From Eledone cirrhosa (taxonomy: Eukaryota), in NCBI GenBank assembly GCA_964016885.1, contig OZ024750.1, positions 310,001 through 374,000 on the forward strand: a stretch of 64,000 bases of DNA, in the 5' to 3' direction. The position numbers and the translations under genes were made by a program. A model generated the notes under the pieces. The model did no database searches, was not told the origin of the DNA, and saw nothing but the letters and a program-made list of their open reading frames with translations. This document shows, one piece after another, positions 1 through 64,000 of this stretch (its first letter is position 1; each line of letters starts with the position of its first letter).

Positions 1-341
1 TAGACACAAGGTTATATAGAGAGATTTATAGAGACAAGGTTGTATATATACTTATAGACACAAGGTTATATATATACTTATAGACACAAGGTTATATAGA
101 GAGATTTATAGAGACAAGGTTGTATATATACTTATAGAGACAAGGTTGTATATAGAGATTTATATAGACACAAGATTATATATTGAGATTTATAGTGACA
201 AGGTTATACATAGAGATTTATAGACACAAGGTTATGCATAGAGATTTATAGAGACAAGATTGTATATAGAGATTTATATAGACACAAGATTATATATAGA
301 GATTTATAGTGACACAAGGTTGTATATAGAGATTTATAGAG
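1..341. repeat. Degenerate minisatellite (~20-28 bp units, tagagatttatagacacaaggttgtata)
   Basis: Recurrent gacacaaggtt/gagatttata motifs, running off the window start. Confidence 0.85.
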
Positions 342-1339
342 AGTGTTTACCCTCCAATTGTGTAGTGTTCTATTTCTAAATATCAACAATGTCCAATACT
401 AGATTTAAAGTCTGGAACTTCATTTAAAAAATAATATCTCCAAGATAATGATGTCTTCAGCCTGAGAGACAGTATATATTGAAGAGAACACTTGAGAAAG
501 ATCAAAGATTGACACGATTGAAATGTGTAAATTGAAACACAAATGATGTTAATAGTTTGGGAAAGTTTAAAAACTGTACAAATTGGATAAGAAGTCATTC
601 CATCACCTAGAGGACAAATGAAATATATTTGACAAGACAAGTGTGAGTTAAGGAAACAATTGTGGAAGATTCAGGAAAATACTAAGACAATAAACTTGTA
701 ATTGAAGATAACAATGTTTCTTTTTTTAAAATCTGATTTCAGCAAATACTCTGCAACAATATTTACTAGTAGAGGCAACTAGCTACAATTAGAAAATGCA
801 ACTTCAAATAAATCATTTTTTATCAAAGCCATGCTAATCTGGAAAATAAATGTGAAGTATGGTTGAAGGAGTGTGATGATGAAACTTAATCAATAGGAAC
901 TTGAAATGTGTACGTCCCAACACAATCGATGATAATAATAGTCGATCATTATAAATAATAGTTGAGAAAGTCTGGTAAAATATTCCTGACAACAGGAACA
1001 AATGGATAGAGGCTTGCTTGCTAATACCCCAGTTCACCTTTTTGCTTCTTGGGGCACTTTACCCAATTTTCTCAATTATTATTTATGGTCATTTGCATTG
1101 GGATGTACACATTTCAAATTTTCCAAATGTTTCTAAGTCAACTGCTTTGTTTACTTAATAGTGTGATTTCTGATGAAAATAAAAAAAAATCTGGATCTGA
1201 ATAATGATGTTTTACTTTGATGTCTCACTTCAGCATCAGCTAGAATTCTGTGAATAAATTTAATAAAAGCACCAACTGAAGTTCTTTACAGTTAAAAACA
1301 TCAACTAAAATTCACCATCACTGCTAGGTTATACAAATA

Positions 1340-2117
1340 TTGTATATACTCATATATTAGCCGGGAAATATGTGACAAAAAAAAAAAGGTAAAACAGGGG
1401 GTGGGGGATTTATATTCATGGTCAATATTTTGCCAATTTTCACCAACTTCAAAATTCTACGTAAATGAAGTGCTAAAATATTGTCGCTTTTGAGGTGAAT
1501 ATTACACCAGTTTCACTTTGGAGTTGAATATTACACCAGTTTCACTTTGGAGTTGAATATTACACTAGTTTCACTTTGGAGGTGAATATTTCACTAGTTT
1601 CACTTTGGAGGTGAATATTACACTAGTTTCACTTTGGAGGTGAATATTACACTAGTTTCACTTTGGAGGTGAATATTACACTAGTTTCACTTTGGAGGGG
1701 AATATTACACTAGTTTCACTTTGAAGGTGAATATTACACCAGTTTCACTTTGGAGGGGAATATTACACTAGTTTCACTTTGGAGGTGAATATTACACCAG
1801 TTTCACTTTGGAGGGGAATATTACACCAGTTTCACTTTGGAGGGAAATATTACACCAGTTTCACTTTGGTAAAAAAAATCTTTACGTAATGGAATTATGA
1901 AACAAAAATTATACACTAAACGACACTTAAAACATTTTAAATATCAAAATATTAAAACTTTATATTCTCCACTTATGAGAATTTCAAAACTGCATCATCT
2001 CAACATACTGTGTTGATTAGATGCCTCAAGTTATAAACGTGGTTTGGATATTTGCCCATTCGTCAGGGATAAAATGGAGCAGCCAGGTGGGGGGGATTTA
2101 TATATGAGTATATACAA
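1340..2117. mobile_element. Tc1/mariner-type MITE with an internal 29-bp minisatellite
   Basis: Inverted ends ta|ttgtatatactcatata ... tatatgagtatatacaa|ta with flanking TA; related partial copies near 8975-9075, 28600-28812, 31455-31548 and 48233-48330. Confidence 0.8.
1492..1869. repeat. 29-bp tandem repeat, ~13 copies (ggaggtgaatattacactagtttcacttt)
   Basis: Direct periodicity of 29 nt. Confidence 0.95.
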
Positions 2118-3339
2118 TAAGTAAAATGTTCAAGATTCAATACAAAAATCTCATCAGAATATGAAAGCAATGAAAAATGCACAGAATACCAGACCTGTAA
2201 AACTTTAAAAACTCAAACGAGGAGTACTATGAAAAAAAAGTGCCCAAAAATAAGGACAAATGAGTCAAAATGGGGAGATTTTACATAATGAAAGCTATAC
2301 CCATTTTCACAAGAGAAGACATCTCTCACCTACCCGAAAGTGGGTGGGAGATCTTCCCATCGGACTGGGAGAGTTGACAGGTCTGGAATACAGAAGGCTG
2401 AATATTTCTTGTTAAATTATCTTAAGAGTTAACATAGTTGATACTGATGCTCCAGAGCTTACAATTTTTATCGAGAAATTCCTACCTAAAATGTCTCATT
2501 AGCTAATTATTTCTGAAACATTAAAAAAAAAAGGAGTTGGATAGAGCCGATATTTTTAGGGGCAAGTCAATTAAAAGTAAAAATAAATAATAGGAATCAT
2601 AGGTAATACTCTAAATCTATCATTATACATGATATCAGAAAAGAATATCCATCTTAAATTTGTAATTAAATTGTGTAATAGATCTCAAGGGGACCAAATC
2701 AACCTCACCTTCATGCAGTGGTCCCTGGGAAAGCTTTTGATATAATACTTTGCTATTGAGGTGCTGTGTATGAAAAAATATATTGATGAATGATAATGAC
2801 AGCATACATACACACACACGCACATGTAACTGTTCATGGTATATTTGCTGACCATTAGACATGAAAATAAGAAGAATAGATCCCAAACTACAAAGACTCA
2901 CCATTTTAATTATCAATGTGTGAGAAAGATTACACAGACATGTTATTTGAAAGATATCTATTAGGTGGTAGACATGGGGTGTGTATCCCATCTGAGAAAG
3001 GAACCCCATGCAGGGGAGCAGTTAATGTAGCGGATGTTGCTGGCTCTTCTCCATGACAATGTTTTCACTATCTTGTCAACAGCTGAAGATATACCACCTA
3101 AACAGGGCTGTAGATTCTACCATTACACCCTCTCCCTCTCAATAAGGATGAGAAGAGACCAGACCAGATTTTTGAATACAACAGTGGTTGTCAGTTCTGA
3201 GTAGTAAAGTGGCTCACCTATGACAGACTACATGGAAACAAAGCCATTTCTTAAACTTGTTAGATTTACATTAAAAAATCCCTTGAGTGCCTTTAGCAGT
3301 TTCCACTCTGTCACAAACATTCAAGTTAGGTCCCTGGCT

Positions 3340-3614
3340 TGAGATTACCTTCTGGAGGCTCATCAGGCCGGTGCTTACCCCGGTTTCATGGCATGAAGTG
3401 ACTGAGAGTACAAAACTTCCCCTGGAGAGGACACCAGTCCATTACAGGGTTAAACCTCCAGCTATTACTGGTACTCACTTTCAGCTGAGTATACTGGAGC
3501 AACAGCAACATGAAATGAAGTGTTTTGCTCCAGAACACAACTCAGCCCAGGAATCAAACCCATAACATTATGATTGTAGGTCCAACACCTTACCACTAGC
3601 CACGTACCTCCACT
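3340..3614 (-). mobile_element. tRNA-derived SINE (family S3)
   Basis: Pol III A/B-box-like head (tggctagtggtaagg / ggtttgattcc); homologous to + strand copies at 29646 and 31177. Confidence 0.8.
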
Positions 3615-3856
3615 ACAATATATATATATATATACATAAATGAAACTTCACAATGAGTATTCCAGTTACCTTAAAGTAATCTTCAAGCAGAATCAGTATG
3701 ACCCTGTATATGATATAACTCTCCCTCTGAAATTGAAGTAGTATCTATCTGACAGGCATCCATGCAGTTGCTGTCTACTAAATTTCACACACAAGGCTTA
3801 AGTCAACACCAGTCTATGGTAAAAGACATTTGACTAACTGAGATCTAACAAAGACT

Positions 3857-4095
3857 GAGTAGTAGCAGTAGTAGTAATAGTAGTAAAAAATAGTTGTAAC
3901 AGTAGTAGTAATAGTAGAAGAAATAGTTGTTGTAGAAATAGTAGTAGTAGTAGTAGTAGTAGCAGCAGCAGCAGTAGCAGTAATAGTCGTAGCAGTAATA
4001 GTAGTAGTAGTAGTAGTAGTAGTAGCAGCAGCAGCAGCAGCAGTAGTAGTAGCAGTAGTAGTAGTAGTAGTAGCAGCAGCAGCAGTAACAGCAGT
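3857..4095. repeat. (AGT)n/(AGC)n compound microsatellite
   Basis: Seen directly. Confidence 0.95.
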
Positions 4096-4490
4096 GGGAT
4101 TACTAGTTAAACTTGGCTATTTCAAGACATGCCAGACTTGTCAGAGAAACATGCAATGACATAGAGATCTTATTGAAATATGCCAAGTTATATTTTGCTA
4201 TTCAGAGAATGTGGTTAATATTCACCGTCTCCAGCTGTTGGTGACTTCCTTCTTTGCAGCCCTGAAAACCAATTAGTGATTGACAATTGACAATAACACA
4301 ACAGATACTTAAAATCAGAGGCTCTCAAAGTAGGCACTACCATCCCTCATGGGGGGGGGGGGGGCATTAGGAAGGTCTAGGGGGTTAGAGATGATATATA
4401 TTAAATATCAAATGATACATATATAAATATAGTAAAATAAAGAATATATATTTTTATACTTTGGGAGCGTCATGCTGTCAATAAAAACAC

Positions 4491-4647
4491 ATGCCCTGTT
4501 CATTTCCACTTCAATTTATTATTAATTTTCGGTTGGTTCAATAACCAGAGGGTTGTTTTTATATTGTCAAAGCTCTTTCGTCACCTGGTTATTGAACCAA
4601 TCAACTGGAAATTTATAATAAATTGAAGTGAAAACCAACAGGTGCAT
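4491..4647. mobile_element. Palindromic (fold-back) MITE
   Basis: Arms cacttcaatttatta...ttggttcaataaccag / ctggttattgaaccaa...taataaattgaagtg. Confidence 0.75.
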
Positions 4648-7441
4648 CATCATCATCGTTTAACGTCCATATTCCACACTTGCATGGGTTTGGACGGGAG
4701 TTTTCCCACTTGGAGCAAGAGTGGTTGTCTTGCTCGCATAGGACTGTCTGGCGGGTTTTCTACGGCTGGATGCCCTTCCTAACACCAACCACGTTTACAG
4801 TGTGGACTGGGAGGCTTTTACCGTGTTACCTACACGGCCACATTACAGCGTGGACTGTGTGTTTTTTTTTTTCGTGACACCTACACAACCTCATTTGTTT
4901 CAGACTGGATGTTGTGGTACCAACATAACTTTACATTGAAAGGGGTGGTGTGGATGGGGTGGGGGTGTATTTTGTTAGAGGTGCCTACTGACTGTAGTGG
5001 GTTTCACTTTGTACTTAGGTAAGGCGGGTCTTCTCTATTACTGTGTAGCGCCAAAGATCTCGGTCCAGTGACATTGTCTTGGAGAGGTGTAAGTGTGTGA
5101 GGTCGGAATTTATCAAGTCGTCCCAGGTTTTTCTGGGTCTGCCTACTCCGTGGCTACCGTCTATTTTTATTGCCCTGCACTTTTTTATACAGCTGTCGTC
5201 TTTCATGCACATCACGTGACCATACCAACGTAGTCTTCTCTCGAGTAAACAACATCTGATCCCACTTATTTCTAACTTTTCCCTTAGTTCGTTTATGCTT
5301 TGCCGTTCACGTATATTACTATTACACATCCAGCGGAGCATGCAAGCTTCGTTCCTCTCCAGTCTGCGTATATCCTCTGCACACAATGCCCAGGTCTCAG
5401 TGCCATGTAACATTGCTGTTCGTATGCAGGCATCATACAGCCTGCCTTTTATTTTTAGAGAGAACCCTTTAGCGGCTAATAGTGGTATAAGCTCTCTGAA
5501 CTTTTTCCATCCAGTTCTGACTCTAGCTACTGTACTTTCAGAGCACCCTCCCCCACTGCTGATTTTGTCACCCAGGTAATGGAAGCTGTCTACTATTTCT
5601 ATAGAACCATCTGTGCAATGGAATGAGCTAGTATTCTGTGAGCACTTGCTGCTACTTATTGCACCAGAGCACCGGCCACATATAAAATCTATGTTCTTAG
5701 TTAGCTTACCTGTGATCCCACTACATCTTTTATGCACCCATACTTTGCATTTGGGACATAAAATGGAGTTTCTACCTACTCCTTTCCTACACACTGAGCA
5801 TTGCCATTACCCGGATGGGACCGGTGCCCTATTTTCCTTCCTACAAACTAGAACTTTAGTCTTAGACAGGTTCATTTTAAGGCCTTTTGATTCTAGGCCA
5901 TGCTTCCATGTTTGGAATTTCTTCTCTAGTTCGGCCATTGATTCAGCTATGAGCGTTAGATCATCTGCGTATAGGAGTTCCCATGGGCAGCCGGTCTTGA
6001 ACTCCTCTGTTATAGCCTGAAGGGCAATAATAAATAGTAGGGGGCTAAGGACGGAGCCCTGATGAACACCAACTTTTACGCTAAACTCTTCACTATATTC
6101 GTTGTTAATTCTAACCTTGCTGACTGTTTCTTTATACATGGCTTGTATAGCTCTCACAAGCCATTCATCAACACCTAGTTTTCTAAGAGCCCTCCAGATA
6201 ATGGAACGGGGGACTTTGTTGAAGGCTTTCTCCAAGTCGACAAAAGCTAAGTATAGGGGTTTACTTTTAGCTAGTAGTTGCCGTACAATGAAAAGAGCAT
6301 CTGTGGTACTTTTACCTGACACAAACTCGAACTGCATTTCGTCTAGATCAATTGCGCTATTACTTTTTCTGTGACCTTCATGACCTGGTCGATTAATTTA
6401 ATGCCTCTATAGTTACTCCTATCTAGGGCATCTCCTTTACCCTTGTAGCAGTTAATGATGATGCTGCTACGCCAGTCCTTCGGAACGACCCCATTCTGTA
6501 TGACTTGGTTTACTATCCGGGTGACCATGGTGTGTCCCACCGTTCCAGAAGCTTTCAGCATTTCAGCAACTATTTCCGAAGGCCCAGCCGCCTTACTCGT
6601 CTTCATATCTTTGATTGCCTTACTTATTATACTACCTTCGACTAACACTGCTGGTCCCTCTATTGGGTCGATGTGGGGGAGACTGTCTTTCTCCCATTTA
6701 TTCTCCTCATTTAGTAGCCTTTCAGTGATGGCAAGTACACCATCATCATTAAGGACACACTTCTCCCCGACAATATCACGGTTTTCCTTGACACATTGCC
6801 TAGCAATCCTGAACACCTTACGTTTTTGGTCCTCGCGTTGTAGAACATGCTTGAACTTTCTTTCCTCTGCTTCTCTTCTTGCGAAGTACACTTGTCTCCT
6901 AGCCTCCATCCTGGCCACTTGATAGTCTTCGCTACTTCCCCCATCCCGCCATACTTTCCAAGCCTGTTTTTTGGCCTTAATTGACTCCTCCACCTTACTG
7001 TTCCACCACAATGTTACTCTCCTCCTGCCTATAGACCTGCTCCAGCCACAGACTTCGTCTGCCGCCATCAGCAGGTTTGCTTTCAGGAATTCCCACTGTT
7101 CCTCTATATTGTACGACTCTAAATGCTCTTCCTTACTGTCGAAAGCATCAAGTAATATACTTTTAAATTTATTTCTGGCTGTGCGGTCCTTTAGCTTCCA
7201 TATTTTTCTCCTGAGGATAGTCCTCTTCTGTTGTCGAGTACGTCTCGTCCTGACTATGAGGTCGCTAATTATCAGTCTATGTTGGGAGGTGCATTCTTCA
7301 TGGGGGAGGGATTTAGTGTTTACAATAGACACTCTGTCACGTCTTCTGGTAAGGATATAATCTACCTGGCTGGTATGTTCCCCTGATCTGTAGGTGATCA
7401 AGTGATTATCTCGTTTTTTTAAGTTAGTGTTACAGATGTGC
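4646..7441 (-). mobile_element. RTE-clade LINE family A, 5'-truncated and inactivated (APE C-part, RT, PHD-like finger, long 3'UTR, (GAT)n tail)
   Basis: ORFs 6343..7443, 5807..6337 and 5015..5794 with QVDYIL, AFVDLEKAF, GVHQGSVLSPLLF, LLYADD, RRLRWYGH, GRPRKTW; frameshift near 6350, stop at 5807; tail ggacgttaaacgatgatg. Confidence 0.95.
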
Positions 7442-7564
7442 ATGTTTTTATTGGCAGCATGACCCTCCCAAAGTATAACAATATCTGTTTCAACACGTTT
7501 TCAAATTAAAAATCTTGCAAAACAAATTCAAAAACGAAGTGTATAATATCTATTTATTATATAC

Positions 7565-7744
7565 AGTATCGGTAGAGGGTCTGACGCCATGCTTTGCAGC
7601 AAAGAGTTACGGCCCTTGCCATTCTGAGTTCAAATCCCACCGAGGTTAACTTTACCTTTCATCCTTACGGGGTCGATAAAAATAAAGTACCAGTAATACA
7701 CTGAGATAATTGCTGGCCTTGTGCCAAAAGTAGAAACAATTATT
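7565..7744 (+). mobile_element. tRNA-derived SINE family S1
   Basis: B-box gagttcaaatccc, body cctttcatccttacggggtcgataaa, tail ggccttgtgccaaaagtagaaacaattatt; about a dozen copies in the window. Confidence 0.9.
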
Positions 7745-7764
7745 TATTATATATTTATTATATA

Positions 7765-8338
7765 CTAGCAGTGGTACCCGGCGTTGCACGGGATAAGGTA
7801 TTTTGAAATATATAACCGCCTTAGCTAAGCTTAGTATTGCCACAACCACTGCTGGCAAAGAAGTAAGGGTCTGGTGGTACGTAAGTAAGCAACACTGTGG
7901 CTTAAAACGTGAGGAAGAAGTTGTGTGCACTTACCAACTGTTTGGGGAATGAGTGTGAGATTTGTCTTGAGCACGGGTGGCAGAATAACCGGAGGAAGCA
8001 GACAGCCAGACATACAGACAGATATTATAAGGGCACATTCTGGACGCAGAGCGAATTGTAGGAAGTGATGTAATGCAGACAGCCAGACATACAGACATAT
8101 TATAAGGGCACAACGTTATATGTATGTATCTATCTAAAAAGAGAAAAACTAAGAATTATAGAGAGATTGCTTAATGCGGTCCCTAGGGCATTGAAAATTT
8201 GTAATTTCTTTTGCTCAGAACACTCCCTGAAACATAAGTATTACATGTGTAAAGTTTAAAAACAGTTGGTTGGGTGCTTCTCTAGTTTTAGGGATTCAAA
8301 CTCACACACACAGACATCCTCAGTTTTATATATATAGA
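7765..8338 (-). mobile_element. Non-autonomous Helitron
   Basis: Minus strand begins a|TCTATATATATAAAA and ends with hairpin CCCGTGCAACGCCGGG, 8 nt, CTAG|t; inserted between A and T without TSD. Confidence 0.85.
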
Positions 8339-9320
8339 TTATTTACAATTTGCGTGTAGGTAGGTCTCTCTGAAAATAGGGAGAGGGGAGGGGGGAGTGG
8401 TCCCAAAAGTTTGAGAACCTCTGCTTTAAAGCAATTTCTTATTATTAGAAAGATAACAGACAATTTCTCAAAACTAACAAAACACTAGATATATGGTAAC
8501 AACAACAACAACAATGAAAAACAAAGGAAAAAACAAGGGAATTTATAATAATTATTTAGCCTTGTGCCTAATTATTTGGAACTTGTACCTAAATCAGAAA
8601 CCATTATTTCAAAACCATTTTCTCTGGAAGTAGGATTAAATGGAAACTAAGAACATGTTTAATAAGAAATATAAAAACATCCTCAGAAACATCTCTCTTC
8701 TCCTTTTGGGACTTTTCCAATCTCCAGACAAACTTTATCTGATATTTTCCACTATTCTTTACAGTCTTCAACTAATATTATGGTCATTTGTGTTGGGGTG
8801 CACACATTTCAAATTTCATATTCAGCTTTGGTTTCAGTGACTCAAGAAAATAAAAGAGGTGGTGGCCACTTATTTAAGTCATAAAAAGGTAAGTTTATTT
8901 AATCCCGATGTTTGTTTGTGATAATGATGATGATGGTGGTGAAGGTGTTGGTGGTGGTGATGATGATGATGACTTGAATATAAGCCGACCCATTTATTTT
9001 ATGCCTGGGAAATAGACAAAAGTCCAGTCTTTATTTACATATAATTTGGTGAAAATCATCAAAATATTGACCCTGAAATTCAATACTAAAATATAGTATT
9101 GAATTTAGGTTCTAAATCCAAACTCCTATAGAGTCCAATAAGACTGAATATATTTTCAAATCTTAAATATATTGGCTACTCTCTTGTACTATATTGTAAT
9201 ATATCCCTCATTACTAATAATTTTTTTTTTTTTTTTCAAAATGAAAAGAATGTTTTAAGATGCTGCAAACCAATTTTTATTAAAGAATATTTAAAGCCCT
9301 AATGATAAAACAAAGAACTA

Positions 9321-9764
<444 letters not shown>

Positions 9765-9829
9765 TTATTAGCAATGAATAAACTTTTAAGAAAGATACCT
9801 TTTTCTAGAGATTATGAAAAAAATAAGTA

Positions 9830-10006
9830 CAGGGTGGGGCAAAAGTCACTTCCTATTAAAAAAAATTCATAATTTTTTTTATTATTAAAATTGAATAAAA
9901 ACAAGATCCAATTATGGAAAAATACATCCAAGAAAAATTAGTTTTGAGTTAATTTGTAATGCTTTATTAAAAAAAATAGGTAAGAAGTGACTTTTGGCCC
10001 ACCCTG
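9830..10006. mobile_element. Tc1/mariner MITE
   Basis: TIRs cagggtggggcaaaagtcactt / aagtgacttttggcccaccctg with TA TSD on both sides. Confidence 0.9.
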
Positions 10007-10393
10007 TACTTCACTTTAAAACAACTTGGCATGGGTTGGATAGGTCATTACAGTTTGAATCAGTTCTTATTCAGGGTTGCTGCCCTCTTAGAAAAGTTGA
10101 AAGACTATGCCTTGTTTGTAAGTTCCACTTATTGCTGGATGCTCCTCCCCAAAATAATCACTTTTCTCATTCCTTTTAAAACCCAAGAAATTCTGTATTT
10201 TCCAAGATCTATATTGCCACCACTTTCACAGAATAGAATAGGATATAGATGTTAGGGTTTTTATCCTTCAATTGCAGAGCTGAAGGGTCCTCCTAACTCC
10301 TTGTTTGGCAAGCTTTCTACAGTTAGGTGCCCTTCCTAATACCAAATACTTTACAGTGTGTACTGGGTGCTTTTATTGTGTAGTAAAACTGAC

Positions 10394-10464
10394 CTGACTG
10401 GGTACCCAAGTTGCTCAGTGGCAGTGGCAGCTCTCTTTACACCCTCTTCATTTACAGCTATAAC
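10394..10464 (-). CDS. SEC14L1: SEC14-like 1 coding exon (CRAL-TRIO), 71 nt
   Basis: VIAVNEEGVKRAATATEQLGYPV(S); acceptor tttctag, donor CAG|gtcagt; phases fit both neighbours. Confidence 0.9.
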
Positions 10465-10594
10465 CTAGAAAATAAGAACATTAAAAACAATATTTAAATG
10501 AATACACATTGAAATCACATATGAAATAAAGTGATGTAAGATACACTGTATTTCAAAAAAAGATGAGATGGTCATAGTTGGACTGTCTTGTGAA

Positions 10595-10820
10595 AGTGTG
10601 TGGCTTAGTGGTTAGAGAATTAGATTTGTAATCGTGAGGTTGCGAGTTTGATTCCTGAACTGGATGATGCATTATATCCTTGAGCAAGACACTTTATTTT
10701 GTGTTGATCTTTCTGCCAGTTGTTGCAACTGGTAGATAGTACTAGCAATGGAAAGACTGATGGAAAAGTTCCACCCAACTCGTAAAGCAAATGAAGTCTG
10801 GGAACTTGTCAACTGATTTC
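10595..10820 (+). mobile_element. tRNA-derived SINE (family S4); second copy at 32479-32700
   Basis: Head tgtggcttagtggttaga...gagtttgattcc; shared body ggtagatagta..agcaatggaaa. Confidence 0.75.
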
Positions 10821-10866
10821 TTTCTTCTTTCTTTCATTACCAGAGGTTTGCTTGATCAGAGCTGTC

Positions 10867-13170
10867 TTGGGGATTAGAAGAGAGGGACTATGGTAGAAAC
10901 TTGGGGATTAAAAGAGAGGGACTATGGTAGAAACTTGGGGATTAAAAGAGAGGGACTATGGTAGAAACTTGGGGATTAAAAGAGAGGGACTATGGTAGAA
11001 ACTTGGGGATTAAAAGAGAGGGACTATGGTAGAAACTTGGGGATTAGAAGAGAGGGACTATGGTAGAAACTTGGGGATTAAAAGAGAGGGACTATGGTAG
11101 AAACTTGGGGATTAAAAGAGAGGGACTATGGTAGAAACTTGGGGATTAGAAGAGAGGGACTATGGTAGAAACTTGGGGATTAAAAGAGAGGGACTATGGT
11201 AGAAACTTGGGGATTAAAAGAGAGGGACTATGGTAGAAACTTGGGGATTAAAAGAGAGGGACTATGGTAGAAACTTGGGGATTAAAAGAGAGGGACTATG
11301 GTAGAAACTTGGGGATTAGAAGAGAGGGACTATGGTAGAAACTTGGGGATTAAAAGAGAGGGACTATGGTAGAAACTTGGGGATTAAAAGAGAAGGACTA
11401 TGGTAGAAACTTGGGGATTAGAAGAGAGGGACTATGGTAGAAACTTGAGGATTAAAAGAGAGGGACTATGGTAGAAACTTGGGGATTAAAAGAGAGGGAC
11501 TATGGTAGAAACTTGGGGATTAAAAGAGAGGGACTATGGTAGAAACTTGGGGATTAGAAGAGAGAGACTATGGTAGAAACTTGAGGATTAAAAGAGAGGG
11601 ACTATGGTAGAAACTTGGGGATTAAAAGAGAGGGACTATGGTAGAAACTTGGGGATTAAAAGAGAGGGACTATGGTAGAAACTTGGGGATTAAAAGAGAG
11701 GGACTATGGTAGAAACTTGAGGATTAAAAGAGAGGGACTATGGTAGAAACTTGGGGATTAAAAGAGAGGGACTATGGTAGAAACTTGGGGATTAAAAGAG
11801 AGGGACTATGGTAGAAACTTGGGGATTAGAAGAGAGGGACTATGGTAGAAACTTGGGGATTAAAAGAGAGGGACTATGGTAGAAACTTGGGGATTAAAAG
11901 AGAGGGACTATGGTAGAAACTTGGGGATTAGAAGAGAGGGACTATGGTAGAAACTTGGGGATTAAAAGAGAGGGACTATGGTAGAAACTTGGGGATTAAA
12001 AGAGAGGGACTATGGTAGAAACTTGGGGATTAGAAGAGAGGGACTATGGTAGAAACTTGGGGATTAAAAGAGAGGGACTATGGTAGAAACTTGGGGATTA
12101 AAAGAGAGGGACTATGGTAGAAACTTGGGGATTAAAAGAGAGGGACTATGGTAGAAACTTGGGGATTAGAAGAGAGGGACTATGGTAGAAACTTGAGGAT
12201 TAAAAGAGAGGGACTATGGTAGAAACTTGGGGATTAAAAGAGAGGGACTATGGTAGAAACTTGGGGATTAGAAGAGAGGGACTATGGTAGAAACTTGGGG
12301 ATTAAAAGAGAGGGACTATGGTAGAAACTTGGGGATTAAAAGAGAGGGACTATGGTAGAAACTTGGGGATTAGAAGAGAGGGACTATGGTAGAAACTTGA
12401 GGATTAAAAGAGAGGGACTATGGTAGAAACTTGGGGATTAAAAGAGAGGGACTATGGTAGAAACTTGGGGATTAAAAGAGAGGGACTATGGTAGAAACTT
12501 GGGGATTAGAAGAGAGAGACTATGGTAGAAACTTGAGGATTAAAAGAGAGGGACTATGGTAGAAACTTGGGGATTAAAAGAGAGGGACTATGGTAGAAAC
12601 TTGGGGATTAAAAGAGAGGGACTATGGTAGAAACTTGGGGATTAAAAGAGAGGGACTATGGTAGAAACTTGAGGATTAAAAGAGAGGGACTATGGTAGAA
12701 ACTTGGGGATTAAAAGAGAGGGACTATGGTAGAAACTTGGGGATTAGAAGAGAGGGACTATGGTAGAAACTTGGGGATTAGAAGAGAGGGACTATGGTAG
12801 AAACTTGAGGATTAAAAGAGAGGGACTATGGTAGAAACTTGAGGATTAAAAGAGAGGGACTATGGTAGAAACTTGAGGATTAAAAGAGAGGGACTATGGT
12901 AGAAACTTGAGGATTAAAAGAGAGGGACTATGGTAGAAACTTGAGGATTAAAAGAGAGGGACTATGGTAGAAACTTGAGGATTAAAAGAGAGGGACTATG
13001 GTAGAAACTTGGGGATTAGAAGAAAGGGACTATGGTAGAAACTTGGGGATTAAAAGAGAGGGAGTATGGTAGAAACTTGGGGATTAAAAGAGAGGGAGTA
13101 TGGTAGAAACTTGGGGATTAAAAGAGAGGGAGTATGGTAGAAACTTGGGGATTAAAAGAAAGGGACTATG
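10867..13170. repeat. 34-bp minisatellite, ~68 copies (ggggattaaaagagagggactatggtagaaactt)
   Basis: Highly homogeneous 34-nt periodicity over ~2.3 kb. Confidence 0.98.
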
Positions 13171-13230
13171 ATAAAAGCAGGGAATGGGGTATTTATTTTC
13201 TGTTGAATATGAAAAGATTTGCTAAGTTCA

Positions 13231-13473
<243 letters not shown>

Positions 13474-13937
13474 CTAAAAGACTCTCATTGGTGAATATAA
13501 GATCTGATTTGTTTTTACACACCAGGAGCTTTTTAGTGTTAACGGTTGAAGTTAAAAAAAGTATAGCCTTCAGTTGAAATCCTCCTAAAAGCTGTTAGAA
13601 GTTGAAGGAACAAACAATAGATGTTACGGTATTTCTTCTCCTAAGTGTGAGGTTTCAGAATTTCAAAGGTAGAGACCATATGTATTACACAGAACATTTT
13701 TTTTATTTTAATGCAACAATAAAAAGCACCAGTCCACACTCTAACGTGGTTGGCATATGGAAGGGCATTCAGCTGTAGAAACAAGTCTAAACACAAATCC
13801 ATACGAGCAAGACATGATCATCTGACCTGACTTGTCTCATAATGCTGACAACCTGTCTAGCCCATGCAAATATGGTAAATAGACTTTAAATTAAATGATG
13901 ATGATGATGTGTATTATAAGGTTTTGAAATCACTAAC

Positions 13938-14127
13938 CATTGTCTGAAAAGTGCCATCCACCAGGGTAATATTTTTGGATGACCGGTGATGGTTGATAAT
14001 TATGAAGAAGGTGATCAATATTGTGAAGTTTCCGCCAAGCCAAAGAATGAACCAGCATTTCTCTGGCCTTTTCAATATTAAACTGCCGTGCTCGTAGAAA
14101 ACGAAGAATATGTGCATCTTTGGGAAT
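13938..14127 (-). CDS. SEC14L1: SEC14-like 1 coding exon (CRAL-TRIO N-terminal), 190 nt
   Basis: IPKDAHILRFLRARQFNIEKAREMLVHSLAWRK...YYPGGWHFSDN with the LRFLRAR motif; acceptor ttacag, donor gttagt. Confidence 0.95.
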
Positions 14128-14956
14128 CTGTAACAGAAAAAAAAGATATGCAAGAAATGCTATATATAACCAACTTGTAATGTGACAGAAACTGCCAAAT
14201 CACGTTGAGCACCGAAATTCAAAGGTTTTATTTTAGGGTTGGGGACAAGGTAGCATTTAACCCTACTTTCTGTGGTGTTAAATAGCTTCCCACATCTAGT
14301 TAGAATGTTAGTTTATTATGATGACTTTCTAAGAAAATCTAATATCTTATGTCATCAACATCATCGTTATCATTTAATGTTGGTTTGTTTTCATTGCCAG
14401 CAAGGGTTGAACAGATTGTCAAAGACCAAGTCAATACTTAATTGGAACCCCTAAGCTCTCAGACAACCTGGGAACTGAATCTTATTTACATATGTTCCTT
14501 CTCTCTTTAGAGTGTATTGGGTGCATTTTTTCAGGGCAACAGCACTAGGGAGATAGACATGTACTTGACATAACTGAAGAGTCCTCTCTACCATTTGTTT
14601 GTCAAGTTTTCTACAGTTGGATGCCCTTCCTATCACCCACCACTTTAGAGAATGTACTGGGTGTATTTTATCTTGTCATCAACACAAGAGAGGTTGTTGT
14701 GTCCTTGACTGTTGTCATAATTTCATGTAAGAATCTTTGTTAAATTAGGTTCCAAATGCCAGCTTATATTATTAAATCCCTTCAAATTCTTGATTATTTT
14801 CAAAATGATTTGAAAATCATAGGCAGTGTCTTTTATTAGAAATATGGTAATAAAAGTGTTAATAATAATAATAATATCCATAATCTTCTAAGACAGTAGG
14901 AATACAGCCAAGTTAGTATACAGATTTAGATTTTAAAAATAAGAATGTAGAAATTA

Positions 14957-15199
<243 letters not shown>

Positions 15200-15327
15200 C
15201 TAAAAAATATTTTTTTAGGGAAGGTTTTCAACTTGCTCAGAATTATATCTAAAATTCCTGATTTATAAATAAACTATGTTTACAATATTATAATGAAGAA
15301 GGTAAGAGAAAAAAAGAGGAGAAAAAG

Positions 15328-15631
15328 AAATGGGACAGCACCTCTCAACTGTGCCCTGCAGAGATGGCAAAATGGGTCAGTATATTTCAATTGTGCCCTC
15401 CAGAGAAAATGGCAAAATGGGACGGCACATCTCAACTGGACCCTGTAGAGAAGTTGGCAAAACGGGACGGCAAATCTTAGTTGTGCCCTCCAGAGAAGAT
15501 AGCAAAACGGGACGGCAAATCTTAGTTGTGCCCTCCAGAGAAGATAGCAAAATGAGACAGCACATCTCAATTGTACCCTGTAAAGATGGTAAATCTTAGT
15601 TGTGCCTTGCAGAGATGGCAAAATGGGACAA
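15328..15631. repeat. ~43-bp diverged tandem repeat, ~7 copies
   Basis: Recurrent gcaaaatgggac...ttgtgccct.cagaga. Confidence 0.9.
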
Positions 15632-16378
15632 CAACAGTTTGTATCAGTTAAATGCTGCTGAAATACAAATCCTATTCTTGTGTTTAACTGACTTTTCTAA
15701 CTAAGAATTGAAATTTTGTTGCTGATTTTCTAAGGCAAGTTTCTAAAACTTTCCCTATTAGCTGCTAAAAAGAGAAGAAAAGTGCAGAATGTTTGTGAGG
15801 AGAAATAGACAAAAGTCATTAGAATCCATTAGATATAGGACAGTAAACAAACTAACAGACAAACAACAAATTTGTACATGCTGAAATATTAGGTACTGAC
15901 ATTTTAGGAATGTACTAGAGTTAGCAAGACTTCATGTTAGAAATATTGATTTCTTTTTGTTAACTGAGAAACTTGTAATGTTAAAATGTTATATTTGGTG
16001 CACTGTGAAGTCATTAAGTGTCAATTTTTCACAGCAGATTTTTATTGATTTAGTAGAAAAAAAAATGTTTAAGTTAGTTCTTGTGAAATGGCAGAGTCAT
16101 TATAATGTAGATCAAACTATCTGGCAGTATTTGGTGCAGTTCTCTGCACTCTGAGTTCAAATCCTGCTGCAGTCAATATTGCCTTTTATATTTAACTGGC
16201 AGAATAGTTAGAGTATCAGACAGGATTCCTAGCAGCATTTGTTCCAGCTCTTTATGGTCCAGGTTCAAATCCTGTTAAAACCTATTTGGGTGGTGGTAGA
16301 CTTAATGTGTCGATTTAACACCACCAACATAACTTTTGACCCCTTTAGCGGCATATTCAGGCCAGATAGCTGGTTTCG

Positions 16379-16792
16379 CCCTTTCATGGCTGCATTTCTC
16401 ATGAAATACATTCTATTTTAATTAATGAAATTTTTTTAGAGATTTACTAAAGTTATTCATTGTTTCATTACTAAGATAATTGTTTCTATATTTGGCACAA
16501 GGCCAGCAGATACCCCAGTGCATTACTGGTACTTTGTTTTATTGCCCCCGTAAGGATGAAAGGCAAAGTTAACCTCAGCGGGATTTGAACTCAGACCATA
16601 AACAGTCGTAACTCTATACTGCAAAGCATGGCGTGCGACCCCCTACCAATACTGCCAATCCACCTTACTTAATGTAAGGTTCTTACACAAAATTATGTTG
16701 GAAGATTTTAATCTAAATTGAAAACTTAAAATTCTTGATTAATTAATTGAAATAGAGTGTATTTCATTAGAAATATGGCCATGAAAGGATTA
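16379..16792. mobile_element. piggyBac-like MITE containing an S1 SINE (16477-16663, -)
   Basis: Inverted ends cctttcatggc...tttct.atgaaataca / tgtatttcattagaaatatggccatgaaagg. Confidence 0.65.
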
Positions 16793-16845
16793 AAATAGAG
16801 ATAGAACTGGTTTTGGGGTGGAGTTAGTATTAAAAGAGTTATCAT

Positions 16846-17184
16846 CACCATCATCATCATTTTACGTCCGCTTTTCCCTGCTTGCAAGGGTGGGACGTGA
16901 ACTGATTCTGGCTTGATTGCTACAGCTGGATGCCCTTCCTAACACCAACCTCATTTACAGTGAGTGCTGGGTGCTTTTTTGTTGTGGCACCTCCACGACC
17001 ACTTTGCAGTGGAATGATAGGAAGCCCTGTCCCTATCATCTCATTTCTACAGCTGAGTAAACTGGAGCAATGTGAAATAAAGTGTCTTGTTCAAGGAAAC
17101 AACACATCACCCGGTCTGAGAATTGAACTCACAACCTTTCGATTGCAAGGCCAATGCTCTAACTACTAAGTCATGTGCCTCCAT
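16846..17184 (-). mobile_element. tRNA-derived SINE family S2 with RTE-B tail
   Basis: tRNA-like head, CORE-like middle, 3' end gtcccacccttgcaagcagggaaaagcggacgtaaaatgatg identical to the RTE tail at ~57196-57240. Confidence 0.9.
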
Positions 17185-17222
17185 GCTAATGAAGAACAAA
17201 ATAAAGATATACTGCTACTTAC

Positions 17223-17276
17223 TTTTATTTTTCTTGTCAACTTCGTTACAAGTGTCGTCAGCCTGCACTCTGTTAT
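17223..17276 (-). CDS. SEC14L1: SEC14-like 1 small linker exon, 54 nt, phase 1-1
   Basis: Acceptor tctttcag, donor gtaagt, open in the required phase: (D)NRVQADDTCNEVDKKNK; no homology support, splice signals only. Confidence 0.7.
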
Positions 17277-17395
17277 CTGAAAGATCAGAATAGGAATAAT
17301 TAACTATTGTGAATCTGAATAATGACCACCACCAAATGCACTGGATTTCAAAAGGTTACTAAGAAGAAATACTCTAATATAAAAAGAATACAAAC

Positions 17396-17618
17396 CTTCA
17401 GCATTTTTCGATGTTCCTTCTGTTTGATTGTAAAGTGAAGTAGCATCAGATGTACAACAAATATCAGCATCTTGGCAGCTGAGTGCTTCCACCCCTTTTG
17501 CCACACCTGAACACTCCCCTAAGCTCTTTCTCTCCTTCTGAGTCTCTGTCCAAGGAGGTATATATGTAATATTCTCCTTCAATAATTCGTTGATGTAATA
17601 CTCTATTACTTCTTTACC
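17396..17618 (-). CDS. SEC14L1: SEC14-like 1 coding exon (end of PRELI + linker), 223 nt, phase 0-1
   Basis: GKEVIEYYINELLKENITYIPPW...TSKNAE; acceptor ttccag, donor GAAG|gtttg; lies in ORF 17304..17669. Confidence 0.88.
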
Positions 17619-18209
17619 CTGGAACATACCAAACAGATATTGAATCAAATTCATCATCATCATCATCATCTTCGTTTAACGTCCATTTTCCACGCTAGCA
17701 TGGGTTAGAATCAAATTAAATACAATATATCACACAACCTGCAAATATAATAAAAACACACACACAGACTTGCCACATATATACACACACTTGACACACA
17801 GACTTGTCCTACATTACAGTAATGCAGAGGACAGGAAGACATGCAAAAACTGGGGCTTGTCCAGCCACTTCCTCTTTGCACCGGTCGCCATCACAACCAG
17901 CGATTAAATCTCTTCAAATTTTTCTTCTTCTTCAGCTATTTATTTACTTATTCCTGAGAGGGTTGAGGGGGAAGAGTTCTCAAATTTTCCTTCCAGCAGA
18001 TCTTGTCAGAAGCAACTGTCTCCATATGATCCAGCTGGATCCCCAAGTGAGACTAGCCAAGCTCATGGATGTTATCCAACCATCTTGCTCAGAGTCTATC
18101 TCTGGGTCTCCTGCCAGTTGTTTTGCCCGTAAAATCAATCCATAATTTCAAAATTAATTAAAATAGATGATTAGTCTATTTCATTAGAAATATGATTATC
18201 AAAGGGTTA

Positions 18210-18359
<150 letters not shown>

Positions 18360-18992
18360 TCATAGGTAAAAGAATAAAACATTAAACTTGACAATATTAC
18401 AAAGTATCTACATGTATGTATATGAGCTCTTCTAAATTCCAAAAATAAATCCTTATTAGAAAAGTTAGTGAATTAAAAAAAATTTATTTTAGAACAGAAA
18501 CTTCTACAAGACACATTTGAACCAACTATTGAAATGCAATGGGAAGTTTTGACTTCTGGTGTTGGCATAAATATTACATAAAGGAACATCAACTTTAAAT
18601 GAATGAGTCCAAGCTGCCAATCTGGTGCTCCATATAAAAACTCGTGATTATGACGCAACAAAGAGAAAAGCTCATCAGATCAATTCCCAAGAGAGGACAG
18701 GTCAGAATGACCCGTCTTGTTCATACATTCCATTGAATAAAATTTACCTCAAAGGATAGAAATCAGTGGCTAGAAGTGTGTTGGCTCGGAGAAGTGATAG
18801 GAAGAAAGGAGAAAAGGAATAAAATGGACAAGAGGAGATCACACAAACATTTAAATATACTCATCAGCTTTTAGACTGTCTGTGGTTTCAACGATTTAAC
18901 TAAAAAGAATAAATTTATTTTTTTAATTTCTGTCACTATTTTCAGTTTATTCCTATCAATTAACTTTTGTTAAATATGTAAAGAAATCTTAC

Positions 18993-19124
18993 TGAATAAT
19001 AGCACTGCTCTTTAACAGTAACTCTGGATGAAAAGCTTTCGTTGTATGCTTCAATTTTTAAGGTGCGGTTGCAGCGATCCAAGGTGTTAAGTTGCATAAA
19101 ATAGACATAGTCAACACTAGCAAG
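18993..19124 (-). CDS. SEC14L1: SEC14-like 1 coding exon (PRELI), 132 nt
   Basis: LASVDYVYFMQLNTLDRCNRTLKIEAYNESFSSRVTVKEQCYYS; acceptor ctcttttcag, donor gtaag; absent from the ORF track, read by hand. Confidence 0.93.
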
Positions 19125-20542
19125 CTGAAAAGAGAAAGAAGAAAAGGTAAAAAACTATTATGAATAACAATGTATACAATAAATATCTTCATTTCTTACT
19201 ACTACCCACATATATTGTAAACACCAAAGTTACATTGATACAAGCAGGACAAATGTACAATATACTCTATAATTGGGAAAAAAAACCCACTGAAATGATG
19301 ATGATGATGATGGCAATGATGAAGATGATGGTAATGGTGATGGCAATGATGATGATAATGACAATGATGATGCCGATGACTTGAATTGTTCCAAACTCAG
19401 TGGTGAGGAGATACATCTTGGAAAATATAGAATATGTAATCTTATTTTATTCGTGTCTCTAAGAAGGAAGCCTTCCTAAAGACTTAGTTCTCATTAATAA
19501 ATCAGAAACATGATTTAAAGAGCTGCACAAATTTTGTCCTAATCCACATTTTGTAAATTCCTGCAAAGTTACATTATTGAATTTGTTTTGCACGAATCTT
19601 GATACAAACTCCTGTGTTGAAACAGATCTTGTTATACTTTGGAAGGGTCATACTGCCAATAAAAACACTGGTGGAGTTTTACTTCAATCAAACAAGCATC
19701 CAGTCACTAAACCAACCAAGAAAGAAACTCTCAGGAGAGCTGGAGTGTGAGTGACTGGTTACAGCCAGTTTGAACAGAAAGAGGTGAAAGAATTCTGGCC
19801 AGGTTTAAATGCTAAATGTATATAGAGTTTCACAGTTAATTATATTCATACATATAGAAAGAAAATAAAAGCACAATTGCTCAGTTTTTATTTTATTTTG
19901 GTTCTTTCTTTATTTATTTTTTTTGTTTTCTTTCTCTAATTTTTTAAAATTAATTGCACCAATAAACAGACTTTGTGTTTAACTTTGCCATTTATTTTGG
20001 TCTTCTCTGCTTTTAGTTCATTTGGAAAAACCACATAGAGATCAGTGGACCATAAACAAATGCTTCTAATGAAGGTGTTTCCTATAAAAAAAATGTATTT
20101 TTAATTACAAGTTTTGCTTGTTGGTTTGGGGAAACCACCTATTTTCAGTATAAAGCTGGTCTTATGTTAAGTAGGTTGTTGTTGCACCTGTTACAACAAT
20201 AGCCTTTCTTCTACAGATGCTAAATTAAACTCTTAACATCCTGTAACAGTTTAGTAGAACATATTTTAAAACCGGTTTGATAATTCAAATGTCTATAGTA
20301 TATAAACATTTGGATATCTTTTAAAACCTTCCGAAGCATACATTGGATTCCTCCCATACAGAGTCCCTCTTTCAATCTGCCCATGTTATATATCCAATAA
20401 GTGAATCTGAGAGGGGAATATATTGAATAAAATCATAATTAACTGATCCTCTTGTATTTTTTTTTACCCAAAGCCAGGAACTTTTCAGCAGCCCCACATA
20501 CTTGGATGTGTATATACACATGTATATATGTGTATGTGTGTG

Positions 20543-20865
20543 TCATCATTTCATTTTACGTCCACTTTTCCCTGCTTGCAAGGGTGGGACGGGAACTGAT
20601 TCTGGGTTGATTTCTACAGCTGGATGCCCTTCCTAACACCAACCTCATTTACAGTGAGTGCTGGGTGCTTTTTTTTTTCCGTGGCGCCTCCACGACCACT
20701 TTGCAGTGGAATGATAGGGACCCCAGTCCCTATCATCTCATTTCTACAGCTGAGTGAACTGGAGCAATGTGAAATAAAGTGTCTTGCTCAAGGAAACAAC
20801 ACATCACCCGGTCTGAGAATTGAACTCACAACCTTTCGGTTGCAAGTCCAATGCTCTAACCACTA

Positions 20866-20867
<2 letters not shown>
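20543..20867 (-). mobile_element. SINE family S2 copy, abutting (GT)n at 20868-20954
   Basis: Highly similar to 16846-17184 over its full length. Confidence 0.9.
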
Positions 20868-20957
<90 letters not shown>

Positions 20958-21210
20958 ATATCAAAATAAAGGTTCGAAGGCATGGATTAAATTTCCAAAC
21001 ATTTTAATCACGACACATGTTTCAATGAGAGATATATCCTTTTACATCATAATACTCCGTTTTACATCATCTAGCTGTTCCCATAAATGGAATTGGAGAT
21101 ATACAAAAGCGTGGAGAACTTAATATTGCTAACAAAAATTTTATTGGACCGTTTGAAACAACCAATAATACACCTTACTGTATATATGTATATATATATA
21201 TATATATATA

Positions 21211-21266
21211 CGACCCGTCCCACCCTTGCAAGCAGGGAAAAGCGGACGTAAAATGATGATGATGAT

Positions 21267-21268
<2 letters not shown>
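21211..21268 (+). mobile_element. Tail-only RTE-B insertion in a (TA)n tract
   Basis: gacccgtcccacccttgcaagcagggaaaagcggacgtaaaatgatgatg identical to 57191-57241. Confidence 0.85.
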
Positions 21269-21326
<58 letters not shown>

Positions 21327-21887
21327 ACACAAAACAAGGATGTACTTGGATGTGTGAAAATTCACACACACCCACATGAGTTAGTGTGTACAAGTGTGTC
21401 TAAATATACACATATTTCTAAAAAGGAAGCCAAATGACTGTAAAAGTAATTTTCTGTGACTCAGACTTCAGTTCTTTAGTCCACAACTTGAGAACATCAA
21501 AGTGAAAGAAGCTGTAACCACTTCAGTCAAATGGAAGTCATTAAAATAAAAATTCATTTACAACAAAATTGCAATTATTACTACTACTACTAATAATAAT
21601 AATGATGATTTCATTTATTGGCCACAAGGGCCGACATATAGGGGACAATACAAAAGACTGGGACAATGGGGTTTTACAGAAAAATCGAGTAAACAATATG
21701 AATAACAATAACAAAGTAACAATAACAAAGTAACAATAACAAAGTAACAATAACAAAGTAACAAGAAAATTACAAGAAAAAATTCCCCAATAGGGGGGAT
21801 GACCACCTAGGGTTCGCTCAGGTACCCCACCAGTCCTGAACGACACGACGTTTCGAGAGCACCCCTCTCCTCTTCAAATTTACCTAC

Positions 21888-24800
21888 CTACAGCCGCATG
21901 ACCAGAGTAGGCCCACTCACACGGGCCATTCTCGCCACATTCACCCACCTTTCAGCAAATGTACTGGGGGGCAGCACTTCTCTCTCCACCCTCACCTTCC
22001 TTTCCAAGTGAAACTTGAAAAAGTTGATAAGGGATTGGCCGAAGAGAAAAGTGTCTGTCTTCAGTCCTTTCAACCTCGTCCACCATACAACCTCTTTCGC
22101 TACTGCCACCAGACAGAGGAAAATTGCCTGCCCTTCCTGGCCAAAAGAAGGCGGCGGGTAGATCTTCACTATGGACTCGGCCGATAGCCGGATCCGTTCT
22201 ACACGCGACAACAGCTGCTCAACATAACTCCACAAGTCAGTAATGCACGGACACTGGACGAGTGCGTGCAGAACGGTTTCGTTGCTCTGTGCACATCTCG
22301 GGCAGGTCCGCCTGACAGCACTACCGTGCCTGTAGAGTTTATCTCGAACCAGCAGTGCCCCCCAGTAGCACTGCCAAGCGAGGGATTTTTGGAAATTATC
22401 CATCATCCCCTGCTCGAAAGTCCTCCGGTACAGACTGGTTAGTTCGACTTCGTTGACTCCCAGAGCCTCTCCGAGTGCGTCGTCGCACTTGCCCACCACT
22501 AATCCCCTATAGAACTCGAGAGTGGAAGTTCCACTGACCACATTGCCCGCCTGCTAGAAGGCAGTGAGTGCCTGGCAACATTCCAGATGCCAGTCACCCA
22601 GTCTCGGTCTCTTCTTGACCCAGGACTGCAACTCAGTCAAAGAAACGAGCTGCGGAAAGGCCCATCTGACAAACGGCGACCACACCTGTTCACCGTTTAG
22701 GCAGAATATCTGGAGATGCCGCAGCCTCAGTGCGTGCCTGCGCTTCATTAGCCACGGCATGCCCAGCCCTCCACGTAGAGAGTGCTGGCAGCAGATGGAC
22801 CGCCTCACCAGCGGAACCTGACCCCTCCACAAGAATTTGAAGAGGAGCCGCTCCAAGATGGCGAAGCGCGAACGGGGGCAAGGGACGATAGTCAGACGGT
22901 AGTAGAGGACGGACGCGATGTACGCGTACGCCACCTCCGCCCGACCTTTCAGTGATAGCTTCATCCCAGCCCATTTCTGGGTGAGACTGACTACCCTGCC
23001 CGTCACCTCGTCCCAATTCTAATCCACCTGGAGATCTGGCCCAAACCAAACTCCTAGCAACTTTGCTGGTCCGTCCGTCCAGTGCCTAACGACGCTGTTG
23101 GACGGCATGGACTTGCCTCTCCAGGTGCCAAGTTGCAAGCCCACTGACTTTTCCGGGTTAAGTTTTGCTCCCGTCAACCTTTCATATTCCCCCAATAAGT
23201 TGCCGACCACCTCGATTTCTGAGGTGTCCGACACCATCACGGTGATATCGTCCGCATAAGCCGACACAGCCTTTCCGCGTCCCGGTTCAAGCGGGATGCC
23301 CTGCAACAGCTCCAGCTTCCGCAGTAAAGGCTCGAGAGTCAATACGTACAGAAGGGAGGAGAGAGGGCACCCTTGACGGAGCGATCGGGAGACCTGAAAC
23401 GGTTCCGAGAGGTGGTCTTTAATTTTGACCATCGAGCAGGTGCCGCTGTGCATTGCAGCGATCCAGCTTCTGAAGACGGGGCCGAAGCCAGCCGCCTTGA
23501 GGACAGCCTTCAGGTACCGATGGTCGACCCTTTCGAATGCTTTCGATTGATCTAAATTGATCAGAGCTCCACTGAAGCCAGGTTTACACCCTACCCTCTC
23601 TATGATGTATCACATTAGGTGGAGGTTGTCGTGTTTGGACCTGGTTGGGATTGCGCAAGTTTGCGCCTCCCCAACCAAATCCCCAACGACAAGCGCCAAC
23701 CTCTTCGCTAACACCCTGGCCAAAATCTTAAACTCTGTGTTGAGCAGAGTTATGGGCCTGAAATTGTCTGTGTCCCTCTTGTTCTCGTCTTTCCTTATCA
23801 GCGTCACTACGCCCCGGCTCACAGAACTGGGAATACTCCCGTTTTGCTGCCAGTTGCAGTAGAGGGCTTCGAGGAGATTGTAGAACAAGCCTGGCATATT
23901 TACGTATAGCTCGTAGGGCAGACCATCCAAACCAGGTGACTTGCGCCTCATGCAGCCGACAAGGGCATCCTGAATCTCGGCTGAAGTAATTGGCCTTTCG
24001 CAGTGCTCAGCATCAGCCGTCGACAGTTGCGGCAAGCCATCGAGGTAGGGACTGAAGTCCGCCACCATCTCTGACCCGCCACTTCCCCCGAAGAACTGAG
24101 CAAAATGTTGGCGAAAGACCTCACACAGCCTCTTGGAATCGCTCAGCTCGTGCCCGTCTCGGTTCGTCAAAGACCGAATTGTGGTTTTATTTCCACGCTG
24201 CGCCTCTGCCACGCGGGCCCATCGAACAGCTTTGGTTCCCTCGTTTCTCAGAGCACACGCCTTAGCTCTGACAATGCAACCTTCGTGTTTCGCATTGAAG
24301 AAATGGTCTAATGCCATTCTCGCCGCTAGCACATCAGTTGCAATGCCACTACAAATAGCCTCGTCTAACTTATCTACCAACTCCCCCTCCTTTCTATTTT
24401 TCTCTAATGCTACTTCTTTGCTAAACTCTATCGACATTACTCTAATCACTCTTTTGAGAGCCCCCCACCATCTATTGTTGACGACTCCCCCTGTCAACTT
24501 TTTCTTAACTAAATTGTTGACCTGGTCCCTGTAAGCCTTACGTGCCGGAAATGACATGTTTAGCTTCCAGTAACCAGGTCCTAACCTACGCGTCTTATCT
24601 AGGTCGACCATACAGATCACAAACTTGTGATCTGAATAGGCGACCGTTTCAAAACGTGGACAGCTTACACTATTTCTGTCTATTTTCCTAATGAATATCC
24701 TGTCTATATACGATCTAGATGACCCTATGCGGTTAACGCAGGTCCACACTGGCGCATTAGGGAAATCTAGTCGGTACCTGTCAGACAGTTGGAACTGGCT

Positions 24801-25307
24801 GATCAGATTCTTGAGGCTTTTGCACCCCCCGCTCCTATCGGATACTCCCACACAGTCCCAGCGTGCGTCTAAGATGCCGTTCCAGTCCCCCGCTAACAGT
24901 AAAGGGTGAGACGTACCCAGAAAGGCTTCCAGGCGTCTAAAGAAGTCCAGCCGTCCTGTCCCAGTAGGAGCATAGACGGCCACCAGTCTAAAGGCACCAC
25001 CTTCATTATTGTTCACGTCCAGGACCACCAACTTCCTGTCCGGGTCCCGGAAGATCGACCTTACCTCGAGATCCAGGCCTTTCCTAAACAGCACTGCCAC
25101 CCCGCCTCCCATTCCCAGCCGGCTAACAGATGCAAAGATCTAATAGTCGTCGAAAATGGGGGCTAGTACGCGTGTGTCGGAAATCCTGGTCTCGCTGACT
25201 GCAATTACATCCATTTCTATAGACCTGAAGTCGTTAAGCAGGTGACCCTGCTTCCAGGACGATCCCAGGCCTCGAACATTTAAACATCCTGCTCTTAATA
25301 CAGCCAT
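21888..25307 (-). pseudogene. Tx1 ORF2 (APE endonuclease + RT + C-terminal CxxC..HxxxxC), 1140 codons with 4 in-frame stops
   Basis: MAVLRAGCLNVRGL..VSETR, LAGDWN, SYIDRIF, YSDHK, PGYWKLN, KSPGLDGLPYELY, FRPITLLN, RQGCPLS, AYADD, CPRC..ETVLHALVQC; stops at 25140, 23610, 23019 and 22554, all in one frame. Confidence 0.92.
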
Positions 25308-25338
25308 GTTGGCAGGTTAAACAGAGAGCTAGGAAGGT

Positions 25339-27339
25339 TTACTTACCTTCCGGGCTCTTGTGAAGGTCGGGTTGTTCGACCTCCATAGTTAGTGGGATTT
25401 CTTTTGGGAACCCCTTTAAAAGTCTTGAAGTGGGTTTTACGTTCGGGGTTCCCACATCCCGAGGAAAGCTGTCTCGTATTTCTTTGAATATGTCGAGCGA
25501 CATTCGCACCAGAACCAAATCTTCCGGCATGCGAAATGTGCTCGATTTAAAAATTTCCCCCTCTTTTTGTATATTTTCACTTCGTGCTACGAGGGCCATC
25601 AGTTCCTTATTGGCCCTCCTGACGAGCACGAAGTTTTGTATGTTTTGTTGGTGTGATTTTATTTGTTTGCGTGGCTGTGGTGGTGATGGTTTTGGTGGTG
25701 TTGTTTCGGTTGTATCTGTGTTTGTTGTGTGTGCGGTGTCTGTGGTTTCAGATGTTTGTGTGTATATGTGTTCTTGTGTCTGTTTCGGTTGTTTGCGTTT
25801 GGAGGATTCTGATGATGGTGGTGTTGATGTTGGTGTTATTGGAGAGATGTTTGCGTGGGTGGTGTCTGCGTTTTTTATTGTGGGTGCTTTTGTGCTTTGT
25901 TGAGTTTTTTTTTTCTTTTTGTTTCCTTTTTTGTATTTTGGGGGGTTTGGGATTTCCCTCATTTTCACTACTGGTAGATGAGGGGGTCTGTGTCTGTAAG
26001 TGTGTCTGTATGTATGTTTATGGTTTTATTGGTGTGTGTATTTTGGGGGGGAGGGGGAATTTGACAGCTTTCCTCGTTTCCCCCCTGGGTGGTCAATGTT
26101 GGTGGTGGTCTTTCTATTGGTGTTGTTGTTGGTGGTTTTGCCGGTGCTGGTGTTGGTTGTGGTCCTCGCCCCGGCGTCGGCAGCGGTGGAGCCTTTTGAC
26201 CCCTTGCCTCTTTCAGCAGTTGAGGGCAGAAGGCTCGCAAATGAGTTTTTTCCCCACAAACAAAACACTGCGGCCTTTTGCCTTCAGTCATAATGTGAAT
26301 GACCGTCCCATTCTGAAGGCGGATGTGGTCCGGGATTGTCTTCACATTCTCGGGCCTGATCTGGAGAAGGATCTCCAGGTCAACCCCGGACCAGTCCTCT
26401 CTGGCCGTTCTGGTCACTTCTATAGGGACTGTATCCGTCCCCTCCACAATCACACATCCCAGAAGCCACCACATGTCAAGTCCTGGTGGGATTCTGGGAA
26501 TGTGGAGACGGGCCGTTCTTTTTCCCATGTGGGAGGGGTACATTATGACCTTGTTGGTTTTGCAAGGAGTCATAGCGTGTTTCATAGCGAGGGCTTCTGA
26601 TTTGAACAACACCGAAATGGTGCCATACTGTCATGTACTGGGTGTCTCTCTATGTACTGGGTGTCTTCTCTGATGCACCTCAGCGCGACTTCGACATCTT
26701 CTTGTGGGATTAAGTCTGCCCTTTTCGTTTGTGCTGAGATGCATCTATAATGCACCGTTCTGCGCTCCACTGCCTCAATAGCTTCTACCGGGACAGTTAA
26801 GTTGGCCCAGGTTTGCTCTTGCTTGATGAGCTTCCATGCCTGGGCCAACTTTTCATCTTTGTTTGAGAGGTCTATGTTGAAGCATGGCCTCTTTTTTGCT
26901 GCTGCCGCAGCGAAAGTGTTCTTCATGTTTTCGTTGGGGGTTTTGTTGTCGTTGTTCTTGTTTGTGTTGTTGTTAGCACTGTCGCTGTTATCATTGTTGT
27001 CTTTGTTGCCATCGTTGTTCTCGGTGCAGTTGGTATTGTTGGTGTTGTCGCTATTTGTTTTCATGTTAGTGGTGTTGATATTGTTGTTGTACTTGTTATT
27101 TTTTTTTTGTTATCTGTATTTTCGTTGTCGCTGTTACTGTCATTTTTTTCAAAATTAGTGTTCTTATTGGTATCATTGGTGTCTTTGTTTACCTTGTTTG
27201 TGGTGGTGTTTGTGTTATCAATGTGTGTTAATTTCGCTGTAGCGCTCCTCTCAACTTCTACGTCGTTGTCGCACGACAGCCGACATATCGCTGGGGGGGG
27301 CTCAGCCATGTTTTTTTTTCTTCGTAAATTTTTTAACAT
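25339..27339 (-). pseudogene. Tx1 ORF1 (gag-like), about 3 frameshifts
   Basis: Chained ORFs 27061..27339, 26582..27064, 25968..26612 and 25339..25968; zinc knuckle CFVCGEKTHLRAFC; N/T- and P-rich low-complexity segments. Confidence 0.8.
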
Positions 27340-27530
27340 GTAAAAAAAAGTTCAAATATTTGGGCCAAAAGGCCCAAATATTATACTTTCCCCTTCCCGG
27401 GCATAGTCTAAGGGCTTATATCCTTTACACAACAAGAAATATTTAACAACAAATAATTTTAAGAGGCAAATAAAGCGACTTACTGTGAGCGAGCAAAATA
27501 CGTCCACTTAGACCAATAATAATAATAATA

Positions 27531-27772
27531 ATAGGCGCACTAGGTACTATCCCAAAAAGTTGCCAGGGATGGTTAAAGAAAATTGGCCCCGCCACGCTTT
27601 TTGGAACGCTTCAAAAGGCATGCTTGCTGGGAACAGCAAGAACCCTCCGATACGTCCTGAATATCTGAAGCTGCAGGTAGTGGCTTGATATTCATTTCAA
27701 CAAACTTTCCAGTTAACTAACATCAATGACTGAGACTCAAAGAACAATAATAATAATAATAATAATAATAAT
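27531..27772 (+). mobile_element. R4/Dong-like (RLE-encoding) LINE, 3' fragment with (AAT)n tail
   Basis: 27531-27668 reads IGALGTIPKSCQGWLKKIGPATLFGTLQKACLLGTARTLRYVLNI*, the typical R4/Dong C-terminus; (AAT)n on both sides. Confidence 0.85.
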
Positions 27773-28854
27773 TGCCTCCAAGGTTATTAAAACTCTTGAA
27801 AGTAGTTCAGCATGTGTACCTTAATGAGTGGATTCCATAAACACACTACAGCAACTGATGTCAAACTCTCCCCTACACAACCCACACAAAATACTATCTT
27901 CATAAGAAATCATTATTATTTGGGATTCTTTCTTAGTTTTTTTTTTAGTTTTTTTTTTAGGGTGGATGTTCTTTATAGAAATCTGAGGAAAGTGCATCCC
28001 TGCAAGGCGAAGAGAATACTTTGCTGATATCCTAAACCCAGTCACAACAGCATCTTTAGATGTACTGTACATGAGGTGTATCTGGGAGCAATGACTAATC
28101 TCTCAGGGGTTGAGGCACAAGAGCAATTAAAGAGCTCAAATGTGGTAAGGCCACTATGGAAGATGAAATTCGGCCTGAGATGTTAAAAAGCTTTAAATAG
28201 AGAATGTGTGCTGGGTGGCCTGGATCTCTGGAAAAGCACAAACAAAAGCTGCTCTTGTTTGAAGACAGTTGCTTCTGACAGAACTCGCTGGAAGGAGGGT
28301 TTGAGACATTTTTAAGGCAGTATTCTACAGCCAGATGCCTTTCTTGATAGCAGCCCTAACCCTGGTTCCTAACCTTACAACCATACCAGCACTTAACATA
28401 ACTTATTAAAATAAGTTGGTTATAATTTAGTAATGATTGGAATGTTGACATACTAATGATCATTGGTTGCTGTGTTAGGGAATGTTGTATGGTCATGAAC
28501 TGAAAGTCTATATGAAGGTTTTAACAGGCTAATGACAATAATGTGTAAATTTATAAATAATTGATGTACCATATATATGCAAATGTAAGCTGATACAGAT
28601 ATGAATATAAGCTGACCCCCACCACACACACACACACACACACATATACATACATACACACACACTATTTTATGACTAAGAAATGGGCGAAAATCCAAAC
28701 CTTATTTAAATAGAATTTGATGGTGAAAATCATCAAAATATTGACCCCAAATATAAGCCAACCCCCTTTCTACCATTGATTTTTTGGTCACATATTCCTT
28801 GGGTATATAGAGTAGTTCGATTCTTTGTGAAACAAACTGCTAAAGGTATTGAGT

Positions 28855-28889
28855 ATATTATATATATATAGACACACATGCTCATATTT

Positions 28890-28921
<32 letters not shown>

Positions 28922-29030
28922 TATATATATATATACACACACATATATATATATATATATACACACAGATATATATATATACACACACACACATATATAT
29001 ATACACACACACACATATATATATATATAT

Positions 29031-29077
<47 letters not shown>
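28855..29077. repeat. (TA)n/(CA)n compound microsatellite
   Basis: Seen directly. Confidence 0.95.
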
Positions 29078-29078
<1 letters not shown>

Positions 29079-29543
29079 TGTTAATATAATGTAATTCATT
29101 GGTGGATTCTGAATAAAACAGTTTATTTTATTAAATTTCATTAAACCATAAATAAAAAATAAAACCCAAAAGATTTCTAAAAGCCAGACACACCAAATTA
29201 GAACTAAACCAGTGAATAAAGTGGTTTCAAATTATGTCAGACAAGAAACAGGACTACTGAAAGCAAAAATAAACATAAAAGCCTAACATTGACTAAAATG
29301 GTTCAACAAACATGAAGTCTGTTTTGGGAACAAAACATTTGCACTGGCAATAAGAGCATAGCAGTGTGTTTCTCAGGAAATATAAACAGACTTGAAGGAT
29401 ATAATTAATTTCTAGGAAAGGAATGTGATGAAGGAAATTACCAAACATTCCTTCAACCTCTTCATTTATTCTTGATATAAGGCAACCAACTTCATTTAAA
29501 AAAAAAAAAATTTATGCTGGCTACGCTATACTGGTTTCTAATT

Positions 29544-29940
29544 TACAAGGATCAGCTGAAAAGTTCAGGGGCTAACTATGAAGGATTGATGATAGAACTG
29601 TGAAATTTTACATGCATTAATTTCAACTCTTCTTATAAATAATTGTGGAGACACATGGCCTAGTAGTAATGGTGTTGGACTTACAATCAGAATGTCATGG
29701 GTTTGATTCCTGGGTTGTGTGTTGTGTCTTGAGCAAAACACTTCATTTCACGTTGCTCCAGTATACTCAGCTGAAAATAAGTACCAGTAATAGATGGAGG
29801 TTTAACCCTGAGATAGACTGGCGTCCCATTTTGTACTCTCTGTCGCTTAATGCCACTGAAACTGGGATAAGCACTGGCCTGATGAGCCTTCAGAGTTGAG
29901 ACAGACTTTATTAATAACTGCATTGTTTCTTTCCAGGGAC
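29544..29940 (+). mobile_element. Mariner-like terminal fragment interrupted by an S3 SINE (29646-29907)
   Basis: gctgaaaagttca..ggct.actatgaag shared with the uninterrupted copy at ~50667-50770; SINE flanked by a 13-bp TSD. Confidence 0.75.
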
Positions 29941-30240
29941 TATGTTGAAAAATAAACCTCATTTGGCCATTCCATGAGAGTATCTTGGTTAGCCGACCCT
30001 CATAGTTACCAATTTGTGGGTGAGGGGAAAGTTAATTATATCGACCTCAATACTTTGCTGGTACTTTATTTCATCAACCCCCTGGAAGGATGAAAGACAA
30101 AGTTGAGCTTCATGGGATTTGAACTCAAAACAGAGTTGTAACAAATACAACAAAGCCTTTTGTCTGATGCTCTAATGAATCTGCCATTCCACCATCATTT
30201 GCTAACCTATAATAGTTATAAAACAATCATTTGACAGTAT

Positions 30241-30340
30241 AAACCCTAATCTACACATGTGGGCTAAGCTAAACCCTAATTTACACATGTGGGCTAAGCT
30301 AAACCCTAATTTACACATGTGGGCTAAGCTAAACCCTAAC
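30241..30340. repeat. 29-30 bp tandem repeat, 3+ copies (aaaccctaatttacacatgtgggctaagct)
   Basis: Seen directly. Confidence 0.9.
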
Positions 30341-31176
30341 CCATTTTGTTGTTTGAACAGATAATTAAAAGTGTATGAAAACATTTACAAACATAAATAA
30401 AGCTAAAAATTATTTATATTATTTATTGTATTTAGAGTTTTATATCTACCTGTCCCCACCCCAACTGTAATAGCCCAAGGGATTTTGTTTCTTTTTGTAC
30501 ATGTTTATTTCAAATCTCTATTCAACTCTACTATATACGGATATTGTGGAATTTTTGCAATATAAGCTAGTTACCATCAAGACATACTGGCTGTACATAC
30601 ATACTGTCTATCTCTATCTATCCAGCTTAGAGCGGGCGGGGGCGGGGGATCTGGAGGAATGGTTACAGGAAAGGATTGATTTAACGGTGAGTTTGAGCAG
30701 AATAAAGAGAAATAATTTCATAATAGTTCCATTAAAGACAAACCAAAGTAGGTCAATGGAATATAACATATAATTTCTTTAAAGTACTTAATTTATGTTG
30801 GCATTGACAACACATCAAAACTTATACAACAGCAGTAGTGACGACACTGACAACAACAGTGGTAATGACGACACTGACAACAACAACAGTGGTAATGACA
30901 CTGACAACAACAACAGTAGTAACGACAGATTGACAACAACAACAACAGTAAGAAGTAATGAGTTTAGTCAACATTTAAAGCAATATAATTTACTTTTCAC
31001 AACGAATAATATAATAGAGTGTATAATATACAGTAAATAGTCGTGAAGCCATATAGATGTTTGTATGTATCTACTATTATTTACGAAACAATATGTGGCA
31101 AAGGCACTAGCCTACTAAAACTTAATTTCAATAAAATCATGTTCTATGACCTAATTTCAATCATGATAATGCAATG

Positions 31177-31437
31177 TGGAGGCATGTGGCTTAGTGGTTA
31201 CAGTGTGGAACTTATAATCATAATGTCATGAGTTTGATTCCTCAACTGGGTAGTACATTGTGCTTTTGAGCAAAACATCTCATTTCATGTTGTTCCAGTA
31301 CACTCAGCTGAAGATTAGTACCAGTAGCAGCTGGGAGTTAACCCTGTGATAGACTGGTGTCCTGTCCAGTGGAGAGTTTTGTACTCTTAATCGCTTAATG
31401 CCAATGAAAACTAAGATAAGCCCCAAGCTTGAGACAG
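31177..31437 (+). mobile_element. SINE family S3 copy
   Basis: Homologous to 29646-29907 and 3340-3614. Confidence 0.8.
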
Positions 31438-31571
31438 AGTAATGTTTTTACTGTGATACTCAATATAAGCCCCCTCCCCACACACACACCTTCTGCCATC
31501 AATTTTTTGGTCACATATTCCTCGGCTTATATTCAAGTATATACAGTAAATCCCTCCAAATCCTTCATTAA

Positions 31572-31770
31572 CCCTTTAGCATTTAAACCGGCCATATCCG
31601 GCCAGAATTCTCTTTCTGTTCAAACCAGCCACAACTAGCCACTTATACTTATGTTAAGGTATTGTGCTCAAAATAGATAATATCAAAATCTCATAGATTA
31701 GACATTATGTGAAATAAAGGCTTTACTGTGAAAATATAATAATATATAGAATAATGTAAATGCTAAAGGG
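31572..31770. mobile_element. piggyBac-type MITE
   Basis: TTAA|ccctttagcattta ... taaatgctaaaggg|TTAA; the same TIR pair brackets ~51673-52085. Confidence 0.88.
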
Positions 31771-32036
31771 TTAATCAATTGAAATAGAGTGTATATCATT
31801 AGAAATATGGTAACGAAAGGGTTAAGATAGGGTTGTAACACCATCCCTAAAATACTGAATCCTAAAGGGAGGGGTATTTTGAATGTGGAGGTATACTAAG
31901 TCATGAAATACAGTAATAATAGTTGGGGCACTAGGTGTAGTAAAGGACATAGACAAAGGTCTGTTAGACATGACCCACATCTTACATAAGCCACTTTCAA
32001 TTCAAGAAGACATAGACCTGTAGTAACACCAGAAAC

Positions 32037-32224
32037 AATACAGACCTCACAACAAAATAGATATATTACAACAACATAGACCTCACAACAAAATAGATAT
32101 ATTACTGTAACAACATAGACCTCACAACAAAATAGATATATTACTGTAACAAAAACGTAGACCTCACAACAAAATAGATATATTACTGTAACAACAACAT
32201 AGACCTCACAACAAAATAGATATA
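32037..32224. repeat. ~36-42 bp tandem repeat x5 (agacctcacaacaaaatagatatatta...)
   Basis: Seen directly. Confidence 0.9.
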
Positions 32225-33777
32225 GTTCCCATAAGACAATACTGAACACAGTTGATAGTCTAGTAGAAAATCTCATGAAATTGTTGAAATGGGAGGAGGA
32301 GGAGGCATCTAGCCAATGACTACAGCATCAATAGCAACAACAATATTAATTCAATTCCTAACATCCTGTTATTATTTTGCAGGAAATGTCTGAAAATAGG
32401 TGTGTCAATTCAAATATTTATAGTTTTATCTTTACCAGTGGACAGACTGCAATATTAGACAAATGTACAGACAGTGAAAGCATGTGGCTTAGTGGTTAGA
32501 CAGTTGGATTCACAATCGTGAGGTTGTGAGTTCAATTCCCAGACACTTTATTTCACGTTGCTTCTTCTGCCAAGAGTTGCGACCGGTAGATAGTATCAGC
32601 AATGGAAAAACCAATGACAACATTGTTTCCTTGGTCCGATTTGACGAGGTCCATCCCACTCAGCAAGCGAATGTGTTCTGGGATCTTGTCAATTGATCAG
32701 AGAGCGACAGACAGGCTTTAATTTTTAACACAATACTATCATAGTGCTGTTTTATACGTTTCAAGAATGATTTGCTAATGTGGTTTCATGTGGTACAGGA
32801 CGTTAAAAGATAATATAGTAATTTTAAAGTTAGAAAAAAAAGATAAGAAAAACACGTATCAAACTGAAATATTGTTGGCCACAATAATCTTCAAATCTAT
32901 CTAATAATGGTTTAGATTTAATTCTGTGCGACAGTTGATATATTAGAGAAATCTACTACTGACATGTATAGATCAGAAACACTTGCTGGAATCATAGGGG
33001 TGCTGTAGTGACACATGGTGATATGGTGTTTCTAGGGTATTTTAAACTTGGTGGAGCCCATCTCTCCAGGTCTGAACACAACTGATTTCCTCTCGTGAAT
33101 GAGAGAGAGAGAGAATGATATAGAGAAAGTGAGAAAGAGTTATAGAAGAAGAATCAACTCCAGTGCTGAACTGATACTTTTTATACTAACAAACCCTTAA
33201 AAGGAGGAAAGGTATGGTATAAAGAACCAGAACAAATATGGCAAAGCATTCTGACTGATGTTCTAATTCAAAGCCTACTGACATATATACAAATGGATAT
33301 ATTAAATTGTCTTTTGTCTCTTTCATTGTTAGATCTGTCACACTTGACTCTTAGCTTTTAAATAAACTTCCAGCCTTTTAACATAAATGACATCAGATGG
33401 GGAGAGGTTGATGACTCTTCATAGCTGGTGAGTCAATGTACCATGTCAATACATCTGCCCTAAACACCATATTATAAAACACATGGCTGCTAATCTTTTA
33501 CTGTTGGCTGTTAACTGAAAACAGCTGTTATGTATTACATAGCATAACTATGATATGTGTACTATAAGAGGATGCTGACCCAGCACACAGAACATACAGA
33601 CATGCACACACATACACACACAACAGATCTGCCCGCACATACAGACATGCACACACACACACAAATACATACATACAAACACAAGCATACAAACACACAT
33701 ACATAGACAGACACAAGTTGTGAAGTTTGTGCCTATTTCAACAGTATTAGTTGTTTTATCAAAATAAAATAAATTCA

Positions 33778-36700
33778 ACCATTGAAAACATCAGACCATT
33801 GACAACAACAGACCATTGATAACAGCAGACTATTAACAACATGAGACCATTGGCAACATCAGACCATTAGCAAAATCAGACCATTGACAACATCAGACCA
33901 TTGACAACATCAGACCATTGACAACATCAGACCATTGACAATATCAAACCATTGGCAACATCAAACCATTGGCAACATCAGACCATTGACAACATCAGAC
34001 CATTGACAATATCAAACCATTGGCAACATCAAACCATTGGCAACATCAGACCATTGACAACAACAGACCATTGACAACATCAGACCATTGGCAACATCAG
34101 ACCATTAGCAACATCAGACCATTGACAATATCAGATCATTGACATCATCAGACCATTAACAACATCAGACCATTAGCAACATCCGACCATTGATAACAGC
34201 AGATTATTAACAACATCAGACCATTAGCAACATCAGACCATTAGCAACATCAGACCATTGATAACATCAGACTATTAACAACATCAGACCATTGACAACA
34301 TCAGACCATTAGCAACATCAGACCATTAGCAACATCAGACCATTAGCAACATCAGACCATTAGCAACATCAGACCATTAGCAACATCAGACCATTAGCAA
34401 CATCAGACCATTAGCAACATCAGACCATTGGCAACATCAGACCATTGGCAACATCAGACCATTGGCAATATCAAACCATTGGCAACATCAGACCATTGAC
34501 AACATCAGACCATTGGCATCATCAGACCATTGACAACATCAGACCATTGACAACATCAGACCATTAGCAACATCAGACCATTGGCATCATCAGACCATTG
34601 ACAACATCAGACCATTGACAACCTCAGACCACTGACAACATCAGACCATTAGCAACATCAGACCATTAGCAACATCAGACCATTAGCAACATCAGACCAT
34701 TAGCAACATCAGACCATTAGCAACATCAAACCATTGGCATCATCAAACCATTGACAACATCAGACCATTAGCAACATCAGACCATTAGCAACATCAGACC
34801 ATTAGCAACATCAGACCATTAGCAACATCAGACCATTGACAACATCAGACCATTAGCAACATCAGATCATTGGCAACATCAGACCATTGGCAACATCTGA
34901 CCATTGGCAACATCTGACCATTGGCAACATCTGACCATTGGCAACATTTAGACCATTGACAACATCAGACCATTAGCAACATCAGACCATTAGCAACATC
35001 AGACCATTGGCAACATCAGACCATTGACAATATCAAACCATTGGCAACATCAGACCATTGACAACATCAGACTATTAACAACATCAGACTATTAACAACA
35101 TCAGACCATTAGCAACATCAGACCATTGATAACAGCAGATTATTAACAACATCAGACCATTGATAACATCAGACTATTAACATCAGACCATTAGCAACAT
35201 CAGACTATTAACAACATCAGACCATTGACAACATCAGACTATTAACAACATCAGACCATTAACAACATCAGATCATTGGCAACATCAGACCATTGGCAAC
35301 ATCAGACCATTGGCAACATCAGAATATTGACAACATCAGACTATTAACAACATCAGACCATTGACAACATCAGACCATTGACAACATCAGACCATTAGCA
35401 ACATCAGACCATTGGCAACATCAGACCATTAGCAACATCAGATCATTGACAACATCAGATCATTGACATCATCAGATCATTGACATCATCAGACTATTAA
35501 CAACATCAGACCATTAGCAACATCAGACCATTAGCAACATCAGACCATTGGCAACATCAGACTATTAACAACATCAGACCATTAGCAACATCAGACCATT
35601 AGCAACATCAGACCATTGACAACATCAGACCATTGACAACATCAGACCATTGACAACATCAGACCATTGACAACATCAGACCATTGACAACATCAGACCA
35701 TTAGCATCATCAGACCATTGACAACATCAGACCATTGACAACATCAGACCATTGGCATCATCAGACCATTGACAACATCAGACCATTAGCAACATCAGAC
35801 CATTGGCATCATCAGACCATTGACAACATCAAACCATTAGCAACATCAGACCATTAACAACCTCAGACCACTGACAACGTCAGACCATTAGCAACATCAG
35901 ACCATTGGCATCATCAGACCATTGACAACATCAGACCATTGGCATCATCAGACCATTGACAACATCAGACCATTAGCAACATCAGACCATTGACAACGTC
36001 AGACCATTAGCAACATCAGACCATTGGCATCATCAGACGATTGACAACATCAGACCATTGGCATCATCAGACCATTGACAACATCAGACCATTGACAACA
36101 TCAGACCATTAGCAACATCAGACCATTGACAACATCAGACCATTAGCAACATCAGACCATTAGCAACATCAGACCATTGACAACATCAGACCATTAGCAA
36201 CATCAGACCATTGGCAACATCAGACCATTGGCAACATCAGACCATTGGCAACATCAGACCATTGGCAACATTTAGACCATTGGCAACATCAGACCATTGG
36301 CAACATCAGACCATTAGCAACATCAGACCATTAGCAACATCAGACCATTGGCAACATCAGACCATTGACAATATCAAACCATTGGCAACATCAGACCATT
36401 GACAACATCAGACTATTAACAACATCAGACCATTAGCAACATCAGACCATTAGCAACATCAGACCATTAGCAACATCAGACCATTGATAACAGCAGATTA
36501 TTAACAACATCAGACCATTGGCAACATCAGACTATTAACATCAGACCATTAGCAACATCAGACTACTAACAACATCAGACCATTGACAACATCAGACCAT
36601 TGACAACATCAGACCATTAGCAACATCAGACCATTAGCAACATCAGACCATTGGCAGCATCAGACCATTAGCAACATCAGACCATTAGCAACATCAGACC

Positions 36701-38481
36701 ATTAGCAACATCAGACCATTGGCAACATCAGACTATTGACAACATCAGACTATTGACAACATCAGACTATTAACAACATCAGACCATTAGCAACATCAGA
36801 CCATTAGCAACATCAGACCATTAGCAACATCAGACCATTGACAACATCAGACTATTGACAACATCAGCCTATTAACAACATCAGACCATTAGCAACATCA
36901 GACCATTAGCAACATCAGACCATTGACAACATCAGACTATTGACAACATCAGCCTATTAACAACATCAGACCATTAGCAACATCAGACCATTAGCAACAT
37001 CAGACCATTGACAACATCAGATCATTGACAACATCAGATCATTGACAACATCAGACCATTGACAATATCAGACCATTAGCAACATCAGACCATTAGCAAC
37101 ATCAGACCATTAGCAACATCAGACCATTGACAACATCAGACCATTGACAACATCAGACCATTAACAACAACAGACCATTGACAACATCAGACCATTGGCA
37201 ACATCAGACCACTGACAACATCAGACCATTAGCAACATCAGACCATTGACAACATCAGACCATTGGCATCATCAGACCATTGACAACATCAGACCATTGA
37301 CAACCTCAGACCACTGACAACATCAGACCATTAGCAACATCAGACCATTAGCAACATCAGACCATTAGCAACATCAGACCATTAGCAACATCAGACCATT
37401 AGCAACATCAGACCATTGGCATCATCAGACCATTGACAACATCAGACCATTAGCAACATCAGACCATTGGCAACATTTAGACCATTGACAACATCAGACC
37501 ATTAGCAACATCAGACCATTAGCAACATCAGACCATTGGCATCATCAGACCATTGACAACATCAGACCATTAGCAACATCAAACCATTGGCAACATTTAG
37601 ACCATTGACAACATCAGACCATTAGCAACATCAGACCATTGGCAACATCAGACCATTAGCAACATCAGACTATTGACAACATCAGACCATTGACAACATC
37701 AGACCATTAGCAACATCAGACCATTGACAACATCAGACCATTGACAACATCAGACCATTGACAACATCAGACCATTGACAACCTCAGACCACTGACAACA
37801 TCAGACCATTAGCAACATCAGACCATTAGCAACATCAGACCATTGGCAACATCAGACCATTAGCAACATCAGACTATTGACAACATCAGACCATTTGACA
37901 ACATCAGACCATTAGCAACATCAGACCATTGACAACATCAGACCATTGACAACATCAGACCATTGACAACATCAGACCATTGACAACCTCAGACCACTGA
38001 CAACATCAGACCATTAGCAACATCAGACCATTAGCAACATCAGACCATTAGCAACATCAGACCATTGGCATCATCAGACCATTGACAACATCAGACCATT
38101 AGCAACATCAGACCATTGACAACATCAGACCATTAGCAACACCAGACCATTGACAACATCAGACCATTAGCAACATCAGACCATTGGCAACATCAGACCA
38201 TTAGCAACATCAGACCATTGGCAACATCAGACTATTGGCAACATCAGACCATTGGCAACATCAGACCATTGGCAACATTTAGACCATTGACAACATCAGA
38301 CCATTAGCAACATCAGACCATTAGCAACATCAGACCATTAGCAACATCAGACCATTGGCAACATCAGACCATTGACAACATCAGACCATTAGCAACATCA
38401 GACTATTGACAACATCAGACCATTGACAACATCAGACCATTAGCAACATCAGACCATTGACAACATCAGACCATTGACAAC
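33778..38481. repeat. 17-bp satellite array, ~4.7 kb, ~275 copies (cagaccatt[gac/agc/ggc]aacat)
   Basis: 17-nt periodicity checked along the array; rare 14- and 18-nt variants. Confidence 0.98.
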
Positions 38482-39529
38482 TAATTTATTCCTGATATAA
38501 GCTTAATTTTACATAACTTACATTCCCAATATTAATTTTGATTTATTACAAAAGAGTGAGAATATGAACTGTAGTGAGCCTAATCTATATTTATTGGTGC
38601 TTGTTTTATCAACAAGAGATCAAGGATCAACCAGGAACAGCAAGATCTTCATTTAGATCCCTCAACACCTTAAGGGAAGACTGCATTCTCCACAAGAACA
38701 AGTTGAAACTCCCGAAAACCCTAGTGTGGTTGGTAGCATTGTATGTCTGAACACAGAAAACCACCAATGTTAACAAACTGATGGGCCACAAAACTAACAA
38801 GTCAGTCCTGGAAGAGATGGGAAAAAGAGGCATCTTCACTAGTGAAGTGAAAGTGAATGATTGCAAAGCAAACCTCTTAACCATTCAGCCATGTTGTATC
38901 AACTACAGTCTAGCAGTTAGACTTTGAATACATAAATCCCACTTTAATTGACATTTTAAATCAATGCGAAAAGATCTGGTAACTATCAATGACAGAAAGT
39001 AAACAGTAACATCCTGTTTCAACAAAGTCATTGAAGTATACAACATTTAAGTCCATATTTCCTTTTGATTGCTTTTCTACCTGTATTTATGGTTTAAAGG
39101 ACTTTGAAATAATGCTTTACTTGGAGCAGTGGAAGGAGGTGGTCTCACAAGCAACTAGATGTCTTAAACTGAAATTTATTTCGTATATATAGAGAAATTA
39201 TTTATCTATGTGCGCGTAACTGTGTGTATAAATACAAACAGGCATGTGCACATACATATGTATTTTTGTGTTTAGTCAAAGAAGATAAAATATTCTTCCT
39301 AAAGTTGTAGTTTAAAAAAAAGTTTTTTTCTTTTTTTCTATTGTTTAGTCAGAGAAGGAAGAGCAGTGCCTACCTTTTTAGAGCCTCCAAGAGTGGAAAA
39401 GTAGGCAGAGAGAATGATATCTTAAACTAGAAATGCTTGTAACATAGTAGACTCTACATGTGATAATAACATTGTCATCAACCTTTCATCACTTTTCATG
39501 TGGTTACAACAATTCTCAAGTATTCTTAC

Positions 39530-39679
39530 CTTTTTCAATATGTAGGGAGCATCAACATCTAGTTTACACTTTCTTTTCACTATATGAATGGCCCCGTTGT
39601 CTCTGGTTTCATCAGTTATGATGTCACTGCCAAGAAATACTGGTATCATTTTGCAAGTAGGGAACCTTTTCTCATAGGC
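39530..39679 (-). CDS. SEC14L1: SEC14-like 1 coding exon (PRELI/MSF1 N-part), 150 nt, phase 0-0
   Basis: Translates AYEKRFPTCKMIPVFLGSDIITDETRDNGAIHIVKRKCKLDVDAPYILKK, resembling vertebrate SEC14L1 AYERRFPTCP...CKLDVDAPRLLKK; acceptor ttctccacag, donor AAG|gtaag. Confidence 0.95.
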
Positions 39680-40160
39680 CTGTGGAGAAAAAGTTGCAGA
39701 ATATTAGTTCTAAAATCAAGAATTAGCCATGAAGAATTTTTATTTCAAACATCAATATCACATTAAATTGATTTATAAAGGAAATATTGCTCTTTTTATA
39801 CATTTTCTTATTAACTTATGATGCAAACAATTACAACATAAGATGTCAACAGAGCAATCAGCCTGCTAAAAACAACTGCAAAATCCCCCTTAAGGCACAT
39901 CCCAAATAAAAAAGGATATATTTGATAATGAAGTCCTTACATACAAAAATATAAGATGATCGTAGCTGGAGTATGTTTAATTGTAGGGTCTGTTTGATCA
40001 AGATTGACTTGGGACTAAGCAATAATATTACTACAGTAAAAACTCCATTATTCAAGAGAAAATAAGATAAAGATAGGTGTTCCAGGTCAGAGCGTAAAAC
40101 ATAACTAAATGCTACAAAACAATTCTTCCAACGACTCAGCCAATCTATTGTCTATAGTGT

Positions 40161-40480
40161 TAATAATTGTTTCTAGTTTTGGCACAAGGCCAGCAATTAT
40201 CTCAGTTTATTACTGGTACTTTATTTTATCGACCCCGTAAGGATAAAAGGCAAAGTTGACCCGGCGGGATTTGAACTCAGAATGGCAAGGGCCGTAACTC
40301 TATGCTAGAAAGCATGGTGTCTGACTCTACCGATACTGCCAATCCACCACTCTTATAGTGTTAATAATTGTTTCTACTTTTGGCACAAGGCCAGCAATTA
40401 TCCAGTGCATTACTAGTACTTTATTTTATCGACCCTGTAAGGATGAAAGGCAAAGTTAACCTTGGCGGGATTTGAACTCA
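40161..40480 (-). mobile_element. Tandem pair of S1 SINEs
   Basis: Full copy 40161-40351 and 5'-truncated copy 40362-40480; tatagtgttaataatt duplicated. Confidence 0.88.
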
Positions 40481-41599
40481 AAAGATAAATGAATCTCGGT
40501 TTTGTTAACTCTTAATATCCTGTACCACATGAAACCACATTAGCAAGACATTCTTCAAAAGCATAAAACAGCACTAGGACTGCATCACATTAAAAATTAA
40601 TCTCTCTACTCTAATACTGCAAATTGTTACAACTGTCTGTTCACCAGTAAAGATACTATAAACATTTGAATTAACAAAGCTAACCCATGCTAGCGTGAAA
40701 GATGGACATTAAACGAAGATGATGATGATGTTTGTAGACATTTTCTGCTAAATCATTGCAGGAGATTGAGAGTTAATGAGTCTTTTAGTTGCTTCATTAA
40801 CAGAGTGGTCTACTCATTAAATTAAAGTGTAAGTGGTTGAGTATTCCACACACACATAATTCACAGGAAAGTTCAATGTGGCACAATACACAGCAGGGCT
40901 GACTCTTTTTATTTACAGGTACAGTCCATCTGAGTGACAACCAAACAGTTTCTGTGTACACAATTTCAATCACAAGGTTTGAGTCGACCTGAGGCTATGG
41001 TAGAAGACACTCAAAATTCCTCAGTGGGATTGAAACCAAAACTTCATGATTGTGAAGCAAACATCTTAACCATTCAGCCATGCTACATCTAAGGTATTAA
41101 ACAAATGGAAAGTTTCGGTAGCAGAAAATTAACGCCATTTAAATTTGACACTTATCTAAATTTGTTTTTAAAGAACTGTCAACAATAGTACATAGCATAC
41201 ATCTGTCCCAAATTTTAGTAAACCCCCACCACCACCACAAGCCTACTGTTTTCATGATAAATACTATCAGTCTTCCTTCACTTCAAGATAAAATATTTTT
41301 TTTAAATATTACTGATTGTTGTATGTGATGATGATGATAGTAGTTTTTTGCTTTGTCACATTTGAGTCATTCCCACCTAATGGATGACATACATAACGAT
41401 GGAAGGGGGGGGGGGGTACTTTTTACTATTGACACAAGATTTCTTAAAGAGGGTGGGGGAATCTTTTAATATTGACAAGATTTTTTATTTTCAGTAACCC
41501 TGTGAAAGTTTAGTTGTGGTGTCTGGTTATAGGATTAGTTAGTTGTAATGGGTCACTATTAGTATATTGAGTTGAGTAGTAGGTTCCTGTTAATGTGAT

Positions 41600-41780
41600 A
41601 CCAGTGACAACAGGTGAACTATTAGAGTGACAGAATGGACATCAAGGCAGTGGAAAAGAACCAGAGGGTGGCCAAAGGCCAGATGGCACAATGATCTGAC
41701 CCGATATCTCGGCCCAATATGACCAGAGATAGGAAGTGGTGTAGTTAACCAGGGAGGGGTTTCTCCAACAGGAGTGAAAA
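41600..41780 (+). mobile_element. Old LINE (RTE-like) 3' ORF remnant
   Basis: Degenerate RVTEWT..KRTRG.PKARWH.DL motif. Confidence 0.55.
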
Positions 41781-41861
41781 GGCTCTGGATTTAGCAATGG
41801 ACAATTATAGAGTTTGGGAGAGATTTCTTCTTTTTATTATTATTATCATTATTACATTGCA

Positions 41862-42146
41862 GTTACGGCCCTTGCCTTTCTGAGTTCAAATCCCGCCGAG
41901 GTTAACATTGCCTTTCATCCTTACGGGGTCGATAAAATAAAGTACCAGTAATCTACTGGGTAATTTGCTGGCCTTGTGCCAAAAGTAGAAACAATTATTA
42001 CATTGCAGTGGATTGGCAGTATCGGTATACCATCGGACACTTTATTCTGCAGTATAGAGTTACGGCCCTTTACGTTCCGGGTTCAAATCCTGCCGAGGTT
42101 AGCTTTGTCTTTCATCCTTACGTGGTTGGTAAAATAAAGTACCAGT
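41862..42146 (+). mobile_element. Tandem pair of S1 SINEs
   Basis: attattacattgcagt precedes each copy. Confidence 0.85.
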
Positions 42147-42150
42147 CACA

Positions 42151-42487
42151 CTGTGATACATATTTCAATGACAATCGTGGCTACGTAGAAATCATGCCAG
42201 ACTAGAAAGTATGAGCAATATGTAATCGTCTGATCTGTTTAGTGTTAAAATGTGACAGCCAGTCCAAACTATACCAGCATGGAGCATGAATGTAAAACAG
42301 TCATGTAAAACATGGATGTCTGTTCCCTTGGAACAGACATCGGCTATGAAAACATCATTTTTGTCCGTTCCTTTGTCTTTAGATTGGAATGCCCCTGAAA
42401 CGTAACATAATTACATAATGATGATATCATGTGTCTGGTTGCCTAACAATTACGTAGCCACGGTTGTCATTGAAATATGTATCACAG
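42151..42487. mobile_element. MITE with 37-bp TIRs, superfamily unassigned
   Basis: ctgtgatacatatttcaatgacaatcgtggctacgta / tacgtagccacggttgtcattgaaatatgtatcacag. Confidence 0.85.
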
Positions 42488-43308
42488 CTTTGTTAATAAA
42501 GGACCCATCTACACCGAACTTCACATTTTCCTTGTTCTCTCTCTCTCTCATATATATATACATACACATACACATATACATATATATATATATATATATC
42601 ATTAAGTTACGTCAGTAAACAGCGGACATGACTTAAGTACATTGTATGTCTAATGGCTTCGTCTATCTTTAAGGTGTGTAGGCATGGCTGTGTGGTTAAG
42701 GAGTGTAGACATGTCTTGTTTCTGCCTTTAATATGTGTAGGCATGGCTGAGTGGTTAAAGTGGGTAAACATGGCTGTAGGGTTAAGAAGTTTGCTTCACA
42801 ACTATATGATTCCAGATTCAATCCCACTGTAGCCATGAATTAACCAATGCATTGTGAGTGAAATTTGGTAGATGAGAACTATATATTGCTGGTGATGGTA
42901 ATGATGATGATGATAATAATCATCATCATCATTTTATGTTCATTTATCCATGCTTGCATTGGTTGAAGAAATATATATTCCAATATTTATTGTACCCGAC
43001 TTGTACAGAAATAACCATGTCACTCGTGCCCTCAGAAATACAACAAACTGGCTACCAGTGCTAGTGTTCACAAAATGGTACACTATAATTAATTAATAGA
43101 TAAATGCATAAGTGACCTTCAGCATTTTGAAGCTGTTTATGTTGTGTAATTCAGTGTTGTAATCTAAAAGTACAGATATGTCTAGCAGCCTTTTATTTTG
43201 TACAGATCACTATCTGATGATAACAAAGATTTGTTGTTTTCAGTGTTTTATTTATTAATTTTATTCTTATCTCGTTTCTATTTATTTTATTTTAATTATA
43301 TTGTTGAG

Positions 43309-43665
43309 TCACTGAAACTGAAAGGAGAGGTGTGTGATGCACGTGTGTGAAATGCCATGATTTATGGAAGCAAGACATGGGTGATGAAGATGGAGGAACA
43401 GGGAAAGCTGGATATAAGAGAAATGAGAATGGTGCTGTGGATGAGGGAGAAGACAAACAGCGAATTGCAGAGGATGATGGGAATATAACCAGTGAGGAAT
43501 GTTGTAAAGAGAAATGGAATGAGATGGTTGGGTTATGTGATGAGGAAGGATGAAAAGTAACTGTGTAATAGTAGTGATGGAAATGAACGTGGAAGGAAGT
43601 AGAGGAAGGGGAAGACCAAGAAAGACATGGCTAAAGATGATGGAGTTAGAAATGAAAGTCAGGGT
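43309..43665 (+). mobile_element. Degenerate RTE 3' fragment; related copies at ~46960-47350 and ~49235-49770
   Basis: MEMNVEGSRGRGRPRKTW and other decayed RTE motifs. Confidence 0.75.
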
Positions 43666-46219
43666 GTTGAGGGGAGAGAATGCAGCAACTCTTTCACTGG
43701 CCTTCACTACCTCATTCACCAATTTGAATCCTCTCTATCATACAAAAGAGTGTTATTTTTCATTTAAAACAATTTACAATGAAGCTGTTTAAGTTAGAGC
43801 CACATGTAATCTTTTGATGAGAAACAATGCAGTAGACCAAGTTAATAGTATGAAGTGTCTCTCTTAGCACCTCTCATCATTTCAATCAATTTTCTAGATA
43901 AACCCTTAGAAACCTCTGTGATGTTCATAGGAAATCTACCCCCACCTCTCTCTCTCTCTCTCTCTCGTTGTCTAGCACATGATGGAGATTAGCATTAATT
44001 TCCTCTCAGTTCATTCATTCTCAGCCATACACACACAAAAAAAGGGATTATGTTATTTCAATTAATGCTATACCAATGTGAATTGCTTGAAATTTCACAC
44101 CTGTTCCAACAGGAATTTGTAAGATAAATTTAAATAAATAAAATTGATTTAAATAGTTTTACTGGGAAGAAGATATTTAGTAACAAAATTATTTATTGAT
44201 AAAATGATGACAGCATTAAACAGAACTACTACTATCAGCAGCATTGTGATAGATTGATATTAATAAATAAATAAAATCTCTTAAGTTAAGCATCTCAAAT
44301 TGCCATAGCAACTAACATGTTTTTAATGTCTTCTGTACTAAAGAGAGACCCACAAGTTTACATGTACTGTAATAACTTTAGACATTTACTAAAATCTCAC
44401 CTACTTTTTGCAGTCAAAAAAGTCCAATACCTATAATGCTTTACACTTCTTTTATGTTATCTTAATTCCACCATAATCCTTTACATTTCAAATCTAACAT
44501 GAATTACTAATGAATCGTAAATATTTGCTTGATTTACAAAGCTTTGAGAAATTTGAAAATATAGTCGCTACAATGAAAATTACTGTGATGGACTGGCTTC
44601 CTATCCTGGGAGAATTCTTGTATGCCCACTTGTTTAACACTGAAGAAATCAAGGTAAACACCAACCTAATGAGCCTCTGAACTTGAGACAAACTTTAGAC
44701 ATTTTTAGACATGACTAGTATTGTGTTAGTTCTTGAACATGGTGCTGAGCCTTTTCTCTCACATTTCACTGAGAGAGAAAATAATTCAATGGAAAGAGAG
44801 AGAGATAGTGCTGTAGTGATTGTGATGTTGAGAGTGGAGTTGGTGATGTTCTGAGTGGTGGTGGAAGTAGTGGTGGTGCTGGTGATGTGGAAAGTGGAGC
44901 TGATGATGATGATTTTGAGAGTGGAGTTGATGTTGTGAGTGGTGCTGGTGGTGGAGGTAGTGGTGGTGCTGGTGATGTGGAAAGTGGAGCTGGTGATGTT
45001 GGTGGTGGTGGTGCTGCTGCTGGTGTTGGTAGTGAGGAAATAAATCAAAGAGACTTATAAATATTTTCAACTTACAGAACAAACTAGTAAATAAGTACAT
45101 GTGTATGTGTCTATGTACACAAGTGAATGTCTGTATAAACACACATACAAATACACATATACAAATATTTGGAATAGAATAGAGATGCATGTAAAGATGT
45201 CAAGGCCTGTTTATATTCAACAATAAGGTCTTTGTAAGTTTATTTGTTATCGACTAAAATGTATTTTAAAAAAGACTGAACACTTGTGGTTAAATGATCA
45301 AATGGAATGTGTTCTGCTATTTATGGGATTGAATCAATTTCCTTAATCACATCTCATTGTTTCTAATTTTCTCCCATCATCCTATCAAACCATCAGAAAC
45401 ATAGTTTGTATTGAAATATATAAACAAAGTTCTCTTGCTGCCACCACCACCAAATAAATGTATATCAGTTACACAACCTTCAGAATGTGTTCAGTAAATT
45501 GTTTAACCCCAGGCCAATCTTGATCTGACAGGACCATTGATCAAAAGTGTTTCAGCTATAATTATGATTTTTAAAAAAAAAATGTTCTATTATTATTTTT
45601 TTTAATTGTGTATCTATGGTAATATAGAGTTTGAGGGAGATTTGGCTGATATTTTTAGCAGGGGGAAGTAGATGCACTCTTGTGTTGACTCAATTTTCAG
45701 TTAGAAAAAAAAATATAAGTGTTGCCTTTCATTCCAAACTAAGAAGCCAACATCAACAGTACCACCATGTGAAAGCTGTCTTGCTCTCTCATTCCAAAGA
45801 TGAAAGCTCACATTAATAGCATTATTGAGAGAGAAGTGGGGAAAGCTGTTTGCATAAGTAGAGTCAGTCAAAACTAACCCAAGAAGCTCACATAAGTAGT
45901 TTCACTATATGAGAGCTCTACTACAGAAGTAGTCTTAACTTTTTTTCAAATATGATGTTGCAAAACTTATATTTTGTGAAAATATAAGTTTTATATCTAT
46001 TAACACATACACACAATAACTCACACAACCCTCCTTACACACACACATAGTTTATACATGCACACATTAAAACACACATATGCACATCTATTGATTTTAA
46101 CACTATCGTACACATGTTTCTAATGAAATACATTCTAATTCAATTAATTAATGGAGAATTTTGAGAGATTTACTAAAATTATTAATTATTTAATTACTAA
46201 AATAGCAACTTAACATGTC

Positions 46220-46672
46220 ATATAAAATGAGAAAACTCTTCACTAGAACAGCTGTTAAAACAGCCAAATACTGATGGCTGAGAGGACAGAGACCAGCCGT
46301 CAACAGACAATCCACAAGGTGGGTGACAGGCAGATGATATATGTCTCAATGGACAGAGACCAGCAGTCATCAGACAATCCACAAGGTGGGTGACAGATGA
46401 AATATAGAAAAGATTGAAAGAGGAGGAGGAGGAGGAGAAGGGTGTTGGCACACAGAAGTGATTGAAAGAAGGAAATAAAGAAAGGTGATGTACAAAACAA
46501 ATTCACACATCTTCATCCTCATCAGCTCTCAAACCAGCAAAATGGTTTCACAATTTAATTGACCACTGGCCACAGGTCTCTGTCCTCTGAGGCATTTTTG
46601 CCCATCGCTGTCTGTGACAGCATTTGGCTGTTTGAATGGCTGTTCTAGCAATGAGTTTTCTCATTTTTATAT
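46220..46672. mobile_element. Fold-back element with long imperfect TIRs and an internal direct repeat
   Basis: ataaaatgagaaaactc..ctagaacagc..aaacagccaaat..ggacagagacc is mirrored at 46575-46672. Confidence 0.75.
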
Positions 46673-47470
46673 ATATTTAAATACACTCTCGCTTCACCTC
46701 AATCAAAGACAATAATGTTTTTCATTTAAAATACGATGTTATATAAAATTACATTAGAGGATTTAAATTTAAATATGAACCCTTAAAAATGGGTGGTTTT
46801 GTTTCATAGAACCAGAGCTGGTTTGGATCAGGTTGGTATCAAATAGGTTTTATGTTTAAAGTGTTCCAAAGTACAAAAACATCATTTTTATGCTGTGAGA
46901 AAAAAAAATTTGATAAATGGCTTCAAAGCTAACATATGTGATCTATATATGTGAGAAGTGGTATGATTTATGGATGTGAGACATGGATAATGAATGTAAA
47001 ACAACAGAGAAGGCTGGACAGAATGGAAATAAAAACAATCTGGTAGATGAGTGGAGTATCGCAGCGAGAGAGGGAGAGAAAGAGTGGAGCAGGACAAAGA
47101 ATAAATAACAGAGGATGACGGGAATAGAATCAATGATGAATGTTGTGAAGAGAAATGGAATGAGATGATTGGGCCATGTGTTGAGGAAGGATGAAAGTGA
47201 CTGGGTGAGAGGAGTGATGGAAATGAATGTGGAAAGAAGTAGATGAAGAGGTAGTCCAAGAAAGACATAGCTAAAAATGATGGAGGAGGAGATGGAAGCC
47301 ACCGAGTTGATGTTGAATGATGCAGATAATAGAAAGAAAATGGAGGTCACATGGATAAGCCCTGTTTTAGCAGAGATGTAATGATATAATGATGGTAGTA
47401 ATTGGAAAAGCAAATTACATATACATATACATATTAGGAAATTGTAGTTTGCTTGAAGCATGGTGTATGG

Positions 47471-47672
47471 TATATAAATATGAAGTTTGAAGGTCGCGAC
47501 AATGAGAAATGGATGAACAAGAAAATAAGATGAAGCAAGATGTTATGAGTTACCTTATTTATCTGTTATGTGTCACCTTAATTACCTTAAGGTAAACATA
47601 ACATCTTGCTTTGTCTTATTTTCTTGTTCGTCTATTTCACATTGTCGTAGCCTTCAAACTTCATATATTATA
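47471..47672. mobile_element. Palindromic MITE (~80-bp arms)
   Basis: atatgaagtttgaagg..gaacaagaaaataaga..agcaagatgttatg / cataacatcttgct..tcttattttcttgttc..ccttcaaacttcatat. Confidence 0.8.
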
Positions 47673-49061
47673 TATATATTTATATATATGCATATATATA
47701 TATATATATTAGTTACACAAGCATCATAAACATGTTCAGTAAGCTGTTATTATTCAGCCCAGGTCAGCCTTGATCTGGCAGGTCTATATCAAAAGCATTC
47801 TAGCCATACTTGTTCTGTCTTTTCATCATCATCATCACCACTTTAAGTCTGTTTTTTCCATACAGGCATGGGTTGGACAGGTCTTTTCCAGCACAGCATC
47901 CCTCTACTCATCATTGTCCATTTATTTTTGTTTGTTTTATTTTGTTTTTACAAAAATAGTTTATCTAATATGAGATGAAGAAGATTTTGATGATATTTCC
48001 AGCAGAACAACTAACCAAATAGAGGCTCAATTTTACAAAAATCTATATTTTAAATGGAAAAAAAAAGTTACTGAAACAAAAATACTGACTGTTTGAAAGA
48101 CACCTGAATAAATGGAAAACCAGTTCCATTTAAGGCAATTTTTTTCATGAAGCAGCACAAATATATACTTGTCTGTCAACATGAGATTAGCTTTGAAAAT
48201 GTGAACATGTTTCATGAAACTGCACAAATATATACCGCATGTACTCAAATATAAACCGAGGAATATGTGACAAAAAAAAAATTGATGGTAAAAGAGAGGG
48301 TCGGCTTATATTCGGGGGTCAATATTTTGAGGATACCTTATTCTCCTCCTCCCTCAAGAAAAGGGTTACAGGAACTTTCCTACTCTTTCCGACTAAATAG
48401 TAAAAATGAATGCCTTGGCATCAAGTATAATGTAGGTCTCTACATACAGCATGACTCTAGATCTTCTGCAATGTCATCTTCCATTTGACAAATATAATGA
48501 TATAAACTGTATCTACCTTCTCATAAGTGAAAAGGTTAGGATATAAAAGCTATCACATAAATGAAACTCTAGCAACTAGGTACTTTATTGTAGACAGTTT
48601 GAAACGTCTTAGTTTGGAGGTTAAATCTTACAGAGATCGACTTGATGCTTGGATCTACTCAGACTGTTCAAATAAATATCAATTCTATTGCGAGGTCAAA
48701 GCACCTAGCTTTCTTACACAAAAAAACGATGTTCATAAGCTAAAATAAGAAACCATTATTCTGTCTTTATAGATCTAATCTTCACTATGTTTCTGAATAA
48801 AAATATAATATTCCAAATGGATAATAGAACAAATGTATCTCAAATATATCAGTTTCTTACTTGATTCTATTGACTATTCTTGTCTTTATAACAATGTAGA
48901 TAAGATATTGACTGGAAGAAACATCACAACAGACAGCTGATACACAAACCATTCTACCTTCTTACAATTGATTTTCTAAAGTTGTGTAGGTGGGATTTCA
49001 AGGAGTAAAAGTTAAAAACAGATGATATACCAGCTGCACGATTAATCTAATGCTGAACTAC

Positions 49062-49193
49062 TGATCATATGGCCATTGCTGACAAAGAAGTGAACCTCAT
49101 GTAACAAATGTAATAAATATACAAGAATGATCATATGGCCATTGCTGACAAAGAAGTGAACCTCATGTAACAAATGTAATAAATATACAAGAA
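49062..49193. repeat. Perfect 66-bp tandem duplication
   Basis: tgatcatatggccattgctgac...aatatacaagaa occurs twice. Confidence 0.92.
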
Positions 49194-50930
49194 TAGTTAG
49201 TAAAATCACCTAAAAAAAATTAAGTATTTTAACTAGCAACCAGATGATAGAATTTGTTACATAGGTGACCTAATCAACAGTGGAGGTGGTTATGAGAAAT
49301 ATATAGCAGCCAGGGTAAAAATGGAGGGTAGAGTTTCAAATAACTATTACCTCTGTTGGCAACAAAGAGTTTTCTCTCTAACTAAAGGACAAATAATATA
49401 ATGTTTGTGTAAGACCTGTGACATTGTATGGTAGTGAGATGGGACACTGAATGCAGAAGATGTGCAAAGACTGGGAAGAAATCAAGGAAGCATGCTCTGC
49501 TAGATGTGCAATGTCAGCTATGAATGAATTATGGAGCACAGGTGAGCTGACAGAAAAACTAAGCAAGGGATATGTTATCTATGTGAAGGAAGACAGTTGG
49601 GTGAACATTTTCAAACGATTCATGAGGAAGAAGTCTGTGGAAGAGATATTCTGAAGACAACATAGGAAGAAAATAGTCAGATCTGATATGCGGATGCTGG
49701 ACTTCACAGATGATGAGGGCCATATGGTGAGATGTTGTGTTGAAACAGGCAGTACAACCAATGCCAGGATGGGAAAACAAACATTAAAAAGTGGTGGTGG
49801 TGGTAATGGTGATTGGGCTGCTGCTTGTAGTACTTATGGTAATAATGGTAGTGGTGATGATGATGGTGATAGCAGTGGTGGTAATAGTGGTGACAGTGGT
49901 GATGACAATGGTGGTGATAGTGATGATGGTGATCTTGATAAACATCAGGTCTTCATGGGTAATTATTTCCTTAAGTAGATAAGTGGTGACTTAGTCTATA
50001 TATTCTATAGCAAAAAGAATCATGGTATTAGAATTAAACCTTCCTTACCAAAGACAATGAAGTGACTATGACAGCAGATGGAATGATAGTTCAATAGACA
50101 ATAATTTGTCCATTCAATTGGCCATCTTACACTTGGTAATTCCTATTATGGAGTGTCAGATATAAACATAACAAAAGTTAACTAAAAGTTGCTATTCTCT
50201 ATAATCAATACAATTTACTGTACTAAATCACTGTTAATTTCAACCTATTTGTCTAGATTGGTCTCATTTGCGTATCATAGACAATAGCACCAATGCTCAT
50301 CTATATGATGCTGTATGTCAGGAAGTGACGTTGGTGGGTTCCAAATCCTAGTCCGGAAGCTGTCTATGGAGCCACAGTTGATCTGCTTTCATTACAAGGT
50401 TGAAACCATTGGTTACTTGTCACCTGACTAGAGAGTCCCATCTACCTCAGTTTTGAAATGAGAGTGATCCTTCTCCAGACTGTTTACCTGTATTGGATGG
50501 CCATTGACTCTCCTCACATCCTCCACTGTTTTTATCCTACTGGGTATCCACCCTCCTCACAAAGCAAGTTTGGTGAGGTTGCCAGTTTAGTAACAGACAA
50601 CCCATGTGTCAGGTTGAACTGGGTTACATGTTACCAATAGCACATGAAAGCGATCTGACTTCATATATGAGTGTGGGCTGAAAAGTTCAAAGGCTGACTA
50701 TGAAGTGATGCTAGTGCTGTGAAATCTTGCATGCATTAATTTCAACTCTTCTTATTAATAACTGCATTGACTCTCCTGAGACTGTTCTCTTGTATTAAGC
50801 TATAATTCTCTCTGCCTCTCATTACCACTCTGTTGGGAGTATCTGAGACAGGTCACCTTACCTCCCACCACCAATATTGCTTCAGATAGTTTTCCTATGC
50901 CCCACTCTGGTCTAGGAAGCCATGTAAAGA

Positions 50931-51308
50931 ATAATTGTTTCTACTTTTGGCACAAAGCCAGCAATTATCCCAGTATATTACTGGTACTTTATTTTATCGA
51001 CCTCGTAAGGATGAAAGGCAAAGCTAACCTCGGTGGGATTTGAACTCATACCATAAAGGGCCGTAACTCTTTGCTGCAAAGCATGGCGCTCGATCCTGCC
51101 AATCCACAGCCATGTAAAGAATAATTGTATCTACTTTTGGTACAAGGCCAGCAATTACTCAGTGCATAACTGGTACTTTATTTTATCGACCTCGTAAGGA
51201 TGAAAGGCAAAGTTAACCTCGGCGGGAGTTGAACTCAGAATGGCAAGGGCCGTAACTATGCGTCAAAGCATGGTGTCCGACCCTCTACCGATACTGCCAA
51301 TCCACCAC
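50931..51308 (-). mobile_element. Tandem pair of S1 SINEs
   Basis: agccatgtaaagaataattgt duplicated at 50918 and 51108. Confidence 0.88.
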
Positions 51309-52602
51309 AATAATGAGCATTCTTTTGACTAAACCACAAACTATAAAAGAAAAGTAGATAGTGTGAACACAATGTAGTGCCTTTGACTCCACATGAACTT
51401 GTTCATCAGCTGTAACAGCTGTCAATTCATTATAACACTGCTATCTACTTTAAGCTACCTACTTACCCTACATAGCTTTAAGAAATATCTACAGAAAGTG
51501 TCTAATTCACTAACTTGACCCTATCAGGACCATATTTCTAATGAAATACGCTGTATTTATTCAATCGATTAATGAAAGATTTTGAGGGATTTACTAAAAT
51601 TATTGATTATTCAATTATTATAACATAACAAATGGTTCTTATATCAAATTATGTTGAAAGATCGTAATTCAACCCTTTAGCATTTAAATTACTCTATACT
51701 GTTATATTTTCAAAGTAAAGGCTTTACTTCACATAATATTGAACCTATGAGATTTTGTTATTATTTATTTTGAGAACAATACCTTAACATCAGTATGAGT
51801 GGCTTGTTACAGCCAGTTTGAACAGAAAGAGGTGAGAGAATACAGCTGGTTTAAATTGGAACCCTTTAAAATAGGTAGCTTTATGTCACAGAAACAACCA
51901 GTTTTGGATAGATTAGTATCAAAAGGGTTAAATTGTTATAGGAAACAACCTGATTATAGGATCACTCCTGTGGCCACTTTATGGTGTTCTTAACATCCTG
52001 TACCATGTGAAACCAGATTAGCAAAACATTCTTAAAAGGTACAAAACTCTGACTATATCATATACAAAATTTAAATGCTAAAGGGTTAATACTGCACATT
52101 TTTCAACAGTTTCCACTAGTAAAGATACTATAAACATTTGAATGAACAAATTTGTTTTTAAATATTTTCTGCTAAATCATTACAAGGCGTTAATAATTAA
52201 ATGAGTCTTCTGGGAAGGATATTAATAAAAGCTACTGTTGACAGACTGAAGAAATATTGACCAGTTTAACAAGTAAAATAATTCTCAACAAAACTTTTAG
52301 TGAAAATGGCAACAGAATGAAGAAATGACCTTCTTTTTAACCTCTTTCCATTCAGAATAGGTCATAGATTGGTCAATTATTCAAGTCCATACATTAACAT
52401 GCTCTGTATTATACATTCTACAGCTATTGTTCAGCATAGAAGGTAGGTGGGGAGAATAGAAATCTTTGTAAAGCAGTTTCAGTTAAACAGGATCAAACAA
52501 GGAACTTAACTGATATTAAAAAAAATTTTTTTTTTTAATAATAAAAAGAAAAAAAAGAACAATTACAATTAGTTTTTTATGATGACAAATGGGAGTTTGG
52601 TA

Positions 52603-52797
52603 GAATAATTATTTCTACTTTAGACACAAGGCGGGCAATTTAAAGAGTCCCTAATACCTATTGGTACTTTATTTTATCGACCCCATAAGGATGAAAGGCA
52701 AAGCTAACTACGGCAGAATTTAAACTCAGACCGTAAAAGGCCATAACTCTATGCTGCAAAGCATGGTGTCCAACACTCTACCAATACTGCCAATCCA
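52603..52797 (-). mobile_element. S1 SINE
   Basis: Same head, body and tail as the other S1 copies. Confidence 0.85.
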
Positions 52798-54024
52798 CTG
52801 TTCTAGATTGGTAAAATAATACAAACATGGAACAATTGCTGACTAAATAGCAAGAGGTCCACCAATGAAGCAGAGGCCATAACTAACGTTTCTTCTATCT
52901 TAGATGGTGTTTATAATGTCTAATATAGTATTACCATGAAAATCTTACCAGTTCATGTTTAATATTGTCACACACATATCTATATTGTAGGACAAAACAA
53001 AATGAATACCTAGTACCCGTGTTAGAGTAGAATATACATTTACTAATATTTCAAATTAGTATTACTAATATATCAAATTTGCCAGCCTCGTTACTCAACT
53101 TTCACTTGAGTTAATGAAGCTAGGAAATTTTACTTCTTAAAACATTCAAACACACACATACACACATATAATGATTGCAACTCCTGGTTCCTATACTTCA
53201 ATCTGATAGAAATCAACCTGATCTAAAAAAGGAACCATTGCGTGTAATCCAATTGGAATTATAAAGAAACCCAGTCTAATGAATAAAATATAAGAAAAGA
53301 AATTGTAAAAATAAATTTTTATCCATGTAAAATTAATTGAGACAGTTCTTGAGTCTTGGAGCAACTTTAACCGAGTTTCCTTTTATATAATTCCGATTTT
53401 GAGGGAGATTAACACAAATTACTCTCTCTTCCTTACCACTACACTAATCCCTTCTTAAGACAAGGTTCATTGACTTCAAAATGCATTCAACAACGAAATT
53501 GCCCTCTTTTTTTTTTTTTTTTTGAACGGAGAGAACTGAACTATCGATTATGTGTGGGTGTATATGAAAGGGGGGGGGGGCAGAGGAGTGGAGAAAGAGT
53601 GATTGATAGACGGAAGGAGAGAAGAAGAGAGAACGAAAGAAGAGATGACTGCTAAAAATAGCGAGAAATATGACTTTAGAAACTGTAGCCAGCATAGCAC
53701 CAAATTTCGGCGCAGCTCAAATCTGTCGGATAAATTAAGAATTTTTTTTCTGAGAATGAATATGGGATGCAAATGATAACAATGAGAAGGGGAGGGTGTA
53801 AACGGTAAAAGTTTAGAAACAGACAATGTATGTAACCTTGCCAAAAATATTATATAAACAATATAACCATGAACAAGAACTACACGTAAAAGCTTGAGTA
53901 GTTTCCATTGAGAAAAAAAATAGTTGGATTATATGAGTATGGTGGTATTATAACAAATTTAATATAAACTAGTATGGATCCAATAAGATCTATTCAAATT
54001 TTGCTCACTTTGAGTGTATTAAAC

Positions 54025-54386
54025 CACGATTCTTTCTAGCATTGACACCAGGGCAACAATTTGTTTGAGGGGAGGGGGGTTAAATATATCGCCCTCAATA
54101 TTTAACTGGTACTTTATTTTATCGACCCTGGTAGTATGAAAAACAAAGCTAACCTCGGCGGGATTTGAACTCAGAACGTAAAAGGCCATAACTAAATACC
54201 GCAAATCATTTTGTCCAATACTCTACCAATACTGCTAATCCACAATATAATAAAATATTGTTTCTACTTTTGGCACAAGGCCAGCAATTACTCAGTACAT
54301 TACTGGTACTTTATTTTATTGACCCCGTAAGGATGAAAGGCAAAGTTAACCTCGGCGGGTTCAAATCCCGCCGAGGTTAACTTTGA
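54025..54386 (-). mobile_element. Two adjacent S1 SINEs, the right-hand one ending in a fold-back inversion
   Basis: S1 motifs; caaagttaacctcggcggg-ttcaaat-cccgccgaggttaactttg at 54341-54385. Confidence 0.82.
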
Positions 54387-55535
54387 TTTCTTTTCAGGTA
54401 ACGGTTATGAGGCGGGGGTATCTTGCATGCTACCCTCGCTAAAATATATAGAGAGGTTTTCAACAACCATTAAGGGCCTCGGATAACATTCTATTTAATT
54501 TACTGATCGTAATTCGTTGATAAAAAGGTTACTTTCAGTCATACGAATTACTAACCTCAAAAGAATTAGGGAGACCAGTTAGTATCACAGTAATTATTTT
54601 AAACCCCAAATCAACCCATATCGAGAGGTGGCATGAACTAACGCGTTCCAGCCGTGATTCTCCCACCTTTTTTTTTCAGATATATATCTACTGTTTCCTT
54701 CCCTTTTTTAAGAGGGTAGGGTGTGATTGCGCAAAGATTTGGCTGCTATTTCTAGCAGGTCGCGCAACCATATAAATGCTTCCTATCTGGCTCATATAAG
54801 TGCGTGTATTTATTATTGGCAACCATGACGCTTCCAAAATATAACCATATATCTTTCAATGTACGATTTCAGATTAAAAAAATACACCGTCCGATCTCAT
54901 ATAACAAGGGGGTAACGATGTTATGACTACTAAATATTTTATTTCTCATATTTTCTCTCATAAAACATACACAAAAGATATATATATATATATATATATA
55001 AAAGTATAGAAATTATGGTGAGCGTGAAGCCAACAGTATTTCATAATATATAAGTGACTATAACGTCAAAATGGAAAATAATTAACGTAAGATGTGGGAA
55101 AATAATTCAAACTCAATTAAAAAAAATCAAGACATAGATTTATCCATAGAATTTTGTGAAATACAGGGAAAAATCAATAGAGCCTTAACTCTGAATAAAA
55201 TAAAGTTTAAATACTCATCCTTCAATTTGGAAAAACTACAAATGCTCTATATAGTCTTAAAAAGACTATTTCACGAAACTTTCAGTGGGGATGGTCACGG
55301 TTGGAGTCGTTCATCAGTAGAGCCCAACACGATAACCCTAAATCACTACTGCCAGAATATGCCAATATATATATATAATGATATTAAATAAATGGAAACT
55401 ATATTTATAAAACCATATTTATTCTATTATATATATTTCAAGGGTACCAAAAATTTTGGTACGCTATCATCAGATAAAATACGAAGTGTGTTTTATAAAT
55501 GTTGACATAACCAAGGAGATAGAAACCTTTTAGCC

Positions 55536-55885
55536 AAAATACACCCCCATCCCACTATTGCCACCCTCATCTACACCACCCCTTTCAATGTAAAGTTATG
55601 TTGGTATCACAACATCCAGTCCTAAATAAATGAGGTCGTGTAGGTGTCACGACAAAAAAACACAGTCCACGCTGTAATGTGGCCGTGTAGGTAACACGGT
55701 AAAAACCTCCCAGTCCACACTGTAAACATGGTTGGTGTTAGGAAGGGCATCCAGACGTAGAAAACCTGCCTGACAGTGTTATACGAGCAAGACAACCAAT
55801 CTTGCCTCAAGTGGGACAATTCCCGTCTAAACCCATGCTAGCGTGGAAGATAGATGTTAAACGATGATGATGATGATGATGATGA
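55536..55885 (+). mobile_element. RTE family A 3'UTR-only copy
   Basis: Collinear with the reverse complement of ~4646-4975; ends gttaaacgatgatgatg. Confidence 0.9.
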
Positions 55886-55923
55886 CATATATATATATAT
55901 ATACACATATATATATATACATA

Positions 55924-57253
55924 TGGTGAGACAATTGCAAGAGAGGTTCTTAGAGAAGAATAAGCCACTATACTTAACCTTTGTTGACCTAGAGAAGGCC
56001 TTTGATAGGGTACCCCGATCTGTCATCTGGTGGTCCCTAAGGAAGCTAGGTGTTGAGGAATGGCTTGTGAGGACAGTGCAAACTTTGTACAGAGGTACTC
56101 TCAGTAAAGTCAGGGTAGGAATGGAGTTTAGTGAGGAATTCCAGATACAAGTAGGATGACATCAGGGTTCAGTCCTCAGCCCACTCTTGTTCATTATAGT
56201 CCTCCAAGCCATAACAGAGGAGTTTAAGACTGGCTGTCCATGGGAACTTCTCTACGCTGACGATCTGGTTCTTATAGCAGAATCAGTAGAGGAGCTAGAA
56301 AATAAATTCCGGCTATGGAAACAGCAGTTGGAAGCAAGAGGACTGAGAGTGAATCTAGCTAAGACAAAAGTGTTGATGAGTAGAAAAGAGGACAAAACCC
56401 TGATTCCATCAGGGAAATGGCCATGTTCGATATGCAGAAAAGAAACTGGCATAAATTCTATAAAATGCACACAATGCAGATCCTGGGTACACAAGAGATG
56501 TAGCGGGACAGCAGGCAAACTAACAGGTAGGGAGAAATATGTATGCAGTAGATGTACAGGGAAATTAGACAGTAGAAGTCGCACTGATAGACACATTTTT
56601 CAAATGCAAGAGGGCGCGATAGAAGTGGTGGATAGCTTCCGGTACCTAGGAGATCAGATTAGCATGGGAGGAGGGTGTTCAGAGGCCATAGTATCTAGAA
56701 TAAGGACGGGTTGGAAGAAGTTTAGGGAGCTGCTTCCTCTGTTGACGAAGAAGGGTTTCTCCCTGCGTACGAAAGGCCGGTTGCATGATGCCTGTGTGAG
56801 GAGCGCGATGCTGTATGGTAGTGAGACATGGGCAGCTACCGCAGAAGATATGCGACGGCTGGAGAGAAATGAGGCAAGCATGCTCCGTTGGATGTGCAGT
56901 GTAAATGTGCGTGAACGACCCAGCATAAATGTGTTGAGAGAGAAACTGTGTCTGAGAGGGATAGAATGTAGTGTACGGGAGAGGAGACTGAGGTGGTATG
57001 GACATGTGATGCGCATGGAGGATGACCGATGGGTGAAGAAGTGCCAGGAAATGCCAGTTGAAGGAAGACGTGGTAGAGGTAGACCACGAAAAACATGGGC
57101 GGAGGTGGTGAGAACAGACCTCAGATCATTGAAGCTCACGGTGGAGATGACGAGGGACCGTGACGAGTGGAGAGATGCTGTGCTGAATAAGACCCGTCCC
57201 ACCCTTGCAAGCAGGGAAAAGCGGACGTAAAATGATGATGATGATGATGATGA
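55924..57253 (+). mobile_element. RTE-clade LINE family B, 5'-truncated, single nonsense codon
   Basis: TFVDLEKAFDRVPR, HQGSVLSPLLF, LLYADD, PHD-like finger, RRLRWYGH, GRPRKTW; TGA at 56157 in frame with ORF 56187..57230; (GAT)n tail; (TA)n flanks. Confidence 0.95.
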
Positions 57254-57355
57254 TATCTATATTCACAAATATCTATATTCACATATATATATATTCACAT
57301 ATATATATAGATACACATATATCTATATTCACATATATCTACATATCTATATATT

Positions 57356-57427
<72 letters not shown>

Positions 57428-58185
57428 CATATATATATATATATATATATATTCACATATATATATATATTCACATATATATATATATATATATTCACAT
57501 ATATATATATATATATATTCACATATATATATATATATATATATTCACATATATATATATATATATATTCACATATATATATATATATATATTCACATAT
57601 ATATATATATATATTCACATATATATATATATATATATTCACATATATATATATATATATATTCACATATATATATATATATATATATTCACATATATAT
57701 ATATATATATTCACATATATATATATATATATTCACATATATATATATATATATATATTCACATATATATATATATATATATTCACATATATATATATAT
57801 ATATATTCACATATATATATATATATATATTCACATATATATATATATATATATTCACATATATATATATATATATTCACATATATATATATATATATAT
57901 TCACATATATATATATATATATATTCACATATATATATATATATATATTCACATATATATATATATATTCACATATATATATATATATATATTCACATAT
58001 ATATATATATATATATTCACATATATATATATATATATATTCACATATATATATATATATATTCACATATATATATATATATATATTCACATATATATAT
58101 ATATATATATATTCACATATATATATATATATATATTCACATATATATATATATATATATTCACATATATATATATATATATATT

Positions 58186-58221
<36 letters not shown>

Positions 58222-58271
58222 CATATATATATATATATATTCACATATATATATATATATATGTATATATT

Positions 58272-58339
<68 letters not shown>

Positions 58340-58501
58340 CATATATATATATATATATATATATTCACATATATATATATATATATATATATTCACATAT
58401 ATATATATATATATATATATTCACATATATATATATATATATATATTCACATATATATATATATATATATATATTCACATATATATATATATATATATAT
58501 T

Positions 58502-58543
<42 letters not shown>

Positions 58544-58617
58544 CATATATATATATATATATATTCACATATATATATATATATATATATTCACATATAT
58601 ATATATATATATATATT

Positions 58618-58657
<40 letters not shown>

Positions 58658-58837
58658 CATATATATATATATTCATATATATATATATATATTCATATAT
58701 ATATATATATATTCATATATATATATATATATTCATATATATATATATATATTCATATATATATATATATATTCATATATATATATATATATTCATATAT
58801 ATATATATATATATATATATTCACATATATATATATA

Positions 58838-58871
<34 letters not shown>

Positions 58872-58929
58872 CATATATATATATATATATATATATATTC
58901 ACATATATATATATATATATATATATATT

Positions 58930-58967
<38 letters not shown>

Positions 58968-59007
58968 CATATATATATATATATATACATATATATACAT
59001 ATACACA

Positions 59008-59061
<54 letters not shown>

Positions 59062-59174
59062 CATATATATACATATATATATACATATATATACATATAT
59101 ATATACATATATATACATATACATACATATATATATACATATATATACATATATATATACATATATATACATAT

Positions 59175-59225
<51 letters not shown>

Positions 59226-59292
59226 TATATATATATATTCACATATATATATATATATTCACATATATATATATACATATATATACATATAC

Positions 59293-59324
<32 letters not shown>

Positions 59325-59798
59325 ATATATATATATATTCACATATATATATATATATATTCACATATATATATATATATTCACATATATATATATACAT
59401 ATATATACATATACATATACATATATATATATATATACACATATATATATATACACATATATATATATATACACATATATATATATATATACACATATAT
59501 ATATATATATACACATATATATATATATATACACATATATATATATATACACATATATATATATATATACACATATATATATATATATACACATATATAT
59601 ATATATATACACATATATATATATATATTCACATATATATATATATATACACATATATATATATATATATTCACATATATATATATATATATTCACATAT
59701 ATATATATATATACACATATATATATATATATTCACACATATATATATATATTCACACATATATATATATATTCACACATATATATATATATATATAT

Positions 59799-59837
<39 letters not shown>

Positions 59838-59856
59838 TATATATATATATATACAC

Positions 59857-59887
<31 letters not shown>

Positions 59888-59905
59888 TATATATATATAC
59901 ACATA

Positions 59906-59945
<40 letters not shown>

Positions 59946-59948
59946 CAC

Positions 59949-59981
<33 letters not shown>

Positions 59982-59999
59982 TATATATATATACACACA

Positions 60000-60049
<50 letters not shown>

Positions 60050-60068
60050 TATATATATATATACACAC

Positions 60069-60140
<72 letters not shown>

Positions 60141-60174
60141 ATATATATACACATATATATATATATACATACAT

Positions 60175-60208
<34 letters not shown>

Positions 60209-60220
60209 ATATATATACAC

Positions 60221-60289
<69 letters not shown>

Positions 60290-60307
60290 TATATATATAT
60301 ATACACA

Positions 60308-60352
<45 letters not shown>

Positions 60353-60590
60353 ATTCACACATATATATATTCACATATATATATATATATATATATATTC
60401 ACATATATATATATATATATATATTCACATATATATATATATATATATATTCACATATATATATATATATATATATATTCACATATATATATATATATTC
60501 ACATATATATATATATATATATATTCACATATATATATATATATATATTCACATATATATATATATATATATTCACATATATATATACAT
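57254..60590. repeat. 3.3-kb compound (TA)n array with TTCAC/CAC/AC interruptions
   Basis: Seen directly; source of the spurious 1199-aa YI ORF. Confidence 0.97.
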
Positions 60591-61079
60591 GTGTTTGTGT
60601 GTGTATGTATTACACACACTCACACATATGAGTATATACATATATATATACACACACACGTATGTGTGTGTGTATTACACACACTCACACATACATGTGT
60701 ATATACATATATATTATACACACTCACACACGTGTGTATACATAAATATTACACACACATATAAAGGGAAAAGCATTAAAACCACAGCGTCCCCAAAATG
60801 TTAGGCTTCACATTTCTATAAAAAGATGTATATAATCATGGGGTTTATTTAAACAAATGTTGGTGCCTTTAGCAGGGAGTATATGAGACAAACCCCCATA
60901 TTAGGGGCTCCGTGTAAAAGTGAAGAAACTGGTAATGGCAAATAAAGAGCTGCCCAGAATAATAAAGAAAGCCAAGTTTTAAGAAGTGGCTCCAAACAAA
61001 TGTTTATCTATTTGTCTGTCTCTCTGTACATTGATCTCAAAACCTAAACAATAATATAGAAATCGTGTCCGTGTGCCAA

Positions 61080-61110
61080 CATGTTTGTGTGTGTGTGTAT
61101 TTGATATGTA

Positions 61111-61143
<33 letters not shown>

Positions 61144-61148
61144 CACAC

Positions 61149-61188
<40 letters not shown>

Positions 61189-61835
61189 CACATATGTGTG
61201 TGTATATATATATATATGTGTGTGTGTGGGGGTATGTTTATATCCACGTATACACATGTGTGCGTATATGTATATACACGTATACATATATGTGTGCGTA
61301 TATGTATATACACGTATATATATATGGGGATATATGTATATACAGGTATATATATATGAGGATGTATGTATATACACGTATACATATGTGTGCTATCATA
61401 TATTTATTTACATATATATATGTGCGTGGGTGTGTATATATATACATACACGTACATGTGTGTGGCTATATATATATATATGGTTATATATATATATATA
61501 GTTATATATATATATATAGTTATATATATATATATACTTATATATATATATATATGGTTCTATATATATATATATATAGTTCTATATATATATATATGGT
61601 TCTATATATATATATATATATATAGTTCTATATATATATATATATATAGTTCTATATATATATATATATAGTTCTATATATATATATATATATATATATA
61701 GTTCTATATATATATATATATATATATATAGTTCTATATATATATATATAGTTCTATATATATATATATATATATATAGTTCTATATATATATATATATA
61801 TATATAGTTCTATATATATATATATATATATATAG

Positions 61836-61871
<36 letters not shown>

Positions 61872-61919
61872 CTATATATATATATATATAGTTCTATATA
61901 TATATATATATATATATAG

Positions 61920-61953
<34 letters not shown>

Positions 61954-62007
61954 CTATATATATATATATATATATATATAGTTCTATATATATATATATA
62001 TATATAG

Positions 62008-62041
<34 letters not shown>

Positions 62042-62063
62042 CTATATATATATATATATATAG

Positions 62064-62097
<34 letters not shown>

Positions 62098-62181
62098 CTA
62101 TATATATATATATAGTTCTATATATATATATATATAGTTCTATATATATATATATATATAGTTCTATATATATATATATAG

Positions 62182-62217
<36 letters not shown>

Positions 62218-62258
62218 CTATATATATATATATAGTTCTATATATATATATATATATA

Positions 62259-62339
<81 letters not shown>

Positions 62340-62419
62340 TTCTATATATATATATATATATATATGGTTCTATATATATATATATATATATGGTTCTATA
62401 TATATATATATATATATGG

Positions 62420-62463
<44 letters not shown>

Positions 62464-62622
62464 TTCTATATATATATATATATATATATGGTTCTATATA
62501 TATATATATATATATGGTTCTATATATATATATATATATATATATGGTTCTATATATATATATATATATATATATATGGTTCTATATATATATATATATA
62601 TATATATATGGTTCTATATATA
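61080..62622. repeat. (TA)n/(TG)n region grading into a (TA)n-GTTC array
   Basis: Seen directly. Confidence 0.95.
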
Positions 62623-64000
62623 TACTCTTTTACTCTTTTACCTGTTTCAGCCATCCGGCTGAGGCCATGCTGGGGCACCGCCCTTGCTGCTACACACTTT
62701 ATCTCCAGCCTGTATAGGTTGGCCACTGGTGTAGGAGGGAGTTTGTTGCTGCTGCCCTTAGGTTTCCCTCGTGTCTTGCTGTGGGCTCATCCGGGATCCT
62801 GGATAACAAGGTGTCGAGATGTTTCTTAAAGACATCCACCTCCACGTCATGCAAGTCTCGCAGATGCCTCGGCAGCCTGTTGAAGAGTTGAGGGCCCTTG
62901 AATCCCAGGCTATTGCAATACCTGCTCCTTATTCTAGATGTGGAAGACGGGACCTTTGGCACCACACAGTGACGTCCTGTTCGACGGTTGGTCCAGCTCC
63001 CAATGCCAAAGTTTGGTGCTAGTCCCTCCAGGATTTTCCACATGTAGATCACTGCGTATCTCTCCCGTCTTCGCTCCAAGGAGTAGAGGTTCAGTTCCTT
63101 CAGCCTCTCCCAGTAGCTTGTCTCCCTCATCTTGGCAATCCTCTTGGTGTAGCTTCGCTGGATTGCCTCAAGCTCTGTGTTTAGTTTGACACTATGGGGT
63201 GACCACAGCTGGGAGCAGTAGTCCAGGCGGCTTAGGACAAAAGTCCTCCACAGTGTCAACATGGTGTCTCGATCTCTTGTAAGGAAAGTCCTCAAGATCC
63301 AGCCAGCGAATCGTCTACATGCTGTCGCCACCTTCATGATGTGTGAAGAAAAAGATGCATCATCGCTCATGTCTATGCCCAGGTCTCGTATCGATTTTGA
63401 CACGGGGATATCGGTCCCTCCTGGTCCTGTGTAGCTGTGTTCCGCTATATTTGTGTTTGTGTTTGCAGGTTTGTATTGTAGGGCTTGGAATTTGCCAGCA
63501 TTAAACTGCATGTTGTTTTCTTCCGCCCATCTGTATATGGCATCCAGATCCTGCTGTAAGAGGGCAGTGTCAGCCGGGTTTTTGATTGCCTGTGCTACCT
63601 TAGTGTCATCAGCATAGCTAGTGAGGGATGTTGTTGCATGCACCACAGAGGGCATGTCCGAGAGAGCCACCAAAAACAGTAGTGGTCCCAGGACTGTCCC
63701 CTGAGGCACCCCACTTGTTATCGGTGTTTCCCTCGAGAGAGCCCCATTTGCTGCGACTGCCTGGCTTCTGTCCCTCAGGAAGCCATCCAGCCACTCACCT
63801 ACTTTTCCAGTTATGCCGAGTCCGTGTAGTTTGTGACATATCATTCCGTGGTCGACCTTGTCAAAGGCCTTCGCAAAGTCAAGATATATCACGTCTACAT
63901 GTGAGCTGTCTAGTAGCTGTCTCAGTACCCAGTCGTAGTGATGTAGCAGCTGTGTAAGGCAGCTTCTTCCTGGGCGGAAGCCATGTTGCGTGCTAGTCAG
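62623..64000 (-). mobile_element. CR1-group LINE, 3' part with intact RT ORF (open 64000 to 62699), continuing beyond the window
   Basis: QHGFRPGRSCLTQL, DVIYLDFAKAFDKVDH, SGVPQGTVLGPLLF, YADDTK, RDLGI, LDYCSQLWSP, LNLYSLERRRERY; tail (gtaaaaga)2 into (TA)n. Confidence 0.92.

What the first reader, a model, noticed from the sequence alone, without database searches (positions are those of the whole stretch)
21590..21640. Commonest SINE (S1) ends like the Tx1 LINE: candidate Tx1-driven, (ATT)n-targeting SINE/LINE pair
Seen: the Tx1 3' end (sense) reads TCGGCCCTTGTGGCCAATAAATGAAATCATCATTATT. S1 SINE ends (e.g. ~7711-7744, 41967-41999) read CTGGCCTTGTGCCAAAAGTAGAAACAATTATT. They share GGCC-TTGTG-CCAA...GAAA...ATTATT and both run into ATT repeats in the same sense orientation, whereas the R4 fragment runs into AAT. 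Established: many SINEs share the 3' tail of the LINE that mobilises them, and many Tx1 families are target-sequence specific. Inference: S1 is mobilised by this Tx1 family or a relative that targets (ATT)n. I know of few Tx1-dependent SINEs and none described in cephalopods. The match is short (~30 nt) and gapped.
Basis: partly seen in the sequence, partly recalled or inferred. Interest (0 to 1): 0.78.

Follow-up and report, generated by a model that had tools for sequence, protein, structure and literature searches.

The report
Cephalopod SINE carrying a Tx1 tail
The commonest short repeat sampled in this genome ends in the same small predicted RNA hairpin and junction as a family of Tx1-type LINE retrotransposons, so it was likely copied by their enzyme; I found no shared-tail pair of this type in the papers I could search.

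Summary
The tail match is real and stronger than first stated. The '(ATT)n-targeting' part holds for the LINE only.

S1 (about 125 tails per Mb) and the window's L1/Tx1-group LINE end in one ungapped ~30-nt module. It has a predicted hairpin with an identical five-base loop, a spacer, and a junction opening with the first five bases of an ATT run. Stems differ by compensatory changes, between Tx1 subfamilies and between Tx1 and S1. The older S1 form matches best. Nine non-Tx1 tail queries (CR1, Ingi-like, RTE, Dong/R4) score at background.

S1 has 10-18-bp target duplications and stacks head-to-tail with Tx1. But only 14 of 116 S1 copies run into three or more ATT units, against 25 of 29 Tx1 copies.

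Against: blastn misses the match, no LINE with S1's exact stem plus an intact poly(A) hexamer was found, the LINE survey is partial, Tx1-clade membership was not shown by a tree, and mobilisation is untested.

Verdict: likely an old SINE/LINE pair driven by the ATT-targeting Tx1 lineage (0.75); a new variant of a known kind.

The parts
21607..27514 (-). Full-length (5.9 kb) L1/Tx1-group LINE, subfamily A; ORF2 broken by three in-frame stops
   Evidence: 5' end shared by 16 of 20 fetched copies
21888..25139 (-). ORF2 pieces: APE endonuclease, reverse transcriptase, zf-RVT
   Evidence: Pfam PF03372 E 1e-10, PF00078 E 2e-18, PF13966 E 8e-9; best solved relative human L1 ORF2p E 4e-19
25968..27109 (-). 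ORF1 pieces with a CCHC zinc-knuckle pattern
   Evidence: translation; zf-CCHC_4 only E 0.21, below cut-off
21620..21632 (-). Tx1 tail hairpin: 4-bp stem, five-base loop at 21624-21628
21607..21619 (-). Poly(A)-signal hexamer, purine tetramer and two variable bases up to the 3' junction
21581..21606 (-). ATT-type run 3' of the LINE, decaying into related triplets
27515..27532 (-). (ATT)6 directly 5' of the LINE
27533..27745 (+). R4/Dong 3' fragment in the opposite orientation, followed by (AAT)9
7564..7744 (+). S1 copy, short form; hairpin 7714-7726 with loop 7718-7722; junction from 7739
41861..41993 (+). 5'-truncated S1 copy; hairpin 41969-41981
41848..41863 (+). Left copy of a 16-bp target-site duplication of that S1
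41994..42009 (+). Right copy of the duplication, starting at the junction
40162..40489 (-). Two S1 copies head-to-tail; 40162-40350 used as reference copy
50922..51308 (-). Two S1 copies head-to-tail
16476..16664 (-). S1 copy
52604..52798 (-). Diverged S1 copy
54094..54359 (-). Short-form S1 followed by a diverged long-form S1

Best explanation
S1 is a high-copy SINE whose last ~30 bases match the tail of this genome's Tx1-type LINEs, and it was likely spread by the ORF2 protein of the ATT-targeting Tx1 lineage, which is predicted to recognise the shared hairpin loop. Shown: the shared collinear module, stem covariation around a constant loop, S1's 10-18-bp duplications opening at the junction motif, the LINE's preference for ATT runs, and mixed head-to-tail arrays. 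Inferred: (1) S1 took the tail from an older Tx1 member and then drifted, with one stem pair swapped and the poly(A) hexamer lost, which a Pol III transcript would not need; (2) ORF2 binds the loop in trans; (3) the endonuclease nicks next to the junction motif and S1's short 3' end primes there, so one or two ATT units suffice, whereas the LINE mostly lands in longer runs; (4) each insertion leaves a fresh target, which builds the arrays.
For: Tail scores: Tx1 9-35 vs other LINEs 0-12, with shuffle and genomic nulls. Subfamilies whose C-terminal ORF2 is about 50-95% identical to the window copy keep the last ~30 nt while the upstream 3' UTR changes. Three of four stem pairs show changes on both sides; covariation 0.359, reached by 1 of 500 shuffles. 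The hairpin is in the minimum-energy and centroid folds of 5 of 5 tails. Old S1 copies end in the same last six bases as Tx1-A/B/B2. First five junction bases agree only with the ATT lineage among seven LINE tail sets. TSDs in 42 of 115 S1 vs 4.15 for shuffled pairs, 39 of 42 being 10-18 bp; the two Tx1-A copies with unique duplications have 15 and 16 bp opening at the same position. 12 of 16 full-length Tx1 sit right behind a Tx1 tail (8) or an S1 tail (4). S1 follows a Tx1 tail in 7 of 19 positionally sampled sites vs 8 of 128 free ATT runs, p 0.0007, and 0 of 33 TATC-lineage tails. In zebrafish L2, loops are recognised and stems can be swapped if pairing is kept (PMC4176376, passages).
Against: The match is invisible to blastn, whereas the genome's RTE-tailed SINE matches RTE at 94% over 52 nt, E 3e-19. 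No LINE with S1's stem and an intact poly(A) hexamer: 13 of 13 hits were S1 copies. Target stringency differs (14/116 vs 25/29). In the larger, best-hit-biased set S1 follows Tx1 tails in 12 of 97, not different from free ATT runs (p 0.15). The start of a duplication can be set by the template's own 3' repeat (PMC6007223, passages), so the shared junction is not independent proof of a shared endonuclease. Folding z-scores are near zero for 3 of 5 tails. The covariation alignment was selected on the loop and the structure read from the same sequences. Only 1 of 102 ATT-lineage tails gave a clean unique duplication in the scan. One local (unanchored) score for RTE-b beat all 400 shuffles against one S1 copy. 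The loop varies in the TATC lineage.
Confidence: 0.75

Rival explanations
1. The true partner is a low-copy or extinct LINE of another clade (L2, Nimb/I, another CR1 or R4 family) with a tail closer to S1; Tx1 merely has a similar end.
For: The LINE survey rests on 1.0 Mb of random sequence plus targeted searches; 128 of 196 unassigned ORFs were scanned with Pfam. A CRE-like family (L042) and Penelope elements were seen but their ends were not scored. No exact-tail LINE was found. L2 and CR1 are the usual partners in molluscs (PMC4824008, PMC4758252, passages).
Against: All nine non-Tx1 tail queries are at background when anchored. Loop, spacing and junction all agree with Tx1. A family that made several hundred thousand S1 copies would be expected to leave copies of its own (inference).
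Confidence: 0.12
2. The tail came from Tx1 long ago, but the recent short-form S1 is copied by another active LINE (for example RTE) and primes at its five-base motif through its own 3' end.
For: The short form matches Tx1-A, A2 and C less well than the long form does. S1 is less repeat-bound than Tx1. RTE target choice can follow the template's 3' repeat (PMC6007223, passages). RTE tails are 24 per Mb vs 10 for ATT-lineage Tx1.
Against: The short form keeps loop and pairing. RTE already has a SINE with a near-perfect tail. None of 32 RTE-type tails gave a complex duplication opening at the junction. No thymine stretch stands out near position -10 of S1 sites.
Confidence: 0.08
3. Chance or convergence: a small GC hairpin before an A-rich spacer is common in retroposon ends, and co-location reflects AT-rich DNA.
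For: About 30 nt, no blastn hit; weak folding z-scores; Tx1-C is not significant against the short form.
Against: Scores above the 99th percentile of a matched genomic null; identical loop and spacing; strict orientation bias next to ATT runs, 8 same vs 0 opposite.
Confidence: 0.05

Closest known systems
SINEU / Tx1-Mar of crocodilians (Kojima 2015, PMC4494074; passages read)
   Same: A SINE assigned to Tx1-clade machinery; shared target preference.
   Different: SINEU has snRNA heads and a poly(A) tail, and no LINE sharing the SINEU-1 3' end was found. Here the link is a shared hairpin tail, and the target is a short ATT motif rather than a Mariner element.
Stringent SINE/LINE pairs of the L2, CR1 and RTE clades, e.g. 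UnaSINE/UnaL2 and ZfL2 (PMC3747384 section 7 and Table 1; PMC4176376 passages)
   Same: Shared 3' hairpin with a conserved loop, exchangeable stem and short repeat at the end.
   Different: The partner is in the L1/Tx1 group; the table of 58 pairs lists no Tx1 partner. The shared stretch is short and diverged, and recognition is untested here.
Monocot ZmSINE2/3 with LINE1-1_ZM (Ohshima 2012, PMC3472496; passages)
   Same: An L1-group LINE that kept a conserved hairpin tail with compensatory changes and shares it with SINEs.
   Different: Plant L1 lineage ending in T runs; here an animal, microsatellite-targeting lineage.
Kibi and Koshi, microsatellite-specific Tx1 families of fish (as described in PMC4494074)
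   Same: APE-type elements preferring a microsatellite; sister lineages with different repeats.
   Different: Targets here are ATT and TATC rather than TC and TTC; kinship was not tested by a tree.
Octopus 'tRNA-Deu' and 'tRNA-Core' SINEs (PMC8967140, PMC13282606; passages); OR1/OR2/OK and Twitch (names partly recalled, papers not held)
   Same: High-copy tRNA-type SINEs of octopods, in genomes with L1-Tx1, RTE, CR1 and Dong-R4 LINEs.
   Different: The passages read name no partner LINE. Whether S1 equals one of these families was not testable; the likeness of its body to the Nin/Deu domain is recalled, not tested.

Membership tests
tRNA-derived SINE (SINE2) | Short, dispersed, high copy, non-coding | tested here: met
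   About 185 nt; 122-127 tails in 1.0 Mb of random sequence
tRNA-derived SINE (SINE2) | tRNA-derived head with Pol III A and B boxes | tested here: inconclusive
   A- and B-box-like motifs read by eye from recalled consensus; ARAGORN 0 genes in the window; no tRNA match in Rfam
tRNA-derived SINE (SINE2) | Target-site duplications and 5' truncation | tested here: met
   42 of 115 vs 4.15 shuffled; 64 of 115 full-length
Nin/Deu-domain SINE superfamily | Central domain homologous to Nin or Deu | not testable with these tools
   No reference consensus available; likeness recalled only
L1 group LINE | Two ORFs; ORF2 with APE, RT and C-terminal zinc-binding domain | tested here: met
Tx1 clade | RT phylogeny with Tx1, Keno, Kibi, Koshi | not testable with these tools
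   No named Tx1 reference among homologues; nearest named relative is a hypothetical protein of Argonauta hians
Tx1 clade | Target-sequence preference (over 20% of flanks of one type, the criterion in PMC4494074) | tested here: met
   16 of 16 full-length 5' flanks are ATT runs; sister lineage in TATC runs
Stringent SINE/LINE pair | Shared 3'-terminal sequence | tested here: met
   Anchored scores against two nulls; short and below blastn detection
Stringent SINE/LINE pair | Conserved stem-loop with compensatory changes | tested here: met
   alignment selected on the loop
Stringent SINE/LINE pair | Same insertion signature | tested here: inconclusive
   Same five-base core, orientation and duplication length in the two informative Tx1-A copies; different repeat stringency
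Stringent SINE/LINE pair | Overlapping periods of activity | tested here: inconclusive
   S1 short median 4.9% (min 0), long 10.6%; Tx1-A 1.8%, B and C 3.3-3.4%, but Tx1 sets are biased to best hits
Stringent SINE/LINE pair | Trans-mobilisation dependent on the tail | not testable with these tools
   Needs a cell assay

The most novel reading that the evidence does not exclude
An animal Tx1 lineage uses stringent, loop-specific 3' recognition and has powered the dominant SINE expansion of octopods. Its tail stayed fixed while its endonuclease target split into ATT and TATC lineages, and the SINE follows only the ATT branch, so template recognition and DNA targeting can be read apart in one genome.
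Probability: 0.5. Interest if true: 0.72.

Novelty: new variant of a known kind. Interest (0 to 1): 0.55.

Why it matters
SINEs make up 11.6% of the Octopus vulgaris genome and mostly remain unclassified (PMC13282606, passages); work on octopus retrotransposition has centred on RTE and Dong-R4. A Tx1 driver would name the engine of a major SINE expansion, here roughly 380,000 copies if the 1-Mb sample is representative. [quoted passage not shown] The natural stem variants and two target lineages give ready controls for testing RNA recognition and target choice separately.

Tried and rejected
A genome DNA search with S1 returned nothing because its words are too common; S1 was sampled from 100 random 10-kb stretches instead. 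A search for an S1 variant with a long Tx1-like tail gave 3 hits whose matched text looks like mutated long-form S1 (flanks not inspected). A search for a LINE with the S1 stem and an intact poly(A) hexamer gave 13 hits, all S1. Dong/R4 as partner was rejected: tail at background, junction in the other phase, S1 beside Dong tails 0 same vs 2 opposite of 18. CR1, Ingi-like and four RTE families were rejected on tail score and junction. Template-switch chimeras as the sole cause of arrays were not supported: most S1 copies behind Tx1 tails have long ATT runs on their 3' side; L304 is ambiguous. The genome-wide share of Tx1 copies at non-repeat junctions was not obtained and stays open. No RNA holder was listed. 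Contigs of three other organisms cover both tails and a fourth only S1; this shows shared presence, not partnership, and nine difference rows were not shown. Rfam, ARAGORN and the protein atlas added no names. Earlier findings of the scan: none. PMC4795812 is not held.

Full report
Observation. The quoted sequences are present at the stated places. The LINE end belongs to a full-length 5.9-kb element at 21607-27514 (-) with ORF1 pieces and an ORF2 carrying APE, RT and zf-RVT domains, broken by three stops. Its best solved relative is human L1 ORF2p, E 4e-19. The nearest named homologue of a close relative is from Argonauta hians, which fits a cephalopod setting. No named Tx1 reference turned up, so 'Tx1' rests on L1-group architecture plus target preference, not on a tree.

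The LINE family. A 3'-end search gave 2631 candidates; the 30 best copies all end at the same base and run into ATT units, but that query included the flank. With a query stopping at the junction, 25 of 29 copies have three or more units. An exact tail with three units occurs 2054 times. Of 20 copies fetched whole, 16 keep the 5' end, and all 16 are preceded by an ATT run; 8 lie behind another Tx1 tail and 4 behind an S1 tail. Loci found by zf-RVT show several subfamilies that change the 3' UTR but keep the last ~30 nt. A second lineage has the same tail and runs into TATC repeats.

S1. In 1.0 Mb of random sequence (100 stretches) there are 122-127 S1 tails, against 10 ATT-lineage Tx1, 9 TATC-lineage, 24 RTE-type, 7 Dong and 6 CR1 tails. 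S1 has a short form (88 copies, median 4.9% from the column majority) and an older long form (19 copies, 10.6%). Its head shows A- and B-box-like motifs by eye; ARAGORN and Rfam give no tRNA call. Of 115 scorable copies, 42 have a duplication of 10 bp or more opening at the junction, against 4.15 for shuffled pairs; 39 are 10-18 bp, and the preceding base is T or C in 86%. One example is at 41848-41863 / 41994-42009.

The shared module. Aligned on the loop, S1 and Tx1 tails are collinear: stem, five-base loop, stem, six- or seven-base spacer, purine tetramer, two variable bases, junction. Tx1-C changes the outer stem pairs on both sides; S1 swaps the second pair from C-G to G-C and has lost the poly(A) hexamer. 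Over 11 distinct tails, 3 of 4 pairs change on both sides (covariation 0.359, 1 of 500 shuffles; slid controls at most 0.118). The rows were picked on the loop, so this is supportive, not independent. The hairpin appears in the minimum-energy and centroid folds of 5 of 5 tails, though z-scores are near zero for three.

Tail test. Five S1 tails were scored against 15 tail queries from single copies, anchored at the 3' end. Tx1 scored 9-35, the nine non-Tx1 queries 0-12. Shuffles reaching the score: 0-5 of 400 for A, B, B2 and D, up to 16 for A2 and 67 for C, and 20-400 for the others. One unanchored RTE-b score beat all shuffles against one S1 copy. A null of 1500 genomic 45-mers ending at the same pentamer gave the same ranking. 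Ordinary blastn does not find the match, while a second SINE matches RTE at 94% over 52 nt. So the S1-Tx1 link is old and short. No LINE with S1's stem and an intact hexamer was found (13 of 13 hits are S1).

Targets. S1 conserves the first five junction bases (91-97%) and then loses the repeat; 14 of 116 have three or more units. Among seven LINE tail sets only the ATT lineage opens with the same five bases; RTE differs by one base and Dong is in the opposite phase. S1 lies within 60 nt behind free ATT runs in 8 of 128 cases in the same orientation and 0 in the opposite; behind random positions in 0.6%. Behind Tx1 tails the figure is 12 of 97 in a set biased to best hits (p 0.15 vs free runs) and 8 of 20 in a positional sample, 7 of 19 counting a duplicated pair once (p 0.0007). 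Unique duplications for ATT-lineage Tx1 are rare: 15 bp at L203 (1 of 102 tails scanned) and 16 bp with two mismatches at L029 (by eye). Both open at the same position as in S1.

Mechanism. Most likely S1 acquired its tail from an older Tx1 member and is copied in trans by ATT-lineage ORF2 through the loop. This step is inferred from zebrafish L2, where the loop is recognised and stems are exchangeable (PMC4176376, passages). Target choice probably combines endonuclease preference with pairing of the template's 3' end, which could explain why S1 needs only one or two units. The same pairing means the shared junction is weaker evidence than it looks (PMC6007223, passages). Rivals are an unsampled partner (0.12), a later switch of driver (0.08) and chance (0.05).

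Comparison and novelty. Shared-tail pairs are a known kind. Table 1 of PMC3747384 (read) lists 58 pairs and none with Tx1. SINEU is tied to Tx1 by target only (PMC4494074, passages). A monocot L1 lineage is the closest structural precedent (PMC3472496, passages). Nine searches found no report of a Tx1-tailed SINE in cephalopods. Passages of PMC13282606, PMC8967140, PMC4758252, PMC4824008, PMC5804259, PMC5786205 and PMC10294476 name none. Repbase, Dfam, SINEBase, subscription papers such as Ohshima and Okada 1994, and all supplements were not seen and may hold the family or its partner.

Verdict. Observation partly confirmed; interpretation partly supported; new variant of a known kind; interest 0.55.

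Noticed in passing
window 20549-20867 (-) and 16851-17170 (-): A second SINE with a tRNA-like head whose last ~40 nt match the RTE LINE end at 94% and run into ATG-type repeats; a clear RTE-tailed pair that served as positive control.
   Followed up: partly
L140, L259-L288: A sister Tx1 lineage with the same tail module but TATC repeats as target; several subfamilies, loop partly changed; no S1 behind 33 tails.
   Followed up: partly
L168, L171: Mixed head-to-tail arrays such as Tx1 tail, S1, Tx1, S1, each joint an ATT run.
   Followed up: partly
window 27515-27772: R4/Dong uses the same trinucleotide repeat as Tx1 on the opposite strand; Dong ends often abut Tx1 tails tail-to-tail (e.g. L009, L187, L188).
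   Followed up: partly
L304: A 24-nt Tx1 tail fused to a truncated S1, with a 14-bp repeat flanking both: a possible template-switch chimera, but one substitution would explain it as two insertions.
   Followed up: partly
window 5015-5806 (-) and 56160-57230 (+): RTE-type ORFs carry a cysteine-rich, zinc-finger-like insert just after the RT core.
   Followed up: no
L051:3-1154, L064:4703-8056: An RTE-like family with several C2H2-type fingers at the C-terminus.
   Followed up: no
window 62620-62742 (-); L214-L238: 3' end of an abundant CR1-like family (11,312 candidates, many long open frames) that runs into TA repeats.
   Followed up: partly
L087, L239-L258: A low-copy Ingi/I-like LINE with an RNase H-like region that runs into AAC-type repeats.
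   Followed up: partly
window 10866-13170, 33778-38481, 57283-62624: Large tandem arrays: 34 bp x 68, 17 bp x 277, and 5.3 kb of TA-rich repeat.
   Followed up: no
L042:7393-9300, L044:3000-5400, L049, L081, L038, L067: CRE-like and second R4-like LINEs, Penelope, Helitron and LTR-element fragments in the random sample.
   Followed up: no
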